64,000 nt of DNA, from positions 1,925 to 65,924 of the forward strand of contig CADCJQ010000002.1 in NCBI GenBank assembly GCA_902801795.1, in the 5' to 3' direction. Under the pieces are notes generated by a model. That model was not told the DNA's origin, did not search any database, and saw only the letters and a list, made by a program, of their open reading frames with translations. The stretch comes from an uncultured Erysipelotrichaceae bacterium. Lineage in GTDB: Bacteria > Bacillota_I > Bacilli_A > RF39 > UBA660. A program made the position numbers and the translations under genes. Shown here one piece after another: positions 1-64,000 of this stretch (positions are counted from its first letter, which is position 1; each line of letters begins with the position of its first letter).

Positions 1-111
1 ACACATGATAAAGATATCGTTAATAAAATGCAAAAGCATGTTATTGCATTAAGAGAAGGACACTTGTTTAAGGATTATAAGAAGGGAGATTATGTAGATG
101 AAGTTCTTTAG
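1..111 (+). CDS. ftsE: Cell-division ABC ATPase FtsE, C-terminal end (partial; enters from the window edge)
   Basis: Frame open from base 1 to TAG at 109-111. Peptide THDKDIVNKMQKHVIALREGHL matches the H-loop and C-terminus of an ABC ATPase. It overlaps the start of the following ftsX-like gene, which is the usual ftsEX arrangement. Confidence 0.6.
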   Translation, partial: THDKDIVNKMQKHVIALREGHLFKDYKKGDYVDEVL

Positions 112-1003
112 AGTTATTGGAAGAAGTCTTCGAGATTCTTTAAAAAGTGTTGGAAGAAACTTCTCGCTATCTCTTGCATCAATTACTTGTGTTATGATTA
201 CTTTGATAATTGTAGGAGTGGCATTAATAATTACATATAATGTTGAAGATTCAACAAAAAAATTAAAAAAAGATTTGTCAATATTTGTTTTTGTAAGTAA
301 TGATGCTGATAATTTTGATATTACTTCTTTAGAAACGCAAATAAAGGGTATTGATAATGTTGATAAAGATTATGTTAAATACAAAAGTAAGGCTGAAATA
401 AAAAAAGAAATGATGGAAAGTAATGATACTTTTGAAAATATCATGGAAAACTGGGATGATGAAGAAAATCCTTTACAAAACATTTATATTGTTAAAGTAA
501 TTGATTCAAATAGAATAGGAGAAACAGCGACCGCTATTAAGAATTTATCAAAGGTTTCTTCCGCTAAATATGGTGAAGGAATGGTTGAACAATTATTACT
601 TGCCTTTAATGGTATTGAAAAATTTTCTTTTGTAGCGGTTATTGCCTTGGTACTTGTAACAATCTTTTTGATAATTAATACTATTAAATTAACGATTTTC
701 TCAAGAAAAAGAGAAATTTCAATTATGCGACTTGTTGGCGCTTCTAATGTTTCTATTAAACTTCCGTTTGTTTTTGAAGGAATGTTTATTGGAATCATTG
801 GAGCGATTATTCCTGTAATATGTGTTGTGTATGGATATTATTGGGTATATGATATTTTAGGTGGTAAATTAATAAGTGATGTTATAACATTACTTAAACC
901 ATCAGAAATTGTATTTAAAATTTCTATATTTATTGTTTTAATTGGTGGAATTGTTGGTATGTTAGGATCCGCTTCTGCTGTTAGAAAATATTTAAAAGTA
1001 TAG
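98..1003 (+). CDS. ftsX: Cell-division permease-like protein FtsX
   Basis: 301 aa. One N-terminal TM, a large extracytoplasmic loop, then three C-terminal TMs containing RKREISIMRLVGAS (FtsX signature region). Start overlaps ftsE. Confidence 0.8.
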   Translation: MKFFRVIGRSLRDSLKSVGRNFSLSLASITCVMITLIIVGVALIITYNVEDSTKKLKKDLSIFVFVSNDADNFDITSLETQIKGIDNVDKDYVKYKSKAEIKKEMMESNDTFENIMENWDDEENPLQNIYIVKVIDSNRIGETATAIKNLSKVSSAKYGEGMVEQLLLAFNGIEKFSFVAVIALVLVTIFLIINTIKLTIFSRKREISIMRLVGASNVSIKLPFVFEGMFIGIIGAIIPVICVVYGYYWVYDILGGKLISDVITLLKPSEIVFKISIFIVLIGGIVGMLGSASAVRKYLKV

Positions 1004-1009
1004 GATATT

Positions 1010-1040
1010 AAACTTACTATTTTGTTAGTAAGTTTTTTTG
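1010..1040 (+). terminator. Rho-independent terminator after ftsX
   Basis: Arms aaacttacta / ttagtaagttt with a 5-nt loop, followed by a T-run. Confidence 0.6.
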
Positions 1041-1171
1041 TCAAGCAAATGTCTTTTATGAAAAAAAATATTGCATTTCATATTAAATTTTGATAACATT
1101 ATATAGTGCGTGTGCACAATAAATAGGTAGCTCTAAGAAATAAAAAAGAAAGAAAAGGAGAAAATAGTTTT

Positions 1172-1390
1172 ATGATTAGAGGTAAAGTTAAGTGGTTTAA
1201 TAATGAAAAAGGATATGGATTCATTGAATATCCCGAAAAGGAAGATATCTTTGTTCATTATTCTGCAATAAACCAAGATGGGTATAAGAGTTTGTCTGAA
1301 GGACAATGTGTAGAGTTTACTCTTTTAGATACATCTAAAGGATATCAAGCCACTAACGTTTCTGTTGTAAACGATGAAATTATTGTGTAG
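1172..1390 (+). CDS. Cold-shock protein (CspA family)
   Basis: 72 aa. [15 protein letters not shown] and DIFVHYS match the RNP1/RNP2 motifs. AGGAG ribosome-binding site upstream. Confidence 0.9.
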
Positions 1391-1467
1391 TAGTATGAGA
1401 AGTAATAGAAGTAAATATAAAAAAACACTAACTTGTAGGTAATGAGTTGGTGTTTTATAATACAAAA

Positions 1468-1497
1468 AAACCATTTAGATTTTACTCTAAATGGTTA
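1468..1497 (-). terminator. Terminator downstream of rpsD
   Basis: aaccatttag / ctaaatggtt 10-bp hairpin. On the minus strand it is followed by a U-run (complement of the A-run at about 1464-1470). Confidence 0.5.
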
Positions 1498-1502
1498 ATA
1501 AA

Positions 1503-2105
1503 CTATCTATTATAGAATTCAACGATTAATGCTTCGTTAATATCAGCATTTAATTCATTTCTTTCAGGTAGTCTTACATATTTAGCACAATTTTTTGCAC
1601 TATCAAAATCTAGATATTCAACTCTTTTTGTAACATTTTCAAGAGCTTCTTTTACTGATTTTAATTCTTTAGTATTATCTTTTAGAGAAATTGTTGAACC
1701 AACTTTAACTCTAAATGATGGAATATCAACTTTTTTACCATCAACAGCAATATGTCCATGATTAACAAGTTGTCTTGCTCCACGTCTTGTGTTTGCAAAT
1801 CCCATACGATATACTAAGTTATCAAGACGACTTTCAAGTAATTTTAAGAAATTTTCACCATGAATACCAGACATTTTACCAGCTTCAACAAATGTTTTCT
1901 TAAATTGTCTTTCATTTAGACCATACATGAATTTAACTTTTTGTTTTTCTGTTAACTGTGTTCCATAATCAGAAGATTTACTTCTTCTATCTTTTCCATG
2001 TTGTCCAGGTCTATAAGGACGTCTTGCTAAGTCTTTACCATTTTCTAATGTTGAGAATCCAACAGTACGACTTTTTTTATGACTAGGTCCTGTATATCTT
2101 GCCAT
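1503..2105 (-). CDS. rpsD: 30S ribosomal protein S4
   Basis: 200 aa. [14 protein letters not shown]-terminus, an S4 RNA-binding domain, and the typical C-terminal EALIVEFY. Confidence 0.95.
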
Positions 2106-2418
2106 ATTTATCCTCCTTCTTCAATTATTACATATAATTGACACTTATACATATCTTAGGGAGTTCTTTTTAATAGGTTCACTTGATAGCCAAAGTTACT
2201 TCTAAACTTAAAAAACACATTAAAATACATATAAATTGGGCTGTCAATAAAAATATGCAAGATTATTATAGTAATAATTTATTATTAAGTCAACTATTTT
2301 TAATAACTTTTTATTGTAATTTTATAATGTCTTTATTATATAAATAATTTAAATGTTTATTTATGACTTTCTATTTAGTAAAAAATCATTTATAATAATA
2401 TATGAAATGAGGGAGATT

Positions 2419-3054
2419 ATGCCAAATTGGAAAATACATTTAGAAGTTGGGAAAAGACTAAATAAATATTTAAATTATAAGAATGATGAATATCAAGAAT
2501 TTTTATTAGGGAATCTCCTTCCAGATATAAATAATACATATATAGTAAAAGATATTAAAAAAAGAGTAGGGCATTCAATAACACATTTTGATAGTGGAGA
2601 AGATTTTCGTCATCATTTAGCCTTTTTTAATAAATATCAAGATAAAATATTAGAACCAATGTATTTAGGATATTATGTTCATTTATATACAGATTATTTA
2701 TTTAATAAAAACTTTTATGAAATGGTTGAGCAAAGAAAATTAAATTATATAGAAAAAGATACATTAAGAATTTTTAAACAACATGATTTTAAAGTATTAG
2801 ATAATAAGTTCATTAATAATACTTTAGATATTAATAATATTTCCTCAATAACTAAAAGAATTACCATTGAAGAAGTGGCTTTATGTGAAAATGATTTAGT
2901 AAATGTTATTAATTATTTAAATAATACTCCTTTTTATAAAGGTGATTATAAGATATATAATGAAAAAGAATTAGATGATTTATTAGATGAAACAATTGAT
3001 GTTATTTACAATAATATTAAAGTTTTATTTAATAATAGAGAAAAGAGTATTTAA
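2419..3054 (+). CDS. Hypothetical protein, weakly similar to the zinc-dependent phospholipase-C-like family (MPNxxxH N-terminus)
   Basis: The ORF track starts at 2353. I prefer ATG 2419, which is preceded by GAGGGAG. The MPNWKIHLEVG start and the HSITHF and LLPD motifs resemble the paralog at 12011-12916. Confidence 0.35.
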   Translation: MPNWKIHLEVGKRLNKYLNYKNDEYQEFLLGNLLPDINNTYIVKDIKKRVGHSITHFDSGEDFRHHLAFFNKYQDKILEPMYLGYYVHLYTDYLFNKNFYEMVEQRKLNYIEKDTLRIFKQHDFKVLDNKFINNTLDINNISSITKRITIEEVALCENDLVNVINYLNNTPFYKGDYKIYNEKELDDLLDETIDVIYNNIKVLFNNREKSI

Positions 3055-3059
3055 GTAAT

Positions 3060-3428
3060 ATGAGTGTTATTGATGATAAATTGTATTCTTTGTCATTATC
3101 CAAATTTCGTTCTAGTTTTCATTTAAGAAAGTATATGATAGATTATATAAAGAAAAAAGGTCTTGATAAAATAGAGGAAGATGCCTATTACTTTATTCAA
3201 AATAGATTAAGTGATGTTAGTAAAGTACGAGATGGAGCTCAAACACCAATGAAGGGACATCCTGTTTTTATTGCGCAGCATGCTACAGCAACATGTTGTC
3301 GTGGATGTCTTAATAAATGGTATAAAATAGAAAAAGATAGATTATTAACAAATCATGAAATAGATTTTTGTGTAACTTTGATAATGACTTGGATAAAAAA
3401 AGAATTAAAAGAGTTGGATTGTAATTAA
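3060..3428 (+). CDS. DUF4186-like protein
   Basis: 122 aa. HPVFIAQHATATCCRGCLNKWY is the motif I associate with DUF4186. Confidence 0.65.
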   Translation: MSVIDDKLYSLSLSKFRSSFHLRKYMIDYIKKKGLDKIEEDAYYFIQNRLSDVSKVRDGAQTPMKGHPVFIAQHATATCCRGCLNKWYKIEKDRLLTNHEIDFCVTLIMTWIKKELKELDCN

Positions 3429-3551
3429 TTGATTTTAAATTAATGATTTCACATAAAATACATAGTAATTATTAGAAAAATATTGTATAATATAGCATAC
3501 GAAATTTGATTTATTGGTCAAGTAATTGCATATGATGAAAAAGGTGATATT

Positions 3552-6500
3552 ATGTTAGAAATTAGAAAAATAACTAAAATATATGAAACGGATGGTTTTA
3601 AGCAAAAAGCCTTAGATGATGTTAGTGTAAACTTTCGTGAATGTGAGTTTGCATCTATTTTAGGGCCATCTGGTAGTGGAAAGACAACTTTTTTAAATAT
3701 TATTGGAGGATTAGATCATTATACATCAGGAGATTTAATAATAAATGAAATAAGTACTAAAAAATACAAAGATAGTGATTGGGATAGTTATCGTAATCAT
3801 CGTATTGGTTTTGTCTTTCAAAGTTATAATTTAATAAGTCATCAAAGTATTCTTTCGAATGTTATGTTAGCCTTAACATTATCCGGTATTAGTAAAAAAG
3901 AAAGTATAGCAAGAGCAAAAAAAGCCTTACGTGATGTTGGTCTTGAAAAACATATTAATAAAAGACCTAATCAGTTATCCGGAGGACAAATGCAAAGAGT
4001 GGCTATTGCAAGAGCCCTTGTAAATGATCCAGATATCTTATTAGCAGATGAACCAACGGGAGCTTTGGATTCTAATACTAGTGTACAAATAATGGATTTA
4101 TTAAAGGAAATTGCTAAAAAGAAATTAGTTATTATGGTAACTCATAATCCAGAACTTGCTAAAGAATATTCAACACGTATTATTACCCTTAAAGATGGTA
4201 AAATAACCAGTGATACTAATCCATATGATGGTAGAGTAGATACTAGTGATAATAATGAAGAAATAAAAGAAAAAACAAAGAAAACCAATATGTCTTTAAT
4301 AACAGCGTTATCATTATCATTTAACAATTTAATGACAAAAAAGGGAAGAACTGTTCTTGTTGCTTTTGCAGGAAGTATAGGAATTATTGGTATTGCTTTG
4401 ATATTAGCTTTATCGAATGGCTTTCAAAATTATGTTGATAAAATACAAGAAGATACATTAACTTCATATCCTCTTAACATTATGCAAGAATCAACGGATA
4501 TAACAGGAACTCTTCTTGCAATGACAACAAAAGAAAATGAAAAAACTAATGATGATAAAGTTTATGAACAACAATATATTACATCGATGTTAAAAAATAT
4601 TAGTACTAATGATTTGAAAAGTTTTAAAGGTTATTTGGAAAATAATTATAATGAAGTAGATAAAGATTTAGCGAATGTTAAAAATTCTTATAGTGTAGAA
4701 CCTCTTATTTATACAATTGATGGTACTAATAAAATTGCCAAAATTAATCCAAGTGATATGTATTCATCAATGTTTAGTGGTAATATGATGAGTAATTTAT
4801 CATCATTCTCTTCAGTATTTCGTGAAATGGTTGATAATCAAGATATGTTAAAAGAATCATACGAAGTATTAAAAGGACGTTTTCCGGAAAAATATAATGA
4901 ATTACTTATTGTTTTATCAGATGCTAATAGTATATCCGATTTACTTGTTTATTCATTAGGATTTCGTGATACAAAAGAATTATCAACGATGATTAATAAA
5001 ATAATGTCTGGTGAAAATGTAAATGTTAATAATGAACCATTAGTACTTACTTATGATGATTTATTAAATAAAGAATTAAAATTAATTATGCCAACAGATT
5101 TATATAAATATAATAGTAAATATGATATCTATGAGGATATGTCTGAAGATGAAAAATTTATGAAAAATATTTATGATAATGCCATTGATTTAAAAATTGT
5201 CGGTATTGTAACCGCTAAAGAAGGTACAACATCAATGGCTTTATCTCCTGGAGTAAGTTATCGTAGTGATTTAACTAAATATATTATTAATTATGCTAAA
5301 GATAAAGATATTGTTAAAAAACAACTTCGTGATACTAAAGTTGATGTTATTTCGGGAAAGAAATTTGAGGATGAAGGTAAAGGTTTAAATTTAGATTTTA
5401 AAGATTTAGTAACAGTTGATAACAAAAAAATAGAAAGTGCTTTTAATGTTAAAATAAATCAAAAAGATTTAGAAAACCAAACAATGAATTATATGAAAGA
5501 TATTACTAATTCTATTACCGCTAATATTGATCCGGCTTATGATGCTATAAAAAATGGTTTTAGTACACTTTTATTAGATTTAATAAATAATCTTGCTGAT
5601 AAGATATCTTCTAATGAAGTTAGTGATATAGTAACTAGTATTATTAATAATGAAAATGGTGAAAAAGTAGTTAGTGAATTAGAAAAAGAGTTTGTTATTC
5701 CTAAAGATATTTTTAAACAAACATATAGTGGTTTATTAAGTGGTTTTCTAAATATGTATGTTGAAAACTACAATAAAATGGTTCCTCAGGAAACAGAAGA
5801 TAATAGCGTATTAGTTAATAAAGATATGATGAAAATGATGGTCGATAGTTATAGTAATAATGTAATTATTGATGAGACATTTAAACAAATGGCAAGAAGA
5901 ATGACCGAAGCAAAAATGAATAAAGAAATACTTAGTAAAGTAGGGGATTTAACTGGTAATATTACCAAATCTTTTGCTAATGCTTTCTCCGTTGATGCAA
6001 GTAAAATAAGTGATGCTTTTCAGTTGAAATATTCTGAAGAAGAAATAACAAGAGTTGTTACATCAATGTTAAGTAATAAAGAATCTAGTGCAAAGACTAA
6101 TTTAATTAATTTTGGATATCAAGATTTTGATGAACCAACATATATGTCATTTTATTTTAATAGTTTTGATGGTAAAGAACATTTTCTTGATTTTCTTGAT
6201 AAATATAATGAAAAAGTAGAAGAAGATAAGAAACTTAATTTCTCGGATACAACAGGAATTCTTATGGATTCTGTTAAAACGATTGTTAATGCCGTTAGTT
6301 ATGTATTAATTGGTTTTGTATCAATATCTTTAGTTGTTTCTAGTATTATGATTGGAATTATTACTTATATTTCTGTATTTGAGAGAACAAAAGAAATTGG
6401 TATACTAAGAAGCATTGGAGCTTCTAAAAAGAATATATCATCTATTTTTAATGCTGAAACATTTATTATAGGATTATTATCAGGATTATTTGGTATTGGT

Positions 6501-6698
6501 ATATCATATAGTTTTATACCAATTATCAATGCCGTTATACATCACTTTACCGGTAATATTCCTTTAAGTGCGATGTTAAAATGGAATAATGCTCTTGTTT
6601 TAGTAATATTAAGTGTCTTTTTAACTTTAATTGGTGGATTAATTCCAGCAAGAAGTGCTAGTAAAAAAGATCCGGTTGAGGCTTTACGTAGTGAATAG
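3552..6698 (+). CDS. Fused ABC transporter ATPase/permease (MacB/FtsX type)
   Basis: 1048 aa. N-terminal Walker A GPSGSGKTT, signature LSGGQMQR, Walker B LLADEPTGALD. A long extracytoplasmic region follows, then a C-terminal FtsX-type 3-TM domain with RTKEIGILRSIGAS. Confidence 0.85.
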   Translation: MLEIRKITKIYETDGFKQKALDDVSVNFRECEFASILGPSGSGKTTFLNIIGGLDHYTSGDLIINEISTKKYKDSDWDSYRNHRIGFVFQSYNLISHQSILSNVMLALTLSGISKKESIARAKKALRDVGLEKHINKRPNQLSGGQMQRVAIARALVNDPDILLADEPTGALDSNTSVQIMDLLKEIAKKKLVIMVTHNPELAKEYSTRIITLKDGKITSDTNPYDGRVDTSDNNEEIKEKTKKTNMSLITALSLSFNNLMTKKGRTVLVAFAGSIGIIGIALILALSNGFQNYVDKIQEDTLTSYPLNIMQESTDITGTLLAMTTKENEKTNDDKVYEQQYITSMLKNISTNDLKSFKGYLENNYNEVDKDLANVKNSYSVEPLIYTIDGTNKIAKINPSDMYSSMFSGNMMSNLSSFSSVFREMVDNQDMLKESYEVLKGRFPEKYNELLIVLSDANSISDLLVYSLGFRDTKELSTMINKIMSGENVNVNNEPLVLTYDDLLNKELKLIMPTDLYKYNSKYDIYEDMSEDEKFMKNIYDNAIDLKIVGIVTAKEGTTSMALSPGVSYRSDLTKYIINYAKDKDIVKKQLRDTKVDVISGKKFEDEGKGLNLDFKDLVTVDNKKIESAFNVKINQKDLENQTMNYMKDITNSITANIDPAYDAIKNGFSTLLLDLINNLADKISSNEVSDIVTSIINNENGEKVVSELEKEFVIPKDIFKQTYSGLLSGFLNMYVENYNKMVPQETEDNSVLVNKDMMKMMVDSYSNNVIIDETFKQMARRMTEAKMNKEILSKVGDLTGNITKSFANAFSVDASKISDAFQLKYSEEEITRVVTSMLSNKESSAKTNLINFGYQDFDEPTYMSFYFNSFDGKEHFLDFLDKYNEKVEEDKKLNFSDTTGILMDSVKTIVNAVSYVLIGFVSISLVVSSIMIGIITYISVFERTKEIGILRSIGASKKNISSIFNAETFIIGLLSGLFGIGISYSFIPIINAVIHHFTGNIPLSAMLKWNNALVLVILSVFLTLIGGLIPARSASKKDPVEALRSE

Positions 6699-6732
6699 TA
6701 AGTTTATCTTACTATTTTTTTAATAGCAAATT

Positions 6733-6761
6733 TGCATTTTACTTTAAAATATAATATAATA
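6733..6761 (+). promoter_or_regulatory. Candidate sigma-A-type promoter for the sigma-gene cluster
   Basis: TTGCAT, 17 nt, TATAAT, downstream of the ABC-gene terminator hairpin at about 6695-6722. Confidence 0.4.
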
Positions 6762-6833
6762 TAAAACTTGAATTAATGGGTTATGGGGGATTATTGTGAG
6801 TAGTGATATTTATTTTTATGGAGATATGGAGAT

Positions 6834-7796
6834 TTGCCAGAAGTTTTAGATGATGATGAACAAAGAAGGTTATTAGAAGCAAGTATTAATGGTAGTGATG
6901 ATGCTAAAGGGAATTTACAAATACATAATTTACGTATAATAATTTATGTTATTAATAAATATTTTAATAATACTCAATATGAAAAAAGAGATTTATTTTC
7001 TATTGGATGTATGGGTTTAAGAAAAGCCATTAACACTTATGATTTAAATAAGAATATTAAATTTTTAACGTATGCATATAGATGTGTTTTTAATGAAATA
7101 GCTAATTTTTGTCGTGATAATAACAAGTATTATAAAGTTGATAGTTTGGATCGGGTTCTTTTTTCTAATAGAGATGGAAAGATAAAATTAAGTGATACTA
7201 TTTGTGATAAAAAAGATATTGCTAGTGAAATTGAAAGAAAAGAAATAAATAGAATTATTAGAGAAATAGTAAATAATCTTTCAGAAAGAGATAGAAAAAT
7301 TATTGAAATGTCTTTTGGCTTTAATGGAAAAATTTATAAACAAGAGGATATTTCTAAGATATTATTGGTGTCTCAATCATATGTTTCGAACATATTAATA
7401 GCAGCTTTATTTAGGATAAAAGAAAAACTAATTGAAGAAGAAATAATTGAAAGAGAAACTCAAAAGGAAGTAATAGTAAATGATATATCTGATAAAATAT
7501 TTGTAAGAAAAAGAAAAATACGAAGTGATGCGTATAAAAGTATTTATGAACATTTTAAAGAATATTCTAAAGAACAAATAGATGAAGTTATTAGTGAACT
7601 TTCTGAAAGAGAAAAAGAGATAATAAGTTATAAATATGGAAATGACTATGTAAGTCCAACATATATTATACTTAAAAAAAGTGTTAAAAATAGTTTTTTT
7701 CGTTTATTAAAAAAAATGAAATATATGCTATATAATAAAGAAAACAATATAATAAACAATGGAAATGGGGTGGACAATGAAATTATCGTTAAATGA
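6834..7796 (+). CDS. Sigma-70 family sigma factor (region 2 plus region 4) with an extra C-terminal module of about 100 aa
   Basis: TTG is the first available start after an in-frame stop at 6804, with GGAGA about 9 nt upstream. Region-2-like FSIGCMGLRKAINTYD...FLTYAYRCVFNEI. Region-4-like LSERDRKIIEMSFGF...ISKILLVSQSYVSNI. C-terminal SIYEHFKEYSKEQIDEVISELSEREKEIISYKYGND. Confidence 0.7.
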   Translation: MPEVLDDDEQRRLLEASINGSDDAKGNLQIHNLRIIIYVINKYFNNTQYEKRDLFSIGCMGLRKAINTYDLNKNIKFLTYAYRCVFNEIANFCRDNNKYYKVDSLDRVLFSNRDGKIKLSDTICDKKDIASEIERKEINRIIREIVNNLSERDRKIIEMSFGFNGKIYKQEDISKILLVSQSYVSNILIAALFRIKEKLIEEEIIERETQKEVIVNDISDKIFVRKRKIRSDAYKSIYEHFKEYSKEQIDEVISELSEREKEIISYKYGNDYVSPTYIILKKSVKNSFFRLLKKMKYMLYNKENNIINNGNGVDNEIIVK

Positions 7797-9918
7797 TATT
7801 AAAAAAATGGATAATGAATCTATTTATAAAATAATATTACCAGAAGTTAATAGTATTTTTGAAAAATATCGATATCTTTCATTGACAAGAAAAGAATATG
7901 ATGCTTTAGTTAATCAAGAAATAAGCAAGTCTAAAATAGAATATGATGGTAAGGTAAACTATTTAGTTTATATCAAGAAAAAAATTTCTTTGGCATTATT
8001 AATTAAATTGAGGGAAATGATTAATGATAATACATTTGAAATATTAAATAATTATATTAATGCTAATTTAAATAATGTAAAGAGTTCTTATGATGCAATA
8101 AAAAATATTAAGAAATTAGATACTTTATTAGAAAAAATAGATTTTATACCTAATTCTGATGTAATGGAAAAATTGTTAAAAAATAATAATTATCTTTCAA
8201 AAATGATTAGTTTATTATTTGAAGATTATAAAGAAAGTATTATTACTGGAAAAATAGATGAGATATTTGATAGTAATTGTTTATTAACTTTTCTTGAAAT
8301 ATATTGTTCAATAAATAATATAGAGATTAGAAATAATTTTGATACTATTGATTTTGAAGATAATGACGAAATTAATTATTCTAAAGGCATTAAAACATAT
8401 TTTAAAGATATGGGACAAATCGTGCTTTTATCAAGAGAAGAAGAAGTGATACTTGCCAAAAAAATTGCTAGTGGCGATGAAGAAGCAAGAGAAAAATTAG
8501 TTAAGAGCAATTTAAGATTAGTTATGAGTATAGTTAAAAAGTATTTAGATAGAGGATTGTCATATGAGGATTTAATACAAGAAGGTAATATGGGGCTTAT
8601 GAAGGCAACTTATTATTTTGATGCGGATAAGGGGTATCATTTTTCTACCTATGCTACATGGTGGATAAGACAAGCGATTACTCGTGCGATTGCCTATCAA
8701 ACAAAGTCAATAAGGATACCTGTACATATGATTAAAAAAATTAAATTTTATAAAAAAGTTGCGCTTGATTTGTCAAAAAAACTCAATCGTGAACCCAAAC
8801 TTGAAGAAATTGCTGAGGAAATGAATTTATCTTTAGAAAAAGTGCAACAATTATATGAATTACAGCTTGGTACTGTAAGTATAAATATGTTAGTAGGAGA
8901 AGATGAAGAAAGCGAACTGGAGGATTTTATACCAGTTTCTGATAAAACACCTGATGATAAAGTAATGAATAATATTTTAAATGAAGAAATAAAAAAATTG
9001 TTTGATGAAGCGAACTTAACAAATAATGAAAAAACAGTATTATTATTACGATTTGGATTTGATGGTAGAAGACCATTGATATTGAATGAGATAGGTCAAA
9101 TAATTGGGTTATCTCGTGAAAGAGTAAGACAAATTGAAGCACAAGGATTACTAAAATTAAGAAAAACAAAAAATATTGAAAATTTTGCTGTATATTTAGA
9201 TTATCCAGCGAAGGCTATTGAAAAAATAGAAGGTCTTATTGGAAAACCACATGATTCTTCAAAATTACCAGAACAAATTAAGAGCGAAAAGGAGAAAGAA
9301 AATATGAGAAAAATGCAATCTATTTATGAATTATTAAAAGGTTATACTAAGCAACAAATTGATGAAATGATTGAAAACTTAACTGATGATGATAAAAAAT
9401 TATTAAAAAAGAGATATGGTGATGATTTAAATAATCCTACATCTAATTTAATTCCATATTATGAAAAAAATAGATTTTACAGTTATTTAGTACCTAAAAT
9501 GAAATTAATGTTAGCTTCAAAGAATAATATTGATTTTATTGATAAAAAACAAGAAACAAAAGAAGTAATTCCTAATACTGCTTATGAAAAAAAGAGTATA
9601 GTTGTTAATAAAAAAGAAGAAGATAGTAGTAAAATAACTAAAGAGGCATATATGGAGTTATTAGAGGTACTTAGAACACCGACTTTTGAACAAATGACAA
9701 AAGCATTATCTGTAAAAGATGCGGTAATTATCTCTTTAAGATTAGGTTATATAGATGGAAAATATTATAGTATTGAAGCTATAGCCAATTTTTTAGGTAT
9801 TTCTTGTGAAGAAGTATCAGAAATAACTAAGAAAGTCTTGTATTTATATAGAGATACCTTTAATGATTATTTAGATAAAATAATTAATATTTCAGGTAAT
9901 GTAAAAGAATTAAAATAA
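7777..9918 (+). CDS. sigA: RpoD-like primary-type sigma factor with long N- and C-terminal extensions
   Basis: Textbook RpoD region 2: NLRLVMSIVKKYLDRGLSYEDLIQEGNMGLMKA...FSTYATWWIRQAITRAIA...IRIPVHM. Region 4: IGLSRERVRQIEAQGLLKLR. I prefer ATG 7777 (GGGGTGG upstream) to the track start 7759. About 200 aa follow region 4. The symbol is tentative. Confidence 0.75.
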   Translation: MKLSLNDIKKMDNESIYKIILPEVNSIFEKYRYLSLTRKEYDALVNQEISKSKIEYDGKVNYLVYIKKKISLALLIKLREMINDNTFEILNNYINANLNNVKSSYDAIKNIKKLDTLLEKIDFIPNSDVMEKLLKNNNYLSKMISLLFEDYKESIITGKIDEIFDSNCLLTFLEIYCSINNIEIRNNFDTIDFEDNDEINYSKGIKTYFKDMGQIVLLSREEEVILAKKIASGDEEAREKLVKSNLRLVMSIVKKYLDRGLSYEDLIQEGNMGLMKATYYFDADKGYHFSTYATWWIRQAITRAIAYQTKSIRIPVHMIKKIKFYKKVALDLSKKLNREPKLEEIAEEMNLSLEKVQQLYELQLGTVSINMLVGEDEESELEDFIPVSDKTPDDKVMNNILNEEIKKLFDEANLTNNEKTVLLLRFGFDGRRPLILNEIGQIIGLSRERVRQIEAQGLLKLRKTKNIENFAVYLDYPAKAIEKIEGLIGKPHDSSKLPEQIKSEKEKENMRKMQSIYELLKGYTKQQIDEMIENLTDDDKKLLKKRYGDDLNNPTSNLIPYYEKNRFYSYLVPKMKLMLASKNNIDFIDKKQETKEVIPNTAYEKKSIVVNKKEEDSSKITKEAYMELLEVLRTPTFEQMTKALSVKDAVIISLRLGYIDGKYYSIEAIANFLGISCEEVSEITKKVLYLYRDTFNDYLDKIINISGNVKELK

Positions 9919-9952
9919 GATATTGAAGACAGTAACAAAAGGGGGAAATAAA

Positions 9953-11164
9953 ATGATTAATGAATTATGTAACTATATCAATTGTCTTTTTAAAAATATT
10001 ACTAATTATCAAGATGTAATAATTGGTACCAACAAAATAGAGGAGTTTTTATTAAAGAATAATATAAAATTAGATACGTCATTAGCTGTTAAATTATTTA
10101 GAGAAAATGATTGTTTATTAGAAGCTTTTGATTTACTTTATTATTCTTTTGAAGATAGTATTAAAGAAAATAAATTAGATAATATTTCATCTTGTTATAC
10201 ATTATTATTTTTACTAAGGACATATTGTATTTTAAATGAAATAATTGTTGATATAGATAATATTAATGAAATACATATATTAAGTCATGAAGAAGAAATT
10301 ATTTTGATTAAAAGAATAAAAAAAGGGGATAAAGTTGCTTTAGAATATTTTATTCAATGTAATATGCCATTAGTAAAAAGAGTAGCTAAAATGTTTAATA
10401 CTTTTAGAATGACATATGAGGATTTAATTCAAGAAGGTTGTTTAGGATTAATGAGAGCAATTAACTTATATGATGAGGATTTAGGAAATAAGTTTTCATC
10501 ATATGCAACGGCTTGGATTTATCAAAGTATATCAAGAGCAATAGATAATAAAGAAAGAATGATAACGCTTCCTGTTTATTTAGTAGAGAAAATGAAAAAA
10601 TATATTAATACTAAAGATTACTTGTTTTGGAAATTAAAAAGAGAACCCAGTGATGAAGAAGTAGCAGAAGCTATGAATATTGATGTTAACGAATTAAAAA
10701 AATTTAAATCCTATTTTAATGATGCTTTAAGTTTAGATAAATTATTAAATGAAGATGCCGATATTACCTTTGGTGATGTCATTGAAGATGATGAATATGA
10801 TTTAGAAGAAATCATTGTAAAAGAAGATTTAAAAGAAGCGTTAAAACGTTTTATTGAAAGTTGTCATTTTGATGAAATAGAATTAAAAATTTTACAACTT
10901 AGATATGGTTTTAATAGTGATAGGTGTTATACACGTGCTGAAGTTGCTAAGTTGTTAAATGTAAATCGAGAAAGTATAAGACAAAGGGAAATAAAAATAT
11001 TAAAGAAAATGTTAAAAAATCAAGATGTTGACAACTTTATTATTTATATGCAAGATCCTAAAACAGCTTTAGAAAATTTATTATATTTAAGAGATAATTA
11101 TGTAAATAGTACTAACTATACAAGAAATTTAGAAAAGGCATTAAAGAAAAAGAATATTCAGTAG
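9953..11164 (+). CDS. Second RpoD-like sigma-70 paralog
   Basis: EDLIQEGCLGLMRAINLYD...FSSYATAWIYQSISRAI...ITLPVYL and region 4 VNRESIRQREIKILKKM. The N-terminal domain is paralogous to that of the preceding gene. ATG 9953 follows AAGGGGGA. Confidence 0.75.
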   Translation: MINELCNYINCLFKNITNYQDVIIGTNKIEEFLLKNNIKLDTSLAVKLFRENDCLLEAFDLLYYSFEDSIKENKLDNISSCYTLLFLLRTYCILNEIIVDIDNINEIHILSHEEEIILIKRIKKGDKVALEYFIQCNMPLVKRVAKMFNTFRMTYEDLIQEGCLGLMRAINLYDEDLGNKFSSYATAWIYQSISRAIDNKERMITLPVYLVEKMKKYINTKDYLFWKLKREPSDEEVAEAMNIDVNELKKFKSYFNDALSLDKLLNEDADITFGDVIEDDEYDLEEIIVKEDLKEALKRFIESCHFDEIELKILQLRYGFNSDRCYTRAEVAKLLNVNRESIRQREIKILKKMLKNQDVDNFIIYMQDPKTALENLLYLRDNYVNSTNYTRNLEKALKKKNIQ

Positions 11165-11177
11165 TGAATATCTTTTT

Positions 11178-11975
11178 TTATCCTAATAGAACATCAAGAA
11201 CCATCATAATAACAAAGCCAATTAAAGTAAACATTGATATTAGACCTTTATTTTTATTAGTTTGGCATTCTGGTATTAGTTCTTCAGCAACAACGTAAAT
11301 CATGGCACCAGCAGCGAATGCTAAGAAAAAAGGGAGAATAATTCTAACTTTAAGAACAAGTAGAGCGCCTATAATACCAGCGATAGGCTCAACTAAACCA
11401 CTTAATTGTCCATAAAAAAAGGCTTTATTACGACTCATTCCTTCACGTCTTAAGGGAACGCTTACAGCAACTCCTTCTGGAAAATTTTGGATGGCAATAC
11501 CAATAGCTAAGCCAATAGCACTCATGATAGTTGCGCCATCAATATTATATAAAACACTACCAAATGCCACACCAACTGCTAATCCCTCAGGGATATTATG
11601 TAAGGTTATTGATGATATAAGCATAAAGCATCTTCTTCGTTTATCAGAAATGGTTTTATTTTTTTTGGTAAATATTTTATCTATTAGAACAATTAATAAT
11701 CCACCACTAAGAAAACCAATTGAAGGGGCTAGTACTTTATTCATTCCAAGAGAAATAGCCATTTCAATAGAAGGGGAAAGCAGTGACCAGAATGAAGCGG
11801 CAATCATTACTCCGGCTGATATACTTAACATACAATCTAAAATATTTTTATTTACTTTCTTGAAAAAATAGACAATTGCGGATCCTAAAAGCGTTACAAA
11901 CCATGTTCCTAAAGTAGCGAGTAAAGCCATAAAAATAGGGGACATGGAATAGACATTATCCATAAACTTCACCAT
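11178..11975 (-). CDS. ZIP-family divalent metal (zinc) transporter
   Basis: 265 aa, multi-TM. HNIPEGLAVG and QNFPEGVAV are ZupT/ZIP-type signatures. Confidence 0.8.
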   Translation of the reverse strand: MVKFMDNVYSMSPIFMALLATLGTWFVTLLGSAIVYFFKKVNKNILDCMLSISAGVMIAASFWSLLSPSIEMAISLGMNKVLAPSIGFLSGGLLIVLIDKIFTKKNKTISDKRRRCFMLISSITLHNIPEGLAVGVAFGSVLYNIDGATIMSAIGLAIGIAIQNFPEGVAVSVPLRREGMSRNKAFFYGQLSGLVEPIAGIIGALLVLKVRIILPFFLAFAAGAMIYVVAEELIPECQTNKNKGLISMFTLIGFVIMMVLDVLLG

Positions 11976-12010
11976 TGATATCTTATGGTATTAAATATTT
12001 ATCGTATAGG

Positions 12011-12916
12011 CTATTTTAGTGGTAATCCTGAAGAATAGGAATTATTTCCAATTAATTTTTTTAAATCAATTTTTTTATTTTCAAAAATATAACAATATAA
12101 TTCATTAATAATAAAACTAGCTTTTTGGGTAACTTCTTCATATAAATCTAGATAACTTTTATTAGAACTAATATTATTACTTTCATTAATCCATTTATGA
12201 TGGTTTAAATTTAAGATTATTTCGTCCATATCAAGAGGAAAATGATATGATAAATATTTAACTCTTCTAATTGGTAAGGGATTTAAATCAATTAGACTAT
12301 ATAATTTCTTTTTAATACCCAATTTATCATATCTAACGTATTGATAGACAAATTTCATTTCTTTTAAAGAGCGATAATATTTATTTCCCATACCTTCGTA
12401 ATTAAAGAAATTTTTAGTTATTTTTTCAATTTCGTCTTTAATAATTTTTTCTTCAGTATAATTAAATAATAGTTTGGAATGATTATGTTTTTGATAGTTA
12501 TTAGTAACATATTTATTTATAAAATAATTGTCTATATATGTTTCAATGATAAAATGTCCATCTCTTTTAAAATAATTGTGTGAATTATAATCAATGAATG
12601 GATGCATAATGGAATCTGCTTGATAATGAATTATTAACCCAGATATAAAAGTAAATAATTCTAGATCTTGATTTTTTTTATTATCATTAATTAGTTGTTC
12701 AAAATAATTATAGACATTTTCTAAATGAAAGCGATGACCTAATTTTTGAATTTTATTTTCTCTTAATAGAAAGATATGATAAAAATATAGGACATCCATA
12801 TTTTGACAATATATTTTAAAATTATTAATTCTTTCTTCGATAATCATTTTGGGTTTTATATTTAATTTTTTTAATGTATCGACTCCTAAATAGAAATGAG
12901 TTATTGTACTTGGCAT
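12011..12916 (-). CDS. Zinc-dependent phospholipase-C-like family protein (function unknown)
   Basis: 301 aa. MPSTITHFYLG N-terminus and His-rich motifs (HRFH, HYQADSIMHPF). Co-directional with, and immediately upstream of, the ZIP transporter. Confidence 0.45.
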   Translation of the reverse strand: MPSTITHFYLGVDTLKKLNIKPKMIIEERINNFKIYCQNMDVLYFYHIFLLRENKIQKLGHRFHLENVYNYFEQLINDNKKNQDLELFTFISGLIIHYQADSIMHPFIDYNSHNYFKRDGHFIIETYIDNYFINKYVTNNYQKHNHSKLLFNYTEEKIIKDEIEKITKNFFNYEGMGNKYYRSLKEMKFVYQYVRYDKLGIKKKLYSLIDLNPLPIRRVKYLSYHFPLDMDEIILNLNHHKWINESNNISSNKSYLDLYEEVTQKASFIINELYCYIFENKKIDLKKLIGNNSYSSGLPLK

Positions 12917-13020
12917 AAAAATCCTTCTTTCTTAATACATTTTATCATAAGTAATAAAATTTATACTAAATTTTCACAAAAAAATCACACATAAGTAGTG
13001 AATTTGTGTTATACTAGTAT

Positions 13021-14013
13021 ATGGTAAGTGAGAGGATAGTGGATAAAATGGGTGTTAATAAGGATTTTAAGAACTTAGAAGAACAAGTAGAGATCTTAAG
13101 AAATAAAGGTTTAACTGTTGAAAATCCTAATTATGCCATGGAAGTTTTGTTTAGAGAGAATTATTTCTTTTTAAATGGCTATCGTCACTTATTTATGAAA
13201 AGTTCTACTAATAGAACATATATTCCTGGAACAACTTTTGAAGAGTTGTATAGTTTGTTTCTATTTGATAGAGCCTTTCGTAATATTCTATTTAAGAATA
13301 TCTTAAATATAGAGAATAATTTAAAATCAATCATAAGTTATCATTTATCACTTAGATATGGTTATCACGAGAAAGATTATTTAAATTATCGTAATTTTAC
13401 GAATAATCCAGAGAGGTCAAGACAAGTAAGTGATGTTGTTAAAAAAATGAAAAGACAAATTAAATCTAATGCAGCATCGCATTCGGCAACTATGCACTAT
13501 GTTAATAGTTATGGTTATGTTCCTTTATGGGTTTTAGTTAAAGTTTTGTCTTTTGGAATAATTGGTGAACTGTATTCTATATTAAAAAAAGAAGATCAAA
13601 TAAGTATTGCGGACGTTTATGATTTAGATAGTGATACTCTGGGTAATTATATTGTTTTGTTATCAAATTATCGTAATTTATGTGCTCATGAAGATATTGT
13701 CTTTGAAAATCATACTCAAAGACAAATTGCAGATACGAAGATTCATCGTCAACTAAAAATACCAATTACAAATGATGAGTATATTTACGGTAAAAATGAT
13801 GTCTTTGCTTTAATCATTGTTATTAAGCAAATGTTATTATATGATGAATTTAAAAATATGATGTTAGAATTTAAACATATATTAGATAACTTAGAAATGA
13901 ATGTTAGAAGTATTCCTATAACTAAAGTTCTTGATAGAATGGGATTTCCAGATAACTGGGAAGAAATAATAGAATTAAATAAAAATGAAAAGAAGGTGTT
14001 TTATGAAAAATAA
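13021..14013 (+). CDS. Abi_2 (AbiD/AbiF-like) abortive-infection family protein
   Basis: The N-terminus EEQVEILRNKGLTVEN...NYFFLNGY and the YRNLCAHED motif fit the AbiD/F-type family. Alternative start at ATG 13048. Confidence 0.65.
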   Translation: MVSERIVDKMGVNKDFKNLEEQVEILRNKGLTVENPNYAMEVLFRENYFFLNGYRHLFMKSSTNRTYIPGTTFEELYSLFLFDRAFRNILFKNILNIENNLKSIISYHLSLRYGYHEKDYLNYRNFTNNPERSRQVSDVVKKMKRQIKSNAASHSATMHYVNSYGYVPLWVLVKVLSFGIIGELYSILKKEDQISIADVYDLDSDTLGNYIVLLSNYRNLCAHEDIVFENHTQRQIADTKIHRQLKIPITNDEYIYGKNDVFALIIVIKQMLLYDEFKNMMLEFKHILDNLEMNVRSIPITKVLDRMGFPDNWEEIIELNKNEKKVFYEK

Positions 14014-15160
14014 GATTAGTTTTGGAATTATGATGATGTTTTCTTTTGTTTTAGGTGGTTTGTGCATGTATTATTTTAGTTATACCCATCGAATTGTGGT
14101 AACAGAAAATAATAGTGGTATTTCAGCAAGTGCTAGTACTAATGCTAATTTGGGTGATAAAGGAGTAACTCAAACAACTTGTAAGAATTGTAATAATACC
14201 GTAATTGTTGATAATGGTAATTTATCATCTGCTATTGAAAAAGCATTTAATGCGGCAGTAATGGTTAAGAATTTTAAAAACAATACAGTAGCAGGAAGTG
14301 GTTCAGGATTTATTTATAAACTAGATGATAAATATGCTTATATTATGACAAATCATCATGTTGTAAGTGGTGGTAATAAGTGGACAATTATTACTAATAC
14401 TGATGAGGAAATAGAAGGAAAAGTATTAGGAAGCGATGAATATCTTGATTTAGCGGTTATTCGTGTTGATAAAAAAAGTTATATGAGTGCTGCCACTATT
14501 GGTAATGATAGTAATATAAAACTTGGTGATACGGTATTTACTATTGGTTCACCAGTTGGTTATGAATATCGTGGAACTGTCACAAATGGTATTATTTCAG
14601 GACTTAATCGTCTTGTAGAAGTATCTGTAAACTCTGTTAATATTGATTGGGTTATGGAAGTAATACAAACAAATGCTGCTGTTAATCCAGGAAATTCTGG
14701 TGGCCCATTAATTAATGCAAATGGTGAAGTTATTGGAGTTATTTCCATGAAATTTGTTAAAGATTCCATTGAAGGTATGGGATTTGCTATTCCAATAGAT
14801 TACGCAACAAGTTATCTTGAGTATCTTGAAAATGGTAAAAAAATAGAAAGACCTTTACTTGGTACTTCAATGATAAATATATCAGAAAGTTATACATTAT
14901 GGCGTAATGGTATTATGGTTCCTGAAGGAATTGACGAAGGTGTTGTTATAGCAGCTGTTGAACCTAATACAGGAGCTGATAAAGCTGGTTTACAAAAAGG
15001 TGATATTATTTTAGAAATTGATGGAAGTAAAGCCAAAAATTCAGCATATTTAAAATATTTATTATTTAAACATAAACCAGGGGATACTGTAAAAATTACA
15101 TATTCTCGTGATAATAAAATTAAAACAGCAACTATTAAATTAACCAAAAATGAAAATTAA
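14003..15160 (+). CDS. htrA: HtrA/DegP-type serine protease with a PDZ domain, membrane anchored
   Basis: N-terminal TM, catalytic TNHHV...DLAV...GNSGGPL and a C-terminal PDZ (GLQKGDIILEIDG). ATG 14003 (GAAGGTG upstream) overlaps the Abi stop by 11 nt. Confidence 0.85.
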   Translation: MKNKISFGIMMMFSFVLGGLCMYYFSYTHRIVVTENNSGISASASTNANLGDKGVTQTTCKNCNNTVIVDNGNLSSAIEKAFNAAVMVKNFKNNTVAGSGSGFIYKLDDKYAYIMTNHHVVSGGNKWTIITNTDEEIEGKVLGSDEYLDLAVIRVDKKSYMSAATIGNDSNIKLGDTVFTIGSPVGYEYRGTVTNGIISGLNRLVEVSVNSVNIDWVMEVIQTNAAVNPGNSGGPLINANGEVIGVISMKFVKDSIEGMGFAIPIDYATSYLEYLENGKKIERPLLGTSMINISESYTLWRNGIMVPEGIDEGVVIAAVEPNTGADKAGLQKGDIILEIDGSKAKNSAYLKYLLFKHKPGDTVKITYSRDNKIKTATIKLTKNEN

Positions 15161-15373
15161 AAAAAGAGATGTTAATAAATTAAGAAATTAATTTTGAGAC
15201 ATCTTTTTTATTTCTTCACTTGCTTTTATCATGCTATTATATTTTTTATATTTTCGATTATATCAATTGTTTTCATTAGGATATTACTTTCATATTTAAA
15301 ATATTATGAATGTTTAGATTGAACAATATTTGTTTTGATACTATTTGATGTAAGGTGTTAAATAATTTTAAAA

Positions 15374-15404
15374 GGCTATTAACAGTCATTATTTGTTAAT
15401 AGCC
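15374..15404 (-). terminator. Terminator for the minus-strand ABC-2 operon
   Basis: Perfect 11-bp inverted repeat ggctattaaca / tgttaatagcc. A short U-run follows on the minus strand. Confidence 0.55.
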
Positions 15405-15432
15405 TAAATTATAATAATAAATTAAAATATTT

Positions 15433-16656
15433 TTATTTTTGCTTATACATCGTAATAATATTTTTTATATTTAATTTGGTACCATAATTAATAATTGCAT
15501 TAGAATATATTTTAATAGTTACTTTTGCAATAATTATAATAGTAGCGATAAGTATAATAATTGATAAAATAATATCTTTTGTTGTAGCAATACCCATCAT
15601 AATACGCATTGGCATACAAAATGGTGATGATATTGGTACAAGAGACGCTATAGTACCTAAATTACTAGTTGGATTCATCATTGTAAAATAAGCAAGATAA
15701 AATCCTATTAAAGATATCATTACAACAGGGGAATTAGCGGATTGAATATCTTCTGGTTTACTAATTGTTGAACCAGTAAGGGCATATAAAAGAGCAAAAG
15801 TAAAGTATCCTAAAATAAAATATAAAAGGGTAATTATTACTAAGAAAATTGTTAGAGAAGAAACATCTAATATTTGTTCTAATAGTAATGGGTCAAGGAA
15901 TGCTTTAGCACTTAATAAAGCGGTTATAATAATTAGTAATAATTGCATTAAACCAGTAAGTCCTATACCTAATGTTTTTCCAAGAACGATATTTTTAGGA
16001 CTAGTAGATGTAACTAAAGTTTCAATAATTTTAGATGTTTTTTCTGTTGTAATAGAACTAGATACTTGATAAGCACAGAAGTATACAGCATAAAATAATA
16101 GCATTGATAATATCATCATAACCAATGTATTACCTTTAGCTTCTTCATCAGATTGAATAAATTCTGTTTTGAAAACACTATTAATATTATTTTTTTCTTC
16201 TTGCGATATATTTAATTTATCTATTTGAATATTTTTATATAAAGTATTTAATGTTTCATTCATCATATAATTATCTTGAAAGAAATATAGGTTTTCTACA
16301 ATATATGTTAATTTAATTTCATTATTTGATTTTTCTACTAAAATACCTAAGCTTACTTCATCATCATTTATTTTCTTTTTTAAAGTATCAAGGTTATCTT
16401 GTGAAACAATTATTTCATAATCATTTGATGGATTATTTAGTGAATCCAATTGATTTTCAAATACATTATAAATATCACTAATTAATATTTTTTCTTTTCC
16501 TTCACTTTTATTAAATGATTTAATAATTTTTGGAATATTAAAACCAATAATAATCATTAAAAGAATAATAATAGTTGCAATAATAAAAGATTTTCTTTTT
16601 AACATATCTTTCATGGTAAATTTTGTAACAATTAATAAATCATTCATTTTCTTCAC
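15433..16656 (-). CDS. ABC-2 type transporter permease (NatB-like)
   Basis: 407 aa. One N-terminal TM, a large external loop and a C-terminal 5-TM bundle. Overlaps the upstream ATPase gene. Confidence 0.7.
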   Translation of the reverse strand: MKKMNDLLIVTKFTMKDMLKRKSFIIATIIILLMIIIGFNIPKIIKSFNKSEGKEKILISDIYNVFENQLDSLNNPSNDYEIIVSQDNLDTLKKKINDDEVSLGILVEKSNNEIKLTYIVENLYFFQDNYMMNETLNTLYKNIQIDKLNISQEEKNNINSVFKTEFIQSDEEAKGNTLVMMILSMLLFYAVYFCAYQVSSSITTEKTSKIIETLVTSTSPKNIVLGKTLGIGLTGLMQLLLIIITALLSAKAFLDPLLLEQILDVSSLTIFLVIITLLYFILGYFTFALLYALTGSTISKPEDIQSANSPVVMISLIGFYLAYFTMMNPTSNLGTIASLVPISSPFCMPMRIMMGIATTKDIILSIIILIATIIIIAKVTIKIYSNAIINYGTKLNIKNIITMYKQK

Positions 16657-17539
16657 CGACTTTCTCTATAAATATATCATGAAGAGTTGGTTTTAATATT
16701 TCAAATTTGTTAACCAGTATTTTATTTTTAATTATTTTATTTAATAATTTATGAGCATCATCTTCATTAGTTATTTTAATAATATAGTAGTTATCATGAT
16801 TATTTTCAATAATTAAGTTTTCTTCATTAATAATATTTTTGATATTATCATTGGTTTCTATAATAACTCTTGTTGCTGGATAGTTATTTCTAATATCATT
16901 TAGATTACCTTGAAGAACCGTTTTTCCTTTATTTAATATTATAACATCAGTACAAAATTCTTCTATTGTATGCATTTCATGAGCTGACATAATAATATAT
17001 TTTTTTTGATTTACTAAATCAATAATAACTTTTTTTAGAATATCAGTATTTACAGGATCAAGGCCAGAGAATGGTTCATCTAAAACAATTAAATCAGGAT
17101 TATGAATAACTGAAGTCATAAACTGAATTTTCTGTTGATTTCCTTTGGATAATTTTTCAGCAGTCATGTCAAGATATTCTTCGACTTTTAATATTTTAGC
17201 CCATTTTTTGATTGCTTTAATGCTTTCTTCTTTCTTCATTCCTTTTAGTTCTGCAAAATAAAGTAGTTGATCCATTATTTTGACTTTAGGATAAACGCCT
17301 CGCTCTTCAGGTAGATAGCCAAAATTAACACTTTTTCTTGTTACCTCATTATTATTCCATAATATTTTACCATTATCTTTTTTTAATATTCCCAGTATCA
17401 TACGAATTGTTGTTGTTTTACCAGCACCATTAGTACCAAGTAAACCAAATACCATTGGTTTATCAACATTAATGGAAATATTATCAACAACTTTTTTTCT
17501 TCCATACGACTTGGATACATTTTCGATTATTAGTCCCAT
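16640..17539 (-). CDS. ABC transporter ATP-binding protein (NatA-like)
   Basis: Walker A GTNGAGKTT, signature LSKGNQQK, Walker B LIVLDEPFSGLD. Confidence 0.9.
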   Translation of the reverse strand: MGLIIENVSKSYGRKKVVDNISINVDKPMVFGLLGTNGAGKTTTIRMILGILKKDNGKILWNNNEVTRKSVNFGYLPEERGVYPKVKIMDQLLYFAELKGMKKEESIKAIKKWAKILKVEEYLDMTAEKLSKGNQQKIQFMTSVIHNPDLIVLDEPFSGLDPVNTDILKKVIIDLVNQKKYIIMSAHEMHTIEEFCTDVIILNKGKTVLQGNLNDIRNNYPATRVIIETNDNIKNIINEENLIIENNHDNYYIIKITNEDDAHKLLNKIIKNKILVNKFEILKPTLHDIFIEKVGEENE

Positions 17540-17697
17540 TTCATCACCTCTATCTTTTTGACTAACAGAATTATTATAGCATTACTAGTAATATGTATCA
17601 AGTGAATAATTAATTATAATATTAATTAAAAAAATGTAAAAAAACATCTTGTTCTTTTTGATGATATTGTGTATAATCATTTTATAAGGTAGGAAAT

Positions 17698-19599
17698 ATG
17701 AGTAAGAAGAATGTAATTATTTTAAGTGTGATATTTTTAGTTATGGTAATGATAGGTTCTTTGTTGTTTTTTAATAATGTGTTTATGAGAAATGATACTA
17801 GATTGAACAATGAAATACAATTAGGTGATAGAGAATGTGTAAGTAACTCAGATTGTGGTTCCGGGAAAAAATGTAAAGCTGGAAAATGTGAAGTTGATTC
17901 TTCATATTCAGGTGGAACAGAGTGTGGTACACATTCTGATTGTGGTAGTGGAAAAAAGTGTTATCAAGGTAAATGTATTATACCTTCTGAAAATACAAGT
18001 GATCCAAATGCATGTAAAAGTAATGTACCTAATTGTGATAGATGTGTTTCATATGATACAAGTTTGTGCGCTGTTTGTGTTACGGGGTATACTTTGAAAA
18101 ATAGCATGTGTTTAAGAAATGGAGATCCAACGGCAACGCCAATTCCAACTCCATCAAATACACCTGCAGTAACTCCAAGTTCTAATCCGACAAATACAGC
18201 AAATCCAACACCAAGTTCAACGAATACTCCTGGAGCAACAGCTAATGCTATTCCTAATGTTTGCTGTTATATTAGTGGAAGTTATGCAATAGTGCCAAAA
18301 AATGCATGTGATAATTTAGGAACAGATGTTTCTTCTAGTAATCCAAAATGTATTGTTCCAACAACTTCAGCATCAGCACAGCCAACGCCAACTCCTCCAA
18401 CATCACAAAATGATGATTTTGTTTGTTGTCATATTTCTAATAGTTATGCAATAATTAAGAAAAGTGGATGTAATCATTTAGGAAAAGAAGTTCCTTTTAG
18501 TAATCCGAATTGTAGTGGTTTATCTACTCCATCAGTTCAACCAACTGTGACAACTACTCCACCACCAATATCTAAAGAAGAAGTATGTTGTGATTGTGGT
18601 AATACCTTAGGATCAGCTTTAAGGTATTCTAAAAGAACTAGAGAAGAATGTGAAGGCTTAAGTCCTAATTGTTCAATTACTCAAGATTATACAAAGTGTG
18701 GTATGGAAAAACCAAATGAAACTGAGTATTGTTTTTATAAGACAAATTCTTTAGGTGCACAAATATATTGTTACGGTACTAAAACTGTATGTTCAGGATT
18801 TAGTGAAAATGATATAATAGACATATCAAAAGAAAATTGTAATGCTAGTTATTCATCAAAAAATCCATTTTCTACACCTAATGGTAATGATTCTGGAGAA
18901 AAAGAGTGTAAAAATAATGAAGATTGTGAAAATGGCTGGTGTAAAGCAGTTTTTGATTTGGCAGGTTTACATTATACAGGTAAAAATATATGTGTTCCAT
19001 TTAATAAACCAGTTGCTCAAGAAAGTTCAACAGGATGTTGTTATCCTGTTTCTGGAGATAAATATGTTTATAGTGATGATAGTAAATCAGTATCTCAGTG
19101 TGACTCTCTTGGTGGTTCAAAAGATAAGAGTGCAGAAGAATGCTTAGCGCAGAGTAAATATTGTTATTATAAAAATAATAGTGATGGTACTAAGGAATAT
19201 TGTTATGGAACGTCTTCTGATTGTCAAGGTTTTAGCGAAAAAGACTTAAATAGAACAAAATGGATATGTGATGATACTACTACTCAATTTTATATGTATT
19301 CTGAAAATACTACCTACAGTTCTAGTGTACCTGATGATTGTCAATATGTTGAAGGCATTTTAGTATCACCAGAGGCAAGTGAAAATTCATCTAATAAATT
19401 ATGTCAATATAATGCTTTAGATGATACTTCAAAATGTGATGGAAGTGATTCATGTTATCGTGTTGTTGAATATGTTAAAGAAAAGCATGAAACAAATGAT
19501 AATAAAAATTTGAAAATAGCAATATTTATTGCTTTATCAGGAATAATTGTTGCATCCGTTGTATATGCATATGTTACTTATGTAAGAAGAAAAAAATAG
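17698..19599 (+). CDS. Cysteine-rich surface protein with an N-terminal hydrophobic segment and a C-terminal TM anchor (distant member of the 50-57 kb family)
   Basis: 633 aa. Starts MSKKNVIILSVIFLVMVMIGSLLFF followed by NNEIQLGD. Contains duplicated SDCGSGKKC modules, CC-containing modules, Pro/Thr linkers and two YC[FY]YK..YCYG..C.GFSE modules. C-terminal TM plus RRKK. Confidence 0.7.
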   Translation: MSKKNVIILSVIFLVMVMIGSLLFFNNVFMRNDTRLNNEIQLGDRECVSNSDCGSGKKCKAGKCEVDSSYSGGTECGTHSDCGSGKKCYQGKCIIPSENTSDPNACKSNVPNCDRCVSYDTSLCAVCVTGYTLKNSMCLRNGDPTATPIPTPSNTPAVTPSSNPTNTANPTPSSTNTPGATANAIPNVCCYISGSYAIVPKNACDNLGTDVSSSNPKCIVPTTSASAQPTPTPPTSQNDDFVCCHISNSYAIIKKSGCNHLGKEVPFSNPNCSGLSTPSVQPTVTTTPPPISKEEVCCDCGNTLGSALRYSKRTREECEGLSPNCSITQDYTKCGMEKPNETEYCFYKTNSLGAQIYCYGTKTVCSGFSENDIIDISKENCNASYSSKNPFSTPNGNDSGEKECKNNEDCENGWCKAVFDLAGLHYTGKNICVPFNKPVAQESSTGCCYPVSGDKYVYSDDSKSVSQCDSLGGSKDKSAEECLAQSKYCYYKNNSDGTKEYCYGTSSDCQGFSEKDLNRTKWICDDTTTQFYMYSENTTYSSSVPDDCQYVEGILVSPEASENSSNKLCQYNALDDTSKCDGSDSCYRVVEYVKEKHETNDNKNLKIAIFIALSGIIVASVVYAYVTYVRRKK

Positions 19600-19613
19600 T
19601 GAAATATTAATAA

Positions 19614-19646
19614 AACTATAAAGAGATTAACTTTATAGTTTTTTTA
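19614..19646 (+). terminator. Rho-independent terminator
   Basis: Perfect 10-bp stem aactataaag / ctttatagtt, 7-nt loop, T-run. Confidence 0.7.
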
Positions 19647-19728
19647 TATTGATTTTTGTTCGTAAAATTATGACAAGTTAATAATTCATAATTTCTTTTT
19701 GCTATATAATAAATTACAAGGTGAGTTT

Positions 19729-22014
19729 ATGCGTTGTTTATTATTTCGAAGAATGAATATTGAAGGGGTTAATTATTATCAATTATATAAAATAGATGAA
19801 AACTTTACACCTGATGAATCTTTTGGTGATTATGATAGTAGATTGGATAAGGAATTCTTTTATATTGAAGATAATAATGTTACTAGTGATAGTTTATATA
19901 CTTTGTTTTATGATAATGAGGAAGGTTATTTTGATGCTATGTCATTATCAGATGCAGAGATGTATGTCAAAATATTTAATGAATTTAAAAATAAATATCA
20001 TGATATTAATGGAACATTAGGTATTAAGGAAATAAAAGATACTGATGCTTTAGTTGATATTATAACTCAAAGAATAATGTTTGAAGAAGAAGGAATACGT
20101 GATCTTGTTGAAAGAATTTATACTAATGAATTGATTCTCGGAAGTAATTTACCTGATGAACTTAAAAAGATTCAAAAAAGAAATATTTTATTGCATGGTG
20201 CTTCAGGAACAGGTAAAAACACTATTGTTGATATTTTAAAAGATAATTTAGATTTTCCTTATGCTGATGTTAAGGTAGAAGTAAAAAGTCCCGAAACATT
20301 TTTAGAAAATATAAATTATGTAATACTTAAGATTATTTTAGGATTACTTGAATCATCTGAAAGAATAGCAAAATCTTCAGGGATGACTTCTAATACAGCA
20401 GATATTAGTAATGGTATTGTTTTTATTAGGGATAATTTTAAAGAATTACTTGAAGTATATAATAATAATCCGGATGTTTTTAGTGTATTAGATCAAATTA
20501 CCAAACAAGAAGTAATTGAGTATAAAGGTGTAAAAATAGATTTTAGTAAACTAACTTTTGTTATTTTATATAATGAATTATATCCTATGGATGATTATGA
20601 TTTAACTCGTCTTGGGGTATTATTTAATTGTCAATATCATGTTCCTATTAAGTCATTAACTAATAAACAAAAATATGAGTTATTATTAAGCCCTAATGGA
20701 AGAATTGTGCAATATGCTAATTTTTTGAATAAACATGGTAAAAAGTTTACTATTGATGAAACATATTTAAAAAAATTAATTAGAGAAACTGGTAAAGTGG
20801 ATAGAGGAATGAATACTTTAAATATGTTAATTGATATGTTAGTTAAGAAAAATATTGATACGGATATTCATGATGTTATTTTAGATAAAGAAAATTATGA
20901 ATTATTAATAAATTTTTTAGATACTAAAGAAGATGTTGGTAAAAAAGAAAATACTAATAAAAAAGATGTATTAGAAAATGTATTAAGTGTTGTCAAAGGT
21001 CAGGATGAGGCTGTCAAAAAATTAATTTATCACGTAAAAAAGAATTTAGAAATGGCAAATAAAAACGATTTAAAGTATCCTGAAAAGTATATTAAAAAAA
21101 TACTATTACATGGTGAAACGGGTAGTGGTAAATCATTATTACTTAATATGATTGCTAGAAACTTTGATGCTCCTATTTATATTGCCGATGCTACTAAATT
21201 TACTGAGAGTGGTTATGTAGGAAGTAGTATAAATGATATGCTATTAGGTTTATTAAGAGCAGCTCATGGCGATAAAGAAAAAGCTGAAAGAGGTATTTTG
21301 GTTATTGATGAAATTGATAAAAAAAGTAATGATGGTAATATGCAAGATATTTCAAGAGGGGCCGTGCAAAATGAATTATTAACATTATTTGATGGAGCGA
21401 CAATTGATATTACAACGAAAGATAATGAAGGAAATACAATAATGATTCCTTTTGATACATCAAGATTAACAATAATATGTTCGGGAGCTTTTGAAGATAT
21501 TGAAAAAATACGTGATCAAAGGATAAAAAAACAAAGTGGTGGTCTTGGATTTAGTAATGTTATTATTAATGATGACGAAAAGAAAATATCTTCTGATGAT
21601 TACGTTAAATATGGTATGATGAGACAATTAATGGGAAGAATGCCAATAATTATTTATTTAAATAAACATGATAAAGATTCAATAATTAATATTTCGAAAA
21701 ACTCACTTTTAAGTCCTTTGAAAATAGAAGAGAAAATAATTAATGAAGATGGTATTGAAGTAGAATATCGTGATGATTTTTATCCGAAGTTTGCTGATAA
21801 GGTTTTAAAACTTAAAATAGGGGCACGTGGAATTGAAAGAGCCTTACAAAATTTATTAAGTGATATTCATATTGAGAATATAAATAGTGATGAAGTATCT
21901 AAAATAATTTTTACAGGAGAATGTGTTGATAATCCAGAAAAAATTATTATTGTTCCCAGAATTAAAGAGAAAGTATATGTCAAGAAATTTACAAAACTAA
22001 CCAGAAAAAGTTAG
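19729..22014 (+). CDS. Tandem (duplicated) ClpX-like AAA+ ATPase lacking the N-terminal zinc-binding domain
   Basis: The second half is collinear with ClpX: LLHGETGSGKS, TESGYVGSSINDM, LVIDEIDK, RGAVQNELLTLFDG, IICSGAF, GLGF, MGRMP, GARGIERAL. The first half has Walker A (GASGTGKN) but no DE Walker B. ATG 19729 follows AAGGTGAG, so the track start 19699 is unlikely. Confidence 0.7.
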   Translation: MRCLLFRRMNIEGVNYYQLYKIDENFTPDESFGDYDSRLDKEFFYIEDNNVTSDSLYTLFYDNEEGYFDAMSLSDAEMYVKIFNEFKNKYHDINGTLGIKEIKDTDALVDIITQRIMFEEEGIRDLVERIYTNELILGSNLPDELKKIQKRNILLHGASGTGKNTIVDILKDNLDFPYADVKVEVKSPETFLENINYVILKIILGLLESSERIAKSSGMTSNTADISNGIVFIRDNFKELLEVYNNNPDVFSVLDQITKQEVIEYKGVKIDFSKLTFVILYNELYPMDDYDLTRLGVLFNCQYHVPIKSLTNKQKYELLLSPNGRIVQYANFLNKHGKKFTIDETYLKKLIRETGKVDRGMNTLNMLIDMLVKKNIDTDIHDVILDKENYELLINFLDTKEDVGKKENTNKKDVLENVLSVVKGQDEAVKKLIYHVKKNLEMANKNDLKYPEKYIKKILLHGETGSGKSLLLNMIARNFDAPIYIADATKFTESGYVGSSINDMLLGLLRAAHGDKEKAERGILVIDEIDKKSNDGNMQDISRGAVQNELLTLFDGATIDITTKDNEGNTIMIPFDTSRLTIICSGAFEDIEKIRDQRIKKQSGGLGFSNVIINDDEKKISSDDYVKYGMMRQLMGRMPIIIYLNKHDKDSIINISKNSLLSPLKIEEKIINEDGIEVEYRDDFYPKFADKVLKLKIGARGIERALQNLLSDIHIENINSDEVSKIIFTGECVDNPEKIIIVPRIKEKVYVKKFTKLTRKS

Positions 22015-22089
22015 TTTTTTCTTTAAAATATAAAAAAACATGTTATAATAAAAATAGATAAATAATAAAAAAATTGGATAGGTGATAAA

Positions 22090-23517
22090 ATGAAGACAAT
22101 TCTTTTTTTGATTAATGGATTTGGTACTGAGGCTAAGGGCTCTTATTCTGTATATGATAGTGATACGATGCCTAATTTTGATAAACTAATGAAAAAATAT
22201 ATGTTTTCTACATTACATACGGATGTAAAAAATATTAATGATGGTTATCGAAATATGAGTTTAGAAGTAAATGGATTATATAATTATGATATATATTCAA
22301 GAGAAGCTGTAGAAAATAAAATAGTAAATAATGAAACATATTTAGATATCCAGAAAGAACTTAATGAAAGAAAAAGTAAATTACATTTATTTTGCTTTGT
22401 TGATACATCCATTAAAATAGTTGAGAATTTAAAAGATTTTTTAAAAAATATTAATAAAGAAAAAGATAAGAAAATCTTCTTACATTTAGTATTAGCAAGT
22501 AATAATTATGAAGATTATCCTAGTATTCAAGAAGTATTAAGTAAAATAAATATTGAATTACAAGGTTATGCTACTATTGGAATGGTTTTAGGACTTTCTA
22601 ATATTTTAAATAGTACGTCTCAAGTTGATATGAACTTTTTCTTACGTAATATGATAACAGAACTTGGTGAAAAGTGGCAGTCATTTAAACAAAAACTAGA
22701 TGTTAATTATGGGATGAAAACGGCTCCTATTTTAACAAAACCATTTGTTGTAAATACGGGATTTAGTATTGGAAATAATGATATGTTTATGATTTGGAAT
22801 TATGATAATATTGATATTTCAAATTTTATAGATAGTGTTAAAAGTATCGATTATAAAGAAGTACCTAATAGTATAAAATTTTATTCATTATTTCCAATAA
22901 CTTATAAAGAAACAATACCATTTATTTTACATTTTGAGGTTGCTAAACGTTCTCTTGCTAGCAATATGAAAGGTTTAGGATTTAAAAGTGTTGTCATGGC
23001 TAAGAAAAGTGATATTAGTGGTATTAACTATTATTTAAATGGAATGGAAATGGTTAATAATCCAGATATTACTTATATTGGTATTGAAGATGTTTTATAT
23101 AATAAAGAAATGATGGTTAATTTAATAAATCAATACACACAAGAATTAATAATTATTAATTATGATGTTATTGATGCTAAAAGTATTGAAGAATTAAAAG
23201 AAAATTTAAATAAAATAGATAGTGTATTAGGGGCAATATATGATAATACAGAGAAAAATAGTTACAATATTATTGTTTCATCTTTATATACTATTGATAA
23301 AGTATTAGAAAATAAAAATGGTGAAATATGTAATGTATTATATTCTAAAGTACCAATAATTTATGCTGATAACTTTATTACAAAGAAAACTCATTTAATA
23401 AATGATGGCAATATAAGTGAATTATTGAAAGTATGTTATAAAAGTATTAATAAAAAATATCCTGGTACAACAATAATTGAAAGAAAAAACTTTTTATATC
23501 GTTTGATTTTTAAATAG
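22090..23517 (+). CDS. Cofactor-independent phosphoglycerate mutase (iPGM)-like protein with substituted catalytic positions; function unknown
   Basis: 475 aa. Collinear blocks resemble GpmI: ILFLINGFG...MPNFDKL, KLHLFCFVD, DMFMIWNYDN, IIINYDVIDA, NIIVSSLYT. The Asp/Ser/His metal and phospho-acceptor positions appear replaced. Confidence 0.4.
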   Translation: MKTILFLINGFGTEAKGSYSVYDSDTMPNFDKLMKKYMFSTLHTDVKNINDGYRNMSLEVNGLYNYDIYSREAVENKIVNNETYLDIQKELNERKSKLHLFCFVDTSIKIVENLKDFLKNINKEKDKKIFLHLVLASNNYEDYPSIQEVLSKINIELQGYATIGMVLGLSNILNSTSQVDMNFFLRNMITELGEKWQSFKQKLDVNYGMKTAPILTKPFVVNTGFSIGNNDMFMIWNYDNIDISNFIDSVKSIDYKEVPNSIKFYSLFPITYKETIPFILHFEVAKRSLASNMKGLGFKSVVMAKKSDISGINYYLNGMEMVNNPDITYIGIEDVLYNKEMMVNLINQYTQELIIINYDVIDAKSIEELKENLNKIDSVLGAIYDNTEKNSYNIIVSSLYTIDKVLENKNGEICNVLYSKVPIIYADNFITKKTHLINDGNISELLKVCYKSINKKYPGTTIIERKNFLYRLIFK

Positions 23518-23524
23518 GTGTTAT

Positions 23525-25021
23525 ATGAGAAATAAGTTAACTGATAATTTATATGAAGCGTTTATGGCGATAATGCCAGTTACTTTAGTTATTATGGTAT
23601 TAAGTAATTTAATTATGCTCCCTATTGAAGTTATTATTTCTTTTGCAATAAGTTCCATACTATTAATTTTTGGTATGGCTTTCTTTACACTAGGGGCTGA
23701 TATGTCCATGATTGTTATTGGAAAAAATATTGGTGATTATTTAGTTAAAAAAGGGCATAAATTACTAATATTGTTTGTTAGTTTAATATTGGGAATTGTA
23801 ATAACTTTATCGGAGCCAGACTTGAATGTTTTTGCAAAAGAAATAACTGCGATACCTAGTAATTTAATTATATGGCTTGTATCTTTAGGTATTGGTATTT
23901 TCTTAATGATAGGTGTGTATCGTATTATTAAAAAAGTATCTTTTAGAAAAATTATTACTTTAATAATATTTATTATTTTTGGATTATTATTTATTGTTCC
24001 TCAAGAATTTATTAGTATTGCTTTTGATGGAGGAGCGGTTACTACCGGACCTGTTGGTGTACCACTTATTTTAGCTCTTGGTTATGGTATTACTAAAATT
24101 AGAAGTGACAATGATGCTAAAAGTGATAGTTTTGGATTATGTGGCTTAGCATCTTTAGGTCCTATAGTAGTTATTTTGCTTTTAGGATTATTCTTTAAAC
24201 CTGATAATTTTTTTGATACATCATCTTTTACAAGTAATTTATCTCTTTTTAGTCAATTTATGAGAAATTTATTTAGTAGTTTTAAAGATGTTTTAATATC
24301 TCTTTTACCAATTGTTGGAGTATTTATTATTTATCAATTAATTAGTAAAAAAATGAAAAACAATGATATCGTTAAAATAGTTGTAGGATTTATTTTTGTG
24401 ATTGTTGGACTAACTATTTTCTTAACAGGTGTTTCGACAGGATTTATGCAAACAGGATATAATATTGGAAAAGTTATTGCTGGTAGTAATTATAAATATT
24501 TGTTAGTACCTATAGGGATGATAATGGGGTATATTATTATTAATGCGGAGCCGGCAGTTAAAATCCTTAATAAACAAATATCGGATTTAACTGAAGGTAG
24601 TATTAGTGAAAAAATGATTAATTTATGTTTATCCATTGGTGTTTGTATTGCTATTGGATTATCTTTATTACGAATTATTTTTCATTTTTCAATTATTTAT
24701 ATTGTAGTACCAGGATATCTATTGGTTCTTTACTTAATGTATCGAACACCAAGAATGTTTATGACTATTGCTTTTGATTCAGGAGGAGCCGCTAGTGGAG
24801 CGATGACAACATCATTTCTTTTACCTTTGTGTATTGGTACTTGTGAAGTTTTAGGAGGTAATATTTTAGTTGATGCTTTTGGTGTAGGGGCATTAGTTGG
24901 TTTATCACCAATTATAATGATTCAATTATTAGGTGTTGTTTATGATTATAAATTAAAGAAGAAAGATAAAAAAGTATTTGATGAAGAAATTGTGGATTTT
25001 CTTTGGGAGGCAAACTCATGA
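23525..25021 (+). CDS. DUF1538-type membrane protein (two fused DUF1538 repeats)
   Basis: 498 aa, polytopic. AFDGGAVTTGPVGVPL and AFDSGGAASGAMTT repeat motifs. Confidence 0.7.
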   Translation: MRNKLTDNLYEAFMAIMPVTLVIMVLSNLIMLPIEVIISFAISSILLIFGMAFFTLGADMSMIVIGKNIGDYLVKKGHKLLILFVSLILGIVITLSEPDLNVFAKEITAIPSNLIIWLVSLGIGIFLMIGVYRIIKKVSFRKIITLIIFIIFGLLFIVPQEFISIAFDGGAVTTGPVGVPLILALGYGITKIRSDNDAKSDSFGLCGLASLGPIVVILLLGLFFKPDNFFDTSSFTSNLSLFSQFMRNLFSSFKDVLISLLPIVGVFIIYQLISKKMKNNDIVKIVVGFIFVIVGLTIFLTGVSTGFMQTGYNIGKVIAGSNYKYLLVPIGMIMGYIIINAEPAVKILNKQISDLTEGSISEKMINLCLSIGVCIAIGLSLLRIIFHFSIIYIVVPGYLLVLYLMYRTPRMFMTIAFDSGGAASGAMTTSFLLPLCIGTCEVLGGNILVDAFGVGALVGLSPIIMIQLLGVVYDYKLKKKDKKVFDEEIVDFLWEANS

Positions 25022-25659
25022 ATTTGAAATTATTGTTTGTCATAAGTAATGAAGAAACTAAATTAATTAGTTTAACTGAAAAATATGAACTTCCTTTTAA
25101 TACTTTAATGCATGGTGATGGAACTGCAAGTCAAGGAATTTTAGATTTTTTAGGGTTAAAGAAAACCAAAAAAAATATTTTATTATCAATTATACCGGAT
25201 GTTATCGAAAAAGAAATAATTAATTATTTGAAAGATAAAACGAAAATTAAGGAAATTGGTCGAGGTATTGCATTTACAGTACCATTATCAAGTGCATCAA
25301 AATATGTTATGGAACCATTTAAAAATGTCAAGGGAGAACGAAATATGGAAAAGTCAAATTATCATTTATTAATAACCATTACGGATGAAGGTAATGCGGA
25401 GAAAATAATGAATACTGCCAAAAAGAATGGAGCAAATGGCGGTACTCTTATTAAGGGAAGAAGTATTGGTTTTAATAATACTTTTAAACTCTTTAATTTA
25501 ACGGTAGAACCAGAAAAAGATATTATTTTAATTGTTTGTAAAGATGATGAAAGAAAGAAGATTATGGAAGGTATTTTGAATAAAAATGGTATGAATACTG
25601 ATTATAAAAGTATGTGTTTTTCCCTTCCTATTGATAGTACAATTGGTATTGACGAATAA
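25018..25659 (+). CDS. P-II-like regulatory protein (two tandem P-II-like halves), the usual partner of DUF1538 proteins
   Basis: ATG 25018 follows GGGAGG and overlaps the upstream stop (ATGA). Context (a P-II-family gene commonly follows DUF1538) plus GGTLIKGRS and GIAFTVPL-type motifs. Confidence 0.5.
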   Translation: MNLKLLFVISNEETKLISLTEKYELPFNTLMHGDGTASQGILDFLGLKKTKKNILLSIIPDVIEKEIINYLKDKTKIKEIGRGIAFTVPLSSASKYVMEPFKNVKGERNMEKSNYHLLITITDEGNAEKIMNTAKKNGANGGTLIKGRSIGFNNTFKLFNLTVEPEKDIILIVCKDDERKKIMEGILNKNGMNTDYKSMCFSLPIDSTIGIDE

Positions 25660-25702
25660 TGTCAAATTATCTGTCAAATAGAAAAAATAATTTTTGATTT
25701 AA

Positions 25703-25737
25703 TTGACATTAAAAGAAATAAATAGTATATTTATAAT
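25703..25737 (+). promoter_or_regulatory. Candidate orphan promoter
   Basis: TTGACA, 17 nt, TATATT (a TATAAT is adjacent), in a 486-nt intergenic gap. Confidence 0.35.
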
Positions 25738-25909
25738 GAGTCCATTGATGATTGAATAATAAAAATTCATAAATAACTCTAATATCGATTTAATGATAAA
25801 TAGTGATTGGAAATTATTTAATAAAAAATTATTCATTAATTAAAATGTTTATGTACTCAGAACTCATACTTCGGTAGAGACATAAATTATAATTAGTGTA
25901 GGAGGTGAT

Positions 25910-25963
25910 TTGCCGGTTATTGAAAATAAAGGAAATCTCTTAATTTACACTAGTAGTTGTTAA
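25910..25963 (+). other. Candidate 17-codon small ORF (MPVIENKGNLLIYTSSC)
   Basis: AGGAGG lies 5 nt upstream of TTG. The ORF sits between the candidate promoter at 25703 and the terminator at 26030. Confidence 0.25.
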
Positions 25964-26029
25964 TGATTTCCCTTATTGTAATAATTAGTGAAAGTAATTA
26001 TTATATCAATAAAGGTAATGATAATAAAA

Positions 26030-26062
26030 ACGTGCATATTACGTATAATGCATGTTTTTTTT
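26030..26062 (+). terminator. Rho-independent terminator
   Basis: acgtgcat / atgcatgt 8-bp stem (one G-U pair) followed by T7. Confidence 0.55.
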
Positions 26063-26145
26063 AAACTTTTATTGTAATTTGTGAAAAAGGTTGACAAATA
26101 ATGAAATAAGTTTATAATAGTATTGATTTGTGTTAAGGAGTAAAT

Positions 26146-26769
26146 ATGGGAAATTTAATTGCAAAAATTGTGTTAACTGGAGGTCCTTGTGCTGGTAAAA
26201 CAACTACTATTGATAGGATTGAAGAACATTTAGTTAAAAAAGGTTATCACGTATTAGTACTTAATGAATGTGCAACAGAAATGATTAAAGGTGGAATTAG
26301 ACCTTTTGGAAATCATGCTGCAACAGTGTATGATTTTGAAAATGAGGTTTTAAATTTACAATTATATAAGGAAAAAAGATATAAAGATTTTTTAAGTAAT
26401 TATCGTGATGATGAAAAAATAATTATTTTATATGATCGAGGAACTGTTGATGTTAAAGCCTATTTAGGGGAAGAAAAATACCAAAGAATGCTAGAAGAAA
26501 ATAATTTGAATCATCAAGAATTACTTGATGAATATGATTTAGTTATTCATATGACAACAGTAGCGGCTAATATGGAAAATCGTTATTCTAATAGTAATAA
26601 TACTGCAAGATTTGAAGATTCTCAAGAAGCAATTGATGTTGATAATAAAATTACAAAAGCTTGGGCAGGTCACCATAATTTAAAAGTTGTTCCTGTATGT
26701 GAATTATTAGAAGAAAAAATAGAAAAAGCTATTCAATGTGTTGATGAATTATTAGAAAATAATAAATAA
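26146..26769 (+). CDS. AAA_28-type P-loop NTPase (NadR-kinase-like ATPase)
   Basis: 207 aa. IVLTGGPCAGKTT P-loop. Preceded by TTGACA, 16 nt, TATAAT at about 26091-26118. Confidence 0.55.
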   Translation: MGNLIAKIVLTGGPCAGKTTTIDRIEEHLVKKGYHVLVLNECATEMIKGGIRPFGNHAATVYDFENEVLNLQLYKEKRYKDFLSNYRDDEKIIILYDRGTVDVKAYLGEEKYQRMLEENNLNHQELLDEYDLVIHMTTVAANMENRYSNSNNTARFEDSQEAIDVDNKITKAWAGHHNLKVVPVCELLEEKIEKAIQCVDELLENNK

Positions 26770-26883
26770 AGTTATGTTTTTACATAATTTTTTTTCATAT
26801 TGAATTAATTTTTGGATTATGTTATTATTTCATTGTATTATTATGAATATTATTGTTCATAAAATATTAGTAAGAAGGTGTTT

Positions 26884-28293
26884 ATGAAAAAATTAAATGA
26901 ATTATATGAAGGATATCCTAGTATTTTAATAAAAGATATTAAAATAAATTCAAAAGATGTTCAAGAAGGGGATTTATTTGTTTGTGTAAAAGGAGTAACT
27001 AAAGATCGTCATGATTATGTTCTTGATGCTATTAATAATGGTGCAGTTGCTATTGTGGCAAGCAAAAAAATTAATGTATCAGTACCAGTTATTTATGTTG
27101 ATGATTGTAATCTTGAACTTGCTAAAATAACAAGTAAGTTTTATGATTATCCTGAACAAAAGTTATCTTTAATTGGAATAACAGGAACTAATGGTAAAAC
27201 AACAACTGCTTCAATTATTCAAGATTTAATGGGGAAAAAAATCTGTGGTTATATAGGAACTAATGGTATTAGTTGTTCTTTATTTAATGAGAAAATTCGT
27301 AATACAACGCCTGATGCTGATCGTTTATATAAGTATTTTAATCGTTTTGTTGAAGCAGATTGTAAGTATGTAGCGATGGAGACATCAAGTGAAGCTTTTC
27401 TTCGTGGAAGACTTTCTAATTTAACTTTTAAAATAGGAGTAGTAACTAATGTAACGGAAGATCATTTAAATGTTCATAAAACCATAGAAAATTATATTGA
27501 ATGTAAAAAGAATTTAGTAAAACAAGTTAGTGATGATGGATATTGTATTTTAAATATTGATGATAAATATTATGAAGAATTTAAAAAAGTATCTAAAGGT
27601 AAAATATTAACTTATGGTTTAAAAGAAAGTACTTTGAGGATTTTGAAAATGAAATTTTATCTTGATAAAACTGAAGTAGTATTAAAATATCAAGATAAAG
27701 AATATAATATTATTTCACCATTATTAGGAGAATTTAATGTTTATAATTTATGTGCGGGGATTTTATCGTTACTTGCTTTAAATTATAATATTAATGAAAT
27801 AATCAATAATGTTTCTGGTATTCAAATACCTAAAGGTAGAATGCAAGAAGTTGATTTTGGACAAAAATATCATATTATTATTGATTATGCGCATACTACG
27901 GATGCCTTTATTAAAATATATAGTTTGTTAGATAAAATAAAAATTGGAAGAATAATTACAGTTACAGGTAGCGCCGGTGGAAGAGAACATGAAAAAAGAC
28001 CAAGTATGGGGAAAGTGGTCTTAGATAATTCGGATTATGTTATTTTTACCATGGATGATCCAAGAGGGGAAGATGTTAACGAAATAATCAATGATTTAGT
28101 AAGTGAAAGTACTAAAACTAATTATGAAAGAGTTATCAATCGTTCTCTTGCAATAAAAAAAGCCCTTGATATGGCAGAGGATAATGATATCATTTTAATC
28201 GCTGGTAAAGGTGATGATAATTATATGGCTATAGGTAATGATTATTTACCATACAGGGATTATGATGTTATTAAGGAGTATTTTAAAAACTAG
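26884..28293 (+). CDS. murE: UDP-N-acetylmuramoyl-L-alanyl-D-glutamate--(Lys/DAP) ligase MurE
   Basis: GITGTNGKTTT P-loop, the Mur ligase central and C-terminal domains, and DDPRGED. ATG 26884 follows GAAGGTG. Confidence 0.9.
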   Translation: MKKLNELYEGYPSILIKDIKINSKDVQEGDLFVCVKGVTKDRHDYVLDAINNGAVAIVASKKINVSVPVIYVDDCNLELAKITSKFYDYPEQKLSLIGITGTNGKTTTASIIQDLMGKKICGYIGTNGISCSLFNEKIRNTTPDADRLYKYFNRFVEADCKYVAMETSSEAFLRGRLSNLTFKIGVVTNVTEDHLNVHKTIENYIECKKNLVKQVSDDGYCILNIDDKYYEEFKKVSKGKILTYGLKESTLRILKMKFYLDKTEVVLKYQDKEYNIISPLLGEFNVYNLCAGILSLLALNYNINEIINNVSGIQIPKGRMQEVDFGQKYHIIIDYAHTTDAFIKIYSLLDKIKIGRIITVTGSAGGREHEKRPSMGKVVLDNSDYVIFTMDDPRGEDVNEIINDLVSESTKTNYERVINRSLAIKKALDMAEDNDIILIAGKGDDNYMAIGNDYLPYRDYDVIKEYFKN

Positions 28294-28297
28294 TTTT

Positions 28298-28993
28298 CTA
28301 GTTTTTTTCATTATTAATATATTTTAAGATTTCAATAACTAAGTTATCTTTTTTTGTATTAGAGATTATTTTGTTAAATTTATATTTTCCAAATCTTCTA
28401 ATAGAGAAAGTATCTCCTGGTTTTAAGACAATACTATTATCTTTTAATAAATCATAATTATAAATGATTTTCTTTTCTTTTATTAATTCCTTAACTTTTT
28501 CACGATTGGTGTGGATAATTTTTGCAATAACAGAATCAATTCTTAAACTAGAATTAATAATAGTAATTGGTAAAAAACTTGGTTCATAATCATTTAAATA
28601 ATTAATATCTTGGGTTATTAATGAAATATTATTTTTACCGATTTTTGTAAATTCCATTTCAAAATAAGTTTTCATATTTTGAAATGTATAAAAATAATAA
28701 TGATTATCGTGAATAATAATATCACCAAATAAATTATCTTCTATTCCTAAACTATATAAAGAGCCTAAAATATCTTGATGTTTTATATTAACTGAAATAA
28801 TTATTTCAAATAAAATTAATGAAGGAATATCTTTTAAATAAATAATATTTTTTTCTGATGATTCATAAGGTTTGTAAATATTATAAGTGTTTTTCTTTAA
28901 ATGATTAGTTACATCCTTTAATTCTTTTGGATTTAAAAAATAAGTATATCCATCACTATATAATTTATTAATTGTTTTTTCAATAAAATACAT
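28298..28993 (-). CDS. ylmH: YlmH-like RNA-binding protein with a C-terminal S4 domain
   Basis: C-terminal S4-like RIDSVIAKI...KPGDTFSIRRFGKYKF. Likely start is MYFIEK rather than the track start. Confidence 0.45.
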   Translation of the reverse strand: MYFIEKTINKLYSDGYTYFLNPKELKDVTNHLKKNTYNIYKPYESSEKNIIYLKDIPSLILFEIIISVNIKHQDILGSLYSLGIEDNLFGDIIIHDNHYYFYTFQNMKTYFEMEFTKIGKNNISLITQDINYLNDYEPSFLPITIINSSLRIDSVIAKIIHTNREKVKELIKEKKIIYNYDLLKDNSIVLKPGDTFSIRRFGKYKFNKIISNTKKDNLVIEILKYINNEKN

Positions 28994-29094
28994 AATATCA
29001 CCAAAACAAGTATAACATGAATTCAAAGATAAAATCTCAAAAAGTGTATTTACATCATCTTTATTTTGTGATAAATTATAATAGTTGGTGTATT

Positions 29095-30105
29095 ATGAAG
29101 AGAATAAGAAGTAGTCATATATTAGTTAAATTAATGTTAGTAATAGATTTTTTTATTATATTATGTTTTGTTTTTGTTTATGGTCCGATTGATTATGCAA
29201 AAGTATTTTGGATAACAACGGCAATGGCAACCGGAGAACATCAGTATTTTGCTAATATCTTTTATAATGAAGAAACTATTAAAGATGTTATGAGTAATAA
29301 CTATATGGAAGAAATTACTGAAGATACGGATGCAAGTAGTATAACGATTGGTAAACAAGAAAAGGTTAATAGTTATACTTCGGTTTATGAAAAAGAAATT
29401 TTAGAACATGATGAAGATGCTTTATATAAATTAATTGAATTTAAATATAATGATTTTGATTGTTATTTAATAGCAATATATGATCCAACTAGACTGGAAG
29501 TAGCTTATAATAAAAAGATTAATCAAGGAAGAATTGTTAGTGAAATTGTTAAAGAAAATAATGCCATATTAGGAATTAATGGTGGTGGATATTATATTGG
29601 TAGTGGATATCCTCAAGGAATGATTGTTCACGATGGTAAAGTTATTTATTCATCAGGAACAGAGAAGATAACGACAGGTGCGATTAATCAAGATGGTGTT
29701 TTAATTGTTGGTAGTATGAATGCTAGTGATGTTAAAGAAAAAAATATTAAAGAGGCAGTTAGTTTTGGACCAGCGTTGATTGTTAATGGGAAAGCAGCAG
29801 CGTTTAAAGGAAATGGTGGTCATGGATTAAATCCTAGAACAGTTTTAGCTCAAAGAAAAGATGGTATTATGTTACTTCTTGTTGTTAATGGTTACGGAAG
29901 AAGTCTTTCATGGAAAGGGCGAGGAGGAGTTTATCTAACGGATTTAATAACCATATTACAAAGATATAATGCCTATAATGCAGTTAATATGGATGGAGGA
30001 AGTTCAACAACACTAGTTATTGGAAATAAATTAATTAATGAGCCTTGTTCACCTATTAATAAAAATAATCAGCATTTTGTCAGAAGTGCATGGCTTTTAA
30101 AATAA
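29095..30105 (+). CDS. Phosphodiester glycosidase (NAGPA/DUF2233)-like protein, membrane anchored, paralog 1
   Basis: N-terminal TM, GINGGGY, FGPALIVNGK, NPRTVLAQRKDG and NMDGGSSTT motifs. ATG 29095. Confidence 0.65.
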   Translation: MKRIRSSHILVKLMLVIDFFIILCFVFVYGPIDYAKVFWITTAMATGEHQYFANIFYNEETIKDVMSNNYMEEITEDTDASSITIGKQEKVNSYTSVYEKEILEHDEDALYKLIEFKYNDFDCYLIAIYDPTRLEVAYNKKINQGRIVSEIVKENNAILGINGGGYYIGSGYPQGMIVHDGKVIYSSGTEKITTGAINQDGVLIVGSMNASDVKEKNIKEAVSFGPALIVNGKAAAFKGNGGHGLNPRTVLAQRKDGIMLLLVVNGYGRSLSWKGRGGVYLTDLITILQRYNAYNAVNMDGGSSTTLVIGNKLINEPCSPINKNNQHFVRSAWLLK

Positions 30106-30457
30106 AAAAGTTATCCACAATAATTGTGGATAAAGATTGAATTAATTATTTAAAAATGTTATTGTGAATATGTCAAGGATAACTTAATATAATAAGAACA
30201 TACTAATAATCATAATATTATTAGTATGCTTTATTATTACCAAAAATAGTTATTCTAACGTAATATTAGAATATAAATAAACGTAAGTTACAAAAATATC
30301 ATCTTATGAAAAAAATCTTGTTTTAAACAATAATAGTGGAAAAAGTTTAATTAATAATTAATTACGTAAAGCAAGTATTTATAAATTAATTTTTATTTAT
30401 AAACCTTATTTACATATATTCTAATTTGTGGTAAATTATAATAGTTGGAGAGTTGTG

Positions 30458-31984
30458 ATGAGTAAAGAGATACAAGAAGATAAAGAAAAGAAAGATAATA
30501 ATATTGAAAAAAAAGAAAAGAAAAGTCTAGCGAGTGAAGATACTTATTTTAATTTACAAGATAGTTTAAAAGATTTGAATTATAAAAAAAGATTTGAAGA
30601 TAAAAAGGAAAAAGAAGAAATAGAAATTTTAGATTTTAATGATGATGAAGAAAATAAAAAGGAAAAAAATAATAAAAGTGTAGTAAAGAATAAGAAAGAA
30701 AAATCTAAGAAAAAACTTCGTAAGGGAGAAAAAATCTTTTTATTAATAAATATTTTAGTTATTTTGGGAATTATTGGCTTTTATGCATATCGTACAGTTT
30801 ATTATTATAAATTAAGTCACGAAGTAGAAGGAGAAATAACATTAAGAGATAAATTAACGGCACTTGATAATTTAGAGTTTCAAAATGATGGTCTTTATGA
30901 AAAAGATAAGTATTTCTATTATAAAGGTGTAAATGTTAATAACTATGTTTATTACTCTGGAAGAATGTATCGTATTATTGATATTGATAATGGTATTCGC
31001 ATGATTGATAGTGATACATCAACAAGTTTAGTTTATGGAGTAGATACAGATTATAGTAATTCTAATGTATATAATTGGTTAAAAGATTACTTAGAAACAT
31101 TAAAAGATTATGAAGTTTATTTACAAGAAAATAATTGGTGTAATGAAAAAATAGATGTTAATAATTATGATTGTCAAAAAACAATTAATAGTTATGTTGG
31201 TTTACTAAGTACTAAAGATTATTTACAAGCAGGTGGAAAAAACAGTTATTTAAATAATGAAACTTATTTTTGGACATTAAATGTTGATAAGGATAATAAA
31301 CCATTATTTATTAATAAAGAAGGTAGTATTAATAATGTTGTGTCAACAGAAGATAATTACTTTAGTTATGGTATAAGACCAGTTATTACTTTAAAAGATG
31401 AAGTTACTATTATTGATGGTGATGGTAGTTATGAAAATCCTTTTATTATAGAAAATATCGGTAACGCTTTATTAAAAGATAATGGTGTTGGTAGTTATGT
31501 AAAATATTATGGCGAAGATTATCGTATTTTGAAAATTGAAGATGATGGTGTAAGACTAATTAGTGATAATACTTTAGATGTTGAAAAGAATTATAAGGAA
31601 TTAGTTAAATATTTAAATGAAGAATATATAAAGAAATTTCCTAAAGATGATTTAGTTAAAATGAATTATATAGTTAATGAATATAATTTTAATAATAAAT
31701 ATAATTATAAAGATGTTAAAGAAACCTTGAGTGATTATGTAATTATTCCAAGTGTTGGAGATTTATTTTTGAATGATACAGATGGTTATTGGTTAAATAC
31801 TATTAATGATAGTAATTTAGGACTTTATTATACAGTTGATGAAAATAAAATGTTTTTTGGAGATTTAAGAAATAATAATCATAAAGTGCGTCCTATTATT
31901 AAAGTTAGTCATGATGTTGTTGCAAGTAGTGGAAAAGGTACGAAAGAAGAACCTTTAGTAATTGGTGATAATAATGTGGAATAA
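30458..31984 (+). CDS. Membrane-anchored protein with a Lys/Glu-rich N-terminus and two repeated extracellular modules ending in [IV]RP[VI]I (DUF6273-like pattern)
   Basis: GGAGAG lies 5 nt before ATG 30458. One TM (IFLLINILVILGIIGFYAY). Contains YFWTLN...GIRPVITL and GYWLNT...KVRPIIKV. Confidence 0.45.
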   Translation: MSKEIQEDKEKKDNNIEKKEKKSLASEDTYFNLQDSLKDLNYKKRFEDKKEKEEIEILDFNDDEENKKEKNNKSVVKNKKEKSKKKLRKGEKIFLLINILVILGIIGFYAYRTVYYYKLSHEVEGEITLRDKLTALDNLEFQNDGLYEKDKYFYYKGVNVNNYVYYSGRMYRIIDIDNGIRMIDSDTSTSLVYGVDTDYSNSNVYNWLKDYLETLKDYEVYLQENNWCNEKIDVNNYDCQKTINSYVGLLSTKDYLQAGGKNSYLNNETYFWTLNVDKDNKPLFINKEGSINNVVSTEDNYFSYGIRPVITLKDEVTIIDGDGSYENPFIIENIGNALLKDNGVGSYVKYYGEDYRILKIEDDGVRLISDNTLDVEKNYKELVKYLNEEYIKKFPKDDLVKMNYIVNEYNFNNKYNYKDVKETLSDYVIIPSVGDLFLNDTDGYWLNTINDSNLGLYYTVDENKMFFGDLRNNNHKVRPIIKVSHDVVASSGKGTKEEPLVIGDNNVE

Positions 31985-32984
31985 ATTAAAGAAATGTCAT
32001 CTTTTAGTTAAATTAATGTTAATTGTTGATTTCTTTATTATGTTATGTTTTATCTTTGTTTATGGACCAATTGATTATGCGAAAGTTTTTTGGATAACAA
32101 CAGCTATGGCAACGGGAGAACATCGATATTTTGCTAATATCTTTTATAGTGAAGATACGATAAAAGAAGTTATGAGTAATAATTATTTAGAAGAGATAAA
32201 TGAAGATACGGATGTTAGTAGTATCACTATTGGTAAACAAGAGAAAGTTACTAGTTATACATCCGTTTATGAAAAAGAAATCTTAGAACATGATGAAGAT
32301 GCTTTATATAAATTAATTGAATTTAAATATAAAGAATTTGATTGTTATATGATAGCAGTATATGATCCTAAAAGAGTAGAAGTAGCTTATAATAAAAAAA
32401 TTAATCATGGTAAAATCTTAACAGAAATAGTTAAAGAAAATGATGCAATATTAGGAATTAATGGTGGAGGATATTTCTGGAGTAATGGATATCCTCAAGG
32501 TATGGTTGTTCATGACAGTAAAATAGTTTATTCTTCTGGTACACAAAAGAATACTACGGCTGCCATTAATGAAGATGGTGTTTTAGTTATTGGTAGTATG
32601 AATGCTAGTGATGTTAAAGAAAAAAATATTAAAGAAGCTGTTAGTTTTGGGCCTGCTTTGATTGTTAATGGTAAAGCAGCTAGTTTTAAAGGAAATGGTG
32701 GTAGTGGATTAAATCCAAGAACCGTTCTTGCTCAAAGAAAAGATGGTATAATATTATTCTTAGTAGTTAATGGCTATGGAAGTCGTTTATCTTGGAAAGG
32801 ACGCGGTGGCGTTTACGTAACTGATTTAATTAAAATATTAGAACGATATAGTGCTTATAATGCAATTAATATGGATGGAGGAAGTTCTACAACAATGGTT
32901 ATTGGTGATAAATTAATTAATGATCCTTGTGAACCTTTAAAAGATGGACAAGATTTTATTAGAACGGCATGGATATTAAAATAA
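31974..32984 (+). CDS. Phosphodiester glycosidase (NAGPA/DUF2233)-like protein, paralog 2
   Basis: Near-collinear with 29095-30105 at high amino-acid identity over the full length. Overlaps the preceding gene by 11 nt. Confidence 0.65.
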   Translation: MWNKLKKCHLLVKLMLIVDFFIMLCFIFVYGPIDYAKVFWITTAMATGEHRYFANIFYSEDTIKEVMSNNYLEEINEDTDVSSITIGKQEKVTSYTSVYEKEILEHDEDALYKLIEFKYKEFDCYMIAVYDPKRVEVAYNKKINHGKILTEIVKENDAILGINGGGYFWSNGYPQGMVVHDSKIVYSSGTQKNTTAAINEDGVLVIGSMNASDVKEKNIKEAVSFGPALIVNGKAASFKGNGGSGLNPRTVLAQRKDGIILFLVVNGYGSRLSWKGRGGVYVTDLIKILERYSAYNAINMDGGSSTTMVIGDKLINDPCEPLKDGQDFIRTAWILK

Positions 32985-32985
32985 A

Positions 32986-33017
32986 ATATAAAGGTAATTA
33001 CTTTATATTTTTTTAAA
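32986..33017 (+). terminator. Rho-independent terminator
   Basis: atataaag / ctttatat stem followed by a T-run. Confidence 0.6.
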
Positions 33018-33030
33018 AAAGAGGTAGATT

Positions 33031-33819
33031 ATGTTTAAAGGAAATTATAATTTTTTTGATTATAAATATAATATTAGTGGGTATAATGGACAAGATTTTG
33101 GTAGTATTATGCAATACCTTTATTTAGTTATTTCGATTATTTTGATAATAACTTTATTAATTATTTTTCGAAAATCTTCTAAAGATAAAATTATTAAAAT
33201 TACTCGAGTTATTGGAATTTTCTTAATTATTTTTTATTTAGGGAAAACAATTTGGGAATCTATTTATGATATTAAATTAAATGGTTCTTTTAATACTGGA
33301 TTATTACCTTTTGATACTTGTTCAATTATTATGTATGCTGCTTTATTAGCTGGTTTTACGAAAGGTAAAATACAAGAACTATCTTTATGTTGGTTAGCAA
33401 CAGGAGGAATTGTTGGAGGATTATCCACAATGGTGGTTTTAAATGCATTTAAGTATTATCCTTTCTTTTCCTTTGGGGCTTTTTATTCGATGATTTGGCA
33501 TTTTTTAATGGTTTTTCTAGGTTTATTAATTATTGTTACGAAAACTATTGATTTAAAGTATTCCATGGTTATTAAAGGTTTTATCTTTCATTTATTAATA
33601 TCTTTAATTATTATTCCTATAGATTATATTTATGACTTTGATTTTATGTTATATCATTATATGGGAAGTATTCCTTTCTTTGAAGATATAGGAAGTAAAC
33701 TAATTGCGAATAACTTAGCAATATTAAATCCTTTAATAATGTTAATACTATATTTCCTTTCTTTTAATTTAATTTATTTTATATCTTTAGGTGTTAATAA
33801 AATTTTTACAAGAAAATAA
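33031..33819 (+). CDS. Polytopic integral membrane protein (possibly the YwaF/TIGR02206-like family)
   Basis: 262 aa with about 7 hydrophobic segments. The family assignment is tentative. Confidence 0.4.
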   Translation: MFKGNYNFFDYKYNISGYNGQDFGSIMQYLYLVISIILIITLLIIFRKSSKDKIIKITRVIGIFLIIFYLGKTIWESIYDIKLNGSFNTGLLPFDTCSIIMYAALLAGFTKGKIQELSLCWLATGGIVGGLSTMVVLNAFKYYPFFSFGAFYSMIWHFLMVFLGLLIIVTKTIDLKYSMVIKGFIFHLLISLIIIPIDYIYDFDFMLYHYMGSIPFFEDIGSKLIANNLAILNPLIMLILYFLSFNLIYFISLGVNKIFTRK

Positions 33820-33877
33820 TTAAATTTATTTACTTTTGGAATTTAAATAACTATAATAATAAACCGTGAGGTTTGGT

Positions 33878-34645
33878 ATGAGTTATTTATTATGGATTTT
33901 ACTAGGTTATTTAATAACTTTAATAGGGACATTTACGATAAGAGGAGTCAACTTTTATTTATTAATTATTGATTTAGCAACAGAATGTTATAAAATTGAT
34001 TTTGATGAAATGCATGATAGTAATGAAATATATGATTTTAATTTTAAAAGAATTGATTATGAATCTTTTATTCCTATATATAACGTTATTAAAGCAAGTT
34101 TATCATTAATTGATTATAATAAATATTGTGGTGATATTATTAGTTATTTAGATGGTATTTTTGTTGTTCAACCAATGGCGAAGTTTGAACAATATGAATA
34201 TTTAAAAAATCCTAGTATTCTTAATTTATTTAAGGTATTAAAAAATGGTAGTAAGAGATTAGAAAAAGCTAATTATTTTGAAGTAATAGATAATGATGGA
34301 TTTGTTGATGGTAAAGTTATTTATGAAGGAGAAGATGATATTACTATTTTGGATACATCAGGTGTTTTTAATAAAAAAACAATATCTGAAATAACAGAAA
34401 TAATTAGAACCAATGATGGAAAGCATCAATTTAATAACTTCTTTCATAATAATGGAAAAACTAAACTTCTTGTAACGAAGGATGAAGAAATAAAAAATAA
34501 AATAGAAGAAGTTAAAGAATTAAAAAATGATTTTAAAATAAGTAAATTAAAAGAATTAAAAGAATATCTTTTATTATTAAAAAATAAAACAAATGATGAA
34601 GATAAAGGTAAACAAAAAAGTATTGGAAGTAAAAGAAATAATTAA
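33878..34645 (+). CDS. Hypothetical membrane-anchored protein
   Basis: GAGG lies 6 nt before ATG 33878. One N-terminal TM. The 3' end is duplicated at 35819-35908. Confidence 0.5.
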   Translation: MSYLLWILLGYLITLIGTFTIRGVNFYLLIIDLATECYKIDFDEMHDSNEIYDFNFKRIDYESFIPIYNVIKASLSLIDYNKYCGDIISYLDGIFVVQPMAKFEQYEYLKNPSILNLFKVLKNGSKRLEKANYFEVIDNDGFVDGKVIYEGEDDITILDTSGVFNKKTISEITEIIRTNDGKHQFNNFFHNNGKTKLLVTKDEEIKNKIEEVKELKNDFKISKLKELKEYLLLLKNKTNDEDKGKQKSIGSKRNN

Positions 34646-34715
34646 TGCTTTATAATGATAATGTATTGACCAAGAATATAAAAATATGTTATTCTAATAA
34701 TAGAGGTGTTGTATT

Positions 34716-35804
34716 ATGTATGATGACGATAGTTGGATGTTACCCAAGATGGAATTTAGAGAAGAAGCCCTTGAAGTAATGAAGAGAGGAGGAACGTCAA
34801 TTGTTCCAGCTTTTGTGATATTTAAGCAAATGCGTCCTGAGTTTAGAGATGATGATGAAATTGTATTAGAAGCTTTAAGGCATGGTGCTGATTTTTCATA
34901 TGCAAGTCCAAGATTAAGAAAAGATAGAGAATTTATTAAAAAAGCAATTGAATGTAATCCACATAGTATAGGTGGCGCCGATAGTCAATATAAAAATGAT
35001 GTTGAACTTGCATCAATGGCAATAAAAAAAGACCCTATTACAATTTTAGACTTTGGTTATGAAATAAAAGATAATTATGATTTGGTTTTACAAGCAGTTA
35101 GCAATTATAATAGGGATAGGAGTTTATCTAGAATGTCAATATTAGAGTATATAAGCCCACGTTTAAAAGACAATGAGCAAATTGTATTTGCTGCTGTTCA
35201 AAATGGTGATGAAATAAAATGGGCAAGTAATAGAATTCGTGATAATGAACAAATTGCGATGGAAGCCGTAAAAAAGAATGGATTTGCATTAGGGTATATA
35301 AGTCCAAGGTTAAGAGAAAAAAAAGAAATAATTATTGCAGCTTTGAAACAAAATCATGATGCATATGAATATGTTCCAGAAAGTATGAGAGCTAATGAAG
35401 ATGTAATTGATGTAATAAAAGATGATATGAATATTTGGAATGAGCATAGCCTACATTTTTTCAATTATCATTTAACTCCAGAAATAAGAGCTGTTAGAGA
35501 GAAAATACTTTCTTCATCTGTTACAACTCGTGAAAATGATAAAGTAGAAGAAAGAGAGGCAGCTTTATCAGAAGATGAAGAACAAAAAGTTGAAGATATT
35601 CAAACAAAGGATGAAGGAAAAGGGGATTTTGTTCATGAAGAAGATAAAACAAAATCTCGTGATGATTCTGAAATGCTTTCACTTATGAAAGAAATTTTGA
35701 CAAGCCAAAAGAGCGTAATTAAAAGAATTCAAGAATTAGATGACAAGGTAGCTAGATTAGAACAAAATGATAAAACAGATAGTTTATCAGGAATAGGTAA
35801 GTAA
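34716..35804 (+). CDS. DUF4116 repeat protein with an acidic, coiled C-terminus
   Basis: Repeated D.E.VL.A...G....YAS..LR.D.E motifs (at least 5 copies). Confidence 0.75.
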   Translation: MYDDDSWMLPKMEFREEALEVMKRGGTSIVPAFVIFKQMRPEFRDDDEIVLEALRHGADFSYASPRLRKDREFIKKAIECNPHSIGGADSQYKNDVELASMAIKKDPITILDFGYEIKDNYDLVLQAVSNYNRDRSLSRMSILEYISPRLKDNEQIVFAAVQNGDEIKWASNRIRDNEQIAMEAVKKNGFALGYISPRLREKKEIIIAALKQNHDAYEYVPESMRANEDVIDVIKDDMNIWNEHSLHFFNYHLTPEIRAVREKILSSSVTTRENDKVEEREAALSEDEEQKVEDIQTKDEGKGDFVHEEDKTKSRDDSEMLSLMKEILTSQKSVIKRIQELDDKVARLEQNDKTDSLSGIGK

Positions 35805-35818
35805 AATATTAATTGATA

Positions 35819-35908
35819 ATTAAAAGAATATCTTTTATTATTAAAAAATAAAACAAATGATGAAGATAAAGGAAAACAAAAAAGTATAGGAAGTAAAAAA
35901 AATAATTA
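35819..35908 (+). repeat. Displaced copy of the 3' end of gene 33878-34645 (direct repeat of 34555-34645)
   Basis: About 90 nt with roughly four mismatches. It still encodes KEYLLLLKNKTNDEDKGKQKSIGSKKNN plus a stop. Confidence 0.85.
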
Positions 35909-35961
35909 GAATATTTTCTTAAAATATTGACAAAATAATAATAAGTGCATAAAATAATGTT

Positions 35962-36226
35962 ATAAATCTTTGATGAAGAGAAGTAGTATTAATAAACTTA
36001 TTAGCGAGTTAACAATTGGTGAGAGGTTAACAAAGAAATATTAATATGAATAACACTTTGGAGAGCTTATCTGAAATAGAAGTAGGATTGCCGGGTATTT
36101 ACCGTTATAAAAATTGAGGTTATAAGACCGATAAGAGTGGTTACGTAAAGTAACAAAATGGGTGGTACCGCGAATTCAAGAGTCATTCGTCCCTTTGTGG
36201 ATAGAGACTCTTTTTTAATTATTATT
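35962..36226 (+). promoter_or_regulatory. T-box leader (Asn specifier) controlling asnS
   Basis: Promoter TTGACA, 17 nt, TAAAAT at 35927-35955. Stem I elements are present (AGCGAG, GGTGAGAGG). GAAUAACA in the specifier region offers AAU/AAC. The T-box core aaatgggtggtaccgcg is at 36156-36172. A terminator aagagtc...gactc plus T6 follows. Confidence 0.8.
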
Positions 36227-36242
36227 TTAAGGAGGAACGTTT

Positions 36243-37616
36243 ATGGACGTAAAAGAATTATTTGAAAAAATTGAAGAATTGATGGATAAAGAAGTAACTT
36301 TATCGGGATGGGTAAGAAACCATCGTAAACAAAAAGAATTTGGTTTTATTGATTTTTCTGATGGAACTTGTTTTAAACATGTTCAACTTGTTTATACGGA
36401 TAAGTTAGATAGTTTTGATGAAATAAGTAAAATTAAAATTGGTTCTAGTATTGAGGTAGTTGGAAAAGTTATTAAATCAGAAGGATCTGGACAAGATTTT
36501 GAAATTAGTGTTCAAAGTATTAAATTATTAGGTGATTGTCCTGATGAATATCCTATTCAACCTAAAAGACATACGAGAGAATTTTTAAGAGAAGAAGCTT
36601 ATTTAAGACCAAGAACGAATCTTTTTCAAGCGGTATTTCGTGTACGTAGTGTAGCGGCTATGGCAATTCATACTTATTTTCAAGATAGGGGATACGTATA
36701 CTTTCATGCACCATTAATTACAGCAAGTGATTGTGAAGGAGCAGGTCAAATGTTTCAAGTAACAACACTTGATTTAGCAAGAATAGCCAAAGATGGAAAA
36801 GTAGATTATACGAAAGATTTCTTTGGTAAAACCGCTGCTTTAACAGTATCAGGTCAACTTGAAGCAGAAACTTTTGCGATGGCTTATAAAAAAACATATA
36901 CTTTTGGACCAACATTTAGGGCAGAAAACTCTAATACTAAAACGCATGCTAGTGAATTTTGGATGATTGAACCAGAAATTGCCTTTTGTGATTTAGAAGG
37001 TGTAATGGATGTTGAAGAAGATATGTTAAAGTATATTGTTAAATATGTTCTTGATAAATGTCCTGATGAAATGGCATTCTTTGATAGTTTTGTGGAAAAA
37101 GGTTTACTTGACAAATTACATAAATTACTTGACAGTAAGTTTACAAGAATTAGTCATCATGATGTTATAAAAATATTAAAAGAAGCTAAAGTTAAATGGG
37201 AATTTGAGCCAGAGTATGGTGAAGATATTGCTAAAGAACATGAAAAATATATTACAGATTACTTTAATGGACCAGTATTTATTACTAATTGGCCAAAAGA
37301 TATTAAAGCCTTTTATATGAAACAAAATGATGATAATGAAACCGTTGCGGCTGTTGATTTGGAAGTACCAGGAGCAGGTGAATTAATAGGTGGTAGTCAA
37401 AGGGAAGAAAACTATGATAAATTAGTTCGTCGAATGGAAGAACTTGGTATGGAAAAAGAAAGTATGGAGTGGTATTTGAATCTTCGTAAATATGGAGGTT
37501 GTGTTCATTCAGGATTTGGCATGGGCTTTGAGAGATTACTTATTTATTTAACTGGAATAGAGAATATTCGTGATGTTATTCCTTATCCAAGAACGCCAGG
37601 AAATTGTGAATATTAA
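36243..37616 (+). CDS. asnS: Asparagine--tRNA ligase
   Basis: 457 aa, class IIb. FRAENSNTKTHASEFWMIEPE and GFGMGFERL. Confidence 0.95.
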   Translation: MDVKELFEKIEELMDKEVTLSGWVRNHRKQKEFGFIDFSDGTCFKHVQLVYTDKLDSFDEISKIKIGSSIEVVGKVIKSEGSGQDFEISVQSIKLLGDCPDEYPIQPKRHTREFLREEAYLRPRTNLFQAVFRVRSVAAMAIHTYFQDRGYVYFHAPLITASDCEGAGQMFQVTTLDLARIAKDGKVDYTKDFFGKTAALTVSGQLEAETFAMAYKKTYTFGPTFRAENSNTKTHASEFWMIEPEIAFCDLEGVMDVEEDMLKYIVKYVLDKCPDEMAFFDSFVEKGLLDKLHKLLDSKFTRISHHDVIKILKEAKVKWEFEPEYGEDIAKEHEKYITDYFNGPVFITNWPKDIKAFYMKQNDDNETVAAVDLEVPGAGELIGGSQREENYDKLVRRMEELGMEKESMEWYLNLRKYGGCVHSGFGMGFERLLIYLTGIENIRDVIPYPRTPGNCEY

Positions 37617-37714
37617 AAGGTACTTAGGTATCTTTTTTTTCTTGATAATTAAGTGTTTATAAACTATAATAGTTATATATTTGATAAAAAGAATAACATA
37701 GGTTGTGATAAAAA

Positions 37715-39010
37715 GTGTATAATAATGATTTTAATATGAATAATAACTATGAATTATATAATAACCAAGTAATGTATAATAATCATCCAAAGAAAAAATC
37801 TAATTTAATTAAATGGATTATTGTTATTTTATTAGTTGTTGCTTTGGTATTTGTTGTTTTAAATTTATTTGATATTGAATTATTGACTAAAGAATATCAT
37901 GTAACTTTTGCATTGAACGGTGCTGATGAAATTGAAACTATGGAAGTAAAATGTCAATCTAATTTTAATAGAGAATGTCAAGTTACTTTACCAGTTGCCA
38001 AACGTAATAATGGTGAAGTTTTAGGTTATTCTCGTGATATGAATTCTAAAGAAGCAGAATATAAAATAGGGGATCAATTACATTTAACTTCAGATATGAA
38101 TTTGTATGTTATTTCTAAAAAGGAAAATAAATTAATTATTGATAAAAGTAATGTTGATGAAGTAAGAGATGGTAAGACAAGCTGTATAGTTTATAATAAT
38201 GAAAAAGCATGCAAAGTAGATGTGCCAATTTTTAATAAATTAGGTTATAAAATAGAAGGATACACTAAAGAAAAAGGCAATATTAATAATTTAGTTGAGT
38301 TTAATAGTAAAATAGAATTAAATAATAATATTACTTTATATCCTGTATATGGAGAATATCAACATTATACAAATACTTCTAAAACACATTTTAAAGTAGA
38401 TAAGAGTGTCTTTCTTCATAATATGTATTTGGATATTGATTATAATTGTAATAGTGTTGCTAATTCATTAATTTCTAACTTAAATAAATTATTTACTACA
38501 TATCCCTTTTATTCATATAATAGTAAAATTATGTTGTTAAATGAAATTAATTATACTGCATTTGAGCGAGCATCAGGATTTTCTAATTCAGCGGGATTTA
38601 CTAATGAATATGAACCGAAAAATCCTACTGTTTTAGTAATGTGCACAGAGTCCCTTTCGCCATATATTGTTGCAGTTCATGAATTAACTCATGTAATTGA
38701 TGTAAAGTATAAAGCTATATCAGGTCATTTTCTTGCTGAAGAAAAAGAATTAATTAATCTAAGAAACAAATATAAAAATGTTAATAACCGTCCACTAAGA
38801 GATTATGCCTATTCGGATAGTGGAAATAGTAATGTTCCAGAGTTTTTTGCTGAATTAATAACGTACTATTATTTTAATTATGTTGATACATCATATGTAA
38901 TTGATGAAGCTGGTTATAGAAGAGGTAATTTTCCTGATGATATGAAAAAAATTGCCGAGAAGTATTTATGTATAGGAAGAAATAATTATGATTTTAGTAA
39001 ATGTTCTTAA
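37715..39010 (+). CDS. Membrane-anchored putative zinc metalloprotease (HExxH...EFFAE, M34/ATLF-like pattern)
   Basis: N-terminal TM. HELTH at nt 38678-38692 and EFFAE at 38840-38854, about 50 aa apart, which is the spacing seen in anthrax-LF/PPEP-type proteases. Confidence 0.5.
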   Translation: MYNNDFNMNNNYELYNNQVMYNNHPKKKSNLIKWIIVILLVVALVFVVLNLFDIELLTKEYHVTFALNGADEIETMEVKCQSNFNRECQVTLPVAKRNNGEVLGYSRDMNSKEAEYKIGDQLHLTSDMNLYVISKKENKLIIDKSNVDEVRDGKTSCIVYNNEKACKVDVPIFNKLGYKIEGYTKEKGNINNLVEFNSKIELNNNITLYPVYGEYQHYTNTSKTHFKVDKSVFLHNMYLDIDYNCNSVANSLISNLNKLFTTYPFYSYNSKIMLLNEINYTAFERASGFSNSAGFTNEYEPKNPTVLVMCTESLSPYIVAVHELTHVIDVKYKAISGHFLAEEKELINLRNKYKNVNNRPLRDYAYSDSGNSNVPEFFAELITYYYFNYVDTSYVIDEAGYRRGNFPDDMKKIAEKYLCIGRNNYDFSKCS

Positions 39011-39049
39011 AGACTTGATTATCAAATAAAACTATGCTAGAATATATCT

Positions 39050-39250
39050 ATATTTAACGAGAAAGTCATCCAAAGAATTATTAAATTAATTAAAAGAGAG
39101 TTATTGTTTGGTGGAAAATAACAAATTTAATAAGGAAAATACAATGATGGAGTTAAAACGGGTTATTACGTTATTAATAAAAGAGCATAGATTTCTATGA
39201 AGTAGGATGGTACCACGGTAATGCGTTCCTATACTTTATAGAAATTTTTT
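39050..39250 (+). promoter_or_regulatory. T-box leader (Tyr specifier) upstream of deoC, a dUTPase-like gene and tyrS
   Basis: Promoter TTGATT, 17 nt, TAGAAT at 39015-39043. AGAGAG and TGGTGGAAA stem I elements. UAC followed by A at 39140-39143. T-box core gtaggatggtaccacgg at 39202-39218, with a U-run downstream. The terminator helix is weak. Confidence 0.6.
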
Positions 39251-39267
39251 ATTTAGGAGGAAGAATT

Positions 39268-39981
39268 ATGAATTTAAATGAATTTATTGATTATACTAAC
39301 TTATCAAAAGTAGCAACTGCGGATGATATTATTAAATTATGTGATGAGGCTAAAAAATATCATTTTCCAGTAGTTTGTGTTAGTCCATATTATGTTAAAG
39401 CAGCCAGTGAATACTTGAAAGATTCAACAACAGAAGTATGTACAGTAATTGGATTTCCTAATGGCTATAGTACTAAAGAAGTTAAACAATATGAAGCTAT
39501 TGATGCAATTCATAATGGGGCAAAAGAAATCGATATGGTTATTAATCTTAATGCTTTAAAGAATAAAGATTATGATTATGTTAAAGATGAAATAGAAACT
39601 ATTCGTGATAGTATTGATGGTAAAGTCCTTAAAGTAATTATTGAAACTTGTTTATTAACGGATGAAGAAATTATTAAAATGACGGAAATATGTAATGAAA
39701 CCTTTGTTAATTTTATTAAAACAAGTACTGGATTTGATAAGGAAGGGGCTACTGTTGATAAAATAAAACTTATTAAAAAACATAAAAATGATGTTTTAGA
39801 AATTAAAGCTAGTGGTGGTATTAAAACAAGCGATGATGCTATAAGAATGATTGAAGCAGGAGCAACTCGTATTGGGACAAGTCATGGTGTTGATATCATA
39901 AGTCATAAATGTAATTGTGATGATGATTGCAAGTGTCATCATGAAGAATGTCATTGTCATGATAAAGAGTGTGAAAAATGA
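39268..39981 (+). CDS. deoC: Deoxyribose-phosphate aldolase with a Cys/His-rich C-terminal tail
   Basis: DMVIN, IIETCLL and FIKTSTGF (Schiff-base Lys region), then IKASGGI. The tail is HKCNCDDDCKCHHEECHCHDKECEK. Confidence 0.9.
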   Translation: MNLNEFIDYTNLSKVATADDIIKLCDEAKKYHFPVVCVSPYYVKAASEYLKDSTTEVCTVIGFPNGYSTKEVKQYEAIDAIHNGAKEIDMVINLNALKNKDYDYVKDEIETIRDSIDGKVLKVIIETCLLTDEEIIKMTEICNETFVNFIKTSTGFDKEGATVDKIKLIKKHKNDVLEIKASGGIKTSDDAIRMIEAGATRIGTSHGVDIISHKCNCDDDCKCHHEECHCHDKECEK

Positions 39982-40460
39982 ATTTAGTAAAATGGAATGA
40001 AATATATCATAATAACCAAAAGTTAGATAAGGTATTTTATGATAAGTATCAAAGTGATTCAAAAATATATGAAAAAAATGTTATTGAATTCTTAGTTGAA
40101 CTTGGAGAATTTGTTAATGAAACGAAAGTTTTTAAATATTGGACTATCAAGAAAGCAGATAAAACTAAAGTATTAGAAGAATATGCAGATACCATAACCA
40201 TGTGTTTGACTTTTATAAGAGAGTTTAAAGAAGAAATTGATGATAGTTATTTACATATTGAAACTATTGATAAATTAGAGGTAATAAATTATTTATATAG
40301 TAGAATAACATTATTAATGAAAAGAGAAAATGTTATCAAAGATATTTTTTATAATTTACTATATTTAGGAAATTTATTTGAATTTAAGGAAGAAGAAGTA
40401 TTAGATGCAATAAATAATAAACATAAAATAATAAAGAATAGATTAGAAAGTGATTATTAG
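39978..40460 (+). CDS. Dimeric dUTPase-like (all-alpha NTP-pyrophosphohydrolase, dUTPase_2-like) protein
   Basis: 160 aa. IEFLVELGEFVNETKVFKYW and LEEYADTITMCL resemble the dimeric dUTPase family. Start overlaps the deoC stop. Confidence 0.5.
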   Translation: MNLVKWNEIYHNNQKLDKVFYDKYQSDSKIYEKNVIEFLVELGEFVNETKVFKYWTIKKADKTKVLEEYADTITMCLTFIREFKEEIDDSYLHIETIDKLEVINYLYSRITLLMKRENVIKDIFYNLLYLGNLFEFKEEEVLDAINNKHKIIKNRLESDY

Positions 40461-40468
40461 GAGGAAAT

Positions 40469-41701
40469 ATGACTTTATTTGAAGAATTAAAATGGCGTGG
40501 ATTAATAAAAGATACAGCCGGAGAAGATTTAGAAAAAATTATTAATGGATGTAATGCAACATTTTATTGGGGAACAGATCCAACTGCGGATAGTTTGCAT
40601 ATTGGACACTACAGTAGTCTAATCACCGTTAAAAGACTTGCTAAGGCAGGACATCATCCCATATTATTAGTTGGAGGAGCTACAGGATTAATAGGAGATC
40701 CAAGACCAACAGCTGAAAGAGAAATCATTTCTTATGAAAAAGTTCAAAAGAATTTTGAAGGAATAAAAAAACAAGTAACAGAATTATTTAATGGAAATGT
40801 TGATGTTGTTAATAACTATGATTGGACTAAAGATATGAATATCTTAGAATTCTTAAGAGAAATAGGAAAATATATTAATGTTAATTATATGTTAGATAAA
40901 GATATTATTAAAAGAAGATTAGAAACAGGAATCACTTTTGCCGAGTTTGCTTATACTCTTTTACAAGGATATGATTTCTTACATTTATATGAAACAAGAA
41001 ATTGTATTATGCAAGTAGAAGGAAGTGATCAATGGGGTAATATCACTACTGGAATCGATTTAATTAATAAAAAATTAGGAAAGAATGCATATGCTTTTAC
41101 CATGCCTTTAATCTTAGATAGTAAAGGAGAAAAATTTGGTAAAAGTGCTGGGAATGCTTTATGGCTTGATAAAAATAAAACCTCTTCTTATGAATTTTAT
41201 CAATATTTAATTAATGCTGATGATGTTAAAATAGAAGAATATTTAAAAGTATTTACTTTTTTATCACCAGAAGAAATTATGGATATTATGAAAAAACATA
41301 ATGAACATCCAGAAGAAAGACTTGCACAAAAAACATTAGCGAAAGAATTTATTACGGATTTACATGGTAAAGAAGAATATGAAAAAGCCTTAAGAATAAG
41401 TGAAGCCTTATTTAGTGGTAATTTAAAAAGTTTAACAAGTGATGAACTTCATGATGCCTTTAATAATATTCCAAGTAGTGAAGTTAAGGAAGACAAAAAT
41501 ATCATTGATTTATTAGTGGAAACAAGTATTTGTTCTAGTAAAAGGGAAGCCAGGGAATTTGTTAATAATAATTCTATTAGTGTTAATGGTGAAAAAGTTA
41601 ATGATTTAGAATTTATTATTAAAAAAGAAAATGCTATTGTTGATAACTTTACCATAATTAGAAAAGGTAAAAAGAAATACTTTGTTATTAAACATATATA
41701 A
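40469..41701 (+). CDS. tyrS: Tyrosine--tRNA ligase
   Basis: HIGHY and KFGKS class I motifs, plus a C-terminal S4 domain. Confidence 0.95.
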   Translation: MTLFEELKWRGLIKDTAGEDLEKIINGCNATFYWGTDPTADSLHIGHYSSLITVKRLAKAGHHPILLVGGATGLIGDPRPTAEREIISYEKVQKNFEGIKKQVTELFNGNVDVVNNYDWTKDMNILEFLREIGKYINVNYMLDKDIIKRRLETGITFAEFAYTLLQGYDFLHLYETRNCIMQVEGSDQWGNITTGIDLINKKLGKNAYAFTMPLILDSKGEKFGKSAGNALWLDKNKTSSYEFYQYLINADDVKIEEYLKVFTFLSPEEIMDIMKKHNEHPEERLAQKTLAKEFITDLHGKEEYEKALRISEALFSGNLKSLTSDELHDAFNNIPSSEVKEDKNIIDLLVETSICSSKREAREFVNNNSISVNGEKVNDLEFIIKKENAIVDNFTIIRKGKKKYFVIKHI

Positions 41702-41705
41702 TAAA

Positions 41706-41747
41706 TAGACATAGTTGACATTTTATACTATGTCTATTTTGTGTAAA
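41706..41747 (+). terminator. tyrS terminator hairpin; copy A of a perfect 42-nt repeat
   Basis: tagacatagt / actatgtcta 10-bp stem followed by TTTTGTGT. Identical to 45521-45562. Confidence 0.75.
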
Positions 41748-41842
41748 ATGAAAATGTTGTCAATTATATTGTCATTTTAATTAATACTTGAATATTATGC
41801 TGAGATTCGTTATACTATTTTTAGATATCGTAAGAAAGATAG

Positions 41843-42076
41843 GTGTTATGTTTGAATAACAATATAGAAAAGATAAATAAGGCTAAAGAATTGATTGATA
41901 AAGCAATATTAAAATATAAAAAAGCTTTAGATAAACTAAGTAAAAATGAAACAGATGAAGTAAAGAAAATAAGAAGACAAATTGAAGAACAAATAGATAA
42001 ATTAAAAAAAACCAAAATAAAGTTAGATAATGTAGAGATACAAATAAATACTAATATTACTAATCAAAATAGCTAA
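41843..42076 (+). CDS. Small all-helical (coiled-coil) protein
   Basis: About 74-77 aa. The start is ambiguous (GTG 41843 or TTG 41852). Lies immediately upstream of the 945-aa gene. Confidence 0.4.
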   Translation: MLCLNNNIEKINKAKELIDKAILKYKKALDKLSKNETDEVKKIRRQIEEQIDKLKKTKIKLDNVEIQINTNITNQNS

Positions 42077-42094
42077 GAAGGTAGGTAATGAATT

Positions 42095-44932
42095 ATGGCA
42101 GCAAAAGACATTGATTTAGATTTAACGGATGTTGAATTAGCTAAAAAAGAAATAGAGGCTGCTTCTGAAGCAATAGCAGAAGGAGAAACCGCACTAGAAG
42201 AAGTTACTTCCGATAATCCTAATGTGCAACAAGAATTAGTAGAAGCACAGAACGTTGCGAGGGAGGCAGCACAAGATGCAAATAATATGCAAGAACAATT
42301 TAATAATTTTATTAATAATGCTAAAGATAAAATAAAGAATATTGCAGCTAGTTTTTCAGATTTTTTTGCAGGAAAACATGTTGAAAATGATATATCCGAA
42401 ACGAGTCAAACAGAAGTAAAAAGCAGTGAAGAAAGAATGGCTGATGTAAAAGACCGACTACAACAAGCACATGAAAAATTTCAAGAACAAAAAGATATAA
42501 TAAATAAAGGAAAAGGTGCTGCAGTTAGTATTATAGAAGATAAATCATCAATAACACTTGATGAATATCAGTCATTGGTTAATGAAGTGTTAGATTTATA
42601 TTTTAGTAAAGAGCAAGATTTGGCTGGTAAATTTAATAGCAATATTAAAATACAATTGGAAAAATTATATTTAGAAACTGCACCGAGAATAATTAATTCT
42701 GTGATTGATAGTGTATACTTAAGACAAACACAAAGAAAACTACAAAGTATAGAAGAAATATCTGAGACTGATGTTATATCTCTTAATGATTTTACATATG
42801 GTACAAAAGAGTACAATAAAGGTTTGATAGATTATAAAAACCATATTGCAGAAAATGTATCTCATTCAACAAAAGAATTTGATTTAAATAAGTATTATTC
42901 TAGTGAACAATTAGAAAATAAATCAGATTACGAAAAAAGTTTATTAGTATTGACAAATAGGGATGATTCTGCTTTTATACTTGGTAATGCGATATTAGAG
43001 TATTTCGAAATTATTGATGAAAAAAGTACTTATGAATTAAATGTTGAATTAAAAACTGTATTTAAAAACATTGATATAATAAAAAATCTTTTTTCTGTTG
43101 AATATGAAACTGCTGAAGATGTAGAGTCCTCTTATTATACTTGGAGAAATAATAAAGAAGAGACGAGCATAGGTTATCATTATTTAAATGATTTTATGGA
43201 TGTATTATTACCTCCATATTATAGTTTTTTTGAAGATAAAAATAAATTGGATGCAGAAAAATATGAGAAAATAACCAACTTTTCTCAAAGATTTAGTGAT
43301 ATAACAGAAGAAGAAATAAATAAATTAAAAGAGGACTATGAAGAAAGTGGGTCATTAGATGATGAAGTTTACGAAACGATGGCTAAACTTAATAAAATTG
43401 ATTTGCTTGATTTAGTGGAGGATTATTATTATGTTCGTGAATTTCAAACGTTAGATTTGATTTTACCTTATACTAGGGTTAATCTTGAAGTAAATGGTGA
43501 TATATATTATGTTAATATGAATGATATTGCGAATATGTATGAAAATGAAGATACTAATTATAGTACTAATTTGATAATTAAGTTGGTAGAAGATTCAAAA
43601 TTAACAAATACTAATTTAGAAGATGATGCTGTTTTCTTGAATATTAGCGGAATAAATATTCAAACATATTTGAGTAGCATAAAAAAAAGTATAGATGATA
43701 CAGGAAAATTTGATTATTTGCGTATGCTTGCAACATCTCATATAGGAGAAGATGATAAAGAAAAAAATATTATAATAAATCAAAATGGATTGGATTTTGA
43801 AACTAATGTGCAAGAAATAAAAGATTATTATGATGTATATGGCTATGAAGAATTATATCTAATTAAACATTTATATGATAATAATAGAATTGATGATAGT
43901 AATTATAATATTAATATTGCCGGTAGGCCAATTAATTGCTCATTAAAAGAATTATCTATATATTTTGATGAAGAAAATAAATTTGATTTAGAAAAGTTTG
44001 TTGATGAATTTGAACTTTCTGAATCAGAATATATGTATTTGTATAATTACAAATTAAATAATCCAGTTAACTTAGAAGATTTGAAAATTACCGCGATTAA
44101 TGAAAAGACCAGGGATTTTTATGAAAAATATGGAAGTGTTGATCAAGGAGGATTAAATAAACTATTTGAAACTAATACAGATGAGTCAAAGGAGGAGTGG
44201 AATCGATTATTAGATTTTTGCAAGGATAAATATCATTTAGCTGGTGACACTGCTTTAAGTATTATGAGATCATTAGATTCTGTTGGAGCATGTTCATATG
44301 CTGATATGTGTAATATTATTTATGAGATGTATGATTTTGATAATGAAAAATTTATGCATGATTTTAGTTATCCAATAGTTAATGAAAATGGAACACTTAA
44401 TAGTAATCAACTATTATTAGATTTATATATTTATCAAAATATTGGTGATGCAAATAATCCAGGCAGATTATTAATAAAAGATACAGAAGGAAATTTACAT
44501 GTGAATGAAAATTATCTTGATGAATACAACGAAAATTTGGATGTACATAATCAAGAGTATATGTCAGGATATGGCTATTTTAAATTAGATAAAATGAAAA
44601 GTTTTCTTCGTGATAATAATTGTAGTATTGAAGATTATCATAATTATCAATATAAAATTATTTATTTTTATGATGAAAAATATAAAGAAGAAATGAATAA
44701 AGCTTTAAATTCAGATTCTATTGTATCATTAAGTTTTGGTGATACGGCAGAGTATTATTTTTTAGGCGATAATCCATATTATTATCACATGAATAATGAT
44801 GGACACGCCGTAACCGGTGTTGGTATTACCGAAGATGGAATTATAGAAAGAACTTGGGGGGAAGTTGGGTGGACTCCCTTTGATAGCATTGGTTATGGTA
44901 ATGCTGTAATAATTTATAAAAAAGGAGAATGA
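42095..44932 (+). CDS. Large protein: helical N-terminal region, long middle region, C-terminal papain-like Cys/His pattern (candidate secreted effector/toxin)
   Basis: 945 aa with no signal peptide or TM. The C-terminus has GACSYADMC (Cys at nt 44291) and DGHAVTGVG...RTWGEVGW (His at nt 44804), which resembles the C...HAV.GY...NSWG layout of the papain fold. Confidence 0.55.
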   Translation: MAAKDIDLDLTDVELAKKEIEAASEAIAEGETALEEVTSDNPNVQQELVEAQNVAREAAQDANNMQEQFNNFINNAKDKIKNIAASFSDFFAGKHVENDISETSQTEVKSSEERMADVKDRLQQAHEKFQEQKDIINKGKGAAVSIIEDKSSITLDEYQSLVNEVLDLYFSKEQDLAGKFNSNIKIQLEKLYLETAPRIINSVIDSVYLRQTQRKLQSIEEISETDVISLNDFTYGTKEYNKGLIDYKNHIAENVSHSTKEFDLNKYYSSEQLENKSDYEKSLLVLTNRDDSAFILGNAILEYFEIIDEKSTYELNVELKTVFKNIDIIKNLFSVEYETAEDVESSYYTWRNNKEETSIGYHYLNDFMDVLLPPYYSFFEDKNKLDAEKYEKITNFSQRFSDITEEEINKLKEDYEESGSLDDEVYETMAKLNKIDLLDLVEDYYYVREFQTLDLILPYTRVNLEVNGDIYYVNMNDIANMYENEDTNYSTNLIIKLVEDSKLTNTNLEDDAVFLNISGINIQTYLSSIKKSIDDTGKFDYLRMLATSHIGEDDKEKNIIINQNGLDFETNVQEIKDYYDVYGYEELYLIKHLYDNNRIDDSNYNINIAGRPINCSLKELSIYFDEENKFDLEKFVDEFELSESEYMYLYNYKLNNPVNLEDLKITAINEKTRDFYEKYGSVDQGGLNKLFETNTDESKEEWNRLLDFCKDKYHLAGDTALSIMRSLDSVGACSYADMCNIIYEMYDFDNEKFMHDFSYPIVNENGTLNSNQLLLDLYIYQNIGDANNPGRLLIKDTEGNLHVNENYLDEYNENLDVHNQEYMSGYGYFKLDKMKSFLRDNNCSIEDYHNYQYKIIYFYDEKYKEEMNKALNSDSIVSLSFGDTAEYYFLGDNPYYYHMNNDGHAVTGVGITEDGIIERTWGEVGWTPFDSIGYGNAVIIYKKGE

Positions 44933-44938
44933 TGATAG

Positions 44939-45493
44939 ATGGAAGAGAAATATAGAAAAATTTTCTTCAGATATTTATTTAGAATATTAGATTTAAAAAA
45001 TCTTGAAGATTATTTAATGAGTAATGGTATTAATTATATTGCTAGTGAAAATAATATGTGTAATGAAGAAAAAACTTGTTATGCTTATTCTAAATATTTT
45101 TATCTATTAAATGAAATAAATTTATTAATGTTAAATGAAGAAGAAATGATGTATTTAAGAGTTATAAAATCAGATGGGGATTTAAGTGAAAGAACAATAA
45201 ATTTTATAAAGAATACTTATAGAAAAGTTATGTTTAGTAATTCAAGAGGAAGAAATAAATATTATGGTGCGATATCAGAAAGTTTTATGGCAAAAGATAA
45301 TCAAATAGTATTAGGTTTAAAAAGAGATGAAATGGGATTTTCAGCGCATAAATTAAAAACAATGGAAGAAATACAACATGATGACATAATAATTTCCCAA
45401 GTAATAAAAAAAATAGAAGAAAATAAATATAATATTGATATAAAAGTAATTACCTATAATGAATTGTTTGAAAAGCATAAAAGAGGTAATTAG
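44939..45493 (+). CDS. Hypothetical cytoplasmic protein (candidate cognate immunity or accessory protein)
   Basis: 184 aa. Begins 7 nt after the 945-aa gene and is followed by the repeated terminator. Confidence 0.4.
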   Translation: MEEKYRKIFFRYLFRILDLKNLEDYLMSNGINYIASENNMCNEEKTCYAYSKYFYLLNEINLLMLNEEEMMYLRVIKSDGDLSERTINFIKNTYRKVMFSNSRGRNKYYGAISESFMAKDNQIVLGLKRDEMGFSAHKLKTMEEIQHDDIIISQVIKKIEENKYNIDIKVITYNELFEKHKRGN

Positions 45494-45520
45494 TATATAA
45501 TAATTATTAAAATAATGTAG

Positions 45521-45562
45521 TAGACATAGTTGACATTTTATACTATGTCTATTTTGTGTAAA
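45521..45562 (+). terminator. Copy B of the 42-nt terminator repeat
   Basis: Identical to 41706-41747. Confidence 0.75.
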
Positions 45563-45628
45563 TTAAAACTTTGTAAATAGTAATTGAAAAATAAAAAAAT
45601 ATATGATATTATTTAAATAGGTGATGAT

Positions 45629-45952
45629 ATGGCTAATTATTTAGTAAAATTTAATGAACTTAAATCAAAAAATAATAAAGAAAAGGAATTACTTAGTCAA
45701 ATTGAAGAATGTATAAATAACATATCTAATATAATAGAACAATTAGATTGGGAAGGACCTTCGAAAGAGAAGTTTATTTATAGATTTAATATCTTTGTTA
45801 GTGATTTAAATAAAATGTTAGATAATTTGAGAAGTTGTCTTAATGTAACAGAGCAGTTTCATGATAGATTTTATGAAGCACATCGTAATATAAATAAAAG
45901 ATTAACGAATTTTCAAGATGAGATGGTGAATATATGGAAAATACAAGGATAA
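45629..45952 (+). CDS. WXG100-like small helical protein
   Basis: 107 aa. A W-E-G motif at residues 41-43 (nt 45749-45757) sits between two predicted helices, followed by the ...F...F pattern. Confidence 0.55.
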   Translation: MANYLVKFNELKSKNNKEKELLSQIEECINNISNIIEQLDWEGPSKEKFIYRFNIFVSDLNKMLDNLRSCLNVTEQFHDRFYEAHRNINKRLTNFQDEMVNIWKIQG

Positions 45953-46239
45953 AATGTACTATTGATGATATATCAAAAATGAAAAATATTTTTGAAGAAA
46001 ATAGTAATAAAATATTAGAATGTCTTAAAGTGATAGATAAAGATTATGAAGAAATGCCCAACATTTTAAATACGCCTAATTCAAATAAAATAATTCCTCG
46101 TTTTCAGGATTATGTAAAAGAACAAGAAAAGTATATGAATCAAAATGTTATTTATTATACAAAAGTTTTTGATACAATTATTAATGAGTATAATGAATTT
46201 TTTGTTGATACTAAAGAAAAAGTTGGAGGGGAAAAATAA
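45934..46239 (+). CDS. Small helical protein (possible WXG100/Lap-type partner)
   Basis: 101 aa. Overlaps the previous gene by 19 nt. No WXG motif. Confidence 0.4.
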   Translation: MENTRIKCTIDDISKMKNIFEENSNKILECLKVIDKDYEEMPNILNTPNSNKIIPRFQDYVKEQEKYMNQNVIYYTKVFDTIINEYNEFFVDTKEKVGGEK

Positions 46240-46838
46240 TGGCAGATCAAAATTACGATGAATATTTAGCAAAACAAGAACGAATAAGAGCTCTTGAAAA
46301 TGAAATTGCTGCACTTCAAACAGAAATTGATGATATTAATGCAAATATTGTTAAATTAACTACTGAAAAAGGAAATGCTATTAATCAAAAAAATGAATTA
46401 CAAGAAATAAAAGAAGATAGTTACGTGCTTTTAAATGAAACAAAGGAATTGTTAAATAATTTTAATTATAATGTTACTGCATGTTCTGATAATATAAATA
46501 ATATTGTTAGTAGTCATAAAAATGTTTCAAATACTAATTTGAATTTAAGTAGCAAAGATATGAATATTCAAAAAATTGGTGAATTGAGTAATAACATTAC
46601 AGATAACTTATCAAAAATATCTAATAACATTTTAGCAATGAAAAATAGTATGGATGGAAATGTTAATGAAAAAATTCAAAATCTTGAAAATATCATAAAT
46701 GATGCTCAAAATAAAATAAATGTTTTAACAACACAAATTGATAATTTAACACAGCAAATAGAAGTTTTGACTAAAATATTAGAAACTAAGAATATGGAAT
46801 TAGAAACAAAACGAGCAGAACTTAACGCTCTTTTATAA
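46239..46838 (+). CDS. Coiled-coil protein
   Basis: 199 aa with heptad-rich N- and C-termini. ATG overlaps the upstream stop. Confidence 0.5.
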   Translation: MADQNYDEYLAKQERIRALENEIAALQTEIDDINANIVKLTTEKGNAINQKNELQEIKEDSYVLLNETKELLNNFNYNVTACSDNINNIVSSHKNVSNTNLNLSSKDMNIQKIGELSNNITDNLSKISNNILAMKNSMDGNVNEKIQNLENIINDAQNKINVLTTQIDNLTQQIEVLTKILETKNMELETKRAELNALL

Positions 46839-46864
46839 TTTTAAAGAAAGGTTGGTTTATAAAT

Positions 46865-48160
46865 ATGGATAATACAGAAAATGAAATTATGGAATATGCT
46901 ACTAATGCTGTTGAAGTGTTAAATGGTTCATATTCTAATAGTCAAGATAATTTATCAAACATGGGTTGTAATAATAAATTTCAAGAATTTGAAGAAAAAT
47001 TTAATATGCTTGATACCAAATATGATAATGTTTTAGATAAGGGTAAAGCATATGATAACGATGCTAATCAAACTAATAATGTTAAAAACAATAATTTAAT
47101 ATCTGATAAGCATAAAAGTATAAGTAGTAAAAATATTTTAAGTGATGCCTTTGCTAATATACAAAAAGATGAAGAGCAGATATTCTTTGATTTTAAAGAA
47201 ATGATAAGAATAAATAATGAAAATAATATGGAAACAGAAAATGCTGATAATAGTATTTGGAGTATGATAGGTAAATCGTTAGATAATTTGTTTACAAATC
47301 TAGTTGGTGGGCTTGTTTCTTCAGCTAAGGCAGAGAGTGGGGGAATGGTAGTAGCAGATGCAGATTTCTTTAGAGATATTGGTAAAAGTATTGATAGTAA
47401 TGGCAATGTTAAAGTAGGAGGTTATACATATAATGTTAATACACATAAGTTAACTATAGAAAATAGAGAAACAGTAGTTGACTATTATATACCAACAGGA
47501 TATACTAAAGATGGATTGAAGAGAGCTTATACAATAACTTGGTTGTGTGCACAAAATGAAGGTTATGTAACTAGTGAAGATATGTCAAAAGTAAATTCAC
47601 CTTGTGTGATTGTTATCCCTCATCATGTTGAAGGACAATCACTAAAGAGTCAAGTGATTATGGCAGATAATGTAGTAGATAGTACAGATTTTATGATTAA
47701 AACTATTAATCAAGATTCGTATTGTAAAAATGGACTTGGTGGTGATTCCCTTGGAGGCGGTTCTGTTCCCAAAATAATGGCAACTAAACGCGGAAAAGAA
47801 ATATATAATGCAGGACAAGTTAATAATTATCCAGCCGTTTTTGCTTCAATAAATGTTGATGGCATAAGAAGTGATAAAGGCGGAAAAGAGAGTAATGCCG
47901 ATAGTGTTAAATTGAATGCTGAGGATTTTATTAATTTAGATGGTAAAGTAATAATATATTCATATTCATCTAATGGTGGTGGTGATGATCATACAGTTAG
48001 TGCTGCAAAAAGTTCTGTTATTGAATTCAACGAAAACACTACAGGTACTATTATATGGGATGAAAACAGCCCGTCATATTATATCGGAGGTCATTCTAAA
48101 TATCATGATATGCGTGTCGATTGTATGAATAGTGCTGATATGTTTTCATATTTGCCTTAA
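46865..48160 (+). CDS. Hypothetical protein with a C-terminal globular domain containing GGDSLGGGS (possible serine-hydrolase nucleophile motif); candidate effector
   Basis: 431 aa with no signal peptide. GDSLG at nt about 47744-47758. Last gene before rlmB. Confidence 0.4.
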   Translation: MDNTENEIMEYATNAVEVLNGSYSNSQDNLSNMGCNNKFQEFEEKFNMLDTKYDNVLDKGKAYDNDANQTNNVKNNNLISDKHKSISSKNILSDAFANIQKDEEQIFFDFKEMIRINNENNMETENADNSIWSMIGKSLDNLFTNLVGGLVSSAKAESGGMVVADADFFRDIGKSIDSNGNVKVGGYTYNVNTHKLTIENRETVVDYYIPTGYTKDGLKRAYTITWLCAQNEGYVTSEDMSKVNSPCVIVIPHHVEGQSLKSQVIMADNVVDSTDFMIKTINQDSYCKNGLGGDSLGGGSVPKIMATKRGKEIYNAGQVNNYPAVFASINVDGIRSDKGGKESNADSVKLNAEDFINLDGKVIIYSYSSNGGGDDHTVSAAKSSVIEFNENTTGTIIWDENSPSYYIGGHSKYHDMRVDCMNSADMFSYLP

Positions 48161-48169
48161 GGAGATTTT

Positions 48170-48871
48170 ATGATAGTATCAGGAAGAAACAATGTTAAAG
48201 AAATATTAAATAATTATAACGAAAGTTATGGAATAAAAAGGGCTATATTACAAAAGAATTTTAATGAGAATGATATATTATCATTATTAAAAAAATATAA
48301 TATACCTTTTTCTTTTGATGAAAAAAATAATTTAGATAAACTTGCCAAAAATAATCATCAAGGTGTATTATTAGAGATAGGGGAGTTTTGCTATACAGAA
48401 TTAGATAGTATTATTAAGAATAAAAATAAATGTACTATTGTAATTCTTGATCATTTAGAAGACCCACATAATTTAGGCGCTATTGTAAGAACTTGTGAAG
48501 CAGCTGGTATTGATGGAATAATCCTTCCTAAAAATAGAAGTGTTTCGGTTAATGAAACAGTTTTAAAGACAAGTGTAGGAGCCATCTTTAATGTAAAAAT
48601 ATGTCAAGTAACTAATTTATTAAATACTATTAAATATTTAAAGAAGAATGGTTTTTGGTTATATGGTGCTGATATGAGTGGTGAAAATTATTGTGATGTT
48701 AATTATGCTAATAAAACATGTCTAATAATTGGTAATGAAGGAAATGGATTAGCAAGAATAGTTCATGAATCATGTGATTATATAGTAAGTATCCCTATGA
48801 TAGGAAAGGTTAATAGTTTAAATGCTTCGGTAGCAGCTGGAATACTAATTTATGAAGTAATTAAAAGGTGA
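48170..48871 (+). CDS. rlmB: TrmH/SpoU-family 23S rRNA 2'-O-methyltransferase (RlmB/YacO-like)
   Basis: DPHNLGAIVRTCEAAG, IGNEGNGL and SLNASVAAGILIYE SPOUT motifs. Confidence 0.85.
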   Translation: MIVSGRNNVKEILNNYNESYGIKRAILQKNFNENDILSLLKKYNIPFSFDEKNNLDKLAKNNHQGVLLEIGEFCYTELDSIIKNKNKCTIVILDHLEDPHNLGAIVRTCEAAGIDGIILPKNRSVSVNETVLKTSVGAIFNVKICQVTNLLNTIKYLKKNGFWLYGADMSGENYCDVNYANKTCLIIGNEGNGLARIVHESCDYIVSIPMIGKVNSLNASVAAGILIYEVIKR

Positions 48872-48872
48872 T

Positions 48873-49487
48873 ATGATGTATAACAACATGAATGATTATG
48901 AAATAATTTATATGGTATGTGATGAGAAAGATAATAATTATAATATTTTGTATAATAAATATAAACCATTAATAAATAAAATAGCTGAAAAGTATAAATA
49001 TGCTTTTAAAAAATTTGGTTATGAAAAAGAAGATATTATGCAAATAGGATATTTAGTATTATATAAAACATCATATATGTATAATGAAAATAATTGTTCG
49101 ATGTTTTATACATATTTTAAAAATGCATATGAAAAAGCCTTATTAACAGAATTAAGAAATAACAGTACTAATAAAAAGGAAGTATTAAATAATGCTTTTT
49201 CATATGATATTACTATTCCAAATAGTAATCTATCATATATTGATTTAATTAAAGATAATAGTTATCAAGAAAATGATGATTATATCAAATTAATAATTAA
49301 TTTTAAAAATTCAATGTCATTTGAATTAGGATGTGTTTTTGAACTATTTTATAATGGCTATGATTATGAAGAAATTAGTTTATTATTAGATAAAAATAAT
49401 GATGAAATAAAAAATAGTATGAAAGAAATAAAAAGACATGCCTTGACATATAGATATTTATTTTTAAAAAAATGTGTGTTACAATAA
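48873..49487 (+). CDS. Divergent sigma-70 family factor (SigH/ComX-like by position after rlmB)
   Basis: 204 aa. Region-2-like EDIMQIGYLVLYKTSYMYN...FYTYFKNAYEKAL. The rlmB-sigH synteny is that of Bacilli. Confidence 0.5.
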   Translation: MMYNNMNDYEIIYMVCDEKDNNYNILYNKYKPLINKIAEKYKYAFKKFGYEKEDIMQIGYLVLYKTSYMYNENNCSMFYTYFKNAYEKALLTELRNNSTNKKEVLNNAFSYDITIPNSNLSYIDLIKDNSYQENDDYIKLIINFKNSMSFELGCVFELFYNGYDYEEISLLLDKNNDEIKNSMKEIKRHALTYRYLFLKKCVLQ

Positions 49488-49507
49488 TTTAGTATTTGAG
49501 GTGAATT

Positions 49508-50035
49508 ATGAATAAGAAACAGATGTTAAAAGAACAAAAAAGATTAAAACAAGAAAGAAGAGATGCAGAAAAGTTATTTGGTGATAATAATGGAGTAAAT
49601 AATCTTGTTAAGATAACTATCGGAGTAGTTGGATTTATTTTAATAGCTTTTGCCTTAATTAATATTTTTAATGGTAATTGGAATATCTTTAATAAAAGTA
49701 ATAAAAAAGCAACTGAGATTGATCCAAAAATGGTAATGGTAGGAACAATGTTTAATAAAGAAGATGGGGAATATCTTGTTCTTGCATATGATATGCAAGA
49801 TAATAATAGTGTTTATGCATATTTAGCAAGTAATTATTATGGAAGTCCTAATCTATATTATTTAGATTTATCAAGTGGATTTAATAGTAATTTTATTGGT
49901 GATAAAACTATTGTTTCAGAAGATTTATCTAAACTTAAATTCTCTTCTGCAACGCTTATGTTAATAAATAAAGATAAAATTACTAAGTCATATACTACAG
50001 AAGATGAAATTGTAAATTATTTTAATAATAAATAG
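49508..50035 (+). CDS. Single-pass membrane protein (unknown function; an anti-sigma role is only positional speculation)
   Basis: 175 aa. Basic N-terminus, one TM (ITIGVVGFILIAFALINIF) and an extracytoplasmic domain. Confidence 0.5.
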   Translation: MNKKQMLKEQKRLKQERRDAEKLFGDNNGVNNLVKITIGVVGFILIAFALINIFNGNWNIFNKSNKKATEIDPKMVMVGTMFNKEDGEYLVLAYDMQDNNSVYAYLASNYYGSPNLYYLDLSSGFNSNFIGDKTIVSEDLSKLKFSSATLMLINKDKITKSYTTEDEIVNYFNNK

Positions 50036-50060
50036 TTGTCAAACGATGACTATTTTTTTT
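50029..50060 (+). terminator. Rho-independent terminator
   Basis: aaatagttgtc / gatgactattt stem (two G-U pairs) followed by T9. Confidence 0.6.
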
Positions 50061-50117
50061 TAAATACTTGTAAAATTATATTATTATGGTAAAATGTATT
50101 TATAAGGTAGGAAAGAT

Positions 50118-52208
50118 ATGAAGGATAAAAAGAGTTTATATTTAGCATTTATTTTAGGATTATTTATTGTTGCTGTAGGGATGATTTCTTTTATTGTTTT
50201 TAGTAATGTTAAAGAGAATAATAAAGTATTTATAAATAATGAAGTACAATTAGGAGATGATTGGAATAATTGTGTTACGATTTCCTCAAATTATAAAACA
50301 TCAACTAGAGGTAGTATATCATATGGTGGAAATACTTATACAAGTGTAGCGCCAGCATCAGGAAATACATGGTATAAATTTGAAACTAATACTAATTGTG
50401 ATAAGGGATATTATTGTTATACTTTAAAAAAATGTACATTAAATAGTTCATCAACTCCAGCAGGAACAACAGCAGATGGCAAATGTAAACCAGGATATCG
50501 AAAATCAAATGGTCAATGTGTTGTTTGTCCAAATGGAAGATGGAGTGATGGTGGTGATGCTACTACTTGTTTTGCTTGTGGTGCGGGATTTATTTGTAAA
50601 GATGGCACACGATCACAATGTCCAAGTAACACTTATACTAAAACTGATAGTTCATCTGAATGTACTTTATGTAATGGAACTGTAGAAAAAAATAAGTGTG
50701 TTGGAAATGAAACATCTTGTAGTGAAGGATATAGATTAAATAATGGTAGTTGTGTTGCATGTGGAGACGGATATTGGAGTAATGGTGGAACAGTTACTAG
50801 TTGCTCTCCTTGTCCAGCGGGATACTCATGTCAGGGTAACAAAAAGACTGCTTGTACAGATAATACTTATTCAGCAGGTGGCGGTAGTAAATGTTTAACA
50901 TGTAATGGTAAAGTAAATGATGCTCATACGTCATGTGAAGTATCGCAAGCATCACAGTGTTCAAAAGGTTATAGATACGATTCTACAAGTAAAAAATGTG
51001 TATATTGTAGTGGAATTACTGAATATCAACCAAATGCAGGACAAACAAAATGCCTTTATTGTACAAATGGTAAAGTGGCGAATGCTGATCACACGGATTG
51101 TATTAGTGGCGCATGTCCTTTAGGATATTATCTTGGAAGTGGTGGAAATTGTATTACTTGTACTGTGGGACATTATTGTAATAATGGTTCTACTCAAACA
51201 AGTTGTAGTGATGGTTATTATCAGAATTTAACAGGACAATCATCATGTAAGAAATGTTCATCTAATGAAAAATCTAATGCTAATCATACTGCTTGTGTGA
51301 AAAAATCAAGTAGCAATCCATCATCATCCGATAAATGCTATAGAGATACTAATAATGATTATCAAGTAGGTAATTATAATAATCAACCTGGATATACATT
51401 AGTTTCAAATGAAACTAAAAATTGTAATAATATCAAAGTTAAGAAAGTTGATAGTAATACAACTGTGTTAACGGGAGCAACTATAACATTTACGGATAGT
51501 AGTGTTCCTCCTGTTACTAGAACTTTTAATATTGGTGAAACAGATATTAATATGACAAATCCTGGTACTTATACAATAGTAGAAACTGTTGCCCCAACAG
51601 GATATCAAATAGATAATACCCCAATTCAAGTAATTGTTAATGATGATGGAACAATTAATGTTACTGGGGGAACAAATATTGATTTAGGAACTAGTAACGG
51701 TACAAGAAATATTACTTTATCTATTATTAATAATAATAGAAGTCCAGAACCAACTGCTGAAGAATATTGTTATGTAAAACGTGGAAATGGTACTAATAAT
51801 GAGTATTGTTTTGGAAATACAGATACAAGTTGTGTAGGGTATAGTGAAGTTGTTTCTGGAAGAACAAGAGAAACTTGTACAGAAGATATTGCTTGTTATC
51901 AAAAAACAGACGGAACTTATACTGTTGGAAAATTTGATGGACAATTTGGTTATCAATATTTTGGTACTATTTGTCCTGCATGTTATGAAGATGCTAATGG
52001 AAACTATCGTTGGACGAATACACCTAATGCTAACGAAAGACCTGTTGCTGAAATTAATACTATTGACAAGTGTGTAACACCAGCGAAAATCTCAAATAAT
52101 AAGATTATCTATATTATATTAATCGTAGTTGTTGCAATTGCATTATTTTTAGTTATTAAGTCATTAAAGAAAGGTAATGGCAATAATAATATGTCAACAG
52201 AGTATTAA
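50118..52208 (+). CDS. Cysteine-rich bitopic surface protein (CXXC/ephrin-receptor-like repeats, Cna-B-like domain, conserved C-terminal Cys module, TM anchor)
   Basis: 696 aa. N-terminal TM followed by NNEVQLGD. Repeats of the form C..CP.G.W/Y...G....C..C (for example GYYQNLTGQSSCKKC). IKVKKVDSNTTVLTGATITF...GTYTIVETVAPTGYQ (about nt 51430-51740). CYVKRGNGTNNEYCFG...CPACYEDANGNYRWTNTP. C-terminal TM plus a tail ending STEY. Confidence 0.75.
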   Translation: MKDKKSLYLAFILGLFIVAVGMISFIVFSNVKENNKVFINNEVQLGDDWNNCVTISSNYKTSTRGSISYGGNTYTSVAPASGNTWYKFETNTNCDKGYYCYTLKKCTLNSSSTPAGTTADGKCKPGYRKSNGQCVVCPNGRWSDGGDATTCFACGAGFICKDGTRSQCPSNTYTKTDSSSECTLCNGTVEKNKCVGNETSCSEGYRLNNGSCVACGDGYWSNGGTVTSCSPCPAGYSCQGNKKTACTDNTYSAGGGSKCLTCNGKVNDAHTSCEVSQASQCSKGYRYDSTSKKCVYCSGITEYQPNAGQTKCLYCTNGKVANADHTDCISGACPLGYYLGSGGNCITCTVGHYCNNGSTQTSCSDGYYQNLTGQSSCKKCSSNEKSNANHTACVKKSSSNPSSSDKCYRDTNNDYQVGNYNNQPGYTLVSNETKNCNNIKVKKVDSNTTVLTGATITFTDSSVPPVTRTFNIGETDINMTNPGTYTIVETVAPTGYQIDNTPIQVIVNDDGTINVTGGTNIDLGTSNGTRNITLSIINNNRSPEPTAEEYCYVKRGNGTNNEYCFGNTDTSCVGYSEVVSGRTRETCTEDIACYQKTDGTYTVGKFDGQFGYQYFGTICPACYEDANGNYRWTNTPNANERPVAEINTIDKCVTPAKISNNKIIYIILIVVVAIALFLVIKSLKKGNGNNNMSTEY

Positions 52209-52210
52209 GA

Positions 52211-52239
52211 AAGAATGAAAAAAATTTTCATTCTTTTTT
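52211..52239 (+). terminator. Rho-independent terminator
   Basis: aagaatgaaaa / ttttcattctt perfect 11-bp stem followed by a T-run. Confidence 0.75.
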
Positions 52240-52307
52240 CTATATTTTGTTGATTTAGTTTCTGCTTTTAAGTATAATAATATTATAAGAAGGATAGGTA
52301 TTAGTAT

Positions 52308-53891
52308 ATGATAAATTCTAAAATAAAATATATTGTGCTTGGATGTTCAATAATTGTATTATTATTTTTATTTTTAGTTTCTTTTAGTAACAATGGTAAA
52401 AATAATGTTCAAAATTTTTTAGATAATAATTACGATAAAGAACAATTAGCTGATGTTACATGTATGGTAACTTCAGGACCAATAAATGTTTATGGGGAAG
52501 ATGGGGCTTATAGTTCGGTATCAAGTTGTTCTGATGTAAAAAAAGAAGGAAATTGTTATGTTAAAAAAAATACTGTTGACACAAGTTATTGTGGTCCAGA
52601 TGATAGTGCTGATTGTTATTTATATTGGAAATATTATGTAAGTTGTAGTGGAACATCTATAACCTGTTCACCAGGTTATTATATTCCATCTGGTTCATCT
52701 CAATGTAATCAGTCATGTCCTGCTGGTTATAAATGTCCAGGGGGCACATATTCTATAAATAGTAGTTCATCAAGCTTTGAAAAATGTCAGGGAACTACAT
52801 ATAGTACAGGTGGTTCATCTCAATGTAATACCTGTAGCGGGACTCTTGTTGTAAATAATGGCTTAAATGTAGGTTGTAATATTCAAAATAATGATAAAAT
52901 AATTTGTTCACCAGGATATTATATATCATCAGGCTCAACTAAATGTGATCAGTCATGTCCAGCGGGATATAAATGTCCAGGAGGAACATATTCTGTAAAT
53001 AGTAGTTCATCAAGTATTGTAAAATGTCAAGGAACTACATATAGTACAGGAGGTTCATCTCAATGCAGTACGTGTAGTGGAACTCTTGTTGCAAATAATG
53101 GCTTAAATGTAGCGTGTGATATTCATAATATTACATGTAATATAGGAAATCATTTAAAAAATAATAATTCATGTACCCCATGTGAACCAGGAACATATGG
53201 CGGTGGCGGTAAGAATACAAGTTGTGATAGTTGTCCATCACCATATCAAGATGGAGGCGCTGGAGCCAAATCAATAAACGAATGTGAAGCATATGTTAGT
53301 GCAGGATATAAAGTACAGTTTGCGGGAACAAGTAGTAAAACATATGTATGTTCTGTTGGGTATTATTCAAAAGGTGGAACAGTTAAGTATGGAAATTCCT
53401 TTGATTGCACAAAATGTCCAGAAGGTTCAACAACTAAATATGTAGGAAGTAAAAGTGAATCTGATTGTAATATTTGTTTAACTGGTTATCATAAGTTACC
53501 AAATGGACAATGTACAAAAGATTTAACAGATAAAGATAAAATGCCATGTGATCCGGGATTTTATCAAGAGACTGAAGGTGGTGGTGAAAAGTCATATTCT
53601 GTAGGTAAAACAGCAGTTTGTTCGACATGTCCAGGTGAAATAGTAGAAAGTTCTAGTGGGTTACATATTGGTTGTAATATGGGAACACCTAAACATACAG
53701 CAAATGCAGCATGTAATAACGATGGAACAGTATCATGTACTGGATGTGATGTTATGCAACAAAGATATAATAATACTACCAAAAAAAATGAAATAATAGT
53801 TCAGACGCAAGATGATTATAAATTTTCTGATGGCTCGACAATTAAAACAGTAGTTTGTGAAATAAAAGAGTACAAAAGATTTAACAGATAA
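52308..53891 (+). CDS. Cysteine-rich surface protein, N-terminal portion (signal/TM plus CXXC repeats; lacks the Cna-B, C-terminal module and anchor)
   Basis: 527 aa. N-terminal TM followed by EQLADVTC. Two 80-aa tandem repeats. CTPCEPGTYGGGG..C and CTKCPEGSTTKYVGSKSESDC motifs. Ends in a unique tail with a stop inside the second copy of a duplicated segment. Confidence 0.65.
   Translation: MINSKIKYIVLGCSIIVLLFLFLVSFSNNGKNNVQNFLDNNYDKEQLADVTCMVTSGPINVYGEDGAYSSVSSCSDVKKEGNCYVKKNTVDTSYCGPDDSADCYLYWKYYVSCSGTSITCSPGYYIPSGSSQCNQSCPAGYKCPGGTYSINSSSSSFEKCQGTTYSTGGSSQCNTCSGTLVVNNGLNVGCNIQNNDKIICSPGYYISSGSTKCDQSCPAGYKCPGGTYSVNSSSSSIVKCQGTTYSTGGSSQCSTCSGTLVANNGLNVACDIHNITCNIGNHLKNNNSCTPCEPGTYGGGGKNTSCDSCPSPYQDGGAGAKSINECEAYVSAGYKVQFAGTSSKTYVCSVGYYSKGGTVKYGNSFDCTKCPEGSTTKYVGSKSESDCNICLTGYHKLPNGQCTKDLTDKDKMPCDPGFYQETEGGGEKSYSVGKTAVCSTCPGEIVESSSGLHIGCNMGTPKHTANAACNNDGTVSCTGCDVMQQRYNNTTKKNEIIVQTQDDYKFSDGSTIKTVVCEIKEYKRFNR
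52659..53130 (+). repeat. Two tandem 240-nt coding repeats
   Basis: Copy starts at 52659 and 52899. Each encodes CSPGYYI.SGS..C.QSCPAGYKCPGGTYS.NSSSSS..KCQGTTYSTGGSSQC.TCSGTLV.NNGLNV.C. Confidence 0.85.
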
Positions 53892-55710
53892 AGATAAAAT
53901 TCCATGTGATCCGGGATTTTATCAAGAGACTGAAGGTGGTGAATGTCTACCTTGTCCAGCGGGATATGCTTGTGATAATGATAAAATTGCTTGTAAAGGA
54001 ACAAAATCATATTCTGTAGGTAAAGCAGCTGTTTGTTCGACATGCCCAGGGGAAATAGTAGAAGATTCTAATGGATTGCATGTTGGATGTAATTTGAAAA
54101 ATTCAGAGTTGCAAAGCAATATTAAATGTATGAATGGAGGAACGTATGGCGATACATGTGAACCATGTCCAGATAATTATAATTATTCTAATAGTAATGT
54201 TCCAACAATAGGGAATTGCCAAAGAAAGCTTGCTGCTGGATATGAAATGATTTTTGCATATGCAGAGCCAACGAAATGTTCTAAGGGATATTATAGTGAA
54301 GAAAGAATTGTTAATTACGGTAGTTCATCAAGATGTACTTGGTGTGGTTCAGGAAAAACAACTAATGATATGGGGGCTACGTCAATTAATGATTGTATTG
54401 ATGCGAATAATTCTAATGCACCCATAACTCCGGAAAAAGATAATATAGATTTATCTAAGATAAAATGTAGTCCTGGTACTGGCTGGAGTGATCAAGAAGG
54501 TAAGTGTATTCCTTGTAGTGGTAATACTATTCAAAAATATACTGCTCATCGTTCATGTGAAGCTTGTCCAAGTGGAAAAACGGCTAATAAAGCAAAAACT
54601 AATTGTGATTTAACATCATGTAATTTAGGATACTATATAGAAAATGGAAAATGTGAAAAATGTAGTAAAGGTCATTATTGTGATGGTAAAAATAGTAAAG
54701 TCTGTGATGATGGATCTTATCAAGATGAAGTAGGACAATCTAGTTGTAAGCAATGTGAAGGTAATAAAAAATCTAATTCTGATCATACTTCATGTGTGAA
54801 CAAAACAAGTAGTAGTGGAAATTCAAATACCAATATTGTACAAGAAAAATGTTATCGTGATAGTAACAATGATTATGTAGTAGGCAATTATGATAATCAA
54901 GTTGGTTATGTCTATATATCAGATTCAATTATTAATTGTAATAATATAAAAATTAAAAAAATTGATTCTAATAATGTTACTTTGGCTGGTGGAACAATAG
55001 TTTTTGAAGAGGTTCTAAATCCTAATAATAATAGAACATTTATAATTGGAGAAACTGATATTAGTATGTTAAATTCAGGTAGTTATTTAATAAAAGAAAC
55101 TATTGCACCAATAGGCTATTCTTTAGAAACTAATGAAATAAGAGTAACAGTTAATGGAAATGGGACAATAACTATTAATAGTAATGCCAATATTAATTTA
55201 AATGCAACTAATGGTACAAGAAATATTAAAATTGATTTAATTAATATTTTAGATAGTACAAATAATGAGGAAGAAAAATGTTACGTAAAACATGAAAAAG
55301 ATGGATTTAATACATATTGTTATGGAGATAATACAACATGTCCAGATTATGAAGAAACTATTGAAGGAAGAAATAAGGATACTTGTGATGAAGAACTTGC
55401 ATGTTTTCAAAAACAAGATGGATCTTTTGTAACAGGAAAATATAGTAATCAAAATGAATATCAATATTTTGGAATGATGTGTCCAGCATGTTATGAAAAG
55501 AATAATGGTGATTATTATTGGACGAATACTCCTCTTTCTAATGAAAAATTAATAAAGGAAATTAGTTTATCGAATATGTGTTATGCTCCTCAAAAAAATA
55601 GTAGTAAATTAATATATTTAATATTATTAATTTTGGTGGTAATTATATTATTTGTAGTAATAAAATTTAGAAAAAATAAAAACAACAATAGTTTTTCAAC
55701 AGATTATTAA
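53866..55710 (+). pseudogene. C-terminal portion of a cysteine-rich surface protein (no start codon or signal of its own); apparently the +1-frame continuation of 52308-53891
   Basis: The frame is open from 53866. The track start 54076 is a TTG that encodes Leu within NGLHVGCN. Contains CXXC repeats (GSYQDEVGQSSCKQC, GKTTNDMGATSINDC), a Cna-B-like IKIKKIDSNNVTLAGGTIVF...GSYLIKETIAPIGYS, the conserved C-terminal Cys module, a TM and a tail ending STDY. Confidence 0.6.
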
Positions 55711-55724
55711 AATGAGGTGAAAAT

Positions 55725-56813
55725 ATGATAAATGATAAAAATGTAAAATATTTAATAATTGGATGTTTGATTTTTGCACTAGTGATTACGACATCGCTAT
55801 TTATTAAAGATGAACTTATGGATAATGATTATAATAATGAAATAAAATTAGCTGATGCTGTAACACAGTGTATGGATAGTTGTATGAATGCTGGTGTAGA
55901 GCGCTCTATTTGCCAAGCTAGTTGTTCAGGGGCTAAGTCATCGAATAGTCAATCATCTGGTCAAACATCCGTTGCAACAAAATGTATAGATAGTTGTATG
56001 AATGCTGGTGTAGAGCGCTCTATTTGCGAAGCAAGTTGTTCAGGGGCTAAGTCGAATAGTCAATCAACGGGTCAATCATCTATTGTAACAAAATGTATAG
56101 ATAGTTGTATAAATGCTGGTGTAGAGCGCTCTATTTGCGAAGCCAGTTGTTCAGGGGCTAAGTCGAATAGTCAATCAACGGGTCAATCATCTATTGTAAC
56201 AAAGTGTATAAATTCGTGTGTGAATGCTGGTGTGGATCGATCTACTTGTGAAGCAAGTTGTTCAGGGGCTAAGTCGAATAGTCAATCATCTCAAAATAAT
56301 AATTCAAATAATAATTCAAATAATAGTTCGAATAACAACAATACAAATAGTAATAGTCAACCACAAGAAGAAACTGCACAATGTTATGTTAGAAGAGATT
56401 CAGGTATAAATAATGAGTATTGTTATGGTACTAGTGAAACGTGTTCAGGATTTAGTGAAGTAGAAGTTGATAAAACAGAATCTGATTGTAATGAAAATGA
56501 TGCTTGTTATGAAAAAGCTGATGGAACATATGTTTTAGGAAAGTTTGATAAACAATCAGGATATCAATATTATGGAAGTACATGTCCAGGATGTTATGAA
56601 AAGGATAATGGAGATTATTATTGGACAAGTACACCAGCGACAAATGAAAAAGTAGTTCCTGGAATCAATACTTCTAATAAATGTATTACACCAAGTAAAT
56701 CTATTTTTAGTTCTAAAAAAATTATCTTTATTGCCTTAATAGTTGTTATATTGATAGCATTATTTGTAGTATTGAAGTCATTAAAGAATAATAATAAAAA
56801 TATTAATTATTAA
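55725..56813 (+). CDS. Short member of the cysteine-rich surface protein family (tandem 37-38-aa Cys repeats, Asn/Ser-rich linker, conserved C-terminal Cys module, TM anchor)
   Basis: 362 aa. N-terminal TM followed by NNEIKLAD. Four copies of KCIDSC.NAGVERSICEASCSGAKSNSQS. CYVRRDSGINNEYCYG...CPGCYEKDNGDYYWTSTP. TM plus a tail ending NINY. Confidence 0.75.
   Translation: MINDKNVKYLIIGCLIFALVITTSLFIKDELMDNDYNNEIKLADAVTQCMDSCMNAGVERSICQASCSGAKSSNSQSSGQTSVATKCIDSCMNAGVERSICEASCSGAKSNSQSTGQSSIVTKCIDSCINAGVERSICEASCSGAKSNSQSTGQSSIVTKCINSCVNAGVDRSTCEASCSGAKSNSQSSQNNNSNNNSNNSSNNNNTNSNSQPQEETAQCYVRRDSGINNEYCYGTSETCSGFSEVEVDKTESDCNENDACYEKADGTYVLGKFDKQSGYQYYGSTCPGCYEKDNGDYYWTSTPATNEKVVPGINTSNKCITPSKSIFSSKKIIFIALIVVILIALFVVLKSLKNNNKNINY
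55866..56290 (+). repeat. Tandem coding repeat array, about 3.8 copies of 111-114 nt
   Basis: The Cys codon phase recurs at 55869, 55983, 56094 and 56205. Copies 2 and 3 differ at only a couple of positions. Confidence 0.9.
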
Positions 56814-56820
56814 AAATTTG

Positions 56821-56850
56821 AAGAGTGAATTTATTAATTCATTCTTTTTT
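56821..56850 (+). terminator. Rho-independent terminator
   Basis: aagagtgaatt / aattcattctt stem (one G-U pair), 4-nt loop, T-run. Confidence 0.7.
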
Positions 56851-56928
56851 CTATAACGTCAAATTTAAGAAAACCTCTTTAATAAATAAGAAATTTATTT
56901 TATAATAAATGTAGAAGTAGGTGGTGTG

Positions 56929-57723
56929 ATGGTTAAAATACTTGAAGTTAAAAATTTGAATTATCAAATGTTTAAAAATATTAATTTATCATTTGAATGT
57001 AACACCATTTATTCAATTGTTGGACCAAATAATTGTGGAAAAACGTTACTTTTTAAATTATTAACAGGATTAATTAATACAGAAAATTATATTACATGTT
57101 ATAATATTACATTAAGTGATTTTAATAAAAATGAGTATATCAAAAATATTGGGGTGGTAGAATGTGTTAATAAAAAAAGTTTTCTTTTTAAAAATGTAAT
57201 TGATGAACTTGTATTTCCTTTATATAATTTAAATTATTCTAAAAGAGTAAGTTTAAATAGAATTAATAAAATGTTAGAATTATTTAAATTAGAAAATATT
57301 ATAAAAAAAAACATTAATGATTTAACTCTTTATGAAAAACAAAAATTATTGATTATTATTGCATTATTGCATAAACCTAAGGTTTTACTAATCGATAGTG
57401 CCTTAAATATTTTTGGTAGAAAAGAATGTCATGAAATAATGAACGTTTTAAGAAAATTAACTATTGATGAAGATTTATCCATTATTAATTTTACAAGTAA
57501 TCTTAATGAAAGTTTAGATAGCGATTATCTATTATTACTAAATAATTATCAAATATTAAAGGTTATTAAAAAAAGTGATTTAATTAATAATGATAAATTA
57601 TTTTATGAAAATAATTTAGAAATTCCTTTTATAATTGATTTGAACACTAAATTAAATTTATATAATTTAGTTAATAATACTTATAATGATGTGAAAGATT
57701 TGGTAAATGAGATATGGCAATAG
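56929..57723 (+). CDS. ecfA1: ECF-transporter ATPase EcfA1-like (by position) with degenerate signature, Walker B and H-loop
   Basis: Walker A GPNNCGKT is present. LSGGQ is replaced by LTLYEKQ, Walker B reads LLIDSA (no catalytic Glu), and no H-loop His is visible. Position matches ecfA-ecfA'-ecfT-truA-rplM-rpsI. Confidence 0.5.
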   Translation: MVKILEVKNLNYQMFKNINLSFECNTIYSIVGPNNCGKTLLFKLLTGLINTENYITCYNITLSDFNKNEYIKNIGVVECVNKKSFLFKNVIDELVFPLYNLNYSKRVSLNRINKMLELFKLENIIKKNINDLTLYEKQKLLIIIALLHKPKVLLIDSALNIFGRKECHEIMNVLRKLTIDEDLSIINFTSNLNESLDSDYLLLLNNYQILKVIKKSDLINNDKLFYENNLEIPFIIDLNTKLNLYNLVNNTYNDVKDLVNEIWQ

Positions 57724-58426
57724 TATTTAAAAACGTTAAGTTTAATAATAATAGTTTAATAATAATAGAAATATTTATCTAGATTCAAATATAATAATTG
57801 GTGTTATGGGGGATAATTATAGTGAATTTTTTAAATCATTAAGTGGACTAGATATTTATGTAATAGATAAAGAAAGTGAATTTTTTGAAAAGAAGGTATC
57901 GGATGAATTAATAAAATGTTATAAAAAAAAGAATGATGTTTCTTTAGACGAAGCCATTAATATAATAATTAATAGATTGTCTTTATCAAAGGATTTTTTA
58001 AGTAAGAATATTAAAGAACTATCTCATAGTGAAAAAAGAATTCTTAAATATTTAATATTATTTTTGATAAATCCTAAAATAATAGTAATTGATGAACCAT
58101 ATTTATATTTAGATTATGATATGAAGAAAAAAATAAGACTATTAATTAAAGAGATTATTAAAGAAAGTAAAAAAACAATTATAATAGGTAGTTGTGATAG
58201 TGATATTATTTATGAATTATCTCAAAAAATAATGTTAATAAATAATCATTCATTTTTATATGATGATACTAAAAAAGTATTTGAGAGTATTGAAGTTTTG
58301 AATGATTATAATATAGATGAACCGGAAATTGTTAGATTTGTAAGATTAGCCAGAGAAAAAGGTATTAATGTGGATTATACGAATGATATTCGTGATTTAA
58401 TAAAGGAAGTGTATAAAAATGTTTAA
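57714..58426 (+). pseudogene. ecfA2: EcfA2-like ATPase, frameshifted near the 5' end and lacking Walker A
   Basis: ATG 57714 (overlapping the ecfA1 stop) gives MAIVFKNVKFNNNS..., then a stop at 57780. The rest (NIYLDSNIIIGVMGDNYSEF...LSHSEKR...IIVIDEP) is in another frame that is open from 57755. GVMGDNYSEF occupies the P-loop position. Confidence 0.45.
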
Positions 58427-58928
58427 AAAAGAGAAAATAGATTTTACGTATCGTTTAGTTTGTTTGATAACTTTTTGCTTTGTTATTTTATTTTCTAATA
58501 ATATTTTAACTTTAGCGTTTTTAAGTTTTTTCTTCTTTTTGAGTACAAAAAATGAAAATAATTTTTTATATACAATCTTTTTCTTTTTAACATTTGTTTT
58601 CTTAACTTTTGACTATTTAGGTAATTTTAATTTCATCTTATCAAAATTTGTTATTATATTAAGTTATTTATATTATTTTTTAATTATTCCGAGTTTTTCT
58701 TCTAAAGTAAAGAGAAATGTTGATAACTATTTAAATAAAAAATTTCATATTGATGAACAAATTGATGAAACAAAAGATGATGATGTCGTTGATGATTATG
58801 ATTATATCCGATTTTCTAAAAATCGTAAGAAGAAAGTTATAAAGAAAAGTGATTTACCAACAACAATTTATGTAACATATCATCTTGTTATTTTGTTTTT
58901 AACAATTGTCTTAGGAGGATTTATTTAA
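58419..58928 (+). CDS. Small polytopic membrane protein in the EcfT position (shorter than a typical EcfT)
   Basis: 169 aa. Weak N-terminal resemblance to EcfT (IDFTYRLVCLITF...). The assignment is mainly positional. Confidence 0.3.
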   Translation: MFKKEKIDFTYRLVCLITFCFVILFSNNILTLAFLSFFFFLSTKNENNFLYTIFFFLTFVFLTFDYLGNFNFILSKFVIILSYLYYFLIIPSFSSKVKRNVDNYLNKKFHIDEQIDETKDDDVVDDYDYIRFSKNRKKKVIKKSDLPTTIYVTYHLVILFLTIVLGGFI

Positions 58929-58929
58929 A

Positions 58930-59661
58930 ATGAAGTATTTAATAACATTTTCATATGATGGAACTAACTTTAATGGTTATCAAAAACAAGAAGGTTTAAG
59001 GACGGTACAAGAAGAATTAGAAAAAGCATTGATGTTTATAAATAATGGTAATGAAACAATTGTTGTTAGTAGTGGGAGAACTGATAAAGGGGTTCATGCG
59101 TTATGTCAGAAAGCACATGTGTCTCTTGATGTTATGATTACGGAATATAAGTTAATGCGAGCAATGAATTCTAATTTACCAGACGATATTCATGTAATAA
59201 AAACAGAAAAGGTTTCGGATGACTTTCATGCAAGATACATGGTAAAAGAAAAAGAATATAAGTATTTTTTAAATATGGGAGAATATAATCCCTTAATGCG
59301 AAATTATGTTTTTCAATATTGTAAGAAGTTAGATGTTAATAAAATGAAGGAAGCAATAAATTATTTTTTAGGAATTCATAGTTTTAAAAGTTTTACACCT
59401 AGTAAAGATGTAAGAAATAATTATATAAGAGAAATAACTTATGTAAATATTGATGAAAAAAATGATGTTTTAGTATTTACCTTTCGTGGAAATGGTTTTA
59501 TAAAGTATCAAATAAGGAATATGGTTGGTTATTTAATAAAAGTAGGTGAAGGAAAAAAAGATGGAAGATTGATACCGGATATTTTAAAGAAAGAAGATAG
59601 AAGATATGCTAGTATTACGGCACATCCGGAAGGATTATGTTTAACTGATGTTAAATATTAA
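58930..59661 (+). CDS. truA: tRNA pseudouridine(38-40) synthase TruA
   Basis: YDGTNFNGYQKQ and SSGRTDKGVHA catalytic Asp motifs. Confidence 0.9.
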   Translation: MKYLITFSYDGTNFNGYQKQEGLRTVQEELEKALMFINNGNETIVVSSGRTDKGVHALCQKAHVSLDVMITEYKLMRAMNSNLPDDIHVIKTEKVSDDFHARYMVKEKEYKYFLNMGEYNPLMRNYVFQYCKKLDVNKMKEAINYFLGIHSFKSFTPSKDVRNNYIREITYVNIDEKNDVLVFTFRGNGFIKYQIRNMVGYLIKVGEGKKDGRLIPDILKKEDRRYASITAHPEGLCLTDVKY

Positions 59662-59681
59662 ATTATATAATAGGAGAAAAT

Positions 59682-60350
59682 ATGAAAAAAGATTTTTGTG
59701 AGGAATTAAAAGAGGTTTATAAAAATGATTTGTTTGATAATGAAATGATTAAGTATCATATAAATGGGTTAATGGATATATTGGAATTAAATTATTGTGA
59801 TGGCATTATTAAACAAAAAGGATTTTATCCGATTGTTGATGAGAAAGATAATAAATATATATGTGATGATGTTATTAAAACTATCGATAATCATCAAATT
59901 CGTATTATGCGTTGTAAGAGAGAGAAAGATGAATTTTTAAGAATTATTGGTGTTAAAGATGATCTTCATTTTTGTTTAGATGAGCATTATACAAATCGCA
60001 GGTTAAAAAATGAAAAAGTTAATTTTGAATTAAAATTAAAGATTGATAGTAAAGAAAAAGAATATTTTGTTGATGTTAATAATGCTAATGGCTGTACTTA
60101 TTATAAATTTAAAAGATTTTTGGTTGGTGAATATTATTCAGATATTATTAGTTTTATTGTTAAAAGAAATGATTTTGAAGGGGTTTTAAGTATTATTATG
60201 AAATTTTTAGAAAATCCGGATTATGTTATTAATATGTACTTATTAAGAAAGAAAAATGATGTATTTTTTATGGAAGGTGCTAATACATACTTAGAAAATG
60301 ACATAATTATGGATAAAAATGGTAAAAAATATGAAAAAGTCATTAAATAG
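59682..60350 (+). CDS. Hypothetical protein
   Basis: 222 aa with GGAG upstream. No motif recognised. Sits between truA and rplM. Confidence 0.5.
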   Translation: MKKDFCEELKEVYKNDLFDNEMIKYHINGLMDILELNYCDGIIKQKGFYPIVDEKDNKYICDDVIKTIDNHQIRIMRCKREKDEFLRIIGVKDDLHFCLDEHYTNRRLKNEKVNFELKLKIDSKEKEYFVDVNNANGCTYYKFKRFLVGEYYSDIISFIVKRNDFEGVLSIIMKFLENPDYVINMYLLRKKNDVFFMEGANTYLENDIIMDKNGKKYEKVIK

Positions 60351-60364
60351 TTAAAAATAATGAT

Positions 60365-60393
60365 TGACAAGATATAGTAATTCGAGTATAATC
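60365..60393 (+). promoter_or_regulatory. Consensus sigma-A promoter for rplM-rpsI
   Basis: TTGACA, 17 nt, TATAAT. The 80-nt leader (60394-60473) contains the hairpin aaatttggt...accaaattt and could be an L13-type ribosomal leader. Confidence 0.6.
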
Positions 60394-60473
60394 TTTATCG
60401 GTACATTGAAATTCCCTGTGAAATTTGGTATTGGGAACACCAAATTTTATGAGAAGAAGGAGAAAAAATTAAA

Positions 60474-60905
60474 ATGAAAAGTTTTATGCAAAAAAAGGAA
60501 GAAGTAGTTCGTTCTTGGTATGTAATTGATGCTTCTGGAAAATCACTTGGACGTGTTGCAACACTAGCAGCTCATATATTACGTGGAAAGAATAAACCTA
60601 CTTATACTCCACATATTGATTGTGGTGATTATGTTATTATTATTAATGCTAAAAAAGTTAATTTAACTGGAAACAAATTAGAAGATAAGATGTATTATAA
60701 TCATTCTATGTATCCAGGTGGATTAAGAGAAAGAAATGCTAAGACGATGCGTGAAGATTATCCAGTAGAAATGCTAGAACGTGCAGTAAATGGAATGCTT
60801 CCACATAATCGTTTAGGTCGTGCAATGGGGAAGAAATTATTCGTTTATGAAGGAGAAAATCATCCTCATACAGCACAAAAACCAGTAAGCATTGAGGTTA
60901 AATAG
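60474..60905 (+). CDS. rplM: 50S ribosomal protein L13
   Basis: [16 protein letters not shown]...KPTYTPH...GD.VIIINA. Confidence 0.95.
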
Positions 60906-60913
60906 GAGGAACT

Positions 60914-61330
60914 ATGAAGAAAAATACATATTATGGAACAGGTAGAAGAAAAGGTGCAATTGCTAAAGTTACTTTAGTTAATGGTACTGGTAAAATTACT
61001 GTTAATGGAAAAGATGTTCATGAATATTTACCTTTTGAAACATTAGTAATGGATTTATCTCAACCATTAGATATTACTAATACAAAAGATATTTTTGATG
61101 TTGATGCTAAAGTATCTGGTGGAGGATTTCGTGGACAAGCTGGTGCTATTCGTTTAGGAATTACAAGAGCACTTCTTGAATATGATAAAACAACTAGTGC
61201 TGATAGTGAAAATAATTTAAGAAAACCATTAAAAACTGCTGGTATGATTACACGTGATGCTAGAGTTAAAGAACGTAAGAAATATGGTCTTAAGAAAGCA
61301 CGTAGAGCTCCACAATTTAGTAAGAGATAG
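60914..61330 (+). CDS. rpsI: 30S ribosomal protein S9
   Basis: [14 protein letters not shown]...[19 protein letters not shown]...[24 protein letters not shown]. Confidence 0.95.
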
Positions 61331-61338
61331 TATTATGG

Positions 61339-61364
61339 AAAAGTTCGATTATTCGGACTTTTTT
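61339..61364 (+). terminator. Rho-independent terminator after rpsI
   Basis: aaaagttcg / cggactttt stem followed by a T-run. Confidence 0.6.
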
Positions 61365-61401
61365 CAATACTAAAATAAATTGATTTTAGGAAGGTTAAAT
61401 A

Positions 61402-61683
61402 ATGAATGAGGAACTAAGAAGACATATTAATAATGAATTTGAAAGAAAATTTGGTATTTCCTTGGATGAATTTGAAATATTAGAATTTGAAGAGCAACAA
61501 AAATTAATTAAAAAAAATAAAAAATCTATTAAAAAAGATAATATAGTGATGATTGGTAGTGGCGAACACGCTGTATTTGTAGAGATGAACAATGGCGATA
61601 CTTTTGAAAAATCAAGAAATCAATTAGAGGATAAATGGAATGATATTTCTAAACCAGTTGTATTTGTAAAAAAAACTAACTAG
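61402..61683 (+). CDS. Hypothetical small protein
   Basis: 93 aa with GGAAGG upstream. No motif recognised. Confidence 0.45.
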   Translation: MNEELRRHINNEFERKFGISLDEFEILEFEEQQKLIKKNKKSIKKDNIVMIGSGEHAVFVEMNNGDTFEKSRNQLEDKWNDISKPVVFVKKTN

Positions 61684-61885
61684 AAAAAATAGAAATAGAT
61701 GAGATTTTATAGAAGAAATATAATTTTGGAAAATACTGTAAATTAAATATTAAAGAATTAATTTATTAAGAAATAGCAATAGTAAAAAAAGTTATTCACA
61801 TTTTTAGTGGATAACTTTTTCTTCGCTTGACTAATTTTTATACTTATAGTATTATTTAGATAACAAAGAGAAATGGAGGAAGAAT

Positions 61886-62560
61886 ATGGATTTAATATCT
61901 TTAATACTTTTATTGGGAGCAAGTTTAATAACAATTGGAGCATCTGCTTATATTAGAACGAATTATACTAAATTTAAAAAAGTTGGGGTTAGTAGTCAAA
62001 TGACTGGTTATGATGTTGCTAGAGAAATACTTAATCGTAATGAATTATCACATATTTTAATAATTGAAACTTCGGGAGAGTTAACTGATCATTATGATCC
62101 AACGAAGAAGGTAGTGAAGTTATCACATGACATTTATCATGGAAAAAGCATTGCTGCTGTTTCTGTTGCTGCTCATGAATGTGGTCATGCTCTACAAGAT
62201 AAAGATGGTTATGCTTTTTTAAAATTTCGTAGTAGTATTGTTCCTCTTGTTAATTTTGCAACTAAAATAGGTTATGTAGCCATTTTATTAGGATTTATTT
62301 TAAGTCTTGTTAATCTTGTTTGGCTTGGAATTGCTTTTGAAATGATTATTTTAGTTTTTCAATTAGTTACTTTACCAGTGGAATTTGATGCTTCAAATCG
62401 TGCTTTAAAATTAATTGAAGAATATTCTTTTGTTAATAAACACGAACATGATGGTGCAAAAACAATGTTAACATCAGCTGCTCTTACATATGTCGCAAGT
62501 GTTGTTGCAACGGTTATGGAATTATTACGTCTTGTATTATCGATTTCAAGGAGAAATTAA
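61886..62560 (+). CDS. Putative neutral zinc metallopeptidase (Zn_peptidase_2 / YugP-like)
   Basis: N-terminal TM, AAHECGHALQD and C-terminal TMs. GGAGGA upstream. Confidence 0.8.
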   Translation: MDLISLILLLGASLITIGASAYIRTNYTKFKKVGVSSQMTGYDVAREILNRNELSHILIIETSGELTDHYDPTKKVVKLSHDIYHGKSIAAVSVAAHECGHALQDKDGYAFLKFRSSIVPLVNFATKIGYVAILLGFILSLVNLVWLGIAFEMIILVFQLVTLPVEFDASNRALKLIEEYSFVNKHEHDGAKTMLTSAALTYVASVVATVMELLRLVLSISRRN

Positions 62561-62943
62561 TGACAAAAGAAATTAATTCATTGGTACTTGCTTATTTGGG
62601 CGATACCATTTATGAAGATTATATTAGAGAATATTTAATTAAAAAGGGGATAAGTAATGTTAATGATTTACAAAAAGAGGCTATAAAGTATGTTAGTGCT
62701 ATCTCGCAAGCAAAGTATTTAGAAAAATTAGTTATGGCTAATTTTTTTAATGGAGAAGAATTAGACATTATAAGGAGAGCAAGAAATCATAAATGTAATT
62801 CACATCCTAGAAATTGTGATATTGTAACTTATAAAAAAGCGACGGGATTTGAGGCTTTAATTGGTTATTTAAAATTAGAAAATCAAGATAAGAGAATTGA
62901 TGAAATTATGAAAGAAATATTAAATAGTAGTATGGAGGATTAA
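62560..62943 (+). CDS. mrnC: Mini-ribonuclease 3
   Basis: 127 aa. LAYLGDTIYEDYIREYL and ATGFEALIGYL RNase III-type motifs. Confidence 0.85.
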   Translation: MTKEINSLVLAYLGDTIYEDYIREYLIKKGISNVNDLQKEAIKYVSAISQAKYLEKLVMANFFNGEELDIIRRARNHKCNSHPRNCDIVTYKKATGFEALIGYLKLENQDKRIDEIMKEILNSSMED

Positions 62944-64000
62944 ATGGTTTATTTAGATTATTCAGCAACTACCCCTGTTGATAGGAGAGTATTAGAAAGT
63001 TTTGATAGAACAGCTCTTGAATACATAGGAAATCCTAATTCTCTACATTTAGAGGGAGTTAAATCTAAAAAATTAATGGATGCTGCAACGCATCAAGTTG
63101 CAGAATTATTACATGTTAAAGATAATGAAGTTATTTTTACTAGTGGTGCATCGGAATCTAATAATTTAGCGATCAAGGGTGTTATTAATAAATATCTTAA
63201 TCGAGGAAAAACAATTATTACAACAAAATTAGAACACGCTAGTATTTTAGAACCATTAAATTATTTAAAAGAAAAAGGATATACTATTAAATATATTAAA
63301 ATTGATAAAGATGGTTTAGTGGATATTGATGAATTAAAAAAAATGCTTGATGATGATACTATTTTAGTTAGTATAGGAGAAGTAAATAGTGAAATTGGTA
63401 TTGTTCAAAATGTTGGTGAAATAGGATTATTATTAAAAGAATATCCAAGAATTATTTTTCATGTTGATGGAACACAAGCTGTTGGTAAAAAAAGTATTAA
63501 TTTAGAAAATATTGATTTATATACTTTTTCCGGACATAAAATATATGGATTAAAAGGAATTGGATGTTTGATAAAAAAAGAACATGTTACCTTAGAACCA
63601 TTAATTCATGGTGGGAAAAGTCAAAGTATATTTCGTGCGGGAACTCCAGCTCTTCCTTTGATTGTATCTTTTGCAAAAGCTTTAAAATTAATTATTAATG
63701 ATTTAGAATTTAATTATCGATATGTAAGTGGGTTAAATGATAGATTAATAAAAGGATTAAAAAATATTGATGGTGTTATTGTTAATAGTAATGAAAAATG
63801 CCTACCACATATTGTTAATATTAGTATTACAGGTATTAAACCTGAAACGATGCTTCATGCTCTTGAAGAAGACGAGATATATGTATCAACTAAAACAGCT
63901 TGTTCTTCCGATGATGATCTATCAATAGGTGTTTATGAATTAACTAATGATGAAGAAAGAGCAAGAAGTTCAATAAGGATAAGCATATCACATTTGACGA
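62944..64000 (+). CDS. Cysteine desulfurase (NifS/IscS class V aminotransferase), partial; runs off the window
   Basis: Not in the ORF track because it is open-ended. ATG at 62944. MVYLDYSATTPVD, FTSGASESNN, HVDGTQAVGK (PLP Lys region), SGHKIYG. Confidence 0.85.
   Translation, partial: MVYLDYSATTPVDRRVLESFDRTALEYIGNPNSLHLEGVKSKKLMDAATHQVAELLHVKDNEVIFTSGASESNNLAIKGVINKYLNRGKTIITTKLEHASILEPLNYLKEKGYTIKYIKIDKDGLVDIDELKKMLDDDTILVSIGEVNSEIGIVQNVGEIGLLLKEYPRIIFHVDGTQAVGKKSINLENIDLYTFSGHKIYGLKGIGCLIKKEHVTLEPLIHGGKSQSIFRAGTPALPLIVSFAKALKLIINDLEFNYRYVSGLNDRLIKGLKNIDGVIVNSNEKCLPHIVNISITGIKPETMLHALEEDEIYVSTKTACSSDDDLSIGVYELTNDEERARSSIRISISHLT

Follow-up and report, generated by a model that had tools for sequence, protein, structure and literature searches.

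Region-4-derived C-terminal modules on sigma-70-family factors encoded by a three-gene array of an uncultured ruminant-gut Firmicute

Comparison with described sigma factors

Cis-regulating C-terminal extensions are known from ECF sigma factors; in the ECF41/ECF42 type, the ECF core bears a SnoaL-like or TPR domain. In sigma-70, the -35 element is bound by the helix-turn-helix (HTH) motif of region 4, and residues in and near helices H1, H2 and H5 of this region contact the beta-flap; when AsiA is bound, the HTH turns into one continuous helix that contacts neither -35 DNA nor the flap (Hinton 2010, PMC2988021). We equate the HTH with H3-turn-H4 after the legend of figure 3 of that review (PMC2988021).

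The three genes described here, sig1, sig2 and sig3, lie on a 64,000-nucleotide stretch of DNA (the window) from an uncultured, low-GC (~25%) Firmicute of the ruminant gut. sig2 is similar to SigA/RpoD of groups 1 and 2 in having regions 1.2, 2, 3 and 4 with near-identical 2.4 and 4.2 motifs, but differs in having a 194-aa helical domain instead of region 1.1, in a 240-aa tail after region 4, and in not being located beside dnaG. SigE and SigK are the best family matches of sig1 which, unlike these, has no pro-sequence, carries a C-terminal module and scores far below the equivalog cutoffs. ECF41/ECF42 factors, in which a fused C-terminal domain modulates the sigma factor without a separate anti-sigma, may be functional analogs, but the extension described here is region-4-derived, repeated and attached to group-1-like and group-3-like cores. 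Assignment to ECF factors with such extensions was rejected for both sig1 (best matches to SigE/SigK and not to specific ECF groups) and sig2 (best match to RpoD), and neither extension has a Pfam domain. The predicted fold of the module, H1-H2 plus one long helix, is like that of region 4 remodelled by phage T4 AsiA in architecture only; AsiA induces a conformation, whereas the module is a domain that is stable and encoded in the gene. MzaA of the MZA anti-phage system, likewise a long member of the sigma-70 family that has acquired additional domains, was matched by all three proteins of the window, but these matches are confined to the generic sigma core (profile positions 421-676; NCBIfam 273.7 bits versus a cutoff of 800), and the extension of MzaA is N-terminal and unrelated. 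No MZA partner genes were found near the array, and an MzaA identity was rejected.

The locus and its three sigma cores

Pfam Sigma70_r2 and Sigma70_r4 scored above their gathering thresholds in all three proteins, Sigma70_r3 in sig2 and sig3, and region 1.2 in sig2; the proteins are members of the sigma-70 family. With the starts backed by ribosome-binding sites (7777 for sig2, 9953 for sig3), the genes are co-oriented and tightly packed, with a 20-nt overlap between sig1 and sig2 and a 34-nt gap between sig2 and sig3 (Table 1). This agrees with the initial annotation, as does the gene preceding the array, which encodes an ABC transporter and not DnaG: its 1048-aa ortholog in contigs L091, L092 and L094 has PF00005 (ABC_tran) and PF02687 (FtsX), no dnaG, with which the primary sigma gene usually forms a dnaG-rpoD operon, was found adjoining the array, and a scan of ten other large ORFs of the window, four of which had no Pfam match at all, yielded no primase domain. 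The sole intergenic gap upstream of the array is occupied by a sigma-A-type promoter sequence that is a candidate only, because the region is AT-rich and shuffled sequence gives about as many matches.

Table 1. Coordinates of the array and its parts in the window.
Feature	Position	Strand	Basis or remark
MacB-type ABC transporter (ATPase + FtsX permease)	3552..6698	+	ORF; upstream of array, context only
Candidate sigma-A-type promoter, TTTGCA-18-TATAAT	6731..6760	+	Consensus scan, 10/12 matches
Ancestral sig1 start, GTG at 6796 preceded by GGGGGA	6796..6833	+	DNA alignment with sister contig L094
sig1 ORF	6834-7796	+	ORF list
sig1, SigE/K-like sigma	6834..7796	+	Regions 2 and 4 only; one C-terminal module
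sig1 module, aa 236-304, 'SIYEHFKEYSKEQIDEVISELSEREKEIISYKYG...LLKKMKYML'	7539..7745	+	BLASTP versus sig2; module HMM
sig2 ORF	7759/7777-9918	+	ORF list; two possible starts
sig2, SigA/RpoD-like sigma with N-terminal domain and C-terminal tail	7777..9918	+	Pfam, NCBIfam, homolog alignment
sig2 N-terminal domain, ~194 aa, all-helical, in place of region 1.1	7777..8358	+	Family alignment A1
sig2 sigma core	8389..9198	+	Pfam above gathering thresholds; alignment to solved SigA structures
sig2 region 1.2	8389-8484		
sig2 region 2	8497-8703		
sig2 region 3	8737-8958		
sig2 region 4	8971-9198		
sig2 module, aa 521-590, four helices, last one long	9319..9528	+	AF2, hhalign, profile search
Variable linker, module to cap, predicted disordered	9529..9639	+	AF2 pLDDT 30-33
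Terminal cap (c4), region-4 paralog	9640..9894	+	PDB, Foldseek, hhalign, residue census
sig3 ORF	9923/9953-11164	+	ORF list; two possible starts
sig3, diverged RpoD-like sigma, 403 aa from ATG 9953	9953..11164	+	Pfam regions 2, 3 and 4; no tail

An 8.4-kb contig of run X1 is collinear with the region and two contigs of run X2 also cover it, all with sig2 and sig3 free of frameshifts, and the same three-gene array occurs in a sister species at ~60% identity. The locus is a conserved, operon-like array whose three genes encode real members of the sigma-70 family. In the window, an 8-bp tandem duplication at ~6817-6824 throws the ancestral start of sig1 out of frame; contigs of three runs (X1, X2 and X5) lack these 8 nt, and the intact product has 330 aa (P0139). 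This frameshift would suit an origin of the extensions by misassembly, by read-through or as functionless, degenerate duplications. Such an origin is at odds with the intact, collinear ORFs in independent assemblies (runs X1 and X2), with the persistence of the array in the sister species, with the conservation of the module (59%) and the terminal cap (85%) against 16-30% for the linkers, and with the presence of the module in 1244 protein clusters, and we regard it as extremely improbable; misassembly, named in the initial annotation as a possible source, is contradicted by these assemblies.

In sig1, Pfam places region 2 at aa 31-98 and region 4 at aa 148-196; region 3, a pro-sequence and a cap are lacking. 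It had been proposed to be of the SigB/F/G type, but SigE (E 2.6e-38) and SigK (2.8e-37) are closer than SigB/F/G (3e-27). It does not qualify as a SigE or SigK either, given NCBIfam bit scores of 131.8 (cutoff 339) and 128.2 (cutoff 252), respectively, and the absent pro-sequence. The intact sig1 ortholog begins just 10 residues before the TTG start in the window, so that a pro-sequence of ~20-27 aa cannot fit; we take its start, 'YFYGDLPEVLDDDEQ', to resemble the mature N-terminus of SigE/SigK. Sporulation genes adjoin family members in other contigs.

The sig2 protein (713 aa from ATG 7777, 719 aa from ATG 7759) has the RpoD-type core ascribed to it at the outset. This core aligns with Bacillus subtilis SigA (7ckq_F) with an E-value of 3.3e-75, is near-identical to it in regions 2.4 and 4.2 ('FSTYATWWIRQAITRAI' and 'LSRERVRQIEAQGLLKLR'), and keeps the canonical -10 and -35 recognition residues of these two regions; it should read ordinary -35/-10 promoters. 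sig2 falls below the NCBIfam RpoD equivalog cutoffs (NF006666, 308.7 versus 572 bits; TIGR02393, 292.8 versus 354 bits). Region 1.1 (PF03979), which ordinary RpoD matches do carry, was not matched in sig2 or sig3. The helical domain in its place is kept across family alignment A1 and was modelled by AF2 with 11 helices (pLDDT 91.2, pTM 0.83); PDB and BFVD gave nothing significant for it, Pfam, NCBIfam and PHROG no match at all, and hhalign detected no relation to sigma regions.

sig3 is a diverged RpoD-like copy, as initially described (NCBIfam RpoD_Cterm, E 1.6e-55; 31% identity to sig2). Unlike sig2, it does not keep the -10/-35 recognition residues of group 1 SigA/RpoD (its altered regions 2.4 and 4.2 read 'AWIYQSISRAI' and 'NRESIRQREIKIL'). 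The initial annotation also held that sig2 and sig3 share an N-terminal domain of about 200 aa; the sharing is real, but it extends over ~105 aa, as the HMM of the domain matches sig3 from position 86 to 189 only, its second half (E 2.6e-10). sig2 carries two lineage-specific accretions, the new helical N-terminal domain and a region-4-derived C-terminal tail.

The module and the terminal cap

A C-terminal module common to sig1 and sig2 was recovered both by BLASTP, in which residues 233-304 of sig1 align with 518-590 of sig2 in a single alignment (73 aa in sig2), and by a module HMM built from sig2 homologs with sig1 left out, which scored sig1 with a domain E-value of 5.3e-18. Profile comparison makes the module a homolog of region 4 in its first half: hhalign relates the two with a probability of 88.9% (P 2.4e-6), aligning module positions 14-43 to region 4 positions 4-35 and nothing beyond; a module profile search of PDB matched the first half of region 4 in a solved SigA chain; and Pfam Sigma70_r4 covers the module with profile positions 2-20 only, below threshold. 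The module was rejected as a complete region 4, because only this first half aligns and the HTH is missing. In the AF2 model, two short helices are followed by one long helix replacing the HTH (pLDDT ~90), in a tail model built from a shallow alignment (14 sequences) that does not predict relative domain placement (pTM 0.37). Modules are near-neutral in charge, not basic, and each is a charge dipole, acidic over its first half and basic in its last helix.

The HTH at the C-terminus of sig2 is a true region-4 homolog, as had been suggested, with an E-value of 8.7e-6 to PDB 1tty, an hhalign probability of 96% to region 4, and a Foldseek superposition on 1rio_H with an rmsd of 1.4 Å over 52 columns (TM 0.75). 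In a census of 151 unique sequences, the -35-reading positions of the cap are E38%/E75%/I-L52%/E-N-D, versus R73%/R70%/R69%/Q71% for the true region 4 within this set of proteins. The cap thus keeps the region-4 fold and has lost the -35-contacting Arg and Gln residues. These substitutions bear on whether the cap, and perhaps the modules, could act as extra promoter-reading heads that bind further upstream DNA and create a composite specificity. The intact HTH fold of the cap, a conserved K-K pair late in its recognition helix, the basic C-terminal helix of each module and the basic inter-module linkers are all compatible with DNA reading. The exchange of Arg/Arg/Arg/Gln for Glu, Glu, Ile/Leu and Glu/Asn/Asp, the net acidic charge of the cap (pI 5.4), the near-neutral modules and the lack of an HTH in the module all speak against it, making this reading, and with it the modular promoter recognition considered initially, distinctly unlikely. 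The other initial proposal, a self-regulating set, is conceivable.

Compared with ortholog P0002, the sig2 module is 59% identical, as conserved as region 4, and the cap is, at 85%, the most conserved segment of sig2; the linker between them shares only 16% identity with the closest ortholog and differs in length across the family. Purifying selection on the tail is shown by its module and cap, whose conservation matches or exceeds that of the essential sigma regions, against drifting linkers. Neither the module nor the cap nor the N-terminal domain is covered by a model in Pfam, NCBIfam or PHROG, so the extensions do not correspond to a known annotated domain. The extra parts are, as first noticed, region-4-derived and non-standard, and the observation of three sigma genes with a module, a cap and a shared N-terminal part was borne out as a whole.

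Family-wide occurrence and possible role of the tail

An exhaustive profile search recovered the module in 1244 metagenomic protein clusters, among them RpoD-like sigmas, two-domain sigmas and sigma-less arrays, the last with genuine-looking N-termini. Tandem arrays span 1 to ~17 modules and are mostly closed by a cap. The proteins of the window represent the smallest, one-module end of this large tandem-array family, which the initial annotation had overlooked along with its sigma-less versions. The same cassette is found on two sigma classes (RpoD-like and SigE/K-like two-domain), and one single-module gene lies in a housekeeping locus near rpoBC. In the family, the tail frequently accompanies the N-terminal domain and is also found on sigmas without it; it is an autonomous, copy-number-variable cassette.

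This distribution weighs on two further explanations. By one, the cap, the module or both fold back on region 2, region 4 or the N-terminal domain of their own protein, acting like region 1.1 or ECF41-type extensions until freed by core binding or a signal. Disordered linkers would permit such folding back, region-4-derived parts could occupy the surfaces on which region 4 normally packs, and tail and N-terminal domain are often found together. Sigma-less arrays and free-standing single modules, however, indicate that the unit works in trans too, 1 to ~17 copies would be odd for a one-to-one intramolecular lock, and the association with the N-terminal domain is broken both by tailed sigmas without it and by sig3, which has its second half without a tail; built-in autoinhibition is therefore rather unlikely. 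By the other, modules bind each other or a small multicopy partner, and tailed sigmas and sigma-less arrays thereby assemble transcription hubs. A beads-on-a-string layout with short linkers and up to ~17 copies is typical of multivalent scaffolds, and the charge dipole of the module and the coexistence of sigma-less arrays with tailed sigmas fit as well, but each protein of the window has one module, too few for multivalency, and we consider a self-associating scaffold quite improbable.

Tentatively, and in preference to the other explanations, we read the tail as a protein-binding appendage acting at the flap tip or on region-4 partners, a partner and an effect on transcription that we infer from the established domain anatomy, region-4 homology, loss of DNA-contacting residues, purifying selection and family-wide architecture. 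Several points count against it: the conserved 'RYG' motif may be no more than fold core, there is one flap per polymerase, so that arrays of at least 10 modules would need avidity, clustering or a different ligand, and the conservation of the K-K pair in the cap makes some DNA or RNA contact possible, against pure protein binding. The tail arose by partial duplication of sig2's own region 4; the module has kept H1-H2, the half placed at the beta-flap by the review, with one long helix instead of the DNA-reading HTH, and is followed by a flexible linker and a complete region-4 fold as cap. Such a tail would bind protein and not DNA, would dock on the region-4 surface of core RNA polymerase (the beta-flap tip) or bind region-4 partners, and would thereby tune holoenzyme formation and sigma-factor competition.

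The sigma gene array and its setting

The three co-oriented genes of the array (sig1, sig2 and sig3) all encode members of the sigma-70 family. All three proteins scored above the Pfam thresholds for regions 2 and 4 of sigma-70, as did sig2 and sig3 for region 3 and sig2 for region 1.2. The sig2 core aligned with B. subtilis SigA (PDB 7ckq_F) at an E value of 3.3e-75, and its regions 2.4 (FSTYATWWIRQAITRAI) and 4.2 (LSRERVRQIEAQGLLKLR) are near-identical to those of SigA, so that sig2, judged from its conserved contact residues, should read ordinary -10 and -35 elements and would work like SigA. It lacks several features of group 1: region 1.1 is missing (no match to PF03979 in Pfam), the NCBIfam RpoD equivalog cutoffs are not reached, and dnaG is not in the neighbourhood. 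Sig3 is 31% identical to sig2, and its regions 2.4 and 4.2 contain changed residues; sig1 has regions 2 and 4 only. The initial annotation had taken sig1 for a SigF/G/B-type factor; its closest NCBIfam families are instead SigE (131.8 bits) and SigK (128.2 bits), both scoring far below the cutoffs.

Features of the window (window coordinates)
Feature	Position	Strand	Basis or content
Upstream gene	3552-6698		ABC ATPase fused to FtsX permease
Ancestral GTG start of sig1	6796	+	GGGGGA ribosome-binding site
Frameshifted first 12 codons of sig1	6796-6849	+	relative to sister strains
8-bp tandem duplication	~6817-6824		ATGGAGAT x2
sig1 ORF	6834-7796	+	ORF call
sig2 ORF	7759-9918, real start 7777	+	homolog N-termini and ribosome-binding site
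sig2 N-terminal domain	7777-8358	+	~194 aa
sig3 ORF	9923-11164, real start 9953	+	homolog N-termini and ribosome-binding site
330-aa ORF	13021-14013		L091 ortholog with Abi_2 domain
Large ORFs (475-945 aa)	17698-19599, 22090-23517, 30428-31984, 42095-44932		no Pfam match at E ≤ 1e-5
T-box leader	35961-36197		Rfam RF00230, 120.9 bits
ORF downstream of T-box leader	36243-37616		
Three consecutive large ORFs	50118-55710		SpaA prealbumin-like and Ephrin_rec_like domains

The starts of sig2 and sig3 were set by ribosome-binding sites and homolog N-termini ('MELxL/MKLSL'), and with these starts the 20-nt overlap and 34-nt gap first reported between the array genes are exact. As also reported, an ABC transporter rather than dnaG lies upstream, and a scan of ten further large ORFs in the window found no primase domain; four of the ten lacked any Pfam match. 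The G+C content is ~25% throughout, and the window looks chromosomal from the presence of FtsX, a cold-shock protein, ribosomal protein S4, a Mur ligase and a T-box leader. Just downstream of the array, past ZIP transporter and phospholipase-C-like genes, lies an ORF whose ortholog on the sister-species contig L091 has an Abi_2 (abortive-infection) domain, and three consecutive large ORFs farther along may be a gene cluster for pilin-like surface proteins.

A contig of 8.4 kb from a bovine-gut run is collinear with the window over positions 6726-11400, and two contigs from a sheep-gut run span the same stretch with 2-3% divergence and with sig2 and sig3 free of frameshifts. The five-gene order ABC transporter, sig1, sig2, sig3, ZIP transporter is repeated in a sister species (contigs L091 and L092), whose sig2 is 60% identical, and in a rabbit-gut 'uncultured Bacilli' MAG (contig L045) a gene of the sig1 type immediately precedes one of the sig2 type. 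The locus is no assembly artefact, and misassembly, raised initially as a possible source of the extensions, is contradicted by the collinear contigs and by the gene order kept in the sister species. A search for RNA evidence found the locus in only one run, of unspecified type.

An 8-bp tandem duplication that sister contigs lack follows closely on the ancestral GTG start of sig1 and shifts the frame of the first 12 codons of the gene. The ancestral GTG now opens a 17-codon dead-end ORF; the intact product, as in the homologous metagenomic protein P0139, has 330 aa. In the window, a TTG is the only start left to sig1, and this TTG has no ribosome-binding site at a good spacing, so that the gene may be impaired here; alternatively, the assembly may contain a local error.

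A C-terminal tail derived from sigma region 4

The module of ~73 aa that was initially described as common to the C-terminal parts of sig1 and sig2 is indeed homologous in the two proteins (aa 236-304 of sig1, aa 521-590 of sig2), and an HMM built from sig2 homologs alone recovered the sig1 copy at 5.3e-18. In profile-profile comparison, module positions 14-43 matched the true region 4 of the family over its positions 4-35 (probability 88.9%, P 2.4e-6), and in a profile search of PDB sequences positions 15-40 aligned with a solved SigA chain where its region 4 begins. In the AlphaFold model of the module (pLDDT ~90), two short helices are followed by a 4.1-like helix and a single long helix at the end. 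Together, the profile matches and the modelled helices show that the module corresponds to the first half of region 4 and that its helix-turn-helix (HTH) has been replaced. A copy of region 3, suggested by Foldseek alignments over sigma regions 3-4, was rejected by hhalign (probability 0.2%), and a weak NCBIfam match to the MG284/MPN403 C-terminal domain (E 0.021) led to nothing further in the literature.

The extreme C-terminus of sig2 (aa 628-712), in which a region-4-like HTH had been recognized, is a full region-4 paralog, here called the cap (PDB 1tty, E 8.7e-6; hhalign, 96%; Foldseek, 1rio_H with an rmsd of 1.4 Å). In a residue census within one protein set, true region 4 keeps T/S-R(73%)-E-R(70%)-I/V-R(69%)-Q(71%) (n = 147 unique sequences), whereas the cap has D/E/S-E(38%)-x-E(75%)-V-I/L(52%)-E/N/D at the equivalent positions (n = 151 unique sequences). 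The residues thereby lost are those that contact the -35 element in known structures. A structure of sigma region 4 with -35 DNA, 1KU7, is cited in the Hinton review (PMC2988021). The cap is also net acidic (pI 5.4) and, to judge from its residues, would be 'DNA-blind'. That the added units serve as extra DNA-reading heads, a reading offered by the initial annotation, is unlikely in view of this census and charge.

In place of region 1.1, sig2 has a helical N-terminal domain (model pLDDT 91, pTM 0.83, 11 helices) without a significant structural match in PDB or BFVD. The initial annotation had placed a domain of about 200 aa in both sig2 and sig3; a shared part exists, but sig3 has only the second half (HMM positions 86-189, E 2.6e-10). 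Profile comparison by hhalign found no relation of the domain to sigma regions and nothing in favour of a degenerate sigma. Several of its best Foldseek matches (model mde9cf61ba75f) are small ECF-type sigmas (1or7_A and two phage sigmas) at insignificant E values of 3-10, and, purely as a lead, the domain might be a very degenerate sigma-like unit. Module, cap and N-terminal domain all lie outside curated annotated domains, with no model for any of them in Pfam, NCBIfam or PHROG.

A modular family in gut metagenomes

Between sig2 and its closest ortholog (P0002), identity is 85% in the cap, 67% in region 2, 59% in both region 4 and the module, and 16-30% in the linkers. These per-segment values indicate purifying selection on the extra domains, and such conservation contradicts an origin of the tail as artefact or junk, which we consider extremely improbable. 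The full sig2 architecture is common to ~50 metagenomic proteins of 590-830 aa, and SigE/K-like sig1 homologs (444-506 aa) carry the same module and cap; the cap is lost in the sig1 lineage of the window.

An exhaustive HMMER search of 1.84 billion cluster representatives with the module profile matched 1244 proteins at E ≤ 1e-3, 801 of them at E ≤ 1e-10. Among the best 149 of the 1244, the architectures (r, sigma region) were [N-terminal domain]-r2-r3-r4-(module)n-cap, r2-r4-(module)n-cap and, with no sigma core, (module)n-cap, with n ranging from 1 to ~17 and lengths reaching 1987 aa. The RpoD-like sigma P0179 (1415 aa), for example, has 10 modules. The tail is modular, occurring across sigma classes and as stand-alone proteins, and the window copy is its minimal, one-module form. 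Many sigma-less arrays look complete in sequence, because their N-termini resemble those of free-standing single-module proteins (~90 aa), with which they share the start 'M..K(T/S)IYEYF'. Two near-identical sigmas differ by one whole module (two in P0003, one in P0009; columns 600-800 of the sig2 family alignment), which suggests recombination between strains as the source of changing repeat numbers.

A free-standing single-module gene of 92-104 aa (L085, 6001-6279; L088, 6001-6315) occupies a conserved housekeeping locus, rpoBC-metG-X-hrcA-grpE-dnaK, on contigs from human-gut and other metagenomes; the order is rpoB-rpoC, metG, the module gene, a 350-aa gene without Pfam match and hrcA-grpE-dnaK. 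On contig L084 (6169-9794), two sigma genes stand in tandem, encoding 602 and 597 aa, and both have the N-terminal domain, the core and one module but no cap. In one MAG (L089, 1733-6980) a relaxase, a sortase and an integrase form an integrative-element-like block directly upstream of a sig1-type tailed sigma.

The family was sampled from ruminant, rabbit and human gut. A scan of genome contigs with sig2 alone gave no relatives, and one with the family alignment returned mostly ordinary RpoD genes, because the patterns used were universal region-2 motifs, L045 being the only family member; an exact search for the sig2 protein encoded in the window gave no record. The tail had no tblastn match in phage and plasmid collections and none in IMG/VR by exact-pattern seeding, and a mobile-element origin is therefore not supported.

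Possible role of the tail

Few bacterial proteins are as well charted as sigma factors, whose known additions are region 1.1, the non-conserved region and, in some ECF sigmas, C-terminal extensions. The tail resembles neither the ECF41/42-type extensions nor MzaA, to which the window proteins match in the sigma core only, and we found no description of such a cassette in the literature on sigma extensions, repeats and region-4 duplication. New is an autonomous, repeatable cassette built from the sigma's own region 4, present on primary-like and sporulation-like sigmas and also alone, in proteins of up to ~2000 aa.

In region 4, residues in or near helices H1, H2 and H5 touch the beta-flap and the HTH motif, with its turn between H3 and H4 (figure 3 legend), binds the -35 element (PMC2988021). 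AsiA turns this HTH into one continuous helix unable to bind -35 DNA or the flap (PMC2988021). Given these roles, and because H1-H2 are retained in the module and a single long helix stands at the former place of the HTH, we tentatively favour a protein-binding tail, which would be directed to the site on core polymerase where region 4 docks, or to region-4 partners, and would affect holoenzyme formation and competition between sigmas. Autoinhibition in cis by the tail is rather unlikely, as sigma-less versions exist and copy number varies, and a self-associating scaffold is unlikely. More speculatively, 1 to ~17 'half region 4' modules with a DNA-blind cap could constitute an undescribed class of RNA-polymerase-directed scaffold, conferring a multivalent grip on core or clustering of polymerase when on sigmas and acting, when free-standing, as a new kind of regulator that governs sigma competition globally in uncultured Firmicutes of the gut, a proposal that we ourselves find rather unlikely.

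Through the window copy, a so far unannotated family of sigma factors comes into view, modular and in some cases giant, and defining N-terminal domain, module and cap as families would give a better annotation to well over a thousand clusters of metagenomic proteins. If the tail contacts polymerase, it could represent a new way to bias sigma competition and a new polymerase organisation in small-genome, poorly regulated gut bacteria.

Follow-up and report, generated by a model that had tools for sequence, protein, structure and literature searches.

Several described protein systems share features with the products of genes A, B, C and D of the 64-kb window, i.e., the whole stretch of DNA that was analyzed. 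In Giardia VSPs, a variable CXXC ectodomain is followed by a C-terminal region that is conserved, a TM helix and a tail that is both short and conserved, and in that layout they are an architectural analogue of A-D. CnaB/SpaA adhesins and pilins, such as FbaB of S. pyogenes (CnaB2 domain) and SpaC of L. rhamnosus, are also modular extracellular proteins with a SpaA domain; however, they end in LPXTG, are linked to the wall by sortase and are essentially Cys-free, whereas A-D are without an LPXTG-like motif, contain ~7% Cys and appear to retain their TM helix and tail. Eph receptors, ELAPOR1, the TNFR superfamily and the Chlamydomonas mastigoneme protein Mst1 resemble A and B in PF07699-type repeats, and the best structural matches of these repeats are eukaryotic, but identity to any protein outside the family described below is only 26-29%, the host is bacterial and the repeats are fused to SpaA or Big_2. 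The Ephrin_rec_like repeat is regarded as eukaryotic in origin, with sporadic bacterial cases (PMC6993872), including Ilumatobacter YM304_37510, which is described in the same paper. That protein and the RCC1 + Ephrin_rec_like paralogs in GCA_016845365.1 are bacterial, presumably secreted carriers of the repeat; in contrast to A-D, their partner domains are RCC1/WD40-like and HYR, they have neither the N-terminal LGD motif nor the C-terminal module, and they are 27% identical to A over 37% of its length.

A sequence-only reading of the window had proposed three consecutive, paralogous genes and a distant fourth. All four open reading frames are present as it delimited them, and every sequence string that it quoted, including the CXXC strings, was recovered:

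50118-52208, + strand: gene A, 696 aa (ORF call, hydropathy, Pfam)
52308-55710, + strand: gene B, split into two parts as assembled
55725-56813, + strand: gene C, 362 aa (ORF call, hydropathy)
17698-19599, + strand: gene D, the distant paralog, 633 aa (ORF call, hydropathy)

The architecture said to be common to the four was likewise borne out, consisting of an N-terminal hydrophobic segment, an xLGD/xLAD motif, a Cys-rich ectodomain, and a C-terminal TM helix with a basic tail. A hydropathy scan found one N-terminal and one C-terminal hydrophobic segment in each of A, C and D; those of B are split between its two halves. The post-TM motif reads NNEVQLGD (A), NNEIQLGD (D), NNEIKLAD (C) and DKEQLAD (B), such that L[GA][DE] follows the N-terminal hydrophobic segment in all four; it lies 32-61 residues from the N-terminus (with F in one member) in 27 of the 32 full-length family members listed. 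Cys content is 6.5-8.2%, and the tails end in MSTEY (A), FSTDY (B), NINY (C) and RRKK (D), in agreement with the terminal Y and RRKK noted previously. The identification of A-D as paralogous, Cys-rich, extracytoplasmic membrane-anchored proteins is supported.

Gene A, which contains 48 Cys and whose exact protein sequence is present on 4 contigs, runs in the order N-terminal hydrophobic segment, NNEVQLGD, Cys-rich repeats, SpaA, C-terminal module, TM helix and tail MSTEY:

50235-50258, + strand: NNEVQLGD motif (aa 40-47)
50484-51299, + strand: Cys-rich repeats of Ephrin_rec_like / TNFR-like type (aa 123-394; Pfam, unit HMM, AF2, Foldseek)
51429-51665, + strand: SpaA/CnaB-type domain (aa 438-516; Pfam SpaA 6.2e-15)
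51759-52097, + strand: C-terminal module (aa 548-660, 8 Cys; alignments, AF2)
52104-52205, + strand: TM helix (aa 663-680) and basic tail KSLKKGNGNNNMSTEY (hydropathy)
52207-52278, + strand: A-B intergenic region (consensus matches only)

The intergenic region holds a terminator-like AT-rich hairpin followed by a T run (52207-52239) and a promoter-like TTGATT-17-TATAAT upstream of B (52250-52278), each a consensus match only.

The repeats of A comprise three full units of ~65-75 aa each (aa 123-200, 201-274 and 333-394), with a weaker, partial unit between the full ones. Their proposed kinship to the Ephrin_rec_like repeat (PF07699) was upheld by scores of 34.4 bits in A, 40.6 in the first half of B and 43.5 in its second half, the Pfam gathering cut-off being 23.1 bits for both this domain and SpaA (PF17802). 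An AF2 model of A aa 118-280 had a pLDDT of 83.7, and its top Foldseek matches were mastigoneme Mst1 (E 7.6e-4), DcR3, 4-1BB and ELAPOR1, all eukaryotic Cys-rich repeat proteins, at TM-scores of only 0.2-0.4 and E-values mostly between 1e-3 and 5e-2. Pfam returned no match to VSP, Paramecium surface-antigen or TNFR_c6 families, VSP being absent even at E <= 1. Membership in the Giardia VSPs was rejected on that ground and because tails MSTEY, FSTDY, NINY and RRKK stand against an invariant CRGKA.

Ectodomain Cys counts were even in 28/32 full-length members (binomial p = 1e-5, a value inflated since the proteins share homologous units), and cysteines 2 and 3 of the C-terminal module are lost only together (4/24 sequences). 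The even counts and the joint loss point to extracellular disulfides in the family, which would be unusual for Firmicutes. Firmicutes generally exclude Cys from exported proteins (PMC2823432). Neither the window nor the neighborhoods of six other family members showed a thiol-disulfide oxidoreductase.

The beta-sandwich signature (IK[VI]KK[VI]DSN...ET.AP.GY) reported for two members is a genuine SpaA match, at 55.6 bits in A and 37.7 in B against PF17802. In a phmmer search of the PDB, the domain matched FbaB CnaB2/SpyCatcher and SpaC at E 1e-8 to 1e-10; identity to FbaB CnaB2 was 36% over 86 residues, and these alignments support its assignment as a CnaB/SpaA domain close to the SpyCatcher domain of FbaB. 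The candidate isopeptide triad of A consists of Lys in IKVKKVD, Glu in IVETVAP and Asn in TLSIIN. In FbaB CnaB2, Lys31 and Glu77 are the aligned counterparts of this Lys and Glu, and the terminal-strand Asn, the candidate third residue, is kept in 10/11 family SpaA domains.

We define a new family by an N-terminal xLGD signature, a C-terminal Cys-hairpin module and a TM helix. In this family the module always sits beside the C-terminal TM helix, and A, B and C each have a full copy adjoining it. The module (~112 aa) is 49-55% identical among A, B and C, all of which match its HMM at E ~1e-61 over positions 1-112. Partial copies had been claimed for D, and they were confirmed; they cover the first ~45 residues only (E 9e-5 and 9e-8). 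Since D has two copies of module positions 1-46 only, we treat it as a peripheral member.

56373-56714, + strand: module of C
18721-18855 and 19156-19290, + strand: partial module copies of D, each the first third of the module

Gene C begins 14 nt after the end of B and is built from an N-terminal hydrophobic segment, NNEIKLAD, 3.8 tandem 111-nt repeats (55859-56288, each one 4-Cys unit), an Asn/Ser-rich linker, the module, a TM helix and the tail NINY. Gene D consists of an N-terminal hydrophobic segment, NNEIQLGD, assorted Cys-rich units with Pro/Thr linkers, a TM helix and the tail RRKK. Neither C nor D has a Pfam match above the cut-off.

An AF2 model of the module (pLDDT 92.9 from 24 sequences) consists entirely of beta-hairpins in three Cys-bounded units. 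No relatives were found in Pfam, NCBIfam, PDB or BFVD, and the module, for which the model is a confident one, may be a previously undescribed small domain. It is carried by about 46 clusters, all unnamed, among 1.84 billion representative proteins and did not occur in 185,579 GTDB species genomes; the view that the architecture is unusual holds, as it belongs to no named family and is extremely rare in these searches. Among 37 family members, SpaA occurs in 10 and Big_2 in 7, both being extracellular bacterial domains, and Ephrin_rec_like occurs in 7 at E <= 1e-4.

The charge layout of the proteins (a Lys-rich N-terminus, hydrophobic segment, ectodomain, TM helix and Lys/Arg-rich tail) fits the positive-inside rule and was counted for a type-I-like topology. 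Instead of a second anchor, the N-terminal segment may just as well be a long Gram-positive signal peptide that is cleaved off. The reported lack of a lipobox (L-[ASTVI]-[GAS]-C at the end of the hydrophobic region, judged by eye) was corroborated: no Cys occurs in the N-terminal segment of A or D, and LGC in B and IGC in C, at residues 11-14, were judged not to be lipoboxes because the hydrophobic stretch runs on ~15 residues past the Cys.

On balance, we think that A-D are probably lineage-specific, modular, disulfide-rich, adhesin-like surface proteins, anchored in type-I fashion and spanning the wall of an uncultured, low-GC gut member of the Bacilli; the host is walled, as its Mur ligase and FtsX genes indicate. 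The proteins would be exported by Sec via the N-terminal hydrophobic segment, and the C-terminal TM helix would hold them in the membrane with the short basic tail in the cytoplasm. The module, with its three beta-hairpin units each closed by a disulfide, and the isopeptide-type SpaA domain may together form a rigid stalk through the cell wall, a role suggested for the module by its position and predicted shape, and the fast-evolving Ephrin_rec_like/TNFR-like repeats would then be the tip, i.e., the ligand-binding, adhesin-like part. The analysis itself demonstrates the domain content, the hydrophobic segments with their charge distribution, the Cys pairing signals, the rarity of the family and the variability of the ectodomain; export, disulfide bonding in the living cell, passage through the wall, adhesion and a ligand are predictions.

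An unlikely alternative is that A-D are sortase substrates whose TM helix and tail are a degenerate sorting signal, so that the mature protein is linked to peptidoglycan. SpaA domains are typical of sortase-anchored proteins, and ~20 distant members carry [VIT]PxT[AGSD] (VPPTA, VPKTS, VPATG, VPPTG) 5-10 residues before a TM helix and KK-rich tail, which is the layout of an LPXTG-type signal. Non-canonical sortase signals include the QVPTGV class of SrtB and the LPNTA of class D, and the VPxT[AGS], TM helix and basic tail of these distant members resemble them. However, as the sequence-only reading had stated for LPXTG, no [LIVN][PA]xT[GASN] lies near the C-terminus of A, B, C or D; matches to the sortase pattern occur only elsewhere (VAPTG within SpaA and VPTTS in a linker segment of D). 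What the closest relatives of A-D have in common is C[VI]TP[AS]K, together with a longer tail ending in MSTEY or STDY; tails ending in Y or [ST][ED][YE] recur among them, and the extreme C-terminus is conserved in the window subgroup (MSTEY, FSTDY, SKSEY, MSTEE). This conserved, longer tail suggests that the tail is retained. Moreover, NCBIfam gave no sorting-signal match, even for the VPxT members that were scanned (P0018 and P0048), and neither the window nor the flanks of other members showed a sortase gene.

The multigene, partly broken organization had also been likened to a variable surface-antigen repertoire; on such a reading, recombination among repeats would switch or diversify the cluster, and broken copies would be a reservoir. 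Evaluating this reading depends largely on gene B, the parts of which are as follows:

52308-53891, + strand: first part of B, 527 aa as assembled, with N-terminal hydrophobic segment, DKEQLAD and Cys-rich repeats
53512-53583 and 53870-53941, + strand: repeat pair D8, 72 nt, 99% identical
53866-55710, + strand: second part of B, open frame of 614 aa, earliest start codon at 54076
54943-55182, + strand: SpaA of B, in the second part
55270-55605, + strand: module of B, in the second part, followed by TM helix and tail FSTDY

The first part includes a 240-nt tandem duplication (52665-53130) within its Cys-rich repeats, and the second has further Cys-rich repeats N-terminal to SpaA. The frame break (53869/53870) is the exact start of the second D8 copy. 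A contig of the same strain from another assembly (L001) matches the window at 100% identity as far as 53869, reads on in frame as EIKECQEGYH and has 57 extra nt after the first D8 copy; two contigs from one sample (L003 and L094) both break inside D8, and three contigs other than that of the window end at the D8 breakpoint. By our reconstruction, ~38 missing nt would restore the reading frame. Since the break falls at a repeat that exceeds or nearly equals the assembler k-mer in length and other contigs end there, the broken gene is probably a misassembly, and the description of the locus as partly broken most likely reflects an assembly error.

What stands of the variable-antigen reading is that gene content and the C ectodomain vary between species; no switching mechanism was found. 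The tandem paralogs do keep their anchor while their ectodomains diverge, DNA repeats of 72-240 nt occur internally, and B differs between two assemblies exactly within repeats. Related species also differ in gene content: in one, A is directly followed by C with no B, the C ortholog (P0013) is 45% identical overall and close to 80% in module and TM helix, and the A ortholog reaches 85% identity over its last 204 aa. On the other side, protein A is identical in all three other assemblies, which are 100% identical to the window from 100 nt upstream of B to contig ends or the repeat breakpoint. Nothing suggestive of an invertible promoter or long homopolymer tract was seen in the cluster sequence, a six-frame HMM scan of the 64-kb window found no module copies, silent ones included, beyond A-D, and the window has four members only. 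The case for a switching antigen system is weak, and we consider such a repertoire improbable.

It is very unlikely that A-D are instead sporulation-stage, Cys-rich envelope proteins of the forespore or spore surface and not vegetative adhesins. Spore coats commonly contain cross-linked Cys-rich proteins, the lineage is spore-forming (SpoIVA, SirA, YunB and SASP genes lie on family contigs), and a SigH-like sigma gene precedes the window cluster. Two distant members directly follow SpoIVA and M23/M50 peptidase genes (weak Pfam matches), the latter possibly SpoIVFA/SpoIVFB-like. However, neighborhoods are otherwise housekeeping and not conserved between members, and hydrophobic segments at both ends, SpaA and Big_2 are not features of known coat proteins. 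That A-D are type-I receptors, with a TNFR-like ectodomain sensing a ligand and a tail ending in Tyr signaling, is hardly credible: the Foldseek fold class is that of eukaryotic receptors and the extreme C-terminus is conserved in the window subgroup, but the tail is only 7-25 residues without a recognizable domain, no kinase or regulator was consistently adjacent in the neighborhoods inspected, and distant members have only a KK-type tail.

Returning to the adhesin-like interpretation, we propose tentatively, and with considerable doubt, that the family represents an undescribed surface-building system of some uncultured, spore-forming gut and rumen Bacilli, in which a dedicated N-terminal TM segment with xLGD signature, a new disulfide-stapled beta-hairpin stalk domain and receptor-like Cys-rich tips of TNFR/ephrin type are combined, and in which a retained TM helix with a conserved tail has taken the place of a sortase-type anchor (VPxTG). 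If true, it would imply an unrecognized capacity for extracytoplasmic oxidative folding in an anaerobic Firmicute, as 24 to >100 paired Cys on the surface of an anaerobe would call for an undescribed folding route, and the proteins might mimic or bind the ligands of host or protist receptors. Ephrin_rec_like recurs here across a bacterial family as one of its building blocks, and its fusion to an isopeptide-type adhesin domain makes A-D candidates for interaction with host or protist in gut and rumen. The practical weight is limited, as the organisms are uncultured, the family tiny and the function putative.

Gene D also gave weak, sub-threshold matches to DPY and Myxo_Cys_RPT. Codon usage of A-D is native, with a GC3 of 0.105-0.152 compared to a background of 0.132 +/- 0.019.

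Four window genes, A to D, encode Cys-rich surface proteins of one architecture, as the sequence-only reading had observed. The ORF list confirmed the four genes, and all of the motifs and strings quoted there were present in them. The genes are co-oriented:

50118-52208, gene A, 696 aa
52308-53891, then another frame open from 53866 to 55710, gene B
55725-56813, gene C, 362 aa
17698-19599, gene D, the distant paralog, 633 aa

A hydropathy scan showed one hydrophobic segment at the N-terminal end and one at the C-terminal end of A, C and D, while those of B were split between its two halves. Cys made up 6.5-8.2% of the residues, and the absence of an LPXTG motif from these proteins was well supported. 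Six-frame HMM searches for the C-terminal module and the Cys-rich unit revealed no extra copy anywhere in the window.

The C-terminal module (~112 aa) of A, B and C, which are 49-55% identical to one another over this region, is new. It had no match in Pfam or NCBIfam, and none among PDB sequences even at E = 10. The AlphaFold2 model, built from 24 aligned sequences only, reached a pLDDT of 92.9 and consisted of a string of beta-hairpins, for which Foldseek found nothing in the PDB (best E 0.9, TM 0.19) and BFVD offered no structural match. Three units make up the module, each with CY at the start and Cys at the end, for a total of eight Cys. Since Cys 2 and 3 were jointly lost in four sequences and never one alone, pairing of these two residues is indicated. 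In A and B, an extra hairpin unit of this type lies N-terminal to the SpaA domain, and in D the first unit alone is present, twice. An already named family was rejected, since neither Pfam nor NCBIfam has a model for the module, for the N-terminal motif or for the C-terminal signal. The window proteins include at least one undescribed domain.

Eukaryote-style repeats and a Cna-B-type sandwich had been recognized correctly in the earlier reading. Ephrin_rec_like, a Cys-rich repeat, exceeded the 23.1-bit Pfam cut-off in A and each half of B, and SpaA, a CnaB-type domain, exceeded its cut-off in A and B; no Pfam match reached cut-off in C or D. An AlphaFold2 model of two repeat units of A (aa 118-280; pLDDT 83.7), made with a 15-row alignment as input, had as its best PDB matches exclusively eukaryotic Cys-rich repeat proteins, at modest E values (7.6e-4 to 5e-2): a Chlamydomonas mastigoneme protein, DcR3, 4-1BB, RANK and CD40 (TNF-receptor family), and ELAPOR1. 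Against PDB sequences, the SpaA domain matched CnaB2 of S. pyogenes FbaB, the parent of SpyCatcher, and the SpaC pilus adhesin (E 1e-8 to 1e-10). Pairwise alignment placed the Lys in IKVKKVD and the Glu in IVETVAP on the isopeptide Lys and Glu of FbaB, and the last-strand Asn was kept in 10 of 11 family SpaA domains. That these are surface proteins with eukaryote-type repeats and a CnaB/SpaA domain is well supported. A small unit, CC-x(12-16)-C-x(8-13)-C (e.g., CCYISGSYAIVPKNACDNLGTDVSSSNPKC), is repeated across the family, in D (17698-19599) and in members P0013, P0014, P0016-P0018, P0020, P0029 and P0044, and had no family match. The CysRRep repeats reported from rumen fungi and bacteria (bioRxiv 10.64898/2026.06.07.730663) have a different Cys spacing, and a link to them was rejected on that ground.

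The great rarity of the family is likewise well supported. A module profile search of 1.84 billion representative proteins returned 46 with E <= 1e-3, a few of which are spurious repeat proteins. Word-indexed searches of 5.8 billion clusters with the module, A and a distant member gave 1, 11 and 8 proteins, all without a name; these were the window's own proteins and domain-level matches only. The 185,579 GTDB species genomes held no module relative, and a scan of JGI metagenomes found two loci. Full-length members begin with a Lys-rich start, a ~22-residue hydrophobic segment and L[GA][DE] at residues 32-61, followed by a variable ectodomain, hairpin units, a TM helix and a basic tail; the module adjoins the C-terminal TM helix in nearly all of them. 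Ectodomains are assembled from Cys-rich units, Big_2, SpaA and other conserved unnamed segments. One subgroup of ~20 distant members has several tandem ACYxDxxGxYxWGxY...C units, then VPxT[AGS], a TM helix and a KK tail, a sortase-signal-like layout. The other, comprising the window proteins and their closest relatives, is without VPxT[AGS]; here C[VI]TP[AS]K precedes the TM helix, and the tail, which is longer, often ends in [ST][ED][YE]. In the window, an HtrA-like protease (Trypsin_2 and PDZ, 13985-15160) also has an N-terminal hydrophobic segment, then NANLGD at residue 55, resembling the family's post-TM xLGD motif. This may be chance or a hint of a common processing signal; a three-residue motif had about even odds of one occurrence among the TM-start ORFs tested.

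Ectodomain Cys counts, which range from 16 to 110, were even in 28 of 32 members (p = 1e-5, a value that overstates independence because members are related). Together with the co-loss of module Cys 2 and 3, these counts point to structural disulfides outside the cell, which would be unusual here since Firmicutes tend to keep Cys out of exported proteins (PMC2823432). We consider it fairly probable that A to D represent a lineage-specific family of type-I-anchored, adhesin-like proteins, stabilized by disulfide and isopeptide bonds, in which the hairpin module would form a stalk spanning the cell wall. A second, N-terminal anchor, as in the earlier reading, is possible. They would belong with Gram-positive modular surface proteins and carry an undescribed domain.

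The earlier interpretation was partly supported as a whole, but its view of the cluster as a variable, partly broken antigen repertoire is weak. The frame break in B (53869/53870) coincides with the base at which the second copy of a 72-nt repeat begins; the two copies are 99% identical. L001, a contig of another assembly, is 100% identical up to that base, then stays in frame (EIKECQEGYH) until the contig ends, and has 57 additional nt after the first repeat copy. L002 also ends within gene B, and two contigs from a third sample, L003 and L094, are broken within the repeat. Judged by the first repeat copy, the window would lack about 38 nt at this point, which would explain the +1 shift. Exact look-up found neither half of B recorded as a called product. 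The split is probably an assembly artefact, and a real recombinational variant is the lesser possibility. Between species, the picture differs: L085, a contig of a related species, carries an A ortholog (85% identical over the last 204 aa) followed after 14 nt by a C ortholog, with no B between. The latter is 45% identical overall, its ectodomain remodelled and its module and TM helix kept. Thus, ectodomains and gene content vary between species, while contigs of the strain agree apart from the B repeat. A hairpin with a T run lies 3' of A, followed by a promoter-like site before B, and B and C are 14 nt apart. The sequence gave no hint of invertible promoters or of long homopolymer tracts, and switching by promoter inversion or homopolymer phase was rejected: the finds were confined to an A4 run and AT-rich inverted repeats at chance level. 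Between-species variation speaks for a repertoire, against which stand the probable artefact in B and the lack of a switch signal.

The Ephrin_rec_like domain is regarded in the literature as eukaryotic in origin, with sporadic bacterial cases (PMC6993872), and the nearest non-family proteins carrying it, a bacterial RCC1-repeat protein (GCA_016845365.1) and probable eukaryotic ones, were 26-29% identical. Recent transfer from a eukaryote or contamination was rejected because GC3 of A to D (0.105-0.152) matches the background (0.132 +/- 0.019) and their neighbors are bacterial housekeeping genes; their higher overall GC lies in codon position 2 and so reflects amino-acid composition. A phage origin was dismissed since there was no PHROG match and no BFVD structural match. 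A Mollicutes-like host without a wall would account for a TM anchor replacing LPXTG; it was likewise rejected, since genes for a Mur ligase and for FtsX with its extracellular domain are present in the window, indicating a cell wall.

A is preceded by rlmB, then a SigH-like sigma gene and, directly upstream of A, the gene of a 175-aa membrane protein that is single-pass and had no family match; downstream of the cluster are ABC-type ATPases, truA, rplM and rpsI, the last two named via Pfam-annotated counterparts in the syntenic locus L085. The 204-aa sigma-factor-like gene, which shares 48873-50035 with the 175-aa gene, had no Pfam match, matches PHROG sigma-factor families and follows a SpoU/RlmB methylase, as does sigH of B. 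subtilis. In L092, a contig of a related genome, a 176-aa gene occupies the same position after the sigma gene, followed at 15888-19310 by a 1140-aa, Asn/Tyr-rich, surface-type protein with an N-terminal TM segment, few Cys and no Pfam match. Since this protein is unrelated and not Cys-rich, the post-sigH slot was rejected as a conserved family site. No partner gene (sortase, Dsb/VKOR or protease) was common to the seven contexts examined.

Contigs with family members encode SpoIVA, SirA, YunB and SASP, indicating that the lineage forms spores. One distant member lies immediately after SpoIVA (L084, 10001-12433), and another lies after M23 and M50 peptidase genes, possibly SpoIVFA/SpoIVFB-like (weak Pfam matches), and before YunB (L086, 10001-13030); this placement may reflect a sporulation link or coincidence. 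Record names suggest rumen and gut samples as the habitat. The host AsnRS shared 81% identity with the enzyme of an uncultured-bacterium MAG and 73% with that of Candidatus Onthocola stercoravium, classified as Bacilli incertae sedis; the AsnRS/AspRS-type synthetase gene (36243-37616) is preceded by a T-box leader (35961-36197, 120.9 bits).

Several large window ORFs (431-945 aa; 42095-44932, 46865-48160, 22090-23517, 30428-31984 and 37715-39010) were without any Pfam match, indicating much uncharacterised protein space in the lineage. Three tandem sigma-70-family genes (320, 719 and 413 aa) occupy 6834-11164, the middle one RpoD-like with a long N-terminal extension. An Abi_2 (abortive-infection-like) gene (13021-14013) overlaps the start of the HtrA-like gene by 29 nt. 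Two paralogous NAGPA (phosphodiester glycosidase) proteins (29017-30105 and 31962-32984) flank a 518-aa no-match ORF, and a DUF4116-repeat protein is encoded nearby at 34716-35804.

Follow-up and report, generated by a model that had tools for sequence, protein, structure and literature searches.

The gene at 52308-55710 of the window, which is the whole 64,000-nt stretch of DNA analyzed here, is predicted from its sequence to encode a membrane-anchored surface protein, and its reading frame is broken between positions 53869 and 53870. We consider it somewhat probable that the window carries a private allele in which a deletion of about 38 nt (a length of 3n+2) at this joint shifted the frame, and that the lesion is an ordinary one, specific to the strain or to the assembly. 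The main comparison was with L086 (ENA ERZ27280724), an independent assembly of another sample. In order, the protein comprises a signal or anchor segment, an N-domain, Cys-rich modules of two alternating types (A, about 65-80 aa, and B, which is longer), a SpaA-type Ig-like domain, a Cys-rich C-terminal module, and a transmembrane helix. The features of the region are as follows.

50118-52208, plus strand: paralog 1, intact, 696 aa, with the same family architecture as the split gene
52250-52278, plus strand: promoter-like site TTGATT-17-TATAAT, from a consensus scan and a by-eye read (consensus match only)
52308-53891, plus strand: head ORF, 527 aa, with N-terminal hydrophobic signal/anchor, family N-domain, and Cys-rich A and B modules (Ephrin_rec_like)
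53484-53583, plus strand: left copy of the long module repeat, retained part; 28 nt followed by the 72-nt copy 1 (53512-53583)
53583..53584, plus strand: 57-nt gap of the window (AATGTC...TGTAAAG), present in L086 copy 1
53584-53869, plus strand: rest of module A' and diverged module B' (...CTGCDVMQQRYNN...VVCEIKE), 100% identical to L086
53869..53870, plus strand: frame break and putative deletion joint; L086 continues with ATGCCAAGAAGGTTATCATAA (CQEGYH...)
53870-53941, plus strand: copy 2 of the 72-nt repeat, out of frame for the head ORF and in frame for the tail
53942-53998, plus strand: 57-nt segment in the window's copy 2; both copies carry it in L086
53872-55710, plus strand: tail coding frame, 612 codons and stop, with A and B Cys-rich modules, SpaA domain, C-terminal module, transmembrane helix, and short tail
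55725-56813, plus strand: paralog 3, intact, 362 aa, with its own GAGGTG ribosome-binding site

The promoter-like site comes after an AT-rich hairpin and T-run 3' of paralog 1; downstream of it, approximately 10 nt 5' of the head ATG, lies a purine-rich stretch resembling a ribosome-binding site (AAGAAGGATAGG). The hydrophobic N-terminal signal or anchor of the head occupies about 52329-52385. The N-domain of the head is homologous to that of P0001, a distant homolog in which the N-domain, Cys-rich repeats, SpaA domain, and C-terminal module are found in one 1895-aa ORF; this bears out the suggestion of the first-pass annotation that head and tail are the halves of one family-type gene. In the tail, the SpaA domain is located at about 54943-55182, the conserved Cys-rich C-terminal module at about 55270-55599, and the transmembrane helix at 55609-55662; the gene-caller version of the tail, P0006, starts at TTG 54094. 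Pfam matches to Ephrin_rec_like (PF07699) were found in the tail, paralog 1, and the head, and exceeded the gathering score in the head (40.6 bits) and the tail (52.3 bits). SpaA (PF17802) exceeded it in the tail (37.7 bits) and in paralog 1 (55.6 bits). Paralog 3 is probably co-transcribed with the split gene, because it begins only 14 nt past the tail stop.

The repeat at the break is part of the native architecture, the protein being a periodic array of Cys-rich modules. A blastn comparison within the window aligned 53512-53583 with 53870-53941 (71 of 72 positions identical, E = 8e-31) at an offset of 358 nt, or 1 mod 3, as had been reported. Copy 1 is translated in the head ORF as TKDLTDKDKMPCDPGFYQETEGG; copy 2 is read there out of frame as EYKRFNR, followed by TAA at 53889-53891. 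The tail frame has a TAA at 53863, stays open between 53866 and 55710, and is translated as TKDLTDKDKIPC...; its earliest ATG, GTG, or TTG is the TTG at 54076. The wrong-frame entry into copy 2 and the open, startless tail thus stand as first described. The overlap of the two frames, given earlier as 25 nt, is 26 nt, and joining head and tail yields 1134 aa, close to the earlier estimate of about 1130 aa. No sequence resembling a ribosome-binding site was found before TTG 54076, and no signal peptide was found in the tail. Copy 1 does lack a Cys-containing stretch present in copy 2, but this measures 57 nt (19 codons, 4 Cys) and not the 60 nt claimed; it is in frame and encodes ECLPCPAGYACDNDKIACK and supplies the bases that complete the next Gly codon. 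Beyond this gap the copies stay similar for 94 nt (86%; 53588-53681 vs 54003-54096) and then fade. The idea that a 358-nt unit was recently duplicated exactly in tandem is ruled out, since identity between the copies falls to 86% past the 72 nt and no relationship remains after that. At the frame break itself, neither a hypermutable simple-sequence tract nor an exact tandem duplication was found; the joint is blunt, with no repeat unit and no microhomology. The closest run of eight A (53782-53789) lies upstream of the joint, and the tail frame has stops from there to 53866. No donor for the segment 53584-53869 was found elsewhere in the window.

L086 differs from the window at 8 positions in 13,466 nt over 40118-53583 (99.94% identical) and at none over 53583-53869. 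Exactly after 53869 it departs into 21 nt that are found nowhere in the window, even with 3 mismatches allowed, so that the protein reads ...EIKE-CQEGYH; the L086 ORF over the joint reads ...VVCEIKECQEGYH and is stop-free for the 7 remaining codons to the contig end. The last 11 of these 21 nt equal window 53484-53494, 5' of copy 1 (CLTGYHKLPNGQC-TKDL), and the window contains no copy of the 10 unique nt, ATGCCAAGAA. The L086-type joint is spelled AAAAGA/ATGCCAAGAAGG and that of the window AAAAGA/GTACAAAAGA; the joint at the window's 57-nt gap is GGTGGTG/GTGAAAAG. The 28 nt before copy 1, GGTTATCATAAG...GGACAAT, encode GYHKLPNGQ and the first base of a Cys codon, and the left repeat copy would begin with them, at 53484, judging from the end of L086 and from two other contig ends. 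L087 (Logan, k = 31), with zero differences from the window over 7,981 nt, ends at 53513 (53484 + 29), and L088 (k = 87) ends at 53570 (53484 + 86). The window sequence itself predicts a k = 31 break at approximately 53541, its first repeated 30-mer beginning at 53512. Both ends therefore suggest a repeat that starts at 53484, as expected of an intact allele. The opposite end of L087 (45533) coincides with a 30-mer repeated in the window, so the k-mer break reasoning holds there; 2 of the 4 Logan contig ends examined match no repeat in the window, and the k-mer argument is therefore suggestive and not proof. L090 starts at 53931, a position for which k-mer logic gives no explanation.

Joining L086, 17 inferred nt, and window 53870-55710 produced one ORF of 1165 aa. 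In this rebuilt allele the copies lie 453 nt apart (0 mod 3), in frame, and share a tract that is 157/158 identical. The allele was rebuilt and not observed end to end, as no independent contig runs from module B' into copy 2. At least 21 nt of the missing segment are observed in L086; the total of 38 nt includes the 17 inferred nt and draws on contig-end coordinates, and the frames demand a missing length of 3n+2. L086 would be expected to continue through copy 2 and the tail, and the deletion is putatively present in cells as well as in this contig.

In the intact allele, two adjacent module boundaries would share the near-identical tract of about 158 nt, as recent gene conversion would leave. 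In the window allele the left tract would then be short of its last 57 nt, an in-frame loss, and a piece of about 38 nt, made up of the end of module B' together with the first 28 nt of the right tract, would be missing. The latter loss would fuse ...GAAATAAAAGA straight to GTACAAAAGA... and shift the frame by one base, and translation from the normal start would stop 7 codons past the joint (TAA 53889). The 527-aa head would keep the signal sequence and lose the SpaA domain, the C-terminal module, and the membrane anchor, while the 1.8-kb tail would remain untranslated on the same mRNA because it lacks both a start codon and a ribosome-binding site. The deletion would probably leave a truncated head and a dead tail. 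The lesion appears to be recent, because the 612 tail codons contain no stop. The offset of 358 nt (1 mod 3) would arise from the deletion of about 38 nt together with the second, in-frame gap of 57 nt. The first-pass annotation held that the duplication had split the gene; instead, the copies are neighboring modules, and the break appears to be a deletion of about 38 nt just left of copy 2 that is absent from L086.

In a comparison with near-identical contigs over approximately 22 kb, the window showed not a single 1-nt indel but three private larger ones, namely the 57-nt gap, the gap of about 38 nt, and an exact 14-nt tandem duplication (57739-57766) in an ecfA2-like gene; none of the three private joints is present in any independent contig. 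Such a set of indels is more in keeping with slippage or deletion mutations than with base-calling noise, and the lack of 1-nt indels shows that the window is not a noisy long-read consensus. Split genes elsewhere in the window, a sign of a noisy assembly, were found in 0 of 10 tested ORF pairs. Against a deletion in cells, the blunt joint without microhomology is less typical of replication slippage. It is possible, albeit doubtful, that the organism has the intact allele and that contig building, polishing, or merging removed both missing pieces (57 nt and about 38 nt) at the edges of the near-exact internal repeat of about 158 nt and added the 14-nt duplicate. Three other assemblies break in the repeat zone (L086 at 21 nt past 53869, L087 at 53513, and L088 at 53570), the window's contig alone crosses it, and both gaps lie exactly at the edges of the 72-nt core still common to the copies. 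The L087 end is also compatible with an intact B' end in a sample otherwise identical to the window, and L091, from the same sample (ERR3201407), is without the 14-nt duplication. The contig ends suggest that the reads of ERR3201407, whose contigs otherwise match the window, include the intact B' end; if so, the window joint may be a minority variant or an error of the contig. However, De Bruijn-graph assemblers use k-mers taken from reads and do not normally create blunt 38- or 57-nt deletions or 14-nt tandem duplicates. Smaller errors fare worse. If an otherwise complete gene had merely lost 2 nt of a TGT (Cys) codon, GAG-TGT-ACA becoming GAG-T-ACA, or had a miscounted AAAA homopolymer, either correction would restore one ORF of 1133-1134 aa, but this is very unlikely given that L086 shows at least 21 nt, and not 1-2 nt, gone at exactly that point. 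Two further candidates, 'CEIKEY' as a true B-module motif cut at a GTAC microhomology and a deletion fusion of two tandem paralogs, were ruled out: CEIKEY has no significant match to a profile of 11 B modules (-1.7 bits), the native sequence in L086 is CEIKE-CQEGYH, and TAC is a rare Tyr codon here (29 vs 456 TAT).

The remaining alternatives would give the broken frame a function. Programmed +1 ribosomal frameshifting at C-AAA-AGA (53874-53879), in the 26-nt overlap, would yield a 1133-aa protein with the junction EIKEYKDLTDK. The tail frame is open throughout, re-pairing of tRNA-Lys with AAA would be possible following a +1 slip, and one A fewer in the four-A run gives one 1133-aa ORF; nevertheless we regard this as extremely improbable. 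The site is not conserved, as L086 has GAATGCCAAGAAGG there and its frame simply goes on, and the distant homolog P0001 is a single ORF; the slippery context arises from the deletion joint itself. The next zero-frame codon, AGA, is the commonest Arg codon (147/237), so no slow codon is expected, and AGA-TAA gives no re-pairing. No Shine-Dalgarno-like (GGAGG-like) stimulator lies upstream, no Rfam match at E <= 1 was found over 52000-56000, and the RNA structure is unremarkable (fold z = -1.17). It is also quite unlikely that the gene is a hypervariable contingency locus, in which module repeats yield frequent indel alleles that switch the anchored form off and the 72-nt copies recombine to a 1014-aa anchored variant. 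Removal of 53512-53869 (358 nt) does leave one continuous ORF of 1014 aa in which an A module is complete, two indels lie within 400 nt in genomes otherwise differing by only 0.06%, contig ends hint at both alleles in one sample, and the gene is within a tandem array of three variable surface-protein paralogs. Yet in-register recombination of coding repeats restores the frame automatically and is uninformative, the 38-nt loss and the 358-nt rescue are both one-way, and the site has no simple-sequence repeat, exact tandem duplication, invertible element, or recombinase. Thus, of the explanations listed in the first-pass annotation, a recombination scar or pseudogene and an assembly indel survive, whereas programmed +1 frameshifting and a reversible ON/OFF switch find no support. 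That the 158-nt module repeat is a hot spot repeatedly generating indel alleles in the gut population, with some cells secreting the anchor-less head and others carrying the anchored protein, is likewise unlikely. If it were true, RecA-type excision of 358 nt between the 72-nt copies would produce the shorter in-frame anchored variant, and the locus would represent a recombination-driven, largely one-way contingency mechanism in a new Cys-rich surface-protein family of uncultured gut Bacilli.

Searches for relatives returned few sequences. In a word-index protein search, the repaired 1134-aa query found only P0001 (32% identity) and two eukaryote-type proteins, an alignment of the C-terminal module returned P0004 and P0005, and a junction-centered query found only the window's own tail. 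Genome contigs scanned with the module alignment gave nothing, as did metagenome contigs scanned with the tail; metagenome contigs scanned with the alignment gave four loci, either distant or partial. Among these four is L082, a relative with 86% identity that spans only paralog 3 and ecfA1. A HMMER scan of 1.84 billion representatives revealed no homolog above 48% identity besides the window's own tail. By exact look-up, the window ORFs 52308-53891, 54094-55710, 56926-57723, and 57806-58426 are not on record, nor are four rebuilt full-length candidates and six products of other contigs. The gene family forms tandem arrays in a gut Bacilli lineage of 25% GC and is rare in the public data searched.

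The split itself carries little weight, whether it reflects an out-of-frame deletion in yet another surface-protein gene or a contig error in a repeat, and the true gene probably encodes a single protein of about 1165 aa. Annotators should be aware that this MAG contig has three private indels, two of which break genes. The family may merit attention of its own, as it combines eukaryote-like Ephrin-receptor-type Cys repeats with SpaA, a new C-terminal module, and a transmembrane anchor.

Among known systems, the split gene is comparable to frameshift-disrupted (pseudogenised) alleles of repeat-rich bacterial surface proteins and adhesins. Shared features are a frame break inside an internally repetitive gene, a premature stop within a few codons, a downstream part that is open and startless, and a counterpart in a near-identical genome (L086) that is intact as far as its contig end; an indel length that is not a multiple of three would be a further one. 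In contrast to those alleles, the lesion here lies between two copies of a putatively recent conversion tract and may be a contig error, and the gene family is uncharacterized and seldom represented in the databases searched. A second comparison is with cap3A of the Streptococcus pneumoniae type 3 capsule locus, which is turned OFF by an exact tandem duplication and reverts when this is excised (Waite et al. 2001, as summarized in PMC11163986). The likeness is that two direct repeats flank a segment whose exact excision restores the frame. The differences are that the copies here are old diverged modules (86% identical past the 72-nt core, then unrelated), that the break is a putative deletion, and that excision gives a shorter protein and not the original one; the window's exact 14-nt duplication (57739-57766) is formally closer to the cap3A type than the split gene is. 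The split gene also resembles prfB (RF2), with its +1 frameshifting, in that a zero frame running into a stop overlaps briefly with a +1 frame encoding the remainder of the protein. Sites of the prfB type place a re-pairable P-site codon beside a slow or stop A-site codon, with a Shine-Dalgarno-like element upstream and a conserved shift site; none of these is found at the joint. The tail and paralog 1 match both Ephrin_rec_like proteins (PF07699, GCC2/GCC3-type) and SpaA/Cna-B-type proteins of Gram-positive bacteria (PF17802) in Pfam. Unlike either group, the family here combines both domains with a novel Cys-rich C-terminal module and has a C-terminal transmembrane anchor instead of an LPXTG signal. 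With its signal, CXXC-rich ectodomain, transmembrane helix, and short tail, the split-gene family has an overall layout that may recall the variant surface proteins of Giardia.

The window is a chromosomal segment of 25 % GC whose AsnRS is 81 % identical to its best match, in an uncultured-bacterium bin, and 79-73 % identical to the next best, in Bacilli MAGs; the source is an uncultured gut lineage of Bacilli. Three tandem paralogs are flanked upstream by rlmB and a sigH-like sigma factor gene, and downstream by ABC-type (ECF-like) ATPase genes:

50118-52208, first paralog
52308-55710, second paralog, the split gene
55725-56813, third paralog

All three have a hydrophobic signal at the N-terminus; towards the C-terminus, a conserved Cys-rich module precedes a transmembrane helix. 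Both long paralogs contain Cys repeats of the Ephrin_rec_like type (PF07699) together with a SpaA domain (PF17802), and membership in these two domain families was confirmed. The family at 50118-56813 and at loci L081-L085 consists of uncharacterised surface proteins laid out as an N-terminal signal, Ephrin_rec_like (eukaryote-like) or other Cys-rich repeats, often SpaA, the C-terminal module, a transmembrane helix and a short tail. The module is new and reads CYVK...YCYG...ACYQKxDGTY..GK...Q..YQYFG..CPACY...YxWT; very few relatives of the family occur in the public data searched. One of them, on an ENA scaffold (L081, 1600-1660), is seemingly split into ORFs of 456 and 240 aa; the break lies at a run of N (X in translation) and is thus a scaffolding gap rather than a biological split. 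Elsewhere in the window, an RpoD-type sigma factor ORF (7759-9918, 719 aa) extends about 240 residues past region 4 and more than 100 before region 1.2; ahead of it, and sharing 38 nt with it, lies a second ORF of the sigma-70 family (6834-7796).

Within the second paralog, re-derived coordinates and frames agree with the repeat and two-frame layout described in the first-pass annotation. A direct repeat of 72 nt occupies 53512-53583 (copy 1) and 53870-53941 (copy 2), with 71/72 positions identical, an offset of 358 nt and a blastn E value of 8e-31 within the 64-kb window. In the head (52308-53891, 527 aa), copy 1 is translated as TKDLTDKDKMPCDPGFYQETEGG; at copy 2 the frame is off by one base, and the product ends as EYKRFNR before TAA at 53889. 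The frame of the tail contains many stops up to TAA 53863, after which 53866-55710 is open. As had been noted, the tail has no usable start: the earliest candidate is TTG 54076, before which no ribosome-binding site was found. Copy 1 lacks a stretch following the repeat that copy 2 has, which measures 57 nt (19 codons) and not the 60 nt first reported; beyond it, the copies are 86 % identical over 94 nt, after which the similarity fades out.

Only one sizeable homologue was found, P0001 (1895 aa), a single ORF that has the N-domain of the head, Cys-rich modules in alternation, SpaA and the C-terminal module. This indicates that head and tail are halves of one family-type gene, as the earlier annotation had proposed. 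No close orthologue of the split gene was found in any collection searched, and its rebuilt and partial products have no exact match on record. Ahead of its start, the split gene carries a promoter-like site of its own and a purine-rich stretch resembling a ribosome-binding site, and paralog 3 starts 14 nt past the tail stop; transcription of the tail is therefore probable, with or without translation.

Near-identical contigs from three other assemblies were retrieved by exact look-up of intact neighbouring genes. L086 (ENA ERZ27280724) differs from window 40118-53583 by 8 mismatches in 13,466 nt, has 57 additional nt (AATGTC...TGTAAAG) after 53583 that only copy 2 has in the window, is 100 % identical over 53583-53869, and departs exactly after 53869. 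There it reads ...GAAATAAAAGA/ATGCCAAGAAGGTTATCATAA and ends, whereas the window reads ...GAAATAAAAGA/GTACAAAAGATTT. The L086 ORF has no stop in 546 codons and ends ...VVCEIKECQEGYH. The 21 nt of L086 beyond 53869 occur nowhere in the window; their last 11 equal 53484-53494, the lead-in to copy 1 (C-LTGYHKLPNGQC-TKDL).

Two further contigs, L087 (Logan, ERR3201407, k = 31), identical to the window over 7,981 nt, and L088 (ERZ1029116, k = 87), end at 53513 and 53570, in both cases 53484 plus about k-1. These ends match the prediction from a repeat starting at 53484, whereas the window's own repeat start at 53512 would predict a k = 31 end near 53541. The other end of L087 is also consistent with k-mer logic, since it falls on a 30-mer repeated in the window, at 41718 and 45533, inside a dispersed 80-nt repeat (41685-41764 and 45504-45578, about 86 % identical). 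Because neither end of the Logan contig L091 is explained, the argument is no more than suggestive. Over 5.2 kb, L088 shows 34 differences from the window, every one of them in 48425-49417 (rlmB 3' end and sigH-like gene), a cluster that looks like a recombination tract imported between strains.

No independent contig crosses the joint 53869/53870 from the right. L090 starts at 53931, within copy 2, and shows one synonymous difference from the tail; L089 and L091 begin inside paralog 3, at 55859 and 56296. Assemblies break here at four tandem units of 111-114 nt (55827-56288, up to 94 % identical) encoding the repeats CIDSCMNAGVERSICEASCSGAKSN.

An intact allele was rebuilt by joining L086 to window 53870-55710 through 17 nt taken from 53495-53511. 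It forms a single ORF of 1165 aa, in which the copies lie 453 nt apart (0 mod 3) as part of a 158-nt tract with 157/158 identical positions. Alternative joints distinguish the window from this allele in 53.3-54.2 kb: AAATAAAAGA/GTACAAAAGA versus AAATAAAAGA/ATGCCAAGAAGG, and GAAGGTGGTG/GTGAAAAGTC versus GAAGGTGGTG/AATGTCTACC. Relative to it, the window lacks 57 nt at the 3' end of the left tract, in frame, and about 38 nt (3n+2) comprising 10 unique nt and 28 nt at the start of the right tract, and the latter gap causes the frameshift. The 72 nt may be the remnant of a recent conversion tract between adjacent module boundaries, which would account for 99 % identity there against 86 % in the flanks; deletion of the homology left of the joint would explain the position of the frame break, right where similarity begins. 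The likely product is a 527-aa head with a signal sequence and without the SpaA domain, C-terminal module or anchor, and the tail is likely untranslated. The absence of a stop in the tail's 612 codons suggests a recent event. Another candidate, in which a B-module motif 'CEIKEY' was cut at a GTAC microhomology, gained no support from the module profile and was then refuted by L086.

The earlier interpretation is partly supported: this is one gene split in two by a scar or an assembly indel, and the exotic readings gained no support. We consider it somewhat probable that the window holds a real private allele. A contig artefact stays viable, although we judge it rather unlikely: three other assemblies break in the repeat zone, both gaps hug the 72-nt core, contig ends suggest an intact end of the diverged module B' (ending at 53869) in reads from a sample with contigs that are identical to the window elsewhere, and the window has a private 14-nt duplication in a downstream gene. 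However, joints of this sort are not something that graph assemblers normally create, and over about 22 kb compared the window has zero 1-nt indels. A 1-2-nt lesion is contradicted by the 21 nt of L086 that the window lacks.

An ON/OFF switch by recombination between the copies is improbable; a 1014-aa ORF is indeed regained when 358 nt are deleted, but such rescue is automatic for in-register coding repeats and irreversible. Programmed +1 frameshifting is hardly credible: the joint itself creates the site, which L086 lacks, AGA is the major Arg codon, and around the site no Rfam match and no notable RNA structure was found.

The downstream duplication is an exact 14-nt tandem repeat (AGTTTAATAATAAT twice) at 57739-57766, in the 5' end of an ecfA2-like gene (ATG 57714). 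Neither L089 nor L091 has it, and apart from this L091 is identical to the window. The duplication changes the reading frame after codon 13 and leads to a stop at codon 23; the gene is intact in L089 (232 aa), and the window retains a 206-aa ORF (57806-58426) restarting at Met27.

The split gene is unlike prfB-type recoding. It also differs from the cap3A-type phase variation of Streptococcus pneumoniae, where the gene reverts when an exact tandem duplication is excised (PMC11163986). Formally, the duplication in the ecfA2-like gene is of the cap3A type, or else a contig error. In its workings, the split gene resembles an ordinary frameshift-deletion allele of a surface-protein gene rich in repeats, a kind of lesion already known, of which the window provides a new instance.
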